Below, one piece after another: positions 1 to 64,000 of a stretch of 64,000 nt of DNA. Below the pieces are notes generated by a model. That model was not told the DNA's origin and did no database searches. It saw only the letters and a list, made by a program, of their open reading frames with translations. The translations under genes were made by a program, and so were the position numbers. Numbering within the stretch: the first letter of the stretch is position 1; every line of letters starts with the position of its first letter. The stretch lies in assembly GCA_037447605.1 (NCBI GenBank), contig CM074808.1, positions 3,100,001-3,164,000 on the forward strand, read 5' to 3'. The stretch is from Zygnema circumcarinatum SAG 698-1b (lineage: Eukaryota; Plantae; Zygnematophyceae).

Positions 1-7
1 TCTGCAG

Positions 8-570
8 ATCATGGTGGTGGACGATAACATGATCAACCGGCTGGTGACAAAACGCCTCTTGGAGAGCATAGGCAGCAGCACAAAGGTGGTGGACTCTGGG
101 AAGGAGTGTCTGCGGCTGCTGAAGGAGCGGTCAGATGAGGAGGACCCATATGATGTCCTCCTCCTTGACCTCATGATGCCGGAGGTTGACTTTTTTCCTT
201 TCCCACTTGCTGTTGCCTCGTTAGTCTCTTACATTGATGTGATGAAGATTCTGCTTGTGATCGATAACCGAAGATTTTGTTAATGAACGCAGAAGTATGA
301 TACCGTGTGTCGGTGTCCTGTTGTGGGCTAAGCAGAGTTGGGTTGTACATGGTGCTGCAGATGGATGGATACACTACGGCGAAGAAAATTCTGGAGGAAG
401 TTCCCGAAAAGAACCGGCCTGTCATAGTTGCCCTTACTGCAAATGCAGACGAAACCACGAAGGAACGATGTTTAGAGCACGGAATGGTGGGAATGATCAC
501 GAAGCCCATCTCTCTCAACCCTCTTCGTGACATTCTCGGGAAGATGTTGGACAGCAATGCAAGGAAGTGA
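8..570 (+). CDS. 3' end (receiver domain) of an ethylene-receptor-like hybrid histidine kinase; 5' part lies outside the window
   Basis: Exon 8-184 (after ctgcag), GT-AG intron 185-360, exon 361-570. Spliced protein IMVVDDNMINRLVTKRLL...DVLLLDLMMPE|MDGY...VIVALTANADETTKERCLEHGMVGMITKPISL is a CheY-like receiver with acidic pocket, Asp, Thr and Lys intact. It resembles the ETR1 C-terminal receiver from memory; other hybrid kinases cannot be excluded. Confidence 0.75.
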
Positions 571-1452
571 GGAGCCAAACCCGGAAAAGCACGGGGAAAA
601 CAAAATTAAATAAATGTGACTTGTTGTTCTGCTAGAATAGGACTTGTTTAGGAACTTAAATCAGCTAAAACAAATATGGTTCTCGCCACGTAGCCGTGGA
701 GGGGGGGCTCCGGCAGAGTAGGTATTGGCTCTGGGGAATTGGAGAACAAAATGCAGAAAGAGGCAACTTGGTAGGTATGCAGGTGGAAGAGGGTTCGCTA
801 GGGTTACTGGTGTATGTTAGGACCAAAGGCATGAAAGGACGGGCGATTTGTGGTCTCTCCCTCTCCCTCTCCCTCTCGCTCCACCCCCATCGCTCCCCTT
901 CTCCTCCCCACCCCCCACCACCCCCACCCCTACCCTCGCCCAGCCCCTACCCTCGCTCCTCTCCACTCCTTCCCCTCGTTTCAAAATTTTGAATTTTGAA
1001 AGCCTTCAAAAAAACTCGAAAACAGACAAGGTCTTTCATGGACTTCGTGTCGGCATCACCAGTTAAGCAGCTGGAGCATCCGAGTCTGCTGAAGCATGGC
1101 ACGAATTATAATGGACGCTTAATCAGATGGAAGTGTCAACGGTCACATGTATGTACACGCGCCAAGAAAGTGAAGCGCTTGTCACTACAACTCACAAAGC
1201 GACTCCTTCCCCACATCAAATAACGAGACCATTAACGCGCCTATTCCTTCCACAGAACTGGACAGCAGCAGTACTTCCCCGCCCCTTTTTCTACTTCACA
1301 TCCTATCCCTCTTTCTGCGTCACCTCTCCAAACCAACCCTCAGCCACGCCTATCAACACTTCAACTGTACAATGCAACCGACCAGCCTCAAACCCTGATC
1401 TGAAATCCTAATCCCAGACCCTCAGTCTGAACCCTAACAGCCCTGCCTGAGT

Positions 1453-1728
1453 CTATGGCTCCCCCCCCCTCCCCTCCTGCCCTTGCACCCCGTACCGCCT
1501 CCGCAGCGTGCGGTACTTGTGGAGCCGTGCGAGCGCCTGGAGCTCCCTCACCACGTGCTCGCCCCGCTGCAGGGCGGCGACACGTGGCGCCTCCCCGTCC
1601 TCCAGCGGCCGCCGGAAGGCCTCCTTGGCCCGCCGCCGGACCTCCGCCAGGCCGCCCGCCCCGGGGTACTGCCGCCCGGCCAGGAGCAGCCGCTTGTACA
1701 GCTGGCGGGCCGCGGGGCTCAGCGCCAT
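1453..1728 (-). CDS. LYRM5: LYR-motif mitochondrial protein, LYRM5/ETFRF1-like (91 aa, intronless)
   Basis: gccATGg start at 1728, TAG at 1453-1455. MALSPAARQLYKRLLLAGRQYP...AKEAFR...RGEHVVRELQALARLHKYRTLRRRY has the LYK motif, downstream Phe and the ETFRF1-type GE.V.REL.AL..L.KYR..RRY tail. Confidence 0.8.
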   Translation of the reverse strand: MALSPAARQLYKRLLLAGRQYPGAGGLAEVRRRAKEAFRRPLEDGEAPRVAALQRGEHVVRELQALARLHKYRTLRRRYGVQGQEGRGGEP

Positions 1729-1965
1729 GGCCGGGGTGCGCGACACGTGGCGTTCAGCGTGGACGAGGAAGGAGAGGGCGCTTGGGAAGCCGACACGTGG
1801 CGGTCGGTGGCGGAACGTCGGGGGGAAACCCGGAAAAGGCTTTCCATGAGGTCTCTCAGGCGACAAAATCAGTTCGCCGTTTTACGGAGCGGGAACGAAG
1901 CAGATTCCAGAGGAGGGACCCGATTTGCTTTTTTTCCTCTTTGAAGGATTTTGATCTTTAAAATT

Positions 1966-2916
1966 GGGTAGTGATATTTCCACCCCTTTTTTGGATCCAA
2001 ACACCCCTTCCCGGCCGGGCAGATTTCAAAAAGGATTAAAAACGGAAAATGCCTTTTTCACACCTTTTTGGAATCGATACCCACCCTCCATCGGCAGATT
2101 TTATTTTTGCGAAACAAGGAAAATGATAACCCGTCACCCCATTTTGAATATCCCGCCTACCTGAATTTTTTTTCACGCGTGCGGTCAATCGCAGCCGTCG
2201 ATTCCCTCGCAGATCGCAACACGGCAGATCATCATTTGATCTGCAGCCGGGCTCGGTCACAGCGAATGGCACGTGCCCACGTATCCCGCCAAAGTCACCT
2301 CAAAAGTTTGTCCGTACAAATGTCGTACGGTCGCAACTTTGAGGAGCCCAAAATTTCGTACATTGAGAGCTTGGACAAATCAAAATTTTCTACGTCAAAA
2401 ATGTAACACGTGGCAGCTGTTGATTGGCTGGGAGCTAACAATGACGAGATCTTGGGCCGAGGGACGCGCGCACTCGCACGTGCGATCCGGCTTTGACGGG
2501 ACTCGTGGGCGCTTTCCATTCGCTAAGATCGAGCCCGGCTGCAGATCGAACGGTGACCTGCAGTGGTGCGATCCTCGAGGAAATTGACAGCTGCGATTGA
2601 CACACACGTGTGAAGGACGGACACCCGCGAATGATCTCGTGGCGGACGGATCTTCAACTTCGAGCGGATTCGGGCTGGCAGATATTTCTTTCCCTCACAA
2701 AAAAAAAATTCAGGGAGGCGGGATACAGTATTCAAAATGCAGTGACGGGGTATCATTTTCCTTGGTTAGCAAAAATAGAATCAGCCGACGGAAGAAGGTG
2801 GGTATCGATTCCAAAAAGGTGTGAAAAAAGCATTTTCCGTTTTGAATCCCTTTTGAAATCTGCCCGGCCGGGAAGGGGTGTTTGGATCCAAAAAAGGGGT
2901 GGAAATATCACTACCC
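1966..2916. mobile_element. Non-autonomous long-TIR DNA transposon (Mutator/foldback-like), 951 bp
   Basis: Starts GGGTAGTGATATTTCCACCCC and ends with the reverse complement. Arms pair over about 1966-2172 vs 2699-2916 and again about 2173-2278 vs 2508-2612, with an extra ~85 bp in the right arm. An identical 8-bp TSD TTAAAATT sits at 1958-1965 and 2917-2924. No transposase ORF. Confidence 0.85.
2376..2427. promoter_or_regulatory. CCAAT/ACGT dyad element inside the transposon core (degenerate left half)
   Basis: CAAAT-N9-CTACGT-N12-ACGTGG-N9-ATTGG; the right half is a perfect inverted CCAAT-N9-CCACG. Confidence 0.5.
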
Positions 2917-3782
2917 TTAAAATTTCAGCCCGGCCATTTCCGCAGCCCATCAATTTTTTTGGCAGTTTGCGGGGGAGGCGCATCTAGGCGGGGGAGTCGT
3001 TCAAGACGAGGCCTGATGACGTCATTGAGCCATTATTTTCGCGTTTGTCGTTTTGTTCATTCGCATTGTCAACGGCCAGCGGCCGATCCGGCCCGGGCCG
3101 TGTCGGTGTCGCTTGTCGTCTTGCGCGCGCCTGCCGCGGCCGGGGCGCCGCTGCCTGCAGAGACGGCCGGGCCGCCAGATCGACGTTGAGATGCGGCGGT
3201 CTTGCGGGCGGGATCATCGTGGCCGTTCATCGTCCCGCCAAGCAGGGCGGACAAGGACGGCGTCCCTGCTGGGGAGGACCCGTGTGAACGGGTCCCAAGG
3301 TCTCTTGGTACAAATCCGCAATTAAATTCTAAAAATGTGCTGAAAAATTCCGGGCCGAAAAAAGAGAAGGAGCTCGCCCGCCCGCATGCCCCCTGCTGAC
3401 GTCAGCGAGCGCGCATCCCGAGGCCGCGTGCCGCGTGCGGCCAAGCCCCGCGCGGGCCGTTGGGAGATCCGCCGCCCGACACATGCCTTTTGTCGAGTAG
3501 CGAAAGTCAACGTGCACGGGCCGGGAGGCATGTTCGCGCTTTCCAAGTGGCGCAACTGCCAGCACAAATATCACACCGACTATCCGAGCTGGCGCGCAGC
3601 CCGCGCTTCACGGCGGGACGCGGGCGGCCGTCTGGTCGGTGTCGGTACGGACGGGCAGATTCGGGCACGCGGACGTTGGAATTGCGCCACGTGCGCAATC
3701 TGACTGGTCCACGTGTCCACGGCAGGTGTTCAGCCTCCGTAAAGCGCCCCTCCCAGATGTGCCCGGCGTCACGTGGTGCACC

Positions 3783-3802
3783 ACGTGGCAGGCACCGATT
3801 GG
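3783..3802 (-). promoter_or_regulatory. ERSE-like half-site (CCAAT-N9-CCACG on minus strand)
   Basis: ACGTGG-N9-ATTGG about 70 bp upstream of the ATG at 3870, among other CACGTG boxes at about 3688, 3710 and 3770. Confidence 0.5.
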
Positions 3803-3869
3803 CTGCGGCCAGCCCGACCGAGACCCTCAGAGCCCTCAGAGCTGGGAGGCTCCGTTCACGCTGCAGTCC

Positions 3870-6443
3870 ATGGCGGCGGAGGCGGGGAGGGGGAGAGGAA
3901 GGGGGAGGGGGAAGGTGGGGAAGGTGGGGCAGGAGGCGGCCATGGCCATGGCGGCCAACAACTCGCCTCCCGAGGACCCGGGCCAGAGCACGCACGGCAG
4001 GTGAGAGCGGGCCGATAACTTCACGTAGTTCACAAACTGCGGGGGGGCAGTGACGATGGGTCCTTCCTTAGCTTACTTTTATGTGTTTAAGGCCACTGAT
4101 GTTTCCTTGGATATTTCGATAACTGCTGCGAAATATAAGGCTGAATGAAAACTAAATGAAAAAAATAGTGACTTGCAGTCCTGTAATGTGAAGCTGCCCT
4201 GCAACCGGTGAGAGGCAGGTCCGGCCAAGCACCCGCAGTTCCAGGTTCTATGTATCCACCCCGTTTCGCGCAACGGACTAACGGAATCTCCCCGTTCCAT
4301 GTCCGCAGTCCGTCACTGCCTCTGCTGGCCCTCTCCCGCCATGGAGCGAGCAGGCGCCTCAATTTCGATAATTCTGAAAACTTTCGGCCTCTGAAGGCTC
4401 AGCGGCTTCAGCCGGTGCTGGACTTGTGGAGCCTCGCGCTGCAAGGCGGCCATGGCTGCCACGTGGCGCCCTCCCCTCCTCCCTCTGTCTCGTTTACAGC
4501 AACGCCTCTCACTAGTGAAGTTACCCGGGAATGTTGGCGGTGGCAGGAGGGGCAGGAGGGGCTGCAGAGGGGGGGAGAGCGGGGGAAGGAAAGGTCCGAG
4601 GGGGAGAGAAATGGGTGGGAAATTTTGATAGAAGGGAGAGTGATGGGAGAGAGAGAGCGGAGGGCGGGAAAAGACGTACTGGAGCTGGTTAAAAGCGACT
4701 ACATGTTGAATGCTGATTGGGAGAGGAAGGCAGAGATGAGTAAGGGGAGGAAGGGAGAGAGGAAAAGAGAGGGAGAGAGGGGGAGAGAGAGGGAGAGGAA
4801 AAGTGAAGGTGCGTTTTTGTCCCCTGAGAAGTCAGTGAGGGCGCCGGCGATGCCAAGTCGAGACTCAGCCTTTCGAGTACCGCGGCCGGTGGGGAAGAGG
4901 GGACACGTGGCAGCGGGGAGTCAGAATTGTAATCAGAATCAGGGTCGAGGAGCGCTTTCGGAGAGCAGGGATGCGTGCCACGTGGCAGCAGGAGAGGCGG
5001 GGGGGATCAGCCTACGGTGTGAGGAGCGGCTGAGCGCGGAGAGGGAGGAGGAGGCGGCGAAGGCCCGGCCGCCATGGCTGCAGAGCTCCAAGTCACAGAG
5101 GGCAGCGAAGGCGGAACTGCTCCCAGACTTGAACGTGGAGCCGCAGGAGGGGGGAGAGTTGAGGTCTGCGGCGGGGACGGAGGGCTGCGTGGGAGTGAAC
5201 GTGCTTAGGGAGGGAAACGACTTTAACGTGTTTGCGCTCGTGCCTGGTGCGTACATGCATATGGGTGTGTGTGGCTGTGTGTTTCAATTGCTTTGGAAGG
5301 AAAAGGGAGGAGAAAAAACAAACAGAGATATTGAAATATTTTCACGAGTGTCTCGACTCCATGGGACTGCATGGCGTCTGAGAGAGTTTGGTCTTGGGTG
5401 CAGGCTTGCTCCCGTCGGAGTTGACCGTGAAATGTGATCCTGTCGGCAAACTGTTCATCGAGGGAATTCCGAGTGATCGGAACAACTTCTTCGGCCTTCA
5501 CCCATTCAGTAAGGTTGAACCCACAACGACCCACCTCCTTGTCTTTCCCTCGCCTCTTACAGCCAAGAGCGATCCCTCCTCTTCGTGGCCATGCTTTGCA
5601 GCCATCTTCTTCTATTCTTCTTCTCCTTGCAGCAGGCGATAAAGCTCTCCATCCCTTCATCTTCATCTTCATCTTCATCTTCACCTTCACCTTCATCGTC
5701 ATCTTCATCTTCATCTTCATCTTCATCTTCACCTTCACCTTCATCGTCATCTTCATCTTCACCTTCATCTTCATCTTCATCTTCACCTTCATCTTCACCT
5801 TCACCTTCATCTTCATCTTCATCTTCATCTTCACCTTCATCTTCATCTTCATCTTCATCTTCATCTTCATCTTCATCTTCATCTTCACCTTCATCTTCAT
5901 TCTTCATCTTCATCTTCATCTTCATCTTCATCCTTCACCTTCATCGTCATCTTCATCTTCACCTTCATCTTCATCTTCATCTTCACCTTCATCTTCACCT
6001 TCATCTTCATCTTCATCTTCATCTTCATCTTCATCTTCATCTTCATCTTCATCTTCATCTTCATCTTCATCTTCATCTTCATCTTCATCTTCATCTTCAT
6101 CTTCATCTTCATCTTCACCTTCACCTTCATCGTCATCTTCATCTTCACCTTCATCTTCATCTTCATCTTCACCTTCATCTTCACCTTCACCTTCATCTTC
6201 ATCTTCATCTTCATCTTCATCTTCATCTTCATCTTCATCTTCATCTTCATCTTCATCTTCATCTTCATCTTCATCTTCATCTTCATCTTCATCTTCATCT
6301 TCACCTTCACCTTCATCGTCATCTTGCTGGCGGGGGAGTTGGCGGTGCAGGAGGTGGCCCTGCCCGGGCCCGTGGATCCGGCGAAATCGACGGCTCTCCT
6401 CGCGTACCACGGCCAGCTCTTCATCCGCGTGCCCGCCGCATGA
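3870..6443 (+). CDS. Alpha-crystallin/HSP20-like domain protein (C-terminal domain of the type found in plant ARID-ACD proteins) with a long disordered N-terminus
   Basis: Model: 3870-4000 (tentative), 4219-5246, 5404-5513, 6351-6443, all GT-AG and phase-consistent. The C-terminus NDFNVFALVPG|LLPSELTVKCDPVGKLFIEGIP...FFGLHPFSK|EVALPGPVDPAKSTALLAYHGQLFIRVP matches the ARID-associated ACD pattern. The last three exons are well supported; the start codon is uncertain (3870 or 4250). Confidence 0.7.
5656..6325 (+). repeat. Intronic hexamer tandem array (TCATCT)n with TCACCT/TCATCG variants, ~110 units
   Basis: Directly visible; lies entirely inside intron 5514-6350. Two 1-bp insertions near 5900 and 5932 break the phase. 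Confidence 0.95.
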
Positions 6444-7083
6444 GGCCGCCGCTAGCCATGTTTTTGTTTGCGCTCCTTCTATACAATTTTTCCCTCCCGT
6501 GGCAATGGCTTCATCTGGTACAGATGGGGCTGTTGCCATGCGAGGCCGTTGGGGTATGTGGGGCGTTGAGGGAACGTGCTCGTGGCTGGATCGACTGTAG
6601 TAAGCCATAAAGTGAGGTTATGGTTCTTTTAAGTTTGTTTCGAGTCATTCTTGCAAGCACAGGACGCAATGTTAATGGGTTATAACTTCGAGTTGCGCGT
6701 CATCAGAGAGGAGACCTGCAGACGATGACTATGAATTTGTAATCTTCAAAAGTGTGTAATGTTTGCACGGTTGAACCGATTGGCAATTGCACTGTGCGCC
6801 GATTTGATTGAAGCATTTCCCCCTCGGATGCTGCTCTCGTCTGGTTGTTGGGCATTGTCGCCATTGTGCGCTTCGAAACATTCATACAAGTCTTGCAAAC
6901 AGGCCGGCGGCCCACCTCAATGACGGTGTTCAGGTCCCGAGGCTCTGGCTGGTGCCACAATGCTGCTGGTTGGTCGCACAATGCCTTGTTGGCGCACGCA
7001 TGCACGCACGCACGCGCGAGGGCCCAATGGCAAACCGCAAACTGCAAACCATCGCGCCGGTTTGCTCCCGCGGGTTTTTACAT

Positions 7084-7174
7084 GCCACGTGGCGCCGTCT
7101 GCCAAGTGCCGTGCATGTCCGTCACGTGGACGCCTCTCCCGTAGCCTCCCTGCCCCCTTCCGTTGCCACGTGGC
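7084..7174. promoter_or_regulatory. G-box/ABRE cluster upstream of OBAP
   Basis: GCCACGTGGC at 7084-7093 and 7165-7174, CACGTGG at 7123-7129, and an RY-like CATGCA near 7008, all within about 350 bp of the start codon. Confidence 0.45.
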
Positions 7175-7359
7175 ACCCTCCCCCTCCCCGCATGCCGCCA
7201 TGGCGGGCGAGCTCCGCCGCATGGGCAGGGACCCTCGGAACATGCGGACGCTGCTTGCTTCTTCTCATCTTTGTGCCATCGAGGATTGCGAGGAATGTAA
7301 GCTGCGAGTGAGGGGGAGGGAGGGAGAGGGATAGTGCAGGAGCAAGGCCGCGGGGACGT

Positions 7360-8846
7360 ATGAGCAGTGGGCCTGGCTGGAGGTATATTTTGACTGCGGG
7401 AGTTGTTGGAACCGCGGCTCTCTTTGTGTTCTCGTCCACTCCGCGCGTGAAGGAGAAGCGGGCGGCCATGGCTTCCAGTACGCCTGCAGCTGCAGCCCGC
7501 CCAGAGGATGTGCCCGGGGAAAAGAAGCAGCTGTCTACGTCAGCGCTTGAAGTGGGAGCGGGAACTATGCAGAGGATGGAGCCTATCAGGCAGATTGGAC
7601 AGCACCTCTGCGGGTATGTTGTCGTTTGTTGGTTGGTCGCATTTTTTGGGGAAGCTTTTCTGACATTTGATCAGGAACATGAAGGTTAGTGGTCAGGTAG
7701 ATTGAATGAAGCTGTGGAGGTTTCAGTTTGAAATGTAAGGGCTCGATACTCGAGTGTCAGTCCTTTCACCGAATATTGTTTCAAGATTAGCATGAATTTG
7801 TTGAAGCTGTCATTCCATGCTGGATTGCAGAGATGTGGACGAATTTGCTCCTATTCGATCATTTGACAGTTTTGGAAGCAATAGTTCTGCGATGATTCTG
7901 CTTGTTTCAAGTGTCCCCTCGTCTATCATTGGGGATGTTTGATTGGAAAGACTGCTTTTGATTGCTTTTAAAAGACTTGATCGGTAAACTTCCTACGGAT
8001 CGTTCCCTTGGAAGTATTATCAAGCTCCAAAACATTGCAGCAGCCCGACTGGTTTATCTTGTTCCTCTTATGACTTTTTCCCACCCGGTGCAGAATGCAC
8101 TTCTACAATCATGACATGACGCGTCAAGTGGAGGCCCATCACTTCTGCTCTCATCTCAACGAAGACGTTCGCCAGTGCGTCATCTACGACAGCGAAAAAG
8201 CAAACGCGCGCCTTATTGGTGTCGAGTTCATTGTTTCAGAGAAGCTTTTCAAAACTTTCCCTCCCGAAGAGAGGCAGCTTTGGCACTCGCACGAGTACGA
8301 GGTGAAGAGCGGTCTCCTGTTTTGCCCGCACCTTCCTGCAGCGGCGGAGCATCCAGTCATGGAAAAGCTGGTCAATACCTTCGGCAAAACGTGGCACTTT
8401 TGGCAGTTTGACAGAGGTGACCCGCTGCCTTTTGGAGTGCCACAGTTGATGGCGGCCTTTACGGAGGACGGTCAGGCTGATCCGCTCGTTGTGAAGGGTA
8501 CGTTTTTTCTCACAACATGTTAATCTTCTCGTTTCAGAATTTTTGTTTTTTTTCTTTTCTTTTCCACAGAAGCGAGAGCACTGCAAGCTTTACGACTTGC
8601 AATGGCATTTGAAGCGGCTGCTGTTCTGAACTTTTATTGATCGACGTGACAGGGATCGAAGAGGGGTTCAACATAAGCATGCGAGACAAGAAGGAAAGTC
8701 GCAAAGATATCAAGCATTCAGGTTACACCGACGAGTACGCGGACTACTGGCAGAAGAAGGACAAGGGCCTCGTCCTCGAGATGCACGAAACTGAGCTCAA
8801 GAAAGTGCCCATGGCGGCTTCACCTTCAGCAGCTCCCATTCCTTGA
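7360..8846 (+). CDS. OBAP: Oil body-associated protein (DUF1264), OBAP2-like
   Basis: Exons 7360(or 7468)-7613, 8094-8497, 8653-8846. HLCG|[33 protein letters not shown]...[10 protein letters not shown]...[12 protein letters not shown]...[23 protein letters not shown] is the DUF1264 signature. The C-terminal [10 protein letters not shown] motif is OBAP2-like. Confidence 0.9.
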
Positions 8847-9798
8847 AGACTCGCCCAGCACACAACTGTCCGCTTCATCTGTTTTGGAAACGTAGGCCAT
8901 CAGCGCCGTCGCTAGCATTCGAGCAATTACGAGCAGTGCCTCTGCTCACTCATCGGCAGAGGACTGTTGCAGATGTACATAGTTGCGAGCTGTAAAGTCT
9001 GTTGCAGCACGCTTTGTCCGGGACATCCCTGTACAACTTGGTGTGAGAGTGAGATTTTCTGGTCGACTGCTTGACCAATAAGTTGACCAATAAGGCGTTC
9101 TTTGTTGACTCCACATGAGATTGTTGCTTGCCGGATATGTGGCCGTGATGCGATGCATGGTAATGCCATGCCGACAGCAGTGTGGGAAGGTGAGCAGCTC
9201 GCACTGTGACGTGGCCGTCCTGCAGTGCTCGCCCCCACGGTCCAAAGGGCAATGCATCTGGGAAGTGGTCGTCTTTTTGCAATGGAATGGCGGCTTAAAG
9301 ATGGCGGATGAGAGGGTTCGGTAAATCAGTCAAAAGCACACAATGATCAATGGGCGGAGTTGTGCTTGTCTCCGCCCGCTTTCACGCTTGGATTTTACAA
9401 AAGGCTTAAAAAAGAAACAAGGCTTCAAAGACAGTGTTGGAAGCTGCAGGTCCGCTTTCCAACCCGGTTAAAAAGGTCTGGAGAGATCTGAGACATGGCA
9501 AGAAAATCACAACGATCCATACGCACTCACTTTGACAATGTAGTTCGACTTCTTACATATAAACAAGCAGGAACCGCAAAGCATCTACATTCCTGCTGAC
9601 TTAGCTAATTTTTTTATGCGCTGACCATTGCGGTCGGTTTCGACTTATTATGGATACAATACGTGTACATGTTCCCTTCTCAACATACATCGCGCTTTTG
9701 CGCTAACCATCCCCTAGAAAGAATAATACCGTGATACCTTTACATGTGATTCCTTCATGAGCAGCACAACGCTGCGCCACTCCTTTCTCAGCTTCTCT

Positions 9799-12700
9799 TT
9801 AATACACGGAGTCTGCCAGGGAGGGCAGACGGTTTATGAAACAGACTGCCTTGGTGGGCGTCTGCGTGCGGAGGGAGGGGTGGCGGAGAGCCCACCACCC
9901 TCCCACCAGCAGCACCGGCTGCACCGGTAGCACATAGAGCAGGATTGCAGTAAGAAGGCAGCCGAAGGTGAAGATGGAGGTGGCGCTGCACAGCACAACA
10001 AGAACAAGGCCCACATAAGACGAGTATAGAAACAAGACCATGAAACTGCCATGCGTGAACAATGAGAGGAAGAGTCCCTTTCCCCCCTCCAGCCCCTCCA
10101 CTCCCTCACTTTCTCCTCTCCCTCACTTTCTCCTCTTCCTCACTTTCTCCTCTCCCTCACTTTCTACTCTCCCTCACTTTCTACTCTCCCTCACTTTCTA
10201 CTTTCTACTCTCCCTCACTTTCTACTCTCCCTCACTTTCTACTCTCCATTACTTTCTACTATCCCTCACTTTCTACTCTCCCTCACTTTCTACTCTCCCT
10301 CACTTTCTACACTCCCTTACTTTCTACTATCCCTCACTTTCTACTCTCCCTCACTTTCTACTCTCCCTCACTTTCTACTCTCCCTCACTTTCTACTCTCC
10401 CTCACCGTGGGTCACGCCAGCTCAGCAGGGCCTGCACTCGTTCGCCGTAGCTCGCAACAGTGCCCATGGCGGTCTGCACCTCCGCCGCTATATTTTTCAA
10501 TCGCTCATATCGCCCTTTCAAAATCTGCAACAAGCAGTTGCGAGCAGAGTCATTCAGGTGGTTCGCAGGGAAGAGTCCCTCGAGTGAACGTCGAGAGCAG
10601 AGAGAAATGCAGAGAGATGGAAGGCTAGATGATAATATAAATGGCAACTGAAGCCTTTTCCAAATGCTAAGGCACCGACTGCCTGAAAACTCTCTCTCTC
10701 TCAGCATTACCAAAACCTTAAGCCCCGGGACGACCATTCTTACACGATAGTACTTGACAGGGTTCATGGTTGCCTCCTTGTTTCTGAAAGCAGTAGCCTG
10801 ATCCATCTCCTCTTCCAGCTCATCCGGGTCCTCCATCTCCTCCCCCTGTGACAGCTTTTGATCCATGAAGGGCGGAGCATCCGGTTTGGAACTATAGCGC
10901 TTAAGGCCAAGGAGGGAAGCATAGAGGAAGATTGTGGGGAGGACCAATCCCGGGTAATATATGAGGAAAGCATAGAGCAGGTGCACCAAGAGAGTGGTAG
11001 AGGGATGCTTCCACTCTCGCACAGCTTTCAGCCACTTGAAAAGGGAGATGGGGCCCGCAGCTACTGCCTGCATTTGAATGGCAAAGTTGGTTGCTTCAAA
11101 CATTTTTACAGCTTTCAGGGGCCAATCAAATGGTAAGCAGCGAAGAGAAAGGGGAAGGGAAGGGAAGGGCGAGGGAAAAGGCGAGAAAACGGGAAGCACA
11201 AAATTCGACTTTTTTGCTTTGGAAAGCTCACCTTTATTCTGAACATGTTTGCTTTGATCCGTCGCATGCTGAACATGTTCTCATCTGTGTCCAGCATGAA
11301 CCGGACCACTTCGGGCCGCAATGGCGGCTGACATTGGGCGAGATGCGCCGTCACCATCGCCATGGCTGCTGTGCGGAGAAGCTCCTTCTCCTTCGCCTCT
11401 ATGGGCTCTATGTAGTGAATGGGGGGCAGAATCGGCTGCACATAGCGTCTGACCACATCCAACGTTCGGATGCAGGAGAAGCGAATGGCGAGTTCGAGCT
11501 CTCCCATCTTCTTCACTCCCTGTCTGGTGAGGAGGAGGAGAGGGTGGGAGTGAGTGTACACGCGGTTGCTCTCTAAGCAGTTCAGACGGATGCGTACTTT
11601 CCCGATGGGCTGATCCCTCGCTCCGCCTGCAACTTCCAAGGGGCTGTTTCTGAGATGCCTGTGGGAAACACATGACGAAAACAGAGAGGGGAGAGAGCAG
11701 GGGACGAGAGGGAGAGACGAGGCGGGAGAGTCAAGCACAAAAGTGAGGGAGCAGAATCGGTTCATATCGTATAGTCTAATCCATCCAGCGAAAATTCCGC
11801 AGAAATCGTTACCTTCTCCAACCATTTCAGAAACAGAAAACCACAGCAATCGAAAACCCACCAGAAAACAAGCACCAAACCCCCGAATAACCAAAACCCA
11901 ACACTCCAAAACCCACTCCCTCCCCTCCGCACCTATTATCGCAGACAGCCACTGTGAGCACCGTGCAGGGCTCATAAACCTCCCACTCGTACTGCTCATT
12001 CCAACGAGGGTTCAGGGCCTCCCTCACTGTCCTTGTCCGCACCCACCGCCGGCCGTACCGCGCCACGGCGTACGCGTCCGTACACCCCCCCCCGCCGCCC
12101 ACCGCCGCCTTCATGGGCGCCAGGTGGCGCGCTCCGATTAGCCCCAGGACGAGGCGGCCGAGGGGTGGGCCCCACAGGGCGGGGGCGGAGGGCTGGGCGG
12201 AGGCCACGTGGCTGGGGGGCTCCTCCGCCACGTGGTAGCCGCCCTCCCAGCACAGGCGGGCCTTGAGGCGGCCGCCCGGGGGGGGGCCGGCTCGGGCTCC
12301 GCTCTTCTGGAGGGGGAGCCACCTGTAGAGAGAGAGAGAGAGAGAGAGGTAGTGGGGGAGGGGGAGGGGGAGGGGGAGGGAGAGGGGGGGAGAAGAGAGA
12401 GAGGAGAGGGAGAGGAGAGAGAGGGAGATGGAGAGGGAGAGGAAGAGGAGAGGAGGAGAGAGGAGAGGAGAGGGAGAGGAGAGAGGGAGAGGGAGAGGAA
12501 GAGGAGAGGAGAGAGAGAGGAGACGGAGAGGAGAGGAGAGAGGGAGAAGGAGAGGGAGAGGAAGAGGAAAGGAGGAGAGAGAGAGGAGAGGGAGAGGAGA
12601 GAGAGGGAGAGGGAAAGGGAGGAGAGGAGGAGAGAGAGAAGAGAGGGAGAGGAGAGAAGAGGGAGAGGGAGAGGAAGAGGAGAGGAGAGGAGAAGAGAGA

Positions 12701-15700
12701 GAGGAGAGGGAGAGGAGAGAAGAGGGAGAGGGAGAGGAAGAGGAGAGGAGGAGAGAGAGGAGAGGGAGAGGAGAGAAGAGGGAGAGGGAGAGGAAGAGGA
12801 GAGGAGAGAGAGAGAGGAGAGGGAGAGGAGAGAGAGGGAGAGGGAGAGGAAGAGGGGAGGAGGAGAGAGAGAGGAGAGGGAGAGGAGAGAACAGGGAGAG
12901 AGAGAGGCGGGGACGGGAAAGGCGGGGGGGGAAAAGCGGGATGGAGGTTCACGGGATGAGCAGGTGAGAGGTCGACGGGAAAGGAGTTTGGCATCGCAAT
13001 GACATAACAGTGAAGTAAAGGAGCTGGAAGGACGTAACTACCAGCTGACACTCATGGGCTCTGTTGAAAGGCTGTATGTTTGCGGTATCCCTCCACTGAG
13101 TACAGCTCAGTCTACAGAATTTACTACGAGTACTAATGTCCTCTGCTAGCTGAAAACCAAGTCAAACCACAAAATCTTCCTGCCTCCCTTCCCACCTGGA
13201 GGCTATGGGCGTGTGTGGCGAGAGGCGGGTCGCTATCTGGTGGAGGGGAATCTTCACCTGTCCAATGCTCTCCTCCTGAACACACAGCGGCAACCACCCA
13301 CAAACTTCACTTCCCCTCCCAGCATCCACAATCCCTCTCCTCACCCAATTATGCTCACTAAAAATTGCAAAGGCGGAGGGAAAATTCTTCAAACTTATTC
13401 TTCTGTTGCACCCCCGCTTGCACCCTCTGCCTAAAGGAAGGTCCCTACTGAGGTGGGTGTAAGCATGTCCACTATCTCCATAGTGAGCGCTCCCTCAAAG
13501 GGCTCCGCTGCCACCAGCAGGAAACTCTCGTTCCAAAGAGGGCTGTTGCCCTTGTTGGGCGCTACTCCCGTCTGCCTCTTCTGAGTCCCCAGCCGGACTT
13601 TCACTATCTGCCACAACCCCATTCCATTTTGGCACTCAGTTTTGAGTCCAGCAGACCAGGAGGACGCCTTGCTGAAGAAACAGTGACGAGCAACTTTCAG
13701 TGCATGACCAACTCCATAATCTCACCTCCTCTCTCTCTACCAGCCCACTGCGCTAATTCTCTCTTTTCCTGACCTCCCCGCTCCTTCCCACTCTCTCCAC
13801 ACTTCTCACCCTCCCCTTCTCGCCATTTCCCTTCCGTCTCCGCTTCTCTCTTCTCCTCCCCCTCCCCTCCTCCCCCTCTCCTCCCCCTCTCCTCCTCCTC
13901 TCCTCCTCCTCTCCTCCCCCTCTCCTCCTCCTCTCCTCCCCCTCTCCTCCCCCTCTCCTCCCCCTCTCCTCCACTCCTCCCTTGCCGTCTCCCACTCACC
14001 AGTTCCGGCATGCGCCTTGCGGCGGGCAGCGGCAGGCCCTCCGCCTCGACCGCGACCGCCCGCAGGTACCAGAGCCGCGGCGCCGCGTACCGCTGCGACC
14101 GCAGGTGGGCGGCGCCGCCAGTGTCGGACTGCCACGCGTCCGCAAAGGACTCGTCCGACTGGTACCCGAACCACACAGCGACTTGCACGTCACCTGAACC
14201 CTAACACCCCAAAACCCGTTCAGGAATAAAGAAAAGGGAAAGCGAAAAGGAGAAGGTGAAGGCAAGGAAGGGGAGGGAGGGGCGAGTATTTTAGGGTTCA
14301 GAGGTGGCACCTTTTACAACGCAGCTGCGGCGGTCTGTGGTCCTTCTCTGCAGGCGATACCAAACAGGCGGCACCGGACACTCTCCAGGAGTCCGTACAG
14401 GCACTCCCTTGAGGGGAATGCTGACAGCCCCCAAAAAATCATCTGCACCGAAGCGGTCCTGCACACACATTAGCAGCATTAGGGGCAGAACATGGTCTGC
14501 TTGTAATAACCAAACAAAGGCTAGTTGAGTTTCTGCGAAGTACTCCAATCTCGCCCCTGCAAGATGCCTCTCCCCCCCTCTCCCTCCTCTCTCACCTCAT
14601 GCCACACTGAGAGGTCCAAGACTGCTCGCCTCTCCCTCTGCTCTCCCTCCTCCAACTGCTCCGCCGCAAAAGCGAACACTTGGCGCCACTCGGGGTTGAG
14701 CTCTCTCGGGACCGTACGGCTGCATGCGCTAAGGGGGGGGAGGGAGAGCCGGACATACTGCCAAACACAAGTAGCAAAAATCGGCCATTACTTAGGGAAG
14801 GAGGAGGAGGAGGAGGAGGAGGAGGAGGAGGTCTCTTCGTTAGGTTTCAGGAGCTGGGACAGAGGCTCCTTCCTTCCACAATGAAATTAGGGTCGCGTGA
14901 AAATGAGACTGAATGAGAGTGGAAGGGAGGGAGAGCAAGAGTGGGAGAAAGACACACCGGATCGCTTGTTCCCATAATGATATCCTTCGCCATCAAGGAG
15001 CGAGCTTGCACAAGCTGCACGAAGACATACTGCACATTATCGACCAAGTCGTACATGGAACCGAACTTGTGGTCCTGAAAGGCACCCTCTCCTGACGAAG
15101 AGTGGGGAGTTTCCACGGCAGAGAGACAAGGAGAATCCTCTCTGAAATTACTTTCACCGGTAAGTACATAATCGGGATCGTCTGTATGCATGACTGAAAT
15201 TTTAATCCTGTAGAGAAGCAAAAAGCAAAGTTCTTGTGTCAATTGGCCACATTTAGTGCCCAGATTCCTTCTGTTGAACTCGTGCATAAAACTAGCAGCT
15301 AATTATAGATTGGTTTTATTGCCAAGAGCACGAAAAAGGCAAAATCGCGCACCCAAGCTGCCCTGAGACATGTGAAAATAATCCCCTTCTTTCCAAAGAC
15401 CGCCACTTCAGAGTTTCCTGTCCCCTCAGAGCAAGGCCTTCTGCCTCCAATTGGCTTGAAATGGGAACTCGGACTCGTCCCAGAAAAGCTTTTTGCTTCT
15501 GCTTTGGGCCGGCAACAACTTCAGTGAAAACATTAATCTCAATAACCTCTCGCCTATCTCCCGAAGGAGCGGCGCCACTCCACGAAGGAAAAGAAAATGC
15601 AAACTGCACATTCAAGAACGGGGGAAAAAGACCACAGCAGCTCAAATTTTGTGTTCCGCTGTAGGTAGCAACGAATAGGCAATGGGCAGCTTTGATTAGT

Positions 15701-16370
15701 GCCACCATACTAAAATATTTGCGGCACTTCAAGTAAGGAGAGTACACTTACCGCCTCATTCCAAGTGGGATTCACATCTTGCGCTATGATGGACGTCCTT
15801 TTCGTTGTGCCGTTAAATTCCACCTGAAGGTGTTCACAACAAGGATAACGAATTGAGAAAAACTGCTGAATTTCACTTCAAAATGATGAAAAGCTAACCA
15901 GTTGACAAACCATGAAGCCAGACGACAGGGTAGACGACATTTGCTTCGAACAAGCTTCTGTCAAGATGCCAACTACTGGCATTTTCAAACCCCATAATGT
16001 GTTCAATTGACGAATAATGCAATGAATTCTGATAAAAATGATGCGCATGACCTCACTCCCCACAATTACATCCTCTCCGCAAGACATTCCCACCAAAAAT
16101 TCCTGCAAACGTGGATTATAATTCAGAAAAGGAGAAGCTCACTGTGCAGAAAGGGCTCGAGGACCCGTTGCCATCTTTGGACATCAAACTCTTCGCCTCA
16201 CAAATTTCAACAAGGAGAAGCCGAATGGAGGTCTCCCGTGCCAACTTCTGCCAGCTGTCCGACCCGGAACTGTGCGCAGCCGCCATCTCCCCCGACGACG
16301 ACCACAGCTCCACCTCGCCATGGCCCCCCGCCTCGCTGCTGCTCCTGCTGCCGCTGCTCGCGGGCCGCAT
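9799..16370 (-). CDS. MCTP: Multiple C2 domain and transmembrane region protein (FTIP1/QUIRKY family), about 13-14 exons
   Basis: Ordered exons give C2A (LLVEICEAKSLMSKDGNGSSSPFCT|VEFNG...DVNPTWNE), YDLVDNVQYVFVQLVQARSL, DDFLG, AVWFGYQSDESFADAWQSD, PRLWYLR, PLWNESFLLVAAEPFE, TDAYAVARYGRRWVRTRT...NPRWNEQYEW, KKMGELELAIRF, and PRT_C (PDELEEE...RYERLK...VASYGERVQALLSWRDPR...LRHPSLR...RLPSLAD). The exact start is uncertain. Confidence 0.92.
10101..10404 (+). repeat. Intronic 17-bp minisatellite (CTCCCTCACTTTCTACT)n, ~18 copies
   Basis: Directly visible, in the last MCTP intron. Confidence 0.9.
12327..12905 (+). repeat. GA-rich low-complexity tract in an MCTP intron
   Basis: Near-pure purine sequence with recurring GGAGAGGAAGAGGAGAGG blocks. 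A smaller CT-rich tract lies at about 13840-13980. Confidence 0.9.
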
Positions 16371-16547
16371 TTAGATCATTTGCAGCTCCCCTCCCTTCAC
16401 CCGCGCCGCCCTCCCCCCCGTCTCTCCTCCCGCATGGCGCCGCCCAGAATTAGGGTTTGTCCCCGACCGCCTCTCGGCACGCCTGCCCGCCATGGTCGCT
16501 CCGCCCGCCTCCTCCCAGACGGGGTATTTTTCGGAGCCACGATTTGC

Positions 16548-16601
16548 CCAATCACAACGCGCCACGTACGTAAAGTTGCTGACGTGGTATGCTGCCATTA
16601 G
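16548..16601. promoter_or_regulatory. CCAAT/ACGT dyad element in the MCTP|IMP3 divergent region
   Basis: CCAAT(16548)-N9-CCACGT(16562)-N14-ACGTGG(16582)-N9-ATTAG(16597); one mismatch to the perfect dyad. Confidence 0.65.
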
Positions 16602-16757
16602 GGGGTGTCAGACTTAAAAAATTTCAGTACGCGTGTTCGTAAGTTTGACATCAGAACGAGTACTCCAGTATAATCGCGATCCTCCTGCGGCGGAGTACTT
16701 TCGTAACCTTTTTTTTCGTAACGCTTTTCGTAAGATTTTGTTAAGTCTGACACCCCC
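16601..16757. mobile_element. MITE, 157 bp, TA target-site duplication (Tc1/mariner, Stowaway-like)
   Basis: Perfect 17-bp TIR GGGGGTGTCAGACTTAA/TTAAGTCTGACACCCCC, TA at 16599-16600 and 16758-16759, and internal TTCGTAA repeats. Confidence 0.85.
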
Positions 16758-17050
16758 TATTGGACGATAATGTTTTCGCAAGCGCCGAGGCCGGACAGCT
16801 CCAAGCGGTTAGGGACGAGCCGTGCGGCCGTACCAACGGTCACTACTAGGACCGTACGGACAATCAGTAGGCCGTACCGTACAATATATGTCGGTGGACA
16901 GCGACGGGCTCGGACATGACGTCATCGTCAAATATCGACGTCATCTTCGTTGAAACCATACGGCTAACCGTACGGCCACATGATTTGTCTTTAGTGGATC
17001 GTACGGTAGGGCTCACAAAGGGTCCAGAATTTTGAGAGGGGCGAAAACTC

Positions 17051-17162
17051 TAGGGTTCAGGGCCACCCGGAAGTGGGGCCGAGGGTTCAGGGCGGGTGGG
17101 CCCCCTGCAGGAACACCAGGTCTTGAAATTTCTCCTTCTTGAGAGCAAAAAAATAGGGTTTT
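17051..17162 (+). promoter_or_regulatory. Telo-box plus site-II-like module upstream of IMP3
   Basis: TAGGGTT at 17051 and TAGGGTTT at 17154, TGGGCC at 17097. This combination is known from plant ribosome-biogenesis gene promoters. Confidence 0.5.
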
Positions 17163-17274
17163 TTTTATTAAGGGTTTGGATTCACCCCGCTTTCTATTCA
17201 TACTTCTTTCCCTTGTTTCTTCATTAATTCAATTTTTTTTTTCAATTTTAAATGCGCTTTAGCCACGTGGCGCC

Positions 17275-18593
17275 ATGAGGAAGCTGAAATATCACGAGCA
17301 CAAGCTGTTGAAGAAGGTGAACTTTCTGCAATGGAAGAGAGAGCACAACCTGCGGGAGGTGGAGACTCTGCGCCGCTACCACATCACGGACAGGGACGAC
17401 TACAAAAAGTGAGTCGCCTGCATCTGATTCTAATCAAACAGATTCTTCACTTGAGTTGGCCTGGGAATGCCTGCAACTCTAAAGTCTGTGAAAGTTTCGG
17501 ACAAATTCTATGACCAGAAGATGAATCTTAAAAGAAAAAACGAAGGCTGAAGCGATTTAGGGTTCAGTTGTTTATTTGATACCTTTTAATATGCATTCAA
17601 TTTTAAGAAATGGTGTTTTGGAGTAATCTTTGAAGGACGCATGTAAATGCATAGATGTCCCTCTATTTTGGTTTTGTAATATTCGAACCGTAGCGCAGGT
17701 ATAACAAGCTCTGTGGAATGGTGACGAAGCTGACCAACATGCTGAAGAAGCTTTCTCCTCAAGATGCCTTTCGAACTCAGATGACGGAGCAGCTGCTTGA
17801 TAAATTGTGAGTAATTTTCGCCTTTTTCAACCACCAAATTCTTTTTTGAGGAATTGAATTCGCTTATAGTAGTTGTCCCGCCTTCGGCGCAACTGTCACC
17901 CTGAGTGAAATTCTGAACTGAAGTTGGCCAAAACGAGTTCCTTCTTCTGAACATGGCTCGAATTCCGTTTTTTTCAAAAAAATGCTTACCCAAAGGAACC
18001 TTGAGAGCTTGGCAGGTATAACATGGGCATAATTCCGACCAAGAAGTCGTTAGCGCTATGCGATAAACTTAGTACTTCTTCCATGTGCAGGTGAGTCGAG
18101 CTATCTGGAATGGTCTTCTAGATTCCTCTTGTAAGCACTATGATACAGTAGGGCTTTTTCGGCAGAATTTTATGTTTACATAGTAAGGGTTACTCGTCTT
18201 GCAGACGGCGACTGTCAGTATTGCTTGTCCGCAACAAGTTTGCTGAGACCATGAAGGAGGCGGTTACTTTTGTGGAGCAGGGGCGTATCCCATCCTCCTA
18301 TTACACCGGTTTTGATGCTCTTGTTTGTCCTTTACGATGATTATTTCATAACCGTTGTCTGAAACCCCCTATTTAGAATCGAATGATTGTTTAGAAAATC
18401 TTTATTTGCAAGTTTATGGTATCCTTGACAGAGGCCCTCAGATATACGAGTCGGACCCGAGACTGTGACGGATCCTGCGTTTCTGGTGACGAGGAACATG
18501 GAGGATTTTGTGACATGGGTAGACACCTCCAAGATCAGGCGGAAGGTCCTCAAGTACAACGACCGCCTTGACGACTACGACCTTCTGACTTAA
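17275..18593 (+). CDS. IMP3: U3 snoRNP protein IMP3 (S4 family)
   Basis: Exons 17275-17408, 17699-17806, 18016-18090, 18205-18284, 18442-18593, all GT-AG and in phase: [21 protein letters not shown]...[13 protein letters not shown]|YNKLCG...|[27 protein letters not shown]|[28 protein letters not shown]. Confidence 0.95.
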
Positions 18594-19094
18594 GGGAGGG
18601 AAAATGTGCTGCACTCCTGTGAGGCCAATTCTCTCACACCTAAGATAAGGCGGGTTCGTTTTGGGGGAGAATGTGTCCTACGGATTAGATGACGGAGATA
18701 TGTGACTTGCAACATGGGTGTTAGGAGCTAGACGAGATGATAAAGCCGCGGATTCAAGTGTACAGTAGGAAACTATTATGCTTCCAACTTCCAACCAATA
18801 TTAAAAAGTGACCTCGTTCTTGCCTCTCTGCCTTAGTTTTCCGTGTTCACTTCTTCCTCAGTGACGTTAACAGATTCACGCCGGCTAAGTCTTTGAAATG
18901 CGTGAAGCTACAAACCGAGTTTTGAAAACCAACAACAGACACAAGAAGGATGCAAAAGATGTGCGAATCCTGAACTCAACTTTATTACAGGCCTAATTGT
19001 TGAGATCACATACACAGTCTTTATGTCAGAGCATAAAGACATAAGCACTAGACTTTACCCTACACTACAACACAGAGCGCGCTTCCAATTTTTG

Positions 19095-22000
19095 TCACCT
19101 TGACTCGTTGCTCCCCTCTAAGTTCGATAATCTCTCCACATCCACCGGAAGAGCGCCTTCCCTTTCCCCGTGCTCCTCCCTTATTTCTCCAAGCAGTCTC
19201 TGCTTCACAGTTGAGCTTTCTGAGTGAGAAACAAAGAGCAGAGAGTCGTCTTCCGCTTCCACGGCCTCCGGCTGGTGCTCAAACTCGTGAGCATCCTTCA
19301 CCAGCTCTTCCAGAGCGGGAATGTCGGGGAGAGAAACATCCACAGCAAAAGGCACCATCTTGTGCTTCTTCACATACATCAGAAAAGGGTAAAACGCGAA
19401 TCCGAACACCGCAATGAACGAGCTGCACACATCCAAAAGCCGCCCTTTCTTCTTGTTAATAAATAAGCCAAAAAGCCCAAAAAGCCCAAAAAGCCGCCCT
19501 TCTTTCCTTTTGTTCATTGACTTTCCACCCTTCCTGTATTCCCAGTTCCTTTTATTCATGTCAATGATTTCTCCGTTAAACACGAGTGACAGACAACTCA
19601 ACTATGAATCGTCACTCCTCGAATTCTATGTTCATTGATGCAGATTCTCTACCCCCCAACACATCCTCTACCCACAGGAAGGGCCGAGAACAGATCCATG
19701 TTACGCACCTGACGATAATAGTTCGTGCTGAGGCGAGACACATCACCACCACTAGGAGCACAGTCGGCAGCAAACACATTAAACTGACTCCAATGGTACC
19801 CAGCGGCACCCTGCACATCCGATGGGCACGAGGGCTTTGCTGTGACGAACGCATTGAGGACCAAAAAGCTGAAAAGGTTCACTCTCCATTTTTACATTCC
19901 CCCTCCCCCTCGCACTCCGCTCATCCTCTACCTCCCCTCTCCCTCTCCCCCCCCCCCAACCAACATTCCCACTTCCCTCCCTCCCTCTCCCCTCCCACCT
20001 CCCGCCTTCCGTCACAAAAGCTATCACATATGAATGGTACCACAGGCCAAAATGTCGTGAATGTTGGAAGGTGCTTACTTGTAGGGTCGCTCGAGCTCTG
20101 GCCGATAAATTCGCAAGTGGATAAAGGCAGCAAACTCAAGAAGCATTGCAAAACAGTACAAGAAATTGAGAAATTCCACAATCTGCAGAACACAATAAAA
20201 CGAGTTGAAGTCATCAAGCTGCATGACTCGTGAGAGACTCGTGACTCGTGACTCCATTCCATAACACGTGGTCCTATCACAACGTAAGCCTCGAAGATTC
20301 CATCTGCTCAACTGAAGGGACCTTGCCAACTTGACTCCATTCATTTGCTGACTCCTTGCCAAACCCTGTGTTAAACTTCCGTGTGTGAGAAAGAGACTTC
20401 CGAATCTACCGTTCACCATAGCACAAACACTTAGAAAAATCTGAACTAGCTAGGCTTCATGCCGGTTCAACGGACCTCTTCGAAGCTCATCCATGAGAGG
20501 AGTAGAATGCCGCATGCTGAGCATAGAATTGCGACCAACGGAGTTCCATGTCGAGAACGGTACGCAAAAACTTCCGGGAGCATCCCACGTTCAGCCATTC
20601 CCAAAAGCTGGAATGAGTCACTGCACAGCAATCAATTAAGACCCATTTGCTCACTCAGAATTCACAGGGTGATTAGTTTAGGGTTTTCAGAGTCTACGGT
20701 GTCTGAAGTTGCATGTACACATGCACACCATGGCGACACATCATTCTCGCCACATCTCGGAAAGGGTATTTCGGGTTTCAAATCTCTACCTGAAGTGTTC
20801 AGAGTCAGCCTTCAAAACCGACACTATCTCACTCATGAGCTAACTCTTTGGTTGGTTCTACACAAGCCCACACCAATATACTGACAGTTGTATTATCTGG
20901 ATATCCAAAAGCATGGGACGTTAGAGCTCAAAACATTTGCATTTTCTAGGAGGAGTTGAAGGTTTTTAAGCCAAGACTCACCTGCTCATCTCTGCTGCAA
21001 ACAGTCCCATGTTCGATAAAGCCGCTGCAACTGCTATCCACCAGAACAGCCATTGGCCCCCCAAGATTTTTCCCACTTCCGCGAAATATCCGTCATCCCA
21101 TGCACCTTCCACGAAAGGAATTGCTCCGGTTCCCGCAAGTAGCGGAATGATATAAGAGAGGAAAACAAGTACTACTGCCATGAACAGGGCTTTAGGGAAA
21201 TTTTTTTGGGGTTTGTGGACTTCGCCTGCAAGCGTGCTGCAAGAGAAAAAAAAATGTACCCAAAAACGAGATAGCGTCAAGGAAATCACATATGAAAGCT
21301 ACTGAAAACGCTGTGTTAACGAGGCAATCGAAGGCAGTCAAGAACATCTCACCGAACCCTACAAAGAAGAAATTATAAGAACGTACCCAAATTGCATACG
21401 AAAATCAAAAAGTGAATCCTTGACCTTAAACTTCTCCTTGAACTCAAGAAACAATAGCAACAAAGCAGATCAGGAATCAAACAGGCAAAATCTAGGTCTC
21501 GTTATTGTTTCCCATTTCTTTAGGGAGTCGTTTTTGCAGTACTTTCATAGCATACATTACTTGGTGCATCCCAACACACCTGACTGAGTCCCAATAGTTT
21601 AGATTCCAAAACAGGGTATTCAGGTATCCACTCCACTGAACCTTTTTCAGATCTAGCAGCAACCTGCAATTCAAGTGCAAACACGCTGCATCATTACTGC
21701 AACTCCAAATCCGAGGTAATTCTGGCTTATTTATCTCAGAAATTTCATCGTTTCCGTCAGTTACAAAACGAAACAGACAAAGATAAGATAAATCAAAGAG
21801 TCATTAAGCCGTAAACCCGAATCATCTCAAACCAGCAATATACAATCTCTGACTTTCTTCCCTCACGTTCCATGCTGCGTGAATTGGACTAAGCAGAACT
21901 GAACTGCCCTACGCTACATTCGCTAAGAACTGAACTGACCCATGCATCAGAGGATCTCCTTACCATCTAGAAGGCTTCAGCTTTGGAATTGATAGAATGC

Positions 22001-23353
22001 TCAAAAAAACAAATGGAAGCAGCCCGAAGACCGTCAACAACATGGCGGTCGATCCCACAATAGTGAGGCCCCTATAATTCAAATACGTTAAGACCTGAAA
22101 AGTGGCAAATCCAACCATTTCTCAAAACTTTAGTTTATCACCGTAGGTTCCCACACTGGTCTGCTTATAGAAAAGGCATAGGGCACATCTAGTTTCTTAC
22201 TTGCCCTGGGATGGTTTTTGGTTTGTCAATTGAAAAATGATTCATAATTGGATGATATGTGGGGCTTCAGACTTTAACAGATTTTCCGCCTTTCAGTATC
22301 TTCTGAGTATACTTAATAGAAGCACTAGTGCTGCAATATGCAGGCGAGAAAAGGAGAGACATTGAGCGAGGAAAAAGAGAGAGATGCAGGGAAAAAGCAC
22401 GTACGGCAGTGATAGCGAGGAGAGCGAAAATTCGAGCTGGGCCCGCAGATAGTGCAGGCACTTCACTTTTTAGATAGTCCAGAAACAACACTGGATATAA
22501 AGAGTTATCTACCACTCCACTCAGCCATTTCCACCACCCTTCCTGCATGCGCCACCATCGGAACAAGAAAAATTCAATTTGTTTGTCGCTCAAGGACGTG
22601 CCATGCTTGACTAACAACAATCAGAGCAAAACTTGTTCCATTCACTTGAAGTGACAACACATGGTAATTCTGTGTGCAGTAATAGCATCTTTACTCATTT
22701 ATGTGTTCTAAGATAATCAAAGCTCTGAGCTTTTACCTGAAATCCCCAGTAAGGCCCAAAGGCTGCTGAAATCCATACAACATAGCCTCCATTTTCTGGA
22801 AATGTTGTCCCAAGCTCAGCAGTCACCAGAGCCTCGGGGATGCTCCAAATCTACAAGCCAAGCATCTTGCCATAAGACCAAGCTCTGAAACTACTGCAAG
22901 GATTTCATCGCATTTCACATTCAACGTTTCTTGATCGCTTATAGCTCTACAGATTCCTGGAAGTCAATTGGAAAACATTTATGATTATGGCACGATATAC
23001 GGCATCAAACATGTATGGTTTCGATCCATACATAAATAGCTGGAGGGTTGTGAGTTGCTTACAAACGGAAAAATTGTAAACCCAAGAATAGCAAGGAGTG
23101 GACCCCCATTTTTCACAGCAGATTCTACACCATACGGACCTCCTGAAACCTGCGCATTCAAAAGAATACGTTTCAGAATAGGTTCTGCAAGTTAAGAGTT
23201 CTAGACGAACAGCATCATAAATTGAAAACAGAAGTCAATTTCGGGTAATTGACGACCACTTACTTCATAAAATATGAGCGCTACCAAAGGCAGCAGAGAG
23301 AGTTTAGCTCCGTGAGGGCCGAGCTTTTCAGCAAGTCCATCAACATGCTGCAT
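19095..23353 (-). CDS. PUT: Polyamine uptake transporter (PUT/RMV1, LAT family), about 10 exons
   Basis: [14 protein letters not shown]|VSGGPYGVE...|[26 protein letters not shown]...FQ|[25 protein letters not shown]|[13 protein letters not shown]|[16 protein letters not shown]|TLAGEV...[10 protein letters not shown]|[16 protein letters not shown]...|[19 protein letters not shown]. An additional upstream exon near 25.1 kb is possible. Confidence 0.93.
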
Positions 23354-25868
23354 TCAGGACAATGGCAAGCACCATAAGGTCAACTGAAGTTCACACAGAA
23401 GTCTTACGAGCAGTTTCAAAATTGAGCTCAAACATGAAGTTCAAATAAAGTGGATTCGGAATGAAAGTTGGACATCAAAAGAAAACTCTGAAGCCCCAAA
23501 TCGCTAGCCAAGAAAGACAGGCTCACAGGTGAAGCAACAAAGGTAAAACTGTGTATTCCATCTAAGAGGGGTTCAACGATAATTAGACATTTTCCTCTCA
23601 CTCACGCAAGGATCCAGTCTACAATAAGTTGAGAAAACCGCAAGAAGTCTTTAAACCACAATTCCATCCAATCTGGTCATACAGAAGAAGCTTGACAAGT
23701 AAATCTTCATTTTTTAGGTTGTATGGCTTAGAACCTTCGGCTAATTTTCTCCAGGTGAAACTTCGGTGTTTGCTCACTCTAATTCGCAACTATGGCCAAT
23801 ATGCATGCTTGAACTTACTGCTTATGTGCAAATTGTACCACTCTCATACTTTAGAGCTCTTGTGAGCATTCGCAGTAGAACTTTATCTCTATGCAAAAGA
23901 TGCTGCACAATTGCGCAACATTTTTCCAAAGTCAGACGAATAGCTTGTCTGCGAGCCTCCTGTTCACTATGTATCGAAGCGCTAGCACACCAAAGCCATG
24001 CAGCTATAAGGGGCAGCTTGTGCAAGCATTACCCGCTGATGCCTCGAGGTTTTACTTGCATATTCCAAGCAATCATGTATGAATCTGGGATATCGCAGTT
24101 GTATTATCTGCTTCATGAAGTTTGGCTTGCCAAACTGGACAGACAGACAGACAGGCAAAAAAGAAACATTGATACATTAGTTGAGAATTTGCGCAATTAT
24201 TGTTTGATACCTTCCTCCACTTTTTGGTTACTCATTGATGATGAATAGATTGTGAAAATTCAAATGCAAGGAAAAATTTTGGAAAGGACAAGACGAGAGT
24301 ACACCCTACTTTATCAAAACTGTGGTCAACATGAATTTGCCAGCAATTCTCAGTCAAAAACTCACTCCAAGGGCTTCAGCTCAGTTAAAAACAACGAAGT
24401 AAACTGGCAAGGATTGAAATAAGCCAGACACCTTCAAGACAAAATTTAAAAAACTAAACCGGAATCATTGAGTTACAGAACAAGGAAAAAGGGATGAAAT
24501 GCAGTGTCGCAGCCAAACTCCGTCGTACTTTTAGTGGACCTAGACTTCTCGTGATGCTCGCACGAGCTTTTACATTGTATGTTTTAGACCATTGCATGCA
24601 GTGGGTTGAAAAACCACAGCGGCGCTTTCTGGGAAGAAAAAGGGCGCATTGAAGTAGAAAAACATCTACGATACCGTGCATACAGTTGGTAATCAACAGA
24701 AGAACAGATTCATGCTCATTACTGCAATAATAAAGATTAATTCTCAATGTTCTGCATAAGTTTCAGGTTGTCCTTAGACACGTAGCGGACGGGTAAGCAA
24801 CAACTTCCCAACATCATCCTGGCTAAGAGCGAGGCACGCTACGGACGATTTCATCAGCTTGAGCGATAACGGTCGAGTTCAAATATTTGGAATCATACTA
24901 AATCAGAACAAGGTATCATCACCGGCGGTTGAAACCTCTGAAACCTCGGAAAGCATGACAAACTGCACGTTTTAACTGAATGCCACATTATTATTTTTAC
25001 GAGCCCATTAAATTACGACACTTTCCACATTCAGCCTTTGTCCTACACTTCGCAAAAGCCATGAAGTCAGATCCCCTTGCCTCATGTTGATTGGACGTCG
25101 TGACCTTCTCTCCGCTGGAACTCCTCCGCATGGACATTTGGATCTTCACTTTCGCAGGAGGGAGGGGGAAGAGCAGAGAAACAGAGGGAGAGAGGAAGGG
25201 AGGGAGGGAGAGAGAGAGACGGAGGATCGTGCTGCAAAACGGAGAGCTCTCCCGCTCCACGCCTCTGCTCCTGCCTGCCTCGCGCCCACCAGCGCTCCTC
25301 TGCCGTCCGTCGTCCAGGGACCCCGCCTGCCGTACAGTTGCGTATGGTCCGTATGGTGCCAACCGGCGGGTCCCAACGGTTGGCGCTGCGGGGCACATGC
25401 CATGCCATGCCATGCCATGGGAGCGCGGCATGGCATAGGTTTGACAGCGCGTGCCCAGTTGGGAGATAGGCGGGCCAGATGTGGAAAATATCTCAGAAGA
25501 TTCTCGATTTAACGGTTTTTGAAGCCAATGGTTGGTCCTCCAAACCCCGTTAGTCGGTGGCCTCCTGGGCGGCCCGCTCGCAGGCGGGCACGTGGCGGGC
25601 GGTGGCGACCTCCCGTACACATCCCGGCTCCACCGACACGCCCTACGAAGGCCATATGAAGGCGCCGCGGGTAGGTCGGTGCCATGGCCCATGGGCCGCT
25701 TGCAATATATCGAGATATTGCGGTTATAGTACTGCATGGAACGGGCTTGCAGTTCGTCGGAAGCCACGGCGAAACTGGCTGCATGGAGCCGCAACCCAAA
25801 CCGCCGAGTGTGCTTAGGGCGCTGCCTGGTATTTAGGGTTCGCCTCTCCGCCTGCACTGGGGGCGAGC

Positions 25869-28800
25869 ATGGCGCAGATTCCCAGTCTCGACGGAGCTGT
25901 GCTCAACCTGAACTCCATCAGGTGAGAGAAAGAGGGAGAGAGGCGGATGAAATATTTGGAGAGCCATGCGAGATGATGAGAGAGAGAGAGAGAGAGAAAG
26001 TAGAGCTCTAAGAGGGCGCCAGAGAGAGTTATATGGAGAAACGTAGAGAGGTTTCATATGCGGAAGGGATCAGGTATAGCGCAGGAGACAATTTTCTCGT
26101 CGAGATGTCTTTCGTTGTCTCTAGTTCAAATCCACTTCATCCATTTGAAAAAGATTAAGTGCTCGCAAATTCAATTGAACATCAGCACCAAAGCCAAGGC
26201 TGAATCTGCTGAAACTCTCAATTTCTTTCATACTCGCCTCAAAAACAAAGCATTTGGTTGGGCTTTTTCGTTCGCCAGGGATCAGGCGCGGGGAGAGCTT
26301 GTTGATGCATTAGACTCGGTACGCCTGCATTCACAATCCAATGCTGGTGAAACTTGCAATAGAGGCGGACATTGGTTTTGACCATGTTCCTCTCGTAAAA
26401 AGGGCTTATATGTGCAATGTTTCGCTTTTTACGTCTCTACGCGAGTTTCGCATGAAAAGCATTATTGTTGCCAATCATGTTTGCATTAAATTTCTTTAAC
26501 ATATGTGAACTTGCATTTTAGGGTCAAAAGGGGTTGAGTTCACATGAGTGGACATTTCATCACTGAATCTGACAAGGGTTTTTAGGGTTTGGAGCTCAGA
26601 TTCCTGGAAGAAAGGTGTTGGTGCTTGATCCGAAGCTAAGCGGCCCTCTTGCTTTGATTGTTCAGACGTCTCTACTCAAGGTGAAATCACTGTTTCATGA
26701 CGTCTTTTTCCTGAAGTTGATGCAACAATAACATGCATGGTTTGTTCTTTTCGTGACTAAGGTTAGTCAATATCGCTGTGAATTCAGCGGTCTCCATTGT
26801 TCTGCTACAGTTTCTTGTCGTTTTGGACTTTATGCAGGAACATGGTGTCGAAAACCTCTATCACCTTTCCTTTGAAGCTATTGATAGTGAATGTCGGAAG
26901 ATCATGTACTTGGTGCGGCCACGTGTAGCTCTAATGCGACAAATCGCAACACAAATTCGGGCTGATGTGAAAGCAAGACAGGCTCGACAGTACCACCTTT
27001 TTTTCATGCCTCGGCGGACGATTGTATGCGAGAAAGTAAGGGATTAATTCACAGATATGGAAAAAAGAGACTGAAAACAGAAACATTATTTCCAAAGGAG
27101 AATGGCTCTTTATGCTAGAAGTTGTCGACCCTCTCCCATATACTCGAAGACATTGAAGGCCCTAGAAATTGCTGTGGAATGAAAAAAGAGGCCGCAGCAA
27201 GGATGAGAAGAAGCATGGATTCTGCCCGTTGCTCAAAGTTGCTTGGATTTGCTAAGTTGTAAAATGTTGAGGGCAGGATGAATAATACCTCTAATTTGCT
27301 AAACCAATGAGAGGGTTTCAGGTGTTGGAAGAGGAGGGGGTCTATGCCGATATCACGTTCGGGGAATACACGCTTGACCTTATACCTTTCGATGAAGATG
27401 TCCTCTCATTAGAACTTGCAACAGCTTACAAGGTAGAGCCGCCAACTGGAGCAGTGAGATATGTCTACGTCGTGGCAAAGTTCCACATGGAATTGCTGCT
27501 TGAGTGTTGCATTCTGTTCACTCAGTTGTCAACCATCTATTTTTACCCAAAAGACTTTGGCTTTGACCTGGTAAATGGGGAATGTGGACACTGCAGGAAT
27601 GTCAAGTAGACGGCGATCGAAGCGTTCTTTATTACATGGCTAGAGCTCTGACAAAACTGCAGGTCAGTGCTGATGTTTCAAAAAGGTTGGCAATGTCAAT
27701 AGTAGGATGATATCATGATGGTAGCTGCATATGCTTCCAGGAGACATGCTTGTTTGAACGGTTTCTTTCTTCGTGTCTTTGGGCAGGCAGTTTTTGGGGT
27801 AATACCCTTAATAAAAGGAAAGGGGAGGGCGGCCTTAGCGGTAGCAGAGCTCTTGCCTCGCATGCGGAGGGAACAGCTGTCGGATGTGCCTACAGTAAGC
27901 GCAGCACAACCCCTTAAACCTTGACCACCGAAGCCCTGAACCCTACCACTCTAACATCATGAAATCCTACAATTCGAGTCGAACTATAGAACCTCAGTGC
28001 ATAAGGAAATCATGCATGTTGGCGGTTCTTGTTCACATTATTGTTATGGCGATTGATGGAACGACGGGGGGAATGTGGTGCAGCCGGAAGTCTCCAACAT
28101 CAGCATGTGCATTCTGCTTGACCGCCAGGTGTCGCCACCTCCTTGAACGGTGGAAATGCGCAAGGTGCACATGGAACAGCAGTTAAAGGCATACAGGACA
28201 AAGGACGCCTTCACGTTTGAGCTGCAAATAGAAGAGCAGCTGATGTGGACATGTCTGAGTTTGACATTGACGAATGGGGTGCTGCCAGGTGGACATGGTT
28301 ACACCTTTATGCACTCAACTCACTTACGAGGGACTTCTCGACGAGGTATAGGAACTTAGTATCACTTGAATTGAAAATGAACGAATGACTGATGTTTTCC
28401 TGACGACGAGCTTTTGTGATTCAATTCAAAAGCTGTATTGAAGGGAAAAATGATTATGTTGAAGAGTGGAGGTTGCAGTTTTTGGGAATAAACAATGGAT
28501 CTGTCGAGGTGGATCCGCTCGTAATGGGAGTTGAAAAATCCGCAAAGCTTAAAGTCCCGCTCAACTCAAGGTGAGATTCTTTTTTCAGTTCACCTTTCTC
28601 GCATACCCGACCTGATGGTAGTCGCATGACGTTACACCGTGTCACATCGTCTAATATCATGCCACTATGTTGCCATGCTGTGCATGTTAATGTTATGAAC
28701 TAAATCCCAAAAAGTTAGTGTTGGCTCGTTGATTGTTAAGTCCCTCTTTCTTTTTGCGCCGCAGCGATAAGCTTTTCCGCGAACTACGAGACGTGAACTT

Positions 28801-31800
28801 TGCGGTGGTCGGCCAAGTACGCTTCTCTCGCTGGGCATTTCTAATCCGATTTTTGCCATAGAGCGGCAGTGATTGCCGAATACAATCTTTGAACCAATCT
28901 TTGCTTTTAGGAAACGTTTGTGATTCTTTTGCTTCTTAAGTTTTTTCTTGAGGTAAATTGCACCATTCTGAGTGTTTACGGTTTAGATCGGAGTCGAAGG
29001 TTTCTATGGGTCGTTATGACTGAGAGGATGGGTTGGAGGAGGATTTAGATGCTTCGACAAAAGGCGACCAGCATGAAGCAAGATTATGCAGACGTGACTG
29101 CCCAGGTTGGAAAAGGACAAACTCAGAAAGCTTTACGTATTTGGCCATGATCGCGCTTGCTGAAATAGAGGATGTTTGAATGTAATAATCAGAACAGAGG
29201 CTGATCAACAATCTAACAGCGTTCCCCCCCNNNNNNNNNNCCCCCCCCCCCCCCCCCCCTCCCCCCCCTTGGAGTCTGCAGAATCAGTCTGTTTCCGACC
29301 TAAGGGATTTCGTCAAGAAGTTGAATGCACTGCCGGAAATGACAGTGAGTCCAAATCTAGTGGCTTTTAGCACTTCTGTTGACAGCAGAGACGTGTGCGT
29401 TCGTTTTTTTTTCTCCTTTTTAAGAGACCGAAGATTGCTGGTATTGGACGTTCAGAGACACACCAATCTCGCTCAGCACCTTTCGGCCTTCACTACGAAG
29501 CAGCCATTTCTGAACCGGCTCGGCATGGAGCAGAGTCTCGTTGAAGGTCGAAGCTTTGATTCGTAAGCATCTTCTGAATCTTTAACGGTGGACTCTGTAA
29601 AGCTTTCCAATCAAAGTTAAAGTCAACGCCAAAGTCAAGGTTTGTGCCTGTAAAGCAGGAAGAGGTTGTGTTTCCCATTGTTAAGTGAGAGATTATAAGA
29701 CCCTCGGTTGAGTGCAAGCCCGCTCTCAAGACCCTAAAAACTGCAAGGACCTCAGACGTACTGAACTTAATCAAAATAAAGACTTGGAACTTAAAACTAA
29801 AAATGTACAAGGACTGTTCCCCCTGGGCTCGTCCACAGAGCATATGATTACATTGAGGAAGCGATTCAAAAGCAGGAGCCCCTTCTGAGTGTGCTCCGTC
29901 TGCTCTGTCTCTTCTCTCTCACGTGTGGGGGGCTCCCAAAAAAACAGTTCGACCAGTTAAGGTAAAGCATTCTGCCACTGCCCAACCTTACAGCAAAAGG
30001 AGTTTAGGGTTCTAGATGTTTTTTGGGTTTTGTGAGGCCGTCAGCCAAGTTAATGGTTTTGTTGACTTTATTAACGCTCGTTAGGAGTAGGGATGGTGGA
30101 AGCAGACGAGAGCTTCTGCATAGTTATGGCTTTGAGCACCTGTTCACACTTGACAATTTGGAGAAAGCGGGTCTTTTGAGGAAGCAGGTAACCTCCTTTT
30201 TCATATCACTCCCCCGGGATTCGCGTAATTGTTAATTGAACAGCCTTAAGGCAAAATACCAATGTGTTCCCGGGGCGATTTGCATGGTAAGGCATGCAAG
30301 CTTGAAACTAGGATCTACAATTGGTGAGCACGGACCATGAGGGGATGGCTATTTTCTTGCTTTTTGGGGATTCTCGGGTTTCCCCCTTCTGGGATATTTC
30401 GATTTGTACGATTTTGTTGTATTTGAACGGTTGGGGCTTCTTGGTTTCGGAATTTGCAGGAGGGAAAGAGTAATTGGCAGGCCATTAAACGCAGTCTGCG
30501 ACTCGTTGTGGACGACCTCGATGAAGCGAAGTGAGTACTGGAAACATGCTTTCTAGTCCCCTAGCCTTCTACAATGAAGCAGGGCTAAAGAAGAACCATG
30601 GTAACTCCCTCATGTTAAGTATCCGCATGCGGGTAATATAGTGGCTGTTTTTCCTAACATATCTCGATCAGGTCCTTCTGGTAACTGTGTAGCAACCCAA
30701 AAGTGTCAAATTAGTCTGCTTGCATGACTTGAACATTCAAGCTTTCTTTCGTGGGTGAAAGTGAATTATCGTCCAAGCTGACCTGCTTTCGCTCGGTCAT
30801 AACTTGGCAGTTCATCGTGTAAATGCTTTGCGAAGTTTCCATTGGGATGTCGACTTTGAGAAATCTCTGTTCTAAAGTTGTAACCGTTCCATGGGTCTGC
30901 TGTTCGGTGATCTGTTCAGCCCAAACGATATTGCGTACACGTATTCCGGATACGCCCCAATGAGTATACGGCTGGTTCAGCAGGCACTTTCAAAGGGAGG
31001 ATGGTAAGGCCAAAAGTAACGTGGGCAGAGTTTAATTCCTGGAAAAAACATTGGAAGTTATGTTTTATTGAGCTTGGTGTCCTGAGCTTTAGACTGTCAT
31101 TTTCATTTGTGAATTTCAGGAAAGCGTTGGACGAGGTTCTGCGATCACTTCCGGGACCCCATTTTGAGAGGAAACAGGTGTGGATAGAACACTGTCACGC
31201 AATAGGAGTTCAGTGGGCTTTTCTCCCTTCCTGATATACATCATCTATTTTACCGCCTTGCTTGAGTTCCAACGTTGGGGCTTGGGGCTGAAATTGTGCC
31301 GTTGATTCTGCAGTCAGAAGATGGAAGCAGCTACATTCCCGACACATCGGGTGTTCTGCCGGAAAGGTAACGAGCCTCTTTTTGTTGAACATGTGAGACA
31401 TAACTGCGGCAGATGATTTGCGTGATCTGATGCAAACTGTCACACGGATATAAGTCTGAGATAAGACGCCTCTTCTGCTAGGTGAAGCTACATCTTCATG
31501 TAGCCGTAGTGGCATTTCATTTCATTCCATTTTTTTTTTGGATGCCGTGTATGCAGCAGAGGGCCTGCCCTCCTTGATTCCGATACTGAAGTGTGCATAG
31601 TGAGTGATGTCTCAATGCAGTCGGAGTGATGAGCGGCCCGTAGTCCTCGTGGTTTTCATCGGAGGCGTCACATTCGCAGAAATGTCCGCTCTTCGATTTT
31701 TGAGCGCACAGGTGCGGAGTCGACTCTGTGCAGATTGTCAAGATGTTCCTGTTGTGTGTTCCATACGATCTTGAGTTTGCAGGGTTCCTTTTGAAGTAAT

Positions 31801-32012
31801 TTTCCTCCCTTTCCAAAGAAGGATGATAGGAAAGGCTTGCAGTGCATCCAAATTCATCATCATCATCATCAAGTGTCAGCTTGCAGTGACAAGTTTTGTT
31901 CTGAGTGGTTTGTTACTTCCAGGAGGGCATGAAGTACGACTTTGTAGCAGTCGCCACAAAACTGATCAATGGCAATTCTCTCCTGCAAACCCTCGTGGAT
32001 GATCCCTCTTGA
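25869..32012 (+). CDS. VPS33: Vacuolar protein sorting 33 (Sec1/Munc18 family), multi-exon
   Basis: [18 protein letters not shown]|[13 protein letters not shown]|[15 protein letters not shown]...YLVRP...PRRTIVCEK|...[12 protein letters not shown]...[14 protein letters not shown]|RHTNLAQHL...[24 protein letters not shown]...[17 protein letters not shown]...[16 protein letters not shown]...[13 protein letters not shown]. Contains an assembly gap in the intron at 29231-29240. Confidence 0.95.
29231..29240. other. Assembly gap (10 N) inside a poly-C run; similar gaps at 61353-61362 and 63953-63962
   Basis: N runs are directly visible, each adjoining a C homopolymer. Confidence 0.99.
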
Positions 32013-32684
32013 GCAAAGGAGGATCAGCTCCAAACTATGGTTGTGAGTCTAGCAAAGCTGTTTGCAGCAAACCCCCCTCCGTTACAGCCACACCCCTATT
32101 TTTATCAACCTTTTCGTTTCTCTTCTTTTAGTGGATGGAAATGCTTTGAGTCCTTTGGGAGGCCCTGTTGGAAGGAATGTAATGTAATGTAATGTAGGAA
32201 AGTTGGGTGTAGCCTCTAAGGTTGACCGATAGATGTGAAAGTCAGATAGGGAGGCAAATTAGCCATCTCGGCAGTAACTTCGAATTTGCCACCACTGTTT
32301 CACGCTGTGAACCTCGTGATGGCTCACTCGCTAAGAAGTACAATGTATGAGAATGGGCGGTATCTAAAGTGTTCTACATTTGTATCAATCTTCTTCCAAT
32401 CTCTGAAAAGAGCAAACTAATGGCTAACCAGTCACGCTTCTCCTACTAGCAGTTTAGCTATAAACAAGCATAAGAAGTTTAGGCGAATGGTGACACATAT
32501 GTTGTATGATCACTGCACTGCCATGACTAAAACTCAGCCATTTAAACGAACACTTCACAAGATCAATCTGCTACAAAAACAGGCCGAAATCCCAACTGCG
32601 AGAATAGCTAGTAACGTAAAGTAGGGAGAGATTAATAAACATTTACAAACTAAGGTAACCCCATATCGTCGTGATGGCTTTGCA

Positions 32685-34290
32685 TCAACCCGCCCAGGGC
32701 CACAAGACGATTGCCTTCACCATGTTGGTGGCGTTCACAACGAACATGGGGTCCATGAGGTGCATGTTCGAGTATGCGAGCTGCGCCAGCTGCGTGACGC
32801 CCACCATGATGAGCACATTTCGCATCCTCGAGAAGAGGCCTATCAGCTCGTTGACCACTAGAACCATTATCTCCTCCTGTCTCTCCATGGCTTCCACGGC
32901 ATCTGGCTGACTCTCCACTGCTAGGTTGGCCATCTGCAGCATTGGTGTTCGAGCTCGAAATGCGAGGATTGCAACAGCTCCATAATCTATGGCGGTGGCC
33001 ATTCCAGCCAGCTTTCCCAAATTAGGCGGCTGCATGTGGAACAGAAACAGCAGGCAAGCTTAGTCATAGGAGGTGACTCTGCATCGTCTGAAACCCCACG
33101 CTGTGACTTTTACAATACAAGCACGCATCGCTTGACAACTAAAAACTTGAACTTAAACTCTGCCCACTTACCTTTGTTGCGAAAGCAGAAATAAGAGGTG
33201 TCGCTACACCTCGGACGAGTGCAAGGCCGATACAAGCGATGCCGAGATGGGAGAGGACTTTTGCGAGCGCCTTCACTCGGGCACGCTTCTGCCTCTCTAC
33301 ATATTTGAACACACCCAAAAGCTCTCCACTGATCTCAAGTACCAGTGGCTGTCGAAACTCCAGTGTCTGTGTGAACACACAAATGCAACAGCTTCGTTGA
33401 GTCTTTAAGGAGGCAGTCTATCGTGGCCTTAGGTATCCAATGTGGTAGCTTTCCCCTAAGTTAAACTTGAAGATTAACCAGGAAAAAAAAAGCTGCGGGA
33501 AAGCTCCAATGAAGTAACCCCTCAAAAAATTACGGCCACAACTCAGCCAGGGCTGATCTGCACGATGATGTACCCTCGAAGACTGGTTACCCGTTAAGAC
33601 AAGCAGCTACTTTCGGAAACTAATATTCCACAACCATGGAAATCTGCCGTTTTTCAAGTGTTCTACTTCCAAAAAACCCATGAATAACAGCACTACTATT
33701 AAGGTTCTCTTTGTCTCTACCTTTATCTTCACAGATTCAAGCGACGCCTTCCCCTCTGTCGATTCATCAGCATGCAAACCCTCCGTCCCGGTAACCCTAA
33801 ACTCTGCGAGCGCTTGCCTTTCCTGCAGGTCAGAGCTGGCTGCTGCCATTGAAACCCCTATTCCTGAAAGCTTCAAAAGGTCTGCGGACGCCATAGCTGC
33901 AACTTCCATCTTTAAATTCGAATCAAGGTTCTCTCCTCCTCCACTGACCACCTCCTGTGAAGCTAAGTTCCCTTCATTCACCCTCGTCCGAAAGCAACCC
34001 TTCCCACAATGCTTTTCTCCCCGGAAACGCCCGCTGACTTCCAACGTTTTTTGCGTAATATCTGCAGGTTGAAGCTTCCAGGACACTGCCTCTAAGCTCC
34101 GAGAAACAGAAAAACCTGACCTGTGCTTCCTCCCAGCCACTCCTGCTCGCACAGGCGTTGTCTCCACTCCTGAGGCGCAATTGTGGAGGCTCCCCCTCCT
34201 TTTTCCCCTTTTCCGGTGCTCGATATCTTCCGCCATTTTCACTGACGCGTGGCAGTAGAAGGCGTGCTGCCGATGTTCCATGGCCGCCAT
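32685..34290 (-). CDS. Hypothetical membrane protein, possibly plastid-targeted (3 exons)
   Basis: Long first exon from gccATGg at 34290 to about 33668 ending in hydrophobic TLIVVLLFMGFLE; second exon TLEFRQPL...HLGIACIGLALVRG...FATK|gtaagt; third exon PPNLGKLAG...to stop at 32685. Family not recognised. Confidence 0.6.
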
Positions 34291-34414
34291 GGCGAGGGCT
34301 CGCGAGGAGGCGGTCCTCCTCGCCCTGAGAGAGAGAGAGAGAGAGAGAGCGAGGGGCGAGGGGGTTCGCTGCTCCGCTCGTCAGAGCTCGCACGGAGGGA
34401 GAACCAAGTAGGAA

Positions 34415-34468
34415 CCAACCACAGAGCTCCACGTCGGACAAATTGATGACATGGCAAACTCTGATTCG
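34415..34468. promoter_or_regulatory. CCAAT/ACGT dyad element (degenerate) in the hypothetical|DEAD-box divergent region
   Basis: CCAAC-N9-CCACGT-N14-ACATGG-N9-ATTCG; exact spacing with 3 mismatches across 22 specified positions. Confidence 0.55.
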
Positions 34469-34874
34469 TCCACGCTGTCCAAGGAGAGAAGGCAGACATG
34501 CCGTACGGTCGTTTCTGACCGTACATATTGTTCATTATGCGCCGTACTATCCACAAAAGTGTGTGTACGAACATTCCAAAACGTATTTCAGAAATGCGTC
34601 TCAACTTCTTGGGCAGCCTAAAAAAGGTCGGCCGGGAATAATCTAACGATCAGAAAATACCCAGAAAAAAAAACCAAAAAAAAAAAAAAAATCACAAAAA
34701 AAAATCGCAATACTGTACTGTATCAATGTGATATGTACGTACAGTATGGACTTGGACGAGGTGCTGTACGAAGGATGGCGGTTCTGGGAAGACTCGAACC
34801 CACGACCTCCTCCGCGATAGCCCTCCCGTCGAGAGCGCACCATGGCGGCGGGCGGGCGCGCAGAGGCCACAGCC

Positions 34875-37800
34875 ATGGCGGGGAGGGAGGGCAGCAGGAG
34901 CAGGAGGAAGCGGAGGCGGGGAGAGCAGGGAAGAGAAGAAGAAGGAGAAGAGAATGGAGAGGACGAGAATGCGTTCTTGGCTTTACGCGGTAGTAATGTG
35001 CAGACCAATGCGGTGGCTGCATATGGCCCTCCTGCAATGCAGCAGCGATTGCAAGGTAGGTTGTGTGTAGGAAAGGAGGCAGGAGAGGATGATTTGGATT
35101 TCTTGGGGGAGTGTAGAATTACATGTGCAGCTTGTCAGGGTGAAAGATTTTAGGGTTGGTTTCAGTCTTTAGGTTTGTGGAGTTTATAAGTAGGGGGACA
35201 GGGGGAAAGCGGGGGGGTGGTTGTATAGAATGCTTAGGAATTTTACAGGAGCTAGGGCGCGTGGTTTATATTTCCATTTCATCAGTTGTTCAAACAATGT
35301 ATTCAATAAATCGTTACTTGTGAGCCTTGAGTTTGAGTAAATAACTGTTTGTCTTCTTTCTGAATCAATTGCCGTAAGGCACTCATCGAGTGCACCAGCC
35401 AAGAATAATTGAAAGACTTCGCTGAGTAGAATGTTAGCTGGAATAGTCAATATCACAGTGTTCGTCGCACAAGATACATCATCTGTTATCATCGGAGTAG
35501 GAATTTCAGTTGCAGACCATTGGGCGTTCAAATTCGACACATTGATAAGCACAACTTTCCTCCACACGCCGCTCATTGTTAGACCCGATGCAATCCATCC
35601 TTTCTCTCCTCGCCTTGAATGACGAGCTCCTTTTTTGTGGTCGAACGTAAGTTGGTGGATCGCGTTTACCTGTCTTTAAATGTATCATTAGAAAGGTTCT
35701 TCTCTAAAGATGTGGTTTTTTCGCTTGCCTTTTAGCTTCACCTTTAATTGACACTCTGCCAAGACTCTGTAGAAGTAATCAATCATTGATTTGCATGCAA
35801 CATACTCTATTAATCCACATGGGCGAGTATGTGGTTCCTATATGCACTAAAACGTATGTCATCCGATGGCTGGGCCTTGACCAGGCGACAGCACTTGGCA
35901 AGAGGCTGCGCGAATACGGTCGCTTCATGGTATTCGAGTGGAAGGCCAAAATATTCTTCCGCCCATCACTTCTTTCAGTGCATGTGTCCGCGATGACTTC
36001 GTTTTGGCTCAGTTGGAGAGGCAAGGCTGCAAAGTACGTTCCGGTTGGCGAATACGGTCAACTGTCCAAATTCGTTTCAATATCTTACAACGCTTGCAGC
36101 ATGACAGCTATATTATCAATCAGCGACCTGATATTGAAGTTTGCATTCTATTTGGAAAGATGGTCATAACTGCAAGAAGAGCTTAGCATGCCTGATAAGG
36201 TGTTTGGCAAGAGGCAGATATCATTATATGGCTTTCGCCAACGGTATTTCCACCTCCTCCACGCCTTAAAACGTGTGGTCTAGTGATTACAGAAGAAGAT
36301 CTCTGTTTTTACCTGTAGTCAAGGTTGGTATACTTAAATAACAATGGCCAAGTACAGTTATAAAATTCATCCTTCACTTTTTGTGGACTGGTACAGGAGC
36401 CCACACCTGTGCAGATGCAGGTGTTGCCATGTGTCATGCACGGCCGGGACATGATGATTCAAGCAGAGACAGGTGCAAAGGAAGCGAACCTTGTTTTTTA
36501 AAGTGTTTTTTAACTTTGAGAGGACCTAGAGTTTATTCTTTTTTACCTTATGCATATAACAAGTGCAGAAAGCGTGAAATTTATCCGTCAGCAGAAGATG
36601 ATGTCAGCAATCTTAATCCGGTCACCATGTCATTGATATTTTTTATGTGTTTTTACCTCTAGAGACCTTCGCAACATTTTAACTTCGTTTTTTAAATTAA
36701 TCGTTTTTTTTTTTATGCAGGCAGTGGGAAAACACTGGCTTATCTACTTCCCTTGCTGAGTCTGCTGGAATCGCGCAGCTCTAATCAGGCAGGTGACTGC
36801 TGGTCCATCAACTCGAAAATGTGACTTCATAATCTATAAGGGGCATGTGCTTTCCATTGTCCTTCTCTTTCTTTGACTTAATCTACAGCCTTCAAGATGT
36901 ATTCTTGACCTCCAAAATCAGATCAGGTCTCAAACAGATCAGACATTTCGACTGCATCCGGCTTACACGATGTATGGGTATCCTCTCCTGTTGTGCAGGA
37001 GGGGGGCCCTTAGCCCTAATTGTGGTCCCAACCCGTGAACTAGTGGAGCAAGTCTACTCCCAGCTCACCCTCCTAATGCCAAATGGCAATTCCTCTGCAT
37101 CAGACAATCCTCCTCCTTATGCTTCTCCTACAGTTGCTGACGTGGCCGCCAACTCGGCACCCTCTACTCCCTTCCGACCTGCTGTTTCCGGAGGTTCTGT
37201 GCAGCAGACAGTATCGCAAAATCTGATACCCAATTCTGCTTATATTCCGTCTCAATCACATATGTCGCAACCATGTTTTCAGTTCAATCAAAGTCCGTCT
37301 CCGCACCACTATTTGGGACAAAGTGCTCCTCTTCCTAGTCACGGCTACACCAGTCACCAATATGGCCCATTTTCACAACCCTTCACTGATCAAAGCTTAA
37401 CTAACTACCCTTCAAACTTCAACCAGAACTCGATCTGGGCTTCCCAAAACGTTTCCATCTCCCATACTCACGGCATGCCTTATCAGCAATATCCATTTCC
37501 CCCTTCTCTCTCCTCACCTTATCCTGGCCACCCTTACGTATATGAAACCCATTCTCAAACTAACGTAGTTCCGCCACAGTTTTCGCCTGCAGCACCCCCT
37601 CCTTCAAACCCTAACAGCACATTCTGCCCTCAATCTCTTACCTTAGAGCATGACATAGAAGAGAGTGCTGCTCCGCCATCCTTACTCGACTGCAGAAAAC
37701 GACACAAAGTACTGGGAGCTGTGGGTGGTGTCCCTATCGGGGGACAAGTAAGGGCTTTGAAGGCTGGTGTGGACGTTGTGGTGGCGACACCCGGCCGCCT

Positions 37801-39061
37801 GCTTGACCTCTTGGAAAGAGGAGTGCTGTCATTGGGCCACGTGGCATATCTTGTACTTGATGAGGCTGACCGGATGCTGGGAGAAGGAATGGACGAGCAG
37901 CTGCGTCAGGTGGGACTTTCTGGGCTCCAATTGATTTTAGCGCATTTAAATTTGGACGTTTTTTTACCTTTTTCTTGGCAATTAAGTGGAGAATGTAGTC
38001 TTTGTAGAGGAAAGAAAGGGTGAGCTTGAGCCTCTGTTTGGTTTTTTATAACTTGTTTACTGTCCCTTTTTTTTTGTCCCGTTCTTGTGATTTAGATTCT
38101 CAGCCGTGTGCCAGAGCAGAAGCGACAAACAGTCCTTGTGAGTGCGACAATGCCCTTTGGACTGCAGCGGCTTGCCATGTCAGCATTGGCGGACCCTGTC
38201 AGCGTGACAGCTGGCGAGGTTGGCAGTCTGACAGACTCTGTGCACCACGAGGTCATCTTCCTGCACACCTTTATGAAGAAAGAGAAGCTGCTTCAGGTGA
38301 TACCATGGTGCTGGAATCTCTTGTAACAAATATCGGAATATATCGTAGAGGGATTCGAGTGCAATTTAATCGGGGTTTGGGTCCTTTGAAGAACCTTAAT
38401 GAACGAACTGTTTTTGGACCTCCTTTTTGCATGCGCAGATTTTAAGGAAGACGGAACGTCCTCCTGTGATCATCTTCTGCAACTCGGTGAGAGCAGTTGA
38501 CAGCTTAGTGCAGGTGTTGAGGAACGAGCAGTTCCACGTGGCAGGCCTGCACAGTGCCAAGTGTCAACCTTTCCGATTCCGCTGCATGCATGCCATGCGC
38601 GAAGGAAAGCTTGATGTGCTCGTGGCGACAGATGTCGCCTCCAGAGGCATCGACCTGACAGATGTCACACGTGTGGTGAACTATGAGCTGCCCGACTCCA
38701 TTGAAGACTATATCCACAGATGCGGTCGAACCGGTCAGCAGCTTTTCTTCATACTATGTGACTCCTCGCTTTGAAGGTAGTCCTAGGCTTTGAATCACGT
38801 CCCAAATGTCCATTTCGTTTTGAATCTGATTAAGCCGTTTGCACGCGGCTATATCTGGCAGGTCGTATTGGGAAGAAGGGAGTTGCCACTTCCTTCTTAA
38901 CACTTGAGTGCACGATCGCAAAGGAGCTCCGGCAGCTTCTTCAACAGAGCTGCCAAGAAGTTCCCTCCGAGCTTCACAACCTGCGTCAGTTTGGAGGAAG
39001 GGTGATAAAGACGGACCTCGGGGACATGTCTCTGAGCAGCGGGAAGTTCTCAACGGACTAA
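34875..39061 (+). CDS. DEAD-box RNA helicase with a large low-complexity insertion in RecA domain 1
   Basis: Exons 34875-35055, 35885-36033, 36397-36472, 36721-36792, 36999-37909, 38096-38296, 38439-38733, 38862-39061, all in phase. Motifs: Q (EPTPVQ), I (AETGSGKT), Ia (PTREL), GG, Ib (TPGRL), II (DEAD), III (SAT), V (TDVASRGID), VI (HRCGRTGR). Confidence 0.93.
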
Positions 39062-40459
39062 AAGAGTTTCTGTCGTTTTTTAGCAGGTGCTCTTCGTGAT
39101 ATGAGACGTTTTTTTAGGGTTTGGTCATGTAGGAGGTCTGCATGAATTTTGACAGGTTATGTAGGCCCCGACTCGGATTTTTTGTAAAAAAATATTAAAT
39201 TTGTCAATCGCATGCGGGGTGACAAGACGGAGAGAGAGGGAAGTGAGGACGAACCACAGCCAGTGAAATTCTGCCACAAGGACGCAAACACGGCAATGTG
39301 CCCTTCAAGCTTTTCTCAACAAACAACCCCAAAATGCAGAAAACTTGATTTTGTTCTGCCGAACTCTCGGACAGTCTCTGCCTTTCTCTTTCTGCCGGCC
39401 GAAACTGTCAAGATTGTCGGCACCAAAAAGTTCATCCAAACGTGACGTAACATGTACAGGTTCTGCATCGTGGCAGCCTTTCTCTTAGAAAATTAGTTGT
39501 TTACTCGACATCGTTTCTACCACGTGCTGTCTGCAGCCACTGCAAGCCGTCCTCTTAGTTTCTGCCAATGCCATGCCATGTCAGCAGCCGCCGGTCCGAT
39601 GGCAGTTCGCCACAGCATGGGAATGGCCCCTCGGTCCTTAGGACTGACAGCACAGAGGGCACCGCCGGACATGCTGAGCTCTGAACATGAGCACTTTCAA
39701 TTGGTTTTGTGATGACGTTATTTGCGTTCAAGGATTCGTTAACAGTCTTAGAAAAAGTACCGAAGCCACGAAGGAGTACCATGGTATCATGCAGATGCGC
39801 TCAGACGAGTTCCATCAAAGGAAACTCAGTGAGTTAACTTAGAACTTCGAGTTCACGTAGTTTTCGAAAGCTATTATGTACAAAATTACTCTATGTTATG
39901 TTACGATATACGTAAGAGAATGGGAATTGGCGATACACCGTATGTATAATAAAAATTCTACGTGTTTTACAGCGGGCTTACTTGTCGCGCCGTTTGTACT
40001 GAGGCCACACCCTTCTAGAGCTACACTATGTGCAAGCTGCGCTGCCGTTCAGTCCATTTTATGATTTCTTCAACCCAAAGGAAACATGAGATTACTAAAA
40101 TGAGCGATCTCCTTTGAAGACTGCCAAGCCCCACTGCGCGTGCGAGCATATAAACCGTCTCATCAGTGTCTGCCAGTTTCAGTTACGTTCCCGGTTGCGT
40201 GGCGAGCGAAGCAGTTCTGTTCCTCGACTTGGCGCGCTTCAGCCACGTCCCCCAGCTCGCCTTCGCCCTCGCCCGCCGCTTCTCCGCCTGCACTCCGCCC
40301 ACAGGAGGGGTCCATCTCTTATATAAATGCAGCGGAGGGCGGAGGGTAAGGCAAGGCAAGGCAAGGCCTGAATGCGGAGCAAGCTCCAACAAGAGGAGGG
40401 GATCGTATCCAATTCTGAGAGGCCTTTTATTAAAGTAATGTTGTCGAGCCTCCAAGAGA

Positions 40460-41846
40460 TCATGAACAATGTCCTCCGTTGTTACGCAAACGTTGATCGT
40501 GTGAGAGAGAGCGAGAGAGAGAGAGAGAGAGAGATTGGGAGAGAGACTGCGAGGATCCCGAAGGCAAGAGAGAGAAGGAGAACGGCGGACAAGGAAAGTG
40601 GCAGAGGCGCAGAGAGGGAACGAGAGGAGGGGGGGGGTGGGGGGGAGGGAGCGAGGGCGAGAGTAGGAACCTTAAAAGTGGGGCGAGTGCGAGGGAGAGT
40701 AACGCTGACCTTAGGCTTAGCGGGAGCGTAGAGAGTAGCGGTGCTCTTGGGCGTGTCCTTAAACTCCACATTGTGCCCATATGCCGGAAACGCGGCGGAG
40801 TGACTGCCCCCCCCCCTCCTCTTTGCCCGAAGCTCCTCGAACACCTTCTCATAGTCAGGAGTGCTCATCGCCCGCACCACACTACCGCTCACAAGGGTCT
40901 CCGTCTCCTCTCCCTCTCCTCCTCCTCCTCTCTCCCGCCTCCCTCCCGACAGCGATCTCCTCCTCGACAGGGAGCCGGTCCTGCCCTTCTTCGTCTTCTT
41001 CCTCCCTCCCGCACTCCCCGACTGCTTGCTCGCCCGCACGTACCTGCTCCAGTTCGTCCACAAACTTCGCAACGGGTTTCCCTTTCTCTTCACCTGAAAA
41101 GAGGCCCCAAAAAAAAGGAAAAGAAAAAAAACTATGGAACAGTCTCAGTAAAAAAACATTTACATCCATAGATTGATAGTAGAAACGCCTTGAAACTTAG
41201 AATTTCTGCGGCATGGAACCTGACCAGAAGAACCTCGGGAGGGGCTGCTTTAAGCGCTGCATCCATGGCGGCGCCCTCCTTCCAAGCGCGGTACTCGGGG
41301 ATGTGTACGGCCCCCCTCCTCTCCCTCTCCAGTCGCCTCTGCGCGGCAGCCATGGCGAACAGCGAGTCGAAGGATCGCCCTTCCTCCCTCTCCTCACCGC
41401 CCTCCTCCTGCCACGTGGCGCCGCCACGCTGCTGCAGCGGCCTCCTCACGTGCGGGGAGCTCCGTTGTTCCAGCTGCAAGCACGCCATTGGCCGACCAGG
41501 GATCAGCAGAACATACTCACTGGCAGAATCTATCTTAATTTTAACATTATTCATCTCCCTCTCCAAACCTCTCCATCTCTCTCTCTCTCTGTTTCTGATA
41601 TACACAGTCGTCTCTCTCACACGCGTCTATCTCTGACATATCCTCTTCTCCCTCCCCCTCATCTCCCTCAACCTCTTTCTTACTCTTCCTCCACCCTCCC
41701 CTCTCTTTGTCTCCTGTCCCTCTTCTGATCCAGTACCGGCCCCTCCCCGCCCCCTCCCCCTAAGCTGCCGCGAAGCTTACTGCAGTGGGGATGTCCTGCT
41801 GTTCGTACGAGGGCTGATTATTCCCAGGGTAATCCATGGATTCCAT
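40460..41846 (-). CDS. Hypothetical protein (multi-exon, low complexity)
   Basis: Putative exons: MESMDYPGNNQPSYEQQDIPTA|gtaagc, a middle exon ending PPEVLL|gtcagg, and ttttcag|VKRKGNPLRSLWTNWSRY...PDYEKVFEELRAKR...PAKPK|gtcagc. The 3' end is uncertain and no family was recognised. Confidence 0.4.
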
Positions 41847-44800
41847 TCTCCCGCCTCCCCCAGCGCCTTCAATCTTCAAAAATGTCGCGAAAAAATTACC
41901 CGCAACCTCCCTCTGCATGCTCATATCCCCGGCCCTCTCCCTCAAGCTTCTTTCCCCTTGAGAGAGAGAGAGAGAGCGCGATGGGGAGGGAGATAAAGGA
42001 TAGAGGGAGGGCGAGGAGAGGGATTAGTGAGGGAGGGAGAGGAGGGAGAGTGGAAGAGGAGGGAGGCAGGGAGAGGAGAGCGGAGGCGAACAGCCTGCGG
42101 CCTGACGGCAACCTCTCGTGGTTTCACTGCTGCTCATATTTCAGTTATTTCTGAAATCCGAAATTCGCAGCCCCGCTAGGGCTGACCGCCTCCTTGATTA
42201 GACATAAATGTAACATTATTTCATGTCCTGTACCTTTCGTGTTGTACAAAAAAAGTACGGCTGCGCCTTTGCGATTGGAGAATGACGGTCTGCCCGTAAT
42301 TAAGGGGCACATTAAAAAACATTTTATCGAAACAGCATTTCTCCCAAGCTCTCAGGTGAGGCGTGTTTGTTATATTTGTTTGTCACGTGGCCCACTTCGC
42401 TGCATTTCCACGTCAGCAATGGTGGAATTTTGGGACCCTTACATCACAATTCGTACACACAGCTGGATCACCCTCTCAACCTTCGCCACGTGTCCTTCTC
42501 TTGTTGCTCCGTGCACCGATCGGCTGTCGCATCTTTTAGATCGTGCCACGTGGCAATCCCTTAAAAAGGACAAAAACAATATCTGTCTGGTGGGCGGATT
42601 CCAAACGATTACAATGTCGGTGAGAAAATGTGTCCGCGCCTCACCGACTGCCACGTGGCAGACCCGCTGCCGCCCGGCCCTCTGCTGTTGGTCAGATTTC
42701 TGTCGGCGCCTGGGAAGGCGAGAAAGTCAACGCGGCGAGGGTCGTGGCTTACCGTGGTTCCTGTTTGTCGTTGTTGGTCATGGCCATGTCACGTGCTGCG
42801 GACGGCATGGTCATGGCGAGATGATTTGGCCATTTGGGCCATGCATGCATGCCTCCATGAGTCCACGACCCATTCACGGCCATGGCCATGGCCATGAGCC
42901 TCCATCCTCGGCGCGGCGGTGGATGACAAAATTGAGCGAGGCAACCCATGATCTCCCTTTCGTTTCCTGCGGGAGGGTCTCAAGCCCACGAGTCGGGATG
43001 AAGGCATGCAGCACCTTTGTGCTCATCGCGTGAGACAGGAGCAGGCCCGCCACTCGCCCGGCTTGACAGGGAGACCGCCCTCCTGCAGCCACCCTCCTGA
43101 AGGTGGGCCATGGCCCATGACGGGGCTGAAGTCATCATTAAGGGACCGCCTGCGCGAAGTGCCATACCCAGCATCCTTCGCTTCATTAGCGGCCATAGTT
43201 TATAGTTTCGCGAGCACATGCAGTATGGCACTGGCAGCTGAAGTCTGCATGGATTCCCCATCGCACGGTGGGGCTCATACATGGATTATCTGAACATAAA
43301 ACTGCTCCGCGTAAAGCACGGAGACGCCCCACAAGAGCATAGCACATTCATGCAGTTCACAGTCATGCAAAAAGGCCGTTGGGATGATTTGGCATCATCA
43401 AAGCCGTGTTGTGCTCGACCACGCATGCATCACGCATCACATCCATCACACTAACGACAAAAGAATGGCGTCAGCTTTCCCATCATCTCTTACATCGTAT
43501 CATTTGTGAGCGCACAGCAAGGCGCAGTGCGAGTTTACATGTACGGACATCGCATGGCCAGCCCCAGCGGCAGAAGCAAGCCCTGCCTGCGCCCACATCT
43601 CATAGCGAAAAAATGCCATGTGCTGCTACCACTGAAGCGGGCCCCAGTGCCTCATATTTCTATGGAGGAGCTGCAGCCATGCAGCAGCCTTCAACTCCTC
43701 TATTTTCCTCGCTGCGCAGTCCTATAAGCTCACCCGCCTGCTCGACCACTGCGGGCGGTTCCATTTCGCCAAACACCTATTCTAGCTTAATCGCAACTCT
43801 TTTGATTTTTTTTTTTCTTTTCTTGGGAGGAGGATTTCTACTTAAGCTGCAGTTACTGTACACAGCCGGTCCATCGCACAGAGCCAACCCCGCCAGCCAT
43901 CGCTGCCATGATGTCAATCACTTCTTCTCCTCACGCCGCCTCGTCAAATAATTCGAGCACTTTCCCCCCGCCTGCTCCACAGTCTCCCATTACAGGGACC
44001 CAGTCGGCGGCGCAGACCGACACTCGCCATGGCCATGGCCGGGGCCCCGCACCCTCCTCACGGCGCCATGGCCTTCGCCCTCCTTCTCATGGCCGCCATG
44101 GCCATGGCGGCGCTTCTGCTTACTTCCTCCCTTGCCCTCCACGTGGCCCTTACGCCGCGTCTCCTTCTTCTCCCGCATGCACACCGGGCCGCCATGGCGC
44201 CATGGCCTCCGCGCTGCCACGGCCGCCTGCCCATGCCTGCCTCCATGGCCATGACCATGCCTCCCGCCATGGCCATGGATCCCGCCATGGCCATGGCCAT
44301 GCCTCCCCCGCATGCCCCCGTGGCCCCCGCGCTGTCCCTCCAACCCATGGCCACGGCTGTGGCTGACATGGCGCCCTCCAAGGCCCTCCACGTGTTCACC
44401 GTGCGGCGCTGCAGGTGCGGCGACGGTCGCCATTTTCGCTGGAAACATTTTGACGCGTTTGAGAATTCTGTTAATTCCTCTCTTCCGAATGGCGTGCTCG
44501 GCGATCTCTCTAGGCGATCGGATGGTTGAAAGTTGCAGCTGAGACCTTGCGCCTCTAGAATCCGCAGACACGATATTGAGAATTGCCGAACAGCATCCTT
44601 ATTTTTATAGGCTTGCGAAACGAACCGTGTTGAAGACGGAAAATAACGCGTGACCGTGTTCGTCACGGAAATCCCCTTAAGAAATAACGCGTTCGCGAAG
44701 GTTCGGCGTAAGGCGCCACCTGGCAGGTCGTGTGCCGTTGATTCGCCAAGACATGATGTGGCGTGACGAGGACGGCGACGTTACCATCTTTTACAGCTCA

Positions 44801-45460
44801 CGGTGCCACGTGGGCCTCTCCATGCAGCTGTTGCACAGTAACTGTTAATTGGTACAAGGAATTGGTAACCGGCTAATTTGGCACATGGAACGGTCATCTT
44901 TCTGAGCCCCTGGAACGCTACTTCCCGGTGCTGTGCCTGTGCCGAACCATTTTGAGAGAAATTGTGAAATTCTGCATGCAGTTGCATTGCGGGTCGGACA
45001 CTGTTTTAATCCTGCACGGAGAGAATCTGCTTGGATCCACCGAGCCTGATTACAACAGCTCGTTCTCGTTGCAGTTCCTGAACCTCACACAATAACTTAA
45101 AAAAAATAAAAACAACGCCTGCCAATAACCGTGGCAACAGCAGTGCAGCAAAGGAAGGAACGAAGGACTCCGATTCATTTTTCTTTTTTTCCCAGGGCGC
45201 TCGAGTACAAAACCAAAAATCGCACAGATTTAGGCTCGCCTGTCTGAGTACATCTGAGCTCTTGAGCACTACCTTCAACCTTCACTTTCCTTCCACTGCC
45301 TACGTCTCCTCGGGGAAGGGATCCCTTGCAGGAGCACCTGCATCTCTGAATTTGCCACGTGTAGCTTGACGCGGCTCAGATTAGGAACCCCACAGTACCG
45401 TGAGGGAGCCTACGGGGGGAACGAGGCCCGGACCACAATAGTGCGGTGAGGTGGCGGCTC

Positions 45461-46712
45461 CTATTGAAGGCTTCCCCAGTCCCCCACTTTGGCGGTTTCT
45501 ACCTCGTTTTCCTCCTCAAAGGCGCGTATCCTGTACCCGCGGATCATGCGCTCCACATACTTCCCCACAATGTCCACCTCTGCAACATCCCGAAGGAGCC
45601 CTCAATAGTGAGTCTCGCTGCATTTTAGGGCTTCCAGCCGCCCAGCCTTAGCTTACAGAATGAATATTCACGGATTACGGGTTACATAGAGATATATTAA
45701 GGTATATATTAGGGCAGTGTCTGGTCTTGAAAGAGTTAATCATGGCTTGTAGAATGCTTGCAACGCAGACCAATAGCAGCAGCAGTGGGAGCTGACATGA
45801 ATAGAGGACAATGATCGTGCAATTAAAGATCAGAACAACATAGGCTTGAAAACACAATGCATAGAGAAGAGGTCGTCCGAGAGAATGTCCCCTAGCGATT
45901 CCTGATTCTGTGGAAGAGGGAATAGGCATACCAAGATTGACTTTATCGCCAATTTTCTTTTGGGGCAGCACAATTTTACTCTGAGTGTATGCCACCAGCA
46001 TGAACGTGAAGCTAGTTCTCTGCAAATAGGAGGAAACGAGGTGCATAAAGGAGAACAAAGGCGTGAGATGACTCTGACGGTCGAGAGAAAATATGGAAAG
46101 CAGGGGCAGTAAGCGTAGCAGTGGAGGCAAAACAAAAGTTGAAATAGTGGCTGCCAGAGACTTAGAAAGCCATAAATTGGAGCGACAAAATTGTGGCATG
46201 CAATATCCTGCACTTTCAGCTCACACAATTCAAATTCCACGACCCCCGGAACCCGAAACCCGAACAAATAGCCACAAACTTCGGAGGAAGCTCCGGAGGT
46301 TAGCCTCCAGTTACTCCTGATTGAATTGGCAACTAAGGGAATTCTTCCTAATGCATGCAGCAGAGACTGAGCTGAGACTGATTGACTGCACGCATCTCTC
46401 AAAATGCCGATGCATAGGGGTCCCACAATGCATAAATCACAAGAAGGAGAGGAAGAGTGGAAATTGGCACCTCATCAAAAACATCGACGACCGTCAAGCT
46501 CGTGCCATCCACAGCAATATAGCCCTGCTACCCACGCGCCTTGCAGGCTGAGAGTTTTTATACAACAAAAATGAGTGGAGAACAAAAGCGATAAACTATG
46601 CTCAACAGGCAAAATGCATGAACCAAAACAATTGCCTAGGTATAGCCACTACAAATTAGTGAACGGGTAAAGCTCATGAAGTAACAAAAATTCCAACATT
46701 CAAAGACGTGTC

Positions 46713-46758
<46 letters not shown>

Positions 46759-49694
46759 CATACACACACACGAATACACACACAAATACAAACTAATACT
46801 GACCTTTGGAACAACGTAACGGAGAAGCTCAAGACTCGCCTTCACCTCCACCCAAAGAGAATCGCCTTCTGGACGGAACGACACAATAGTTCCTGTGCCA
46901 TCCACATGGCCCTGCATGACCGGCAGCGCTCAATGTCAGCATGCAATGCGCAGCACTTCAGGCTCAAATCCCAGCATTTCTACGCAGCAAGAACACCATC
47001 ACACTCAATTACGCTTTCACAGTCATGTGATCCCTCACAAACAAGCTCGTCTATCCAGGTCGTCCGAACTTGTCGCTTTTAGACCAAAATAAAAAATAAA
47101 AACACAAAATCTGCTGATGTAACAGCCTTCTGCCCTGCTGCATTGCTCACCTGTACGAAATGGCCACCCATTCTGCCGTCCGGCGTCAGCGAGCGCTCTA
47201 AGTTGACAGGCGAGCCGGGCCCGACCTGCCCCAGGGACGTCCTCCTCAGAGTCTCCGGCGACAAGCCTGCCCCCCGTGTGGTCTTTCATCCGCCTGTCAG
47301 CAAAGGGGCCCGGCGGCTGCCACCGTCACTCCAACATTGCTTGGAACTTGGAAGGAGTTTCGCACAAACAGTAACATGCTTGAGAGTACTGCATACTCAC
47401 GACCAATGTAATCATGCAGCTTAAGTTTTTCAGCAATATGTAGTCGAAGTCTGTCACCAGTTAGTTTCTACATCAGCTTTTGTATGGTCGAGAGGAGTGG
47501 AAGAGGAAGCTTTTGCTTTAGGTGTTATCTTATCGTGGAAGGTGAGAGTTTGAATCGGAGTAGGCTGGAAGGCGGCCTTACCGACTACAAATGAATCTCC
47601 ATCGAATGACGTGACAGTAAGACAAGTGCCATTTACTGCAATGCTGTCCCCAAGCTGCACACCCTCCACCAAAAATTCTAATGCGTTAAGTTACTTAAAC
47701 AATAATTCTATCAAATCGTACTGGCCATTTTGGACTCTCAACTCACGAAATAAATCACGAAAGTGTGATTCAGTGTTACCAACGGGATCTTAAACCCCAA
47801 ACATAGCTGGAAAACATTGCCCTACCAGGACATCTTCATGCAGGTGGCAGGAAAAGGCCCCAGCATGCCTTTTCCACCTGGACTAAGAGCAAACGCATAC
47901 CCTACATTCCATCAAATGATCAGGTATATCACATTTCTGCGTGCATCACTCCCCTGCAACAACCAGGTGACAAGATCCCAGCTATGCTTCACATCACATC
48001 TGCCAAAGAGCGTAAACTGTCGAATCCGACTAGCTTTAAGTCAGATTTCATGAACAGTTCTTTCCTGTAGGCAAAAATCGGGACACAAGGTGGATGCATA
48101 CACCATTCATTTTGTTTTCAAGACCTTCAGAAAGTGAAAAGTGATTATCGCACCTTTACGCCTTCCAACGTCAACGAAGCTTCTACTGTGAGCTCGACCG
48201 AGCCATTAACTTCTTCCAGCTTTCGTACACAGCCCAGCTCCTCCACTATTCCTGCAGCACTATGACATAAAACTCTGATGCATCAACATAATGATTCGTT
48301 CAAAAAGCCATTACGTAGCTGTAGTGAAAAAACCGCTCGAGAACAAATGCGGTACAAAACGGGAAAAGAATGCAACCCAAATGTTCTATTGTACTACTCG
48401 AAACATAAATTAACTAAATATTTACAGTATTGTTCAATAACTTGTCCATAAATCAATTATGTTGTGGTTAGACAAAAATTTATTCGTCGTTGATGGTTCA
48501 AGTCATTGCTTCTCACATGCTTTAATTCAATCTAATGCAGCTCCGTAAGACAGAGAGGATAAGCTGCAAATCAAACAACGAAAAATCCTGAACATGCAAC
48601 TGTAATGAACGACTTTTATCGAGCATGTATCCTGAACGGCTTTGACCGATTTCCATGAACAGTATTAGAACTAAGTTTCTAATATCAATCACCATAAGAG
48701 TCCTCGACCTAGGGGATTGCAAAGCTACCTGTGAACAAAGCGGTGATAGCCATTCTTTCTCGCCCACGATTCTTATTTGTGATTTGCAGTCCACGAGGGG
48801 AGCTTTTCAACACGAGCTCCTGCGGAAGGAACCTGCTGGTGAAAATGCCTCGCTCTGCACTTTGTCCAGAAAAACTGATACAAAAAAGGACAACAAAACA
48901 AAGGGAAAGACGAATACAAGTCAACAGAGGTGCAATCAGAATGGCCTCTATCTGGCCTCTATCTAATCGGCCCTAAGCGGGCTATCAAAATAGATTAGAA
49001 GCACATGGACTGTAAACAAAATGCTTTAATTCTGCAATTGCTACACGCTCCATAGGGGAGTGAACCAATTCCAGTTCCTATTCCAACAGCAACACTGACA
49101 GCTGGTCGAGTGCGTGGCCGAATTGGCTGTACCTCCTAGCAAGTGAAGTAGAAATTGAACTGCTTGCGCATTGTACACGACTTCCTGCACAAGAAAACAG
49201 TAGCGCAGTTAGTTTTGGAGTCCTAATCCCACTTTTACGCGTCAATATCAATAGCATTCTCTTGCAAGTCAGCCTGGAGAGGATACAATTCCACATTCCA
49301 CATTTCTCCAACTTTTTTATCGACAGAAAAGTCGGACCTGCTCGTTTCTTGTATTCTCAACAGCCTTTACAGCCCCTTCATCAGCCAAACAAAAGCACAG
49401 ATTACAGCCCATACATCATCTGAGAATTCCGGTCGGACTAACAGCATCTCTGAGCCATTGATTCATTCTAGCTCTACTGAATTCAACCGGTCCGCTTTGG
49501 TGCAAACGCATTAAGCTCTGCACCATTTTGACATAAATTGAAACAGAACGCGTCGATTGTACAAACCTCACGTTCTCCATCGCAAGTATTCTGAATTCTA
49601 GCGAAGCTGGTTGAAAGCAGCACGCTGCATACCTGCTCGCTCGCTGCTGCTCTGTGGAGAGGAGAGCCCCGCTCCTCCTGCTACTGGAGCCCAT
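45461..49694 (-). CDS. ribE: Riboflavin synthase (alpha chain) with N-terminal transit peptide
   Basis: ALFTG|IVEELG...EGVK|[14 protein letters not shown]...|[12 protein letters not shown]...VNLERSL...RMGGHFVQ|GHVDGTG...YVVPK|[12 protein letters not shown]...|[10 protein letters not shown]...GDKVNL|[12 protein letters not shown], stop at 45461-45463. The 5' exons and start codon are uncertain. Confidence 0.92.
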
Positions 49695-50224
49695 GGCTGC
49701 CGGCAGTAAAAGGCCTCCATCCTGCTCCACCCTCCTCCACCCTCCTCCACCCTCCTCCACCCTCCTTGCCTACTCCCTTCCTTCCCCCCCTCTCCTCTCT
49801 CCCCGCTTTCCCTCTCTCTTTCTCTTTCTCTCTCTCTCTCTCTCGCTGACCTCCCGCCGGCCTCTCTCCCCCTTTTCCCTTCACGACCGCACCGGAAACT
49901 AAAATGTTCGTCGTACCGTAAAGGTTCACCAAATCGATACACATTCTGAATTTTATTTTTATTTTTTCATTTGCCCGTCTCTGCTTAAAAGTTGTTTTTA
50001 TGACGAAAGCACGCACAAAGAAGGCGTCCTATTGGCTCTTTGGAAGAGATTTTTTTTTTTCCCATCAAATTTCAGCGTTCTGGCGTTCTAAATTTTTTGA
50101 GAAAAACATTTTGCGTTTAACAAAAAAATATCTGAACAGGATTTATTGTAATAAATTACTTTCCTGTCCTATCAATGAAACGGAAACCACGGAATGGGCA
50201 GGTCTCTGATCTCCAAGGCGTAGA

Positions 50225-50278
50225 CCAATGAGAGATTGCCACGTATGCATGATGATACACGTGGCGTTCTATGAGTGG
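50225..50278. promoter_or_regulatory. CCAAT/ACGT dyad element in the riboflavin synthase|BSD2 divergent region
   Basis: CCAAT-N9-CCACGT-N14-ACGTGG-N9-AGTGG; one mismatch. Confidence 0.65.
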
Positions 50279-50399
50279 CCCAATTTGGACAGAGTTTTCC
50301 CCACTATGGAGTCCCCCCATAACATATGAAAGAGGCACGAGGGTTTTTGGAAGAATCTCAGAGAAAGGGGCTTCCTATTCGGATCATTTTATCCAGGAC

Positions 50400-50403
<4 letters not shown>

Positions 50404-50474
<71 letters not shown>
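50404..50474 (+). repeat. (CT)n microsatellite in the BSD2 5' region; another (CT)n(CA)n at about 46706-46770
   Basis: Directly visible. Confidence 0.95.
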
Positions 50475-50477
<3 letters not shown>

Positions 50478-50503
50478 TGCCTTTCGCCTGCGAGGTAGCA
50501 ACC

Positions 50504-52303
50504 ATGGCGGCCGCTGCTTCTGCTGTGTCGAACTCCCTGACTTCCTCGTTCGTCGCTCCTCCTTTGAGAACTTCAGAAGAATCCAATGCTCTTAACTGCG
50601 CCACAAGGACATCTCAGCCAAAGTCTTCGAATAGATTGCAGTCAGTTGTTACTTCTAGAATATCGCTAGAGCCATTTCGCAGGAAAGGGAGGCTTGTATC
50701 CTGCAAGGTAATGCTGTTCGTTTTCTTGCACCGTGCTTCCCCATGTTTTATGGAATCGTGGTTTATTTCTTGAAGACCATGCCTTAGAAAACTCTGAGGC
50801 ACGGACTGGAGCATCGTTTGGAACATACGCAGCCTCTCGCATGGATGGTCTTTGCGTGTCTCGCATGGATGGATATGATTTGGATGTGATTAACTGGTTC
50901 AGGCTTGACATAACCGCTGAGGCTTTGGGTTACTGGGAGATTGTAATGTGTGGTTGGGCATGGACGTACGGTATTGTGCACGGCCGATCTTTGTTTGTTC
51001 ATGCGCTGATATGGACTCTGTGTCACAGGACGGTATAATTATCAGAAGTAATGCATAGGCAACTCAAGCGAGTCATTTGCTGACCTCCAGGGAATGCTAC
51101 GTATGAGATGAATGTGTCTGAGCTGAATGTAATTATTATGCAGTGAGGTCAGCTTTCAGCCTCTGCTGGTATGAAGAAGCGGCCGACTCAGGTGGATCTG
51201 GCAGGCTTGCTAGTATTCTCCCTGGAGTTCATCATCGTTGACATGTTGTTCCTACGTGATGCAGGTGAACAAGGACAATGTTCCATTAGGCACGGCGTCA
51301 GGGGTTGAAAGGAAAAGCATTCTCTGCGCGGATTGCGATGGGAATGGTGGGTACCTTGAACTTTATTATTCAGAGATTTATGCCAGTGTTTCTGCAGATG
51401 ACTTCGAAGTACTAATCAAACGTCAGATTTGTGAAAAAAATTGTACAAACGTCGAATCTGATAATATAATAACTATAAGGGATGTGATGAACACATGTTT
51501 GCATATGGATTGGTAGCTGAAAAGTTCCACTGATTTCTCTCGATTCACCGAACTACAGGCCTGGTTTCTATAATTTGTTGCCTAATTCTTAGTTTTGCTG
51601 TACGCATTGTTGGCTTTCATAAAAGTGGCTCCCATCTGACGGCACGCGTCGCTATTTCTATGGTTTTTTTTTTAAATTTCGTTCGGCCAGGAGCTGTTTT
51701 ATGCAATCAGTGTCATGGCGATGGCCTCAATACGGAGGATCATTTCCAGGGTCGCTTCAAGGCTGGCACCACCTGCTGGTTGTGCAGGTATCACAGTCAT
51801 GGCCTTGTGGACTCCTGCGCTGTTAGATGATGTTTGACGAGCTTTAATGATCATAAGATACGCCCTTGAGTCGGATGTAACACCTTAGCAAGGATAGGAA
51901 TGTTTGTTTTGGTTATGCAGGCATGCTCAAGGTACTTTCTTTGGGAAAAAACTCACATCTGTTTGCTGTTACACATTCTCATTTTTATGCTTGTTCCAAT
52001 TTTGTGAATGCGACGTTACTCAATGTTACCAGCATTAACAGCCGGAGTTTGCAGTTGATTAGTGTAATCGGGGTTCGTCGTTTTGTTTGGTAAGCGTTTG
52101 CACGAAGATAGAGGTTACTAATGTCAACTACATAATAAGAGGCATTCATCCCTGCAGACAGTTTCATTTTAGTGTGCTTCGCACGTTTGACATTGATTCT
52201 GTTGATTCTCGGCCTGGTGTTCAGGGGGAAACGACAAATGTTGTGCGGAAGCTGCAATGGAGCAGGTTTTGTCGGAGGCTTTATGAGCGCAGCAGATGAC
52301 TAG
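50504..52303 (+). CDS. BSD2: BUNDLE SHEATH DEFECTIVE 2, DnaJ-like zinc-finger Rubisco chaperone
   Basis: Exons 50504-50707 (transit peptide), 51265-51346, 51691-51787, 52225-52303: LCADCDGNG|AVLCNQCHGDGLNTEDHFQGRFKAGTTCWLCR|GKRQMLCGSCNGAGFVGGFMSAADD*. Confidence 0.93.
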
Positions 52304-52511
52304 TTAAGAAGCAGTAGTGCAGTAGGTTGATATGAACCACCCCCCTGGTGTTAGTTCATCGATTGTTTCCAGGTTTAAGGTGAGTTAGAAACCATCGATA
52401 TGAGAAACATTCTCACACGAAGCCGTAGAGTGCGTAGTGGTAGACTGAGCCCGTAACATATATGTTCTATTTTAAGTTTTGTTTGGTATGATTTTACGGT
52501 TCTCTGAGCTA

Positions 52512-54508
52512 CTAACTTGTACACCTTCCTCCGTGAGATTTCATAATCAATTTGGGTTCTGTTGCCATCGGGTCATCTCTCCCGAAGCAATGGCCAATAG
52601 CACGATGGAAACACGGCATGGAGGCCCCCAGGGCGGGAGGAGATGCAGGGACAGAGAGACATGAGAAGCGGGCACCCAGTTTTGCTAAGTTTAATGGGGT
52701 TATGTGGCGGAAGCACAGGAAATCTTGCAGGGAATTTGAGTTTCTTGGTAAGAACGGAGCCAGAACGGGCAACTGCACCAAGAGCAGGTCGCAACGGACA
52801 GGAATGACTCCAAGTTCGGAGAGCATCTTCGCTTGAAGTGGCTCGACCCTGATAGGAAAGGGCTGATATGCGTAACCTTTTGGTCGATGAAGAAAATAAT
52901 TAACGGCACTTGTAAACTTTGTAACGATTGAAATGAGCAGTTCTGACTGATCTCCCTTCTTGCTACTTGTCATGCAAGCTTTTTTTTTTTTTTCACCCCA
53001 CAAACTTGACAGCACGGTTGACACAAGCACCAGCACTGACTTGTCCTTACATGGCTAAAGCCCTGGCGGCACCAGTCAAGTCATTCCAGCGTAGCACCAG
53101 TGGAGTGATGTTGTGCAGCATGTCAACTGGAAGCGCACTGTCAGGCGTTGCAAAATTCCTCGAAGGGTCAGATATAGCTCTTCCCGACGTCGAAGTATGG
53201 CAAACAAGTGCATTTCCATAGTCCCCACCCGTTTCCAGTCGTTGCCAGTGCCAGTCTCCCAATTAATGACGGCTACTGATACAACGTTTTTGGAAGCTCA
53301 ACTTTTTGCATCGTTCTGGAAAAGGATTGGAGAGAAGCAAATTAGTTAAAGGTGGGACAGCATAAGCAGAGGCGAAATCCTATGTCTGATTTCAAATAAT
53401 GTCGTCCTTCCCCCGTTTCGTTTGTCACCCTTTCAGTTGGTTCAATTCAGAAAATGTAAGTGAATCATTAATTCAATTCTACAGTTCCACCACTTAAAAG
53501 GGCTCAAAATGTTTAATACGCCTATTGCCGTATGAAGTGTTCTTCTATATTGGACAATAATGAGGCTACCTGCTTTCAGGATTGATCAATGGCAATGTAC
53601 TATACAAAAAAAACTATTTACAATGGTAGCTTTCTTTGGAAAAACTTCTTCCTCCGTTCCCGTCCAATACCGTGCCCTCACTCTTCTGGCTCAAGATGTC
53701 CTGGAAGCGGCGCAGGGCGATACCCTGTCAATCTCTGTTCAAGGAAACAGAGACAATCAAACAAAGCTCATTTGTATTAGTTCTACAAGAAAGCAGGACC
53801 TCTCTATAGCTCAAAACGAAGGTCGAATGTTCCTTCCTGGTGTGCAGATGCTGTAACAAATCTTCTTTTTTTCGCTGAAAAGTATCGCTTTGTGCAAAAA
53901 CGAAGATTTTCTTCGGTTTCACCAATTAACAAGCCAGCATATACGAAATACAATGCACAAAACATATACCTGAAATTCTGACGGTGTCGAGACAGAATCT
54001 AAAATTCGCAGAGCTGACGTGACCTCGACATCGCGGTCATCTGCGAGCAAGGATAGGCGTCGCGCCCTCTTGGTTGATGCGTCGGACATCTCTGCAGTCG
54101 ACGTGCTTGCTGTCCATTGTCTGCTTCCTTCGCTGCTGGCCGCAGAGGTTGCAGCCATGAGACGCTCACAGATGTGACAAGGGAGCGGTGCTTGCTGGCT
54201 GTTCATTGCAAGTTTTTGCAGATATTCTGCAGATCCTTGTTTGATGTTCAGGAATACAGAAAGTTTCCGATGTAATCAGGATTTAACTCAATACGGTCAT
54301 TCAGTAGTAGCAGTCCTGCTTGCAAAATATGTTTTATTCCTCTCTTCACCCTAAAACCCGCAAGGACGATGCAGCGATCAGCAGAAATGTATGCGAGTTT
54401 CAGTTGACATTTGTCACTGCTCCGCTCTTTGCTACAAGCTGCAATGACGCTGTAAAAAGAATGCTTTGGAAGTGCAGTGCAAGAGAGCTGGCGGCCGGCG
54501 GCAACCAT
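52512..54508 (-). CDS. Probable multi-exon hypothetical gene; structure unresolved
   Basis: Exon-like segments with splice signals (e.g. EYLQKLAMNS...STPSEFQ|gtatat at about 54230-53970; ...ARALAM|gtaagg at about 53050) and a perfect dyad element 90 bp upstream. I could not build a consistent spliced ORF. Confidence 0.3.
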
Positions 54509-54595
54509 TTGTCTGCTCGTGGCTGGCAGGAATTTTGGCAGTTTGGCTTTGGCTGCAAAACTTTGGGCGGGACTCCAGAGTCAGCGTACACCCGC

Positions 54596-54649
54596 CCAAT
54601 CACATATTGCCACGTCAGAAGTTGTGCAAACGTGGCAAGTCGTGATTGG
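54596..54649. promoter_or_regulatory. Perfect CCAAT/ACGT dyad element
   Basis: CCAAT(54596)-cacatattg-CCACGT-cagaagttgtgcaa-ACGTGG-caagtcgtg-ATTGG(54649); all 22 specified positions match. Confidence 0.7.
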
Positions 54650-54816
54650 CTCGCGCTCGCTCGCTTTTTCTCAATTGCCCTCCAGTTGACCGTCACGTGT
54701 GCGCTTGTTCTGCAAACGGTTCACATGCGGTGCCGTACAGTGCAGCGTTCTGCCGTAGACTGAAGGAGCTTTGCTGACGGCGGGAAAGTTTGAAAGCAGT
54801 TTTTTGTCGGAATTTC

Positions 54817-55160
54817 CTATTTACACAATTAAGGGGAGTCAGACCTTGACCATCGCTTACGAAATTCCCGAATTCCTTTTACTAAAAGTCACTTCTTTCG
54901 TGTACGAATTCCTGGTCGGGATCCGCGGCTCCGCCCTATACAGCCGTACCGAAATGCGTACCTAGTCAATGCTGAATTCGCCCGACAGGCTTACGAAATT
55001 GATTTGGCGATTGTCAAGGTCTGACTCCCCCTATTTTTTTGGCTAGATTCGCACCTTTAAAACGAAAAAAAAAAATCTGAAAAGGCAAAAAACCTTAAAA
55101 TCAAATCTGACCGGGGGAAAAGGTGTGAATCTAGCCAAAAGTGCTGTGTAAATAGACCCT
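54817..55160. mobile_element. Short TIR element (host of the nested MITE), left end eroded
   Basis: After removing 54832-55033, the left arm CTATTTACACaatTAttttttGGCTAGATTCgCACCTTT pairs with the right arm AAAGGTGtGAATCTAGCCaaaagtgctGTGTAAATAG (55118-55155). Confidence 0.6.
54832..55031. mobile_element. MITE, 200 bp, TA TSD, related to the 16601-16757 element
   Basis: TIR GGGGAGTCAGACCTTGAC(c/a)ATCGC at both ends, TA at 54830-54831 and 55032-55033, and internal CTTACGAA repeats (= TTCGTAAG of the other copy). Confidence 0.8.
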
Positions 55161-56188
55161 ATGATTGAATACAGTACCCTTTACTGTAACTAATTATTAG
55201 TCAAAGAAAAGATGTTTGTTTGAACTCACGATGGCAAGGCCATCAAATGTACGTCAAAGTCAAGGGCCAAGCTGATAAAGTCAAGGTCTGGTCTGGTCTG
55301 GTCTGGTCCGGTTCGGCCTGCTCATCTTGTATGGCAGTTTGGGCAAGTTCTTCAGATTTGCGGTATTTGGTTCCATGTTGAGGCAAGGCGGCGGGGTTCC
55401 ATTGGAAATTGGACCAACCTTCCAGACTATGGTCAACATTTGGTTCCAAGCCATAGAATATTCGCTTGACTTACGAAGATTAGCTTGTCAAGACTTGTCA
55501 ATAAACTTGGTATTCGTTATACTAGGGGGTAGGGTTCAGACTACCCCCACTACTTAAGGTAAAAAGAAAAATGAAAATGTAAAGATTGGCATGGATGAAA
55601 TGAATTAGTGTCGTTCTCAAATCAATACAAAGTTAGAAACAAGGCTACGACTAAGACTAACTAGACTAATACTGACTAACCAAGACTGACTACAACTCTC
55701 GCCCCATCATGGAGACGCACCCTTAATACTATGTTAAGGCTGACGTCACAAAACGGATTTTTTTTTACTGTGACGCAATGGCGGCCCAACGACCCGTCCC
55801 CGACGAAGATTCCCAAAATCTAAGTCCCCAACTTGGAAGATATTTTGGACCCCCAGCGGAAGGCAGCACCAGACGCCGCCACGTGGCGTCACGTGTCGGT
55901 GCTGGAATCTCCTTCCCGCTCTTCTTGGAGCCAAGAATCCCAGAGCCCACCAATCAGGAGGAAAACGGGCAGAAATAAAAACGTTTGCATTCAAGTTCAA
56001 ACTCTGCGCCTCCCGACATTTGGCACGGACAAAATTTTGCGGAGCAGAGGTGGCGCCCTTTAATTGGGCTCTTGTTTGAAGAATTTCTGCTCCTGGAACT
56101 GCCCGGAGCTCCCGCGTCCTGCCCGGCTGCCGCTTGGAGCGGTCCGGCCTCTCCGCTTGTCGAAAACATTGCAGTACTGGAGCATCCT

Positions 56189-56241
56189 CCAATGGCAGCA
56201 AGTTACGTAGCACCTTTTCTTACGTGGCACGTTGTGATTGG
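56189..56241. promoter_or_regulatory. CCAAT/ACGT dyad element upstream of GapCp
   Basis: CCAAT-N9-TTACGT-N13-ACGTGG-N9-ATTGG, about 295 bp upstream of the ATG. A tandem G-box pair lies at 55878-55896. Confidence 0.6.
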
Positions 56242-56534
56242 ATAATGGCTAAGCTGGGCCACGCGACCTTGCCCAGCTTCCACCAGTTTTTGGGAGTAAT
56301 CTTGTACTTGGAGAAGTACCTTGTGCCGGGCGAAAGCTTGCGTGGAGAAACATTGTCACCAAAATTTGCATCTTGAAGAACTTTTGCTCCGCAAAAGCTT
56401 GATACTGTACTCTCTAGAAAAGCCAAAGTCCCAGTTTGCTGGCTGGCTGGCTGGTCTTGAAAAGAAGCTGCACCCTTCGGTCTCGCTTGGAGCGACCATA
56501 TCCGAAAGTTCCGTTAGTTTCTGGAGTGGGAGCT

Positions 56535-60303
<3,769 letters not shown>

Positions 60304-61488
60304 ATCAAATGGATGTTGCCTGTACACTACGGGGCCCTGCGGGTGTGTCTGCTTGGGATTGCTGTCGCCTGCACCATGTGGCCAACGAATGCTCACTGCC
60401 GGGCTAATAATCGGAAGACTACTGATGAAAATTTCCTTATTTTCCGAACCCTCTTGGAGTTTCCTTCGGTGTTTTTTTTTCTTTTTTTTTCTTTCATGGT
60501 TCGGTGTAAATGTTCATAACACGGCAGCCAACAGAGCAGAGTGACGTTGTAGCTGGTCAGTAAAAAAAATGTTTTCTTTTTTCGACTTCAAAGTTGCATC
60601 TGTTGAAAATTTATGGCTGCCCATAAGTCTACCGTTGCTTGACTTTGTTGCAAAACTAGTCACGGTATGGCAAATTAATCCAAACGTAAGAATTAGTGGC
60701 GAACGAAATCATTCTCGTCGGTTAAAGTAAGCAAAAAGCTATTCGCAAAGATCATGGTGATGAAATAAAAAAAAAAAAAAAAAAGTCATAGTCATTTTTC
60801 TTTGCAGCCTACTTGTAGGAGCTTAGGACTTACCTAATAAAGGGAAATCCGGATTTTTAACATTAAGAAATGTCTATATCAAAGCTGTTGGCTTTACGCA
60901 AGTGCCATTGTGGCACGCAGCTGAATGACGTGAGAGTCGAGTTGTGCAAACGGTGGTAATGTTTGCAAGAGAAGCAAAGCGCTATTTCTAAAAGAAAGTG
61001 TGAGTTTGACGCCAGAATTCCCCAAAGGGAAAACAAAGTCAGCTGCGTGGTTATGCACCCTCCACTCTTGAAATCTAAGCAAGAAAGACACGATATAACA
61101 CGGTAGACATCGCCATCACGAATTTCCTTTCATCGTGAAGAAAAATTAGAGAGGAAAAAAAAAAAATGTGTCAACTTTGTTCATCTCGCCCTAAATGTAT
61201 CTAGACTCCGCCTCTCTCCAACAATTAGCCACTCGACAAACAACCTCTGACTGCCTCTGGTCTTACGAATCACATCGACAAAGCATATTCCTTATTCACT
61301 CGTGAGCCGCCGGACGGCGAACGATGCTGCCTTCTCGCGCACGCCAAGCGCGNNNNNNNNNNCCCCCCCCCCCCCCCCTTGAAAGGCCCCTCGCTCAGCC
61401 ATCTCTTACCTCTCTCCCTCTCCTTCCCTTCCCCTCCCTCGTCCTTCGCGCAAACAGGCGCTATTGCGACCCCCCTGCTCTTGCCGCC

Positions 61489-61671
61489 ATGGCGTCTACA
61501 TCAATGTTCCTTGCTTTCCTTCTCCTTTTGCGTACCTTTGGCACGTGCTGACGTCTCCTACTCTAAGAATCTTGCTAAAGGCAAGACAACCGTGGAAACA
61601 GATGACCTGAGCCGATTTCAACGCTTGTATACTTACCACAACAAAGCGAGAAGAAAAGACATAAACAAAAG
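61489..61671 (+). pseudogene. Putative first exon of a secreted protein, interrupted by a 1-bp frameshift (pseudogene or assembly error)
   Basis: gccATGg start. Deleting one T from the TTTT at 61526-61529 gives MASTSMFLAFLLLCVPLARA-DVSYSKN...DINKR followed by a strong AG|GTAAGA donor. As assembled it stops after 20 codons. Confidence 0.35.
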
Positions 61672-62215
61672 GTAAGAAAATTGCTAAAAGTGCACGTACA
61701 ATACAATTCAAATACACACTCCAAATGCGCAAGAAAAACACAAAACGATTTCGAAAACAATGAAAATAAGCAAAGTGTCACGATACCCTCTACAATAATA
61801 AGCGCATTCTAAGCATAAAAAAAAGCCAGAACAACTACAACATATAATGAACTCACCAATAATATTGCTGGTCTGCAATAACTCCAGATTCGTTCTGTGA
61901 ACGTATCTTGATTCTAGAATTGTGATTTAATCGTCAATCGTAAGGTCGCCTACATACCATGCAACAAATGAACAAGTCAAGTTTTATAAGAGTTCTTGTC
62001 AAAACAGAGCAAAATCTCATTGGAACACCCAAAAACCTTCTTTTTTCTTTTATAGACTTTCTCTCTTACAAAAGAAAGTCATCAAAGTGATACAAAGGAA
62101 AGAAGTAGATGCTTACAAACTTTCAACGAAAAATCTTACAATAATTATCGTTGTTACTATCAAACAAGGAAAAAAGTTACAACCAAAAAACAACAGAGCT
62201 CACCTGTTTTCACGA

Positions 62216-62270
62216 AAGTTGCCTTGCCGAAGTTGCCTTGCCGAAGTTGCCTTGCCGAAGTTGCCTTGCC
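62216..62270 (+). repeat. 14-bp tandem repeat AAGTTGCCTTGCCG, about 4 copies
   Basis: Directly visible. Confidence 0.9.
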
Positions 62271-62484
62271 TTCAACAAGATTCTCAGTGCCAAAAGCACG
62301 CAAAAAAAAAAAAACAAACCAAAAACTTCGATGCAAACGCCATGGCGAGAGGTCGCAGCAACGCGTACTTACGCGAAAGAAGAGGGATAGAGAGGGAAGG
62401 AAATGGAGAGAGGTGAGGGCTAAGCCAAGGGCCTCTCAAGGGGACGGGAGCTAGCGTGCGCGAGAATGCAATCACGTTCGCCGT

Positions 62485-63892
62485 TCAATAGCTTGCGAGT
62501 GAACAGGGTAGTAGCTCAAAGTGACCGTAAACCGTATAATAATACAAAGGCACTCCGCATCGTCCAGTCTTTTTTCTAAAACTCTCTCCGCCGTCTGATA
62601 TCTCCAAAGCTGCCTCCGCGGTCCGATCTGGATTTGGGATGCCTTCCGACACCTCCGAGCCAACATATGCGTCGGTCGATGATCCCGAGCCTCTCTCGCC
62701 GTCTGATGAAATAAACAGCTCAATCACCGCTCTTTCATCTCGCAAATGAACTAACAGAAATGGAAAAAAAGAGCGTGAGCCCTTGCCTTTTCTTCAAGAT
62801 CGTCAATACGGTCCAAAACCGGCGGCGATGTTTTCTCTGGCTCATGTTTTTTCTCGCCGCCCATACCGGGAATGTATCCTCGAGCCTTTTCAGTTATTGC
62901 CTTGTTGCTTTCTTGTATCGTATGCAACACTTCGCGTCTCTCTTCCGTCGCCGAGTGGGGGTCCTTGCTTTGCTGAACATCCCCTTGGTGAGACGGAGGT
63001 TGATGCTCCTGCAAGCGCCAGTTTTGAGATCTACGCTACATATAAGAACATATAAGAACAAAAACAGGAGTTACAAATATTTGCAGGAGCTGAAGCAAAT
63101 AGGGCCAAATAAAGATTATGCTCACAAACACAGAACAAACAAATAAAAATTGTCATGAAGGTCGTCCGAGATCCTAGAAAAAAAATTCTCAATTCATCAT
63201 AAACTAATCACACTACCACTCGGGAATTTGCACAACAAGTTCACTTCCGAATATTCTAAATTGACTACGAACAAAAAAGAATCCGTCTCCCAAGAGATTC
63301 CACGACTGCGATATACCAATATCAATTAAGTTTGAAAATAAGCGAGAAATTTTATTTTCTAAACCAACAGTTAATCAAAATCAATTAACTCACTTTTCAG
63401 TGACAATTATGCAGCGAGGAATGGCCATCCTTGTTACCTCAACCCTCAGCAAGGATTCAACGAACTTAAATGAGAGAAAAAATCGAAGGAATAATCACAC
63501 ATCACATCATCATCATCACATCTGAACAGCATCCAGTCTCCACTTTCATTTTGCTTCCAAAACTTCCAATAGAGAACCAACGCTTAGAGAATCCCCATCC
63601 ATTCGATGCCAAAGCACACAGTCCCTGCACACACCTCTGGAACGTTAACCACAATCCTTTCGCTTAGTTGCCCTCCTTCCCTTGATATCCAACTATCCAA
63701 CTCAGTAAGGAGCCTGAACATGAACCTTCTAAACCCCTCCTTCCCCCTCTTTCCTCCCCCTCCCACTTCCGCTCCTTCCCACAACCTCCCGGACCACCAC
63801 CCCCACCGGCAGCACCCCCTTTCGGCCGCGCGGAGCGGCGGGACGAGTAGTTGGCGCGTTGGCAGAGCCGCCACGTGCGCCCTCGCGCGCAT
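62485..63892 (-). CDS. Hypothetical hydrophilic protein (possibly LEA-like); 5' end near the assembly gap
   Basis: cttgcag|EHQPPSHQ...KAITEKARGYIP|gtatgg, then tttcatcag|DGERGSGSSTDAYVGSEVSEGIPNPDRTAEAALE..., which are phase-compatible. The first exon is uncertain. Confidence 0.45.
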
Positions 63893-64000
63893 GCACAGCG
63901 AGCCCCGGAGCGCCGACCTCGCCTTCCCTCTCCTCTCCCTCTCCGCCCCGCCNNNNNNNNNNCCCCCCCCCCCCCCCCCCCCCCCCCATGCCCGCCGGCC

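What the first reader, a model, noticed from the sequence alone, without database searches (positions are those of the whole stretch)
54596..54649. Recurrent 54-bp dyad promoter element CCAAT-N9-CCACGT-N14-ACGTGG-N9-ATTGG in nearly every divergent promoter
Seen in sequence: a perfect copy here, plus copies at 16548-16601 (1 mismatch), 50225-50278 (1), 34415-34468 (3), 56189-56241 (2, N13), 2376-2427 (2, N12, inside a transposon) and a half-site at 3783-3802. Spacers are largely unrelated while motifs and spacing are kept, which argues for protein-binding constraint rather than recent duplication. Seven perfect CCAAT-N9-CCACG half-sites occur, against about 0.1 expected in 64 kb at uniform composition (2 x 64000 / 4^10; the local CACGTG excess raises this somewhat). 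All full copies outside the transposon lie about 90-300 bp upstream of a start codon; five of six head-to-head regions have one. Established: CCAAT-N9-CCACG is the ERSE bound by NF-Y plus a bZIP (ATF6 in mammals, bZIP28 in Arabidopsis). Inference: the inverted pair with a fixed central spacer is not an arrangement I recognise, and the neighbouring genes (GapCp, BSD2, MCTP) are not typical UPR targets. It may be a lineage-wide NF-Y/bZIP higher-order platform defining or coordinating bidirectional promoters.
Basis: partly seen in the sequence, partly recalled or inferred. Interest (0 to 1): 0.82.

Follow-up and report, generated by a model that had tools for sequence, protein, structure and literature searches.

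The report
Mirror-image CCAAT/ACGT promoter module
A 52-54 base mirror-image pair of a known two-part DNA switch (a CCAAT box exactly nine bases from CCACGT) sits just upstream of several unrelated genes in this land-plant-related alga; it looks like a reusable promoter building block, partly spread by small transposons, and not the ER-stress switch it is in animals and Arabidopsis.

Summary
The window has 7 perfect CCAAT-N9-CCACG half-sites, against 0.12-0.13 expected (P about 1e-10). N9 is the only spacing that peaks. Facing half-sites are separated by 14 (four times), 13 or 12 bases.

Positions outside the search pattern support protein binding. All 13 half-sites have C/G then A/G after CCAAT, the flank I recall for NF-Y sites. 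In the arm that was not searched for, motif positions are kept 50/55 and spacer positions 23/45.

The ACGT cores are mostly CCACGT followed by a non-G base, often GCCACGT. That fits a bZIP site better than a palindromic G-box or E-box.

The neighbouring genes are an MCTP, BSD2, a plastid-type GAPDH and a DEAD-box helicase. None is a typical UPR target.

New in this window:
- The "1-mismatch" copy at 16548 is a perfect dyad split by a 159-bp MITE.
- The 16548 and 56189 copies share about 100-113 nt by descent.
- The 2376 copy lies in the unique centre of a 951-bp foldback transposon with an 8-bp target duplication.

So copies arise partly by duplication or transposition, and the motifs are then conserved. 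The claim of a role in "nearly every divergent promoter" is unproven. The scan has already found this module on several other pieces of this genome. I found no paper describing it.

The parts
54596..54649 (.). Perfect 54-bp dyad CCAAT-N9-CCACGT-N14-ACGTGG-N9-ATTGG
   Evidence: It lies 264 nt upstream of the furthest RNA contig end (54332) of a minus-strand spliced transcript, and 390 nt from the ATG of that ORF at 54206.
16548..16599 (.). Left 52 bases of a dyad; its last two bases (GG) are now at 16762-16763, displaced by a MITE
   Evidence: joining 16599 to 16762 gives a perfect 54-bp dyad. It lies 178 nt upstream of the MCTP ATG at 16370 on the minus strand.
16600..16758 (.). 159-bp MITE inserted into the right CCAAT box; ends AGGGGGTGTCAGACTTAA, flanking ATT at 16597-16599 and 16759-16761
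   Evidence: The paralogous copy at 56189 shows the uninterrupted sequence GCTGCCATTGGA.
16762..16808 (+). Flank shared with the 56189 locus, including GAGGCCGGACNGCTCCAAGCGG
56189..56241 (.). 53-bp dyad (N13 centre; left arm has TTACGT instead of CCACGT)
   Evidence: It lies 294 nt upstream of the GAPDH ATG (56535). The main RNA contig in run X18 starts at 56314, 73 nt from the dyad edge.
56130..56188 (-). Flank shared with the 16548 locus (the paralogous module covers 56130-56241 on the minus strand)
   Evidence: local alignment from the CCAAT to ...CTCCAAGCGG, about 86% identity.
50225..50278 (.). 54-bp dyad (right arm CCACT instead of CCAAT)
   Evidence: It lies 226 nt upstream of the ATG (50504) of a gene whose later exons match BSD2_CRD (E = 5e-16).
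34415..34468 (.). Degenerate 54-bp dyad (3 mismatches; N9 and N14 spacings kept)
   Evidence: It lies between a minus-strand ORF with ATG at 34290 (125 nt away) and a candidate plus-strand first exon at 34842, upstream of DEAD/Helicase_C exons. The candidate first exon itself has no Pfam match.
2376..2427 (.). 52-bp dyad (N12 centre, 2 mismatches) in the unique central part of a foldback transposon
1966..2916 (.). 951-bp foldback element: arms 1966-2294 and 2491-2916 (82-97% complementary), flanked by the 8-bp direct repeat TTAAAATT
3783..3802 (-). Solitary perfect half-site CCAAT-N9-CCACGT, 68 nt upstream of an ATG at 3870
   Evidence: The gene there is not verified.

Best explanation
The dyad is a protein-binding cis-regulatory module of proximal promoters.

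It consists of two ERSE-I-type composite sites facing each other. Each most likely binds one NF-Y trimer on CCAAT(C/G)(A/G) and one bZIP dimer on (T)GCCACGT, held nine bases apart. The two ACGT cores lie 16-18 bp centre to centre. The result is a symmetric platform of about 54 bp, roughly 70-270 nt upstream of transcript starts.

In this alga the module serves unrelated, non-UPR genes (MCTP, BSD2, plastid-type GAPDH, a DEAD-box helicase). It therefore acts as a general or broadly responsive promoter block, not as an ER-stress-only switch.

New copies arise at least partly by duplication or transposition of longer segments. Afterwards only the motif positions and the spacings are conserved.

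Shown here: the enrichment, the geometry, the extra conserved flank positions, the kind of neighbouring genes, the shared descent of two copies, and the transposon-borne copy. Inferred: the identity of the bound factors, activity as a promoter, and any bidirectional function.
For: Enrichment and exact spacing:
- 7 against 0.12-0.13 expected, with only N9 peaking.
- Central spacers are 14 (x4), 13 and 12.

Constraint at positions that were not searched for:
- C/G then A/G after CCAAT in 13/13 half-sites, against 33/114 for all CCAAT in the window. This matches the NF-Y flank consensus as I recall it.
- A at +4, and TG before CCACGT.

Other sequence evidence:
- Partner arm: motif positions kept 50/55, spacer positions 23/45, P = 1e-5.
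- Core type: CCACGT is followed by a non-G base in 10/13 half-sites. The other CCACGT in the window are followed by G in 49/58 (P = 4e-5). GCCACGT is the ABRE/ACGTGGC type.
- No conserved hairpin: z-scores are -0.4 to -2.8 in the imperfect copies.

Position and neighbours:
- Copies lie 125-390 nt upstream of ATGs.
- The main GAPDH RNA contig starts 73 nt from the dyad in X18.
- Neighbours were identified by Pfam.

Literature on the layout:
- ERSE = CCAAT-N9-CCACG, bound by NF-Y plus ATF6/XBP1. The plant pERSE is served by bZIP28 with NF-YA4/B3/C2 (PMC3645738).
- Human NF-Y sites lie 10-12 bp from CACGTG, also in LTR12 repeats, and precisely spaced double CCAAT boxes occur in promoters (PMC4889920).
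Against: - There is no binding or expression test.
- RNA contigs of two runs (X7 from 55960, X8 from 56058) run through the 56189 dyad, so the transcript start there is not settled.
- One dyad is split by a MITE, and the MCTP gene next to it still looks intact. The full dyad is therefore dispensable there, or the insertion is recent.
- One copy sits in a transposon and two copies share descent, so part of the excess comes from copying and not from independent selection.
- The sample is only 13 half-sites in one 64-kb window.
Confidence: 0.7

Rival explanations
1. The dyads are debris or cargo of mobile elements (foldback/hAT-like elements and short modules). These insert preferentially near gene starts, and the host makes no use of them.
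For: - The 2376 copy lies in a 951-bp foldback element with an 8-bp target duplication.
- The 16548 and 56189 copies share about 100-113 nt at about 86%.
- Small transposons are frequent in these promoters: the MITEs at 16600-16758 and 54826-55035.
Against: - Outside that one pair, the flanks of the promoter copies are unrelated (7-15 of 40 positions in the mirrored flanks; no BLAST matches).
- No terminal repeats or target duplications were seen around the promoter copies.
- Motif positions in the arm that was not searched for are kept 50/55 against 23/45 for spacers. Neutral decay would not do this.
- Unselected flank positions match the NF-Y consensus in 13/13.
Confidence: 0.12
2. It is a true stress regulon element: ER stress, or ABA/desiccation/light acting through ABRE-type bZIPs with NF-Y. 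The neighbouring genes are genuine inducible targets in this lineage.
For: - The layout is exactly ERSE-I.
- Several cores read CCACGTCA/TGACGTGG, which is UPRE-like, or GCCACGT, which is the ABRE core.
Against: - The neighbours are a plastid glycolytic enzyme, a Rubisco assembly factor, an MCTP and a helicase.
- The density is about one dyad per 10 kb of this window.
- Other pieces of the genome carry it too, which is too broad for a UPR regulon.
Confidence: 0.13
3. One unknown palindrome-reading factor (or a bHLH/USF-like factor with NF-Y) binds the whole dyad, not NF-Y plus bZIP.
For: - The central spacing is fixed at N14.
- Human NF-Y pairs with USF/MAX on CACGTG at 10-12 bp.
- CACGTG is three times over-represented in the window: 47 against 15 expected.
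Against: - Only 3 of 13 cores are CACGTG.
- The central spacer varies from 12 to 14.
- A solitary half-site exists at 3783.
- Conservation splits into two separate blocks that match known NF-Y and bZIP sites.
Confidence: 0.05

Closest known systems
ERSE-I / plant pERSE (CCAAT-N9-CCACG = CCAAT-N10-CACG), bound by NF-Y plus ATF6/XBP1 in mammals and by bZIP28 with NF-YA4/B3/C2 in Arabidopsis (PMC3645738)
   Same: Identical motifs and exact 9-base spacing. NF-Y-type flanks after CCAAT. Some cores extend to the UPRE-like CCACGTCA.
   Different: Here two elements face each other at a nearly fixed 12-14 base distance. They are about 55 times over-represented and sit before non-UPR genes. The mammalian and Arabidopsis elements I know of are single or tandem and confined to ER-quality-control genes. 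Binding and stress response are untested here.
Human NF-Y/USF-MAX module (CCAAT 10-12 bp from CACGTG), also carried by LTR12/ERV9 repeats, and precisely spaced double CCAAT boxes in promoters (PMC4889920)
   Same: Same CCAAT-to-ACGT-core distance. Paired CCAAT boxes with ACGT-core sites between them. Partly carried by repeats and transposons. A general promoter role for NF-Y.
   Different: The human preferred CCAAT-CCAAT distances are 19, 24-28, 35-37 and 43 bp, and the paper does not describe an inverted arrangement. Here the two boxes are inverted and 47-49 bp apart. The cores are mostly not palindromic E-boxes (10 of 13).
Plant NF-Y/bZIP cooperation on ABRE or G-box elements (for example L1L/NF-YC2 with bZIP67, NF-YC with HY5 or ABFs); recalled from knowledge, with PMC3602376 seen only as an abstract
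   Same: GCCACGT is the ABRE core ACGTGGC, and NF-Y is the partner.
   Different: To my knowledge, no fixed-spacing composite site or dyad is defined for those cases.
Transposon-dispersed regulatory modules (MITE or LTR-borne transcription-factor sites)
   Same: One copy lies in a foldback element with a target duplication. Two promoter copies share a module of about 100-113 nt.
   Different: Most promoter copies show no transposon structure and share only the motif positions.

Membership tests
ERSE-I composite element | CCAAT and CCACG on one strand, separated by exactly 9 bases | tested here: met
   7 exact matches, and only N9 peaks.
ERSE-I composite element | The CCAAT box is of the NF-Y type (C/G then A/G after the pentamer) | tested here: met
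   13/13 half-sites, against 33/114 of all CCAAT in the window. The consensus itself is recalled from knowledge.
ERSE-I composite element | Sits in promoters of ER chaperone or ER-quality-control genes | tested here: not met
   The neighbours are MCTP, BSD2, GAPDH and a DEAD-box helicase.
ERSE-I composite element | Confers induction by ER stress through ATF6/bZIP28-type factors bound next to NF-Y | not testable with these tools
   Needs tunicamycin/DTT RNA-seq and binding assays.
NF-Y / bHLH (USF, MAX) CCAAT-E-box module | Palindromic CACGTG 10-12 bp from CCAAT | tested here: not met
   The spacing fits, but only 3 of 13 cores are CACGTG.
Transposon fragment (MITE/foldback) | Terminal inverted repeats and a target-site duplication around each copy, with flanks shared between copies | tested here: inconclusive
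   Met for the 2376 copy. A shared module exists for 16548/56189. Not seen for 54596, 50225 or 34415. One 64-kb window cannot reveal repeat families.
Hairpin or cruciform-forming palindrome | Arms stay complementary, including the spacers, across copies | tested here: not met
   Self-complementarity is 28-38 of 52-54 positions, and only at motif positions. Fold z-scores are -0.4 to -2.8 in the imperfect copies.

The most novel reading that the evidence does not exclude
In this streptophyte alga a symmetric platform of two NF-Y trimers and two bZIP dimers is a main, lineage-specific architecture of proximal and bidirectional promoters. It is seeded across the genome by foldback/hAT-like elements and short duplicated modules, and then fixed by selection. 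This would be a case of transposon-driven promoter standardisation, built from an element that land plants and animals reserve for the ER-stress response.
Probability: 0.3. Interest if true: 0.8.

Novelty: new variant of a known kind. Interest (0 to 1): 0.58.

Why it matters
If the dyad is a general promoter block, three things follow:
- An element known as a stress-specific switch (ERSE) can be used far more broadly in a relative of land plants.
- It would give a compact, symmetric, sequence-defined promoter unit for studying cooperative NF-Y/bZIP binding and bidirectional transcription.
- It would offer a small synthetic promoter part for streptophyte algae.

The transposon-borne and duplicated copies also give a concrete route by which such a promoter grammar spreads. 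The idea is directly testable by DAP-seq and by reporter assays with spacer changes.

Tried and rejected
- **Hairpin or cruciform reading.** Rejected. Only the perfect copy folds well, and spacers do not co-vary.
- **Palindromic G-box/E-box (bHLH) reading.** Rejected for most copies.
- **Perfect dyad in metagenome contigs (centre N12-15).** 0 hits. This is uninformative, because those contigs are mostly prokaryotic.
- **Orthologous promoters in relatives.**
  - The protein databases gave no genome contigs of streptophyte algae. The Spirogloea hit has no DNA on record, and the Ceratopteris and Adiantum look-ups failed.
  - Only MCTP loci of Actinidia, Calypogeia and Sphagnum were obtained. They hold 0 half-sites in 74 kb. 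At the alga's per-kb rate 8 are expected (P = 3e-4). At the alga's 55-fold enrichment over their own motif counts 4.5 are expected (P = 0.011).
  - L004 and L005 are near copies of L003 and were not counted.
- **Identity of the 227-aa ORF next to the 34415 dyad.** No homologue and no Pfam family.
- **Exon-ORF search with the MCTP C-terminal exon.** It found only short contigs.
- **Literature searches for the dyad in algae or bryophytes.** Nothing found.
- **Bacterial promoter/terminator scan.** Irrelevant here and empty.
- **Gene models for the whole window.** Not obtainable, so the head-to-head count was not checked.

Full report
**1. Observation**

The perfect 54-bp dyad is at 54596-54649, exactly as described. 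CCAAT-N9-CCACG occurs 7 times on both strands. Dinucleotide-preserving shuffles give 0.12 on average and never more than 1. Given the window's own 114 CCAAT and 144 CCACG, 0.128 pairs are expected at any one spacing. That gives P = 1e-10 for 7 pairs, and P = 2.6e-7 if only 5 are treated as independent.

Across spacings 0-60, N9 has 7 pairs and every other spacing has 0 or 1. All seven sites continue as CCACGT. Facing half-sites with up to two mismatches each are separated by 14 (four times), 13, 12 and once 20 bases.

**2. Anatomy beyond the searched motif**

I aligned the 13 half-sites. Several positions that were not part of the search pattern are also constrained:
- The two bases after CCAAT are C/G then A/G in 13 of 13. 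Among all 114 CCAAT in the window, only 33 have both.
- An A is preferred at +4.
- TG precedes CCACGT in most copies.

From my own knowledge, CCAAT(C/G)(A/G) is the flank preference of NF-Y.

The ACGT core is followed by G in only 3 of 13 half-sites. The remaining CCACGT in the window are followed by G in 49 of 58 (P = 4e-5). The dyad cores are therefore a different population from the abundant palindromic G-boxes; CACGTG occurs 47 times against 15 expected. They read as GCCACGT (the ABRE core ACGTGGC) or CCACGTCA (UPRE-like). These are bZIP-type sites and not bHLH E-boxes.

**3. Constraint versus copying**

I used the perfect half-site only to locate each dyad, then looked at the partner arm, which was not selected for. 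The partner keeps 50 of 55 motif positions. It matches the first arm's spacer at only 23 of 45 positions (P = 1e-5).

Single-strand folding gives no support for a conserved hairpin. The z-score is -5.5 only for the perfect copy and -0.4 to -2.8 for the others. Self-complementarity is confined to the motif positions. This pattern fits protein binding.

**4. Copies are not all independent**

This is new for this window.

(a) The 16548 and 56189 loci are paralogous. With the insertion described next removed, a local alignment runs from the first CCAAT through the whole dyad. It continues past the dyad into the flank, to ...GAGGCCGGACNGCTCCAAGCGG. It covers about 100-113 nt at about 86% identity. 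In both loci the adjacent gene (MCTP, GAPDH) lies on the same side of this oriented module.

Its ends read AGGGGGTGTCAGACTTAA, and ATT flanks it on both sides. It is inserted into the right CCAAT box. Removing it restores a perfect 54-bp dyad that matches the paralogue's GCTGCCATTGGA. A related MITE lies 177 nt from the 54596 dyad, at 54826-55035.

(c) The 2376 copy lies in the unique central part of a 951-bp foldback element (1966-2916). Its arms are 82-97% complementary, and it is flanked by the 8-bp direct repeat TTAAAATT. It is therefore a transposon that has inserted here.

For the other copies, flanks are unrelated (7-15 of 40 mirrored positions; no BLAST matches).

**5. Surroundings**

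Pfam identifies the following genes:
- An MCTP on the minus strand: PRT_C at E = 8e-25, with a C2 domain in the first exon and ATG at 16370.
- BSD2: BSD2_CRD at E = 5e-16, ATG at 50504.
- A GAPDH with an N-terminal extension: ATG at 56535, introns confirmed by RNA joints.
- A DEAD-box helicase.

None is a classical UPR gene.

Distances from the dyad edge to the nearest ATG:

| Dyad | Nearest ATG | Distance (nt) |
|---|---|---|
| 16548 | MCTP, 16370 | 178 |
| 50225 | BSD2, 50504 | 226 |
| 56189 | GAPDH, 56535 | 294 |
| 34415 | minus-strand ORF, 34290 | 125 |
| 54596 | transcribed minus-strand ORF, 54206 | 390 |

For RNA I had assembler contigs only. In run X18 the abundant GAPDH contig (depth 1199) starts at 56314, 73 nt from the dyad, and the contig upstream of it has depth 3.9. 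In runs X7 and X8, contigs run through the dyad from 55960 and 56058. The transcript start is therefore likely but not settled.

Left of the 54596 dyad, a spliced minus-strand transcript reaches at least 54332. A head-to-head gene pair is plausible only at 34415.

**6. Other organisms**

The perfect dyad (centre N12-15) is absent from the metagenome contigs. This says little, because those contigs are mostly prokaryotic.

No genome contigs of streptophyte algae could be reached through the protein tools. MCTP loci of Actinidia, Calypogeia (a liverwort) and Sphagnum (a moss) total 74 kb and contain no CCAAT-N9-CCACG. At the alga's per-kb rate 8 are expected (P = 3e-4). At the alga's 55-fold enrichment over their own motif counts 4.5 are expected (P = 0.011). 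This is weak evidence, from one gene family only, that land plants do not share the excess.

**7. Mechanism proposed**

Each arm is an ERSE-I-type composite site. In mammals, NF-Y on CCAAT and ATF6/XBP1 on CCACG act together. In Arabidopsis, bZIP28 acts with NF-YA4/B3/C2 on CCAAT-N10-CACG (PMC3645738). In human promoters, NF-Y sits 10-12 bp from CACGTG bound by USF/MAX, also within LTR12 repeats. Precisely spaced double CCAAT boxes with E-boxes between them mark a promoter class there (PMC4889920).

I therefore propose two NF-Y trimers and two bZIP dimers on a symmetric platform of about 54 bp. The ACGT cores lie 16-18 bp apart and the CCAAT centres 47-49 bp apart. The platform sits in the proximal promoter of many ordinary genes.

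The factors, the activity and any bidirectional function are inferred and not shown. New copies arise partly by transposition or duplication (section 4), and the motifs are then conserved (section 3).

**8. Comparison and novelty**

The half-site meets the sequence definition of ERSE-I, but it fails the functional-context criterion because the neighbours are not UPR genes. It does not meet the E-box criterion of the NF-Y/USF module.

I found no description of the inverted, fixed-spacing pair in the searchable literature. I rate it a new variant of a known kind.

The scan has already reported the same module on several other pieces of this genome (s1-360958, s1-355315, s1-337038, s1-358258, s1-343952, s1-353297 and others). 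My independent tests here agree with their reading. They add the NF-Y flank rule, the partner-arm test, the non-G-box core, the MITE-split dyad and the module of about 100-113 nt shared between two promoters.

**9. Verdict**

This is a real, strongly non-random promoter-proximal module. Its most likely identity is a mirrored NF-Y/bZIP composite site used as a general promoter block and partly dispersed by mobile DNA (confidence 0.7). The claims about "nearly every divergent promoter" and about coordinating bidirectional transcription remain open.

Noticed in passing
window 16600-16758 and 54826-55035: Two members of a MITE family with ends AGGGGG(T/A)GTCAGAC. The first sits inside a CCAAT box. 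The region 54773-55363 has RNA contig depth of about 1000 with many loose ends, so the family is high-copy and present in RNA assemblies. One loose end shows another copy flanked by ...CATGCCATT.
   Followed up: partly
window 1966-2916: A 951-bp foldback element with an 8-bp target duplication (TTAAAATT, hAT-like length). It carries the dyad in its unique centre and a 1-mismatch half-site (2263-2282) in one arm.
   Followed up: partly
whole window: CACGTG occurs 47 times against about 15 expected. CCACGT is followed by G in 52 of 71 cases, so palindromic CCACGTGG G-boxes are abundant in their own right, separately from the dyad cores.
   Followed up: partly
window 55960-56314: In two of four runs the GAPDH RNA contigs extend 250-350 nt upstream through the dyad, past a second near-half-site (56048-56067, CCAAT-N9-CCACCT). 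This could be an alternative upstream start or an overlapping divergent transcript.
   Followed up: no
window 36845-38023: A DEAD-box helicase exon carries a long proline/serine/glutamine-rich low-complexity insert between the conserved PTRELA-type region and the DEAD motif.
   Followed up: no
window 50420-50480, 49700-49900, 34300-34400: (CT)n/(GA)n microsatellites lie between dyads and start codons, in likely 5' UTRs.
   Followed up: no
window 11115-13051: Two long minus-strand ORFs (294 and 351 aa, GC about 0.60) inside the MCTP gene span have no Pfam match. They may be a lineage-specific insert between C2 domains or non-coding sequence.
   Followed up: no
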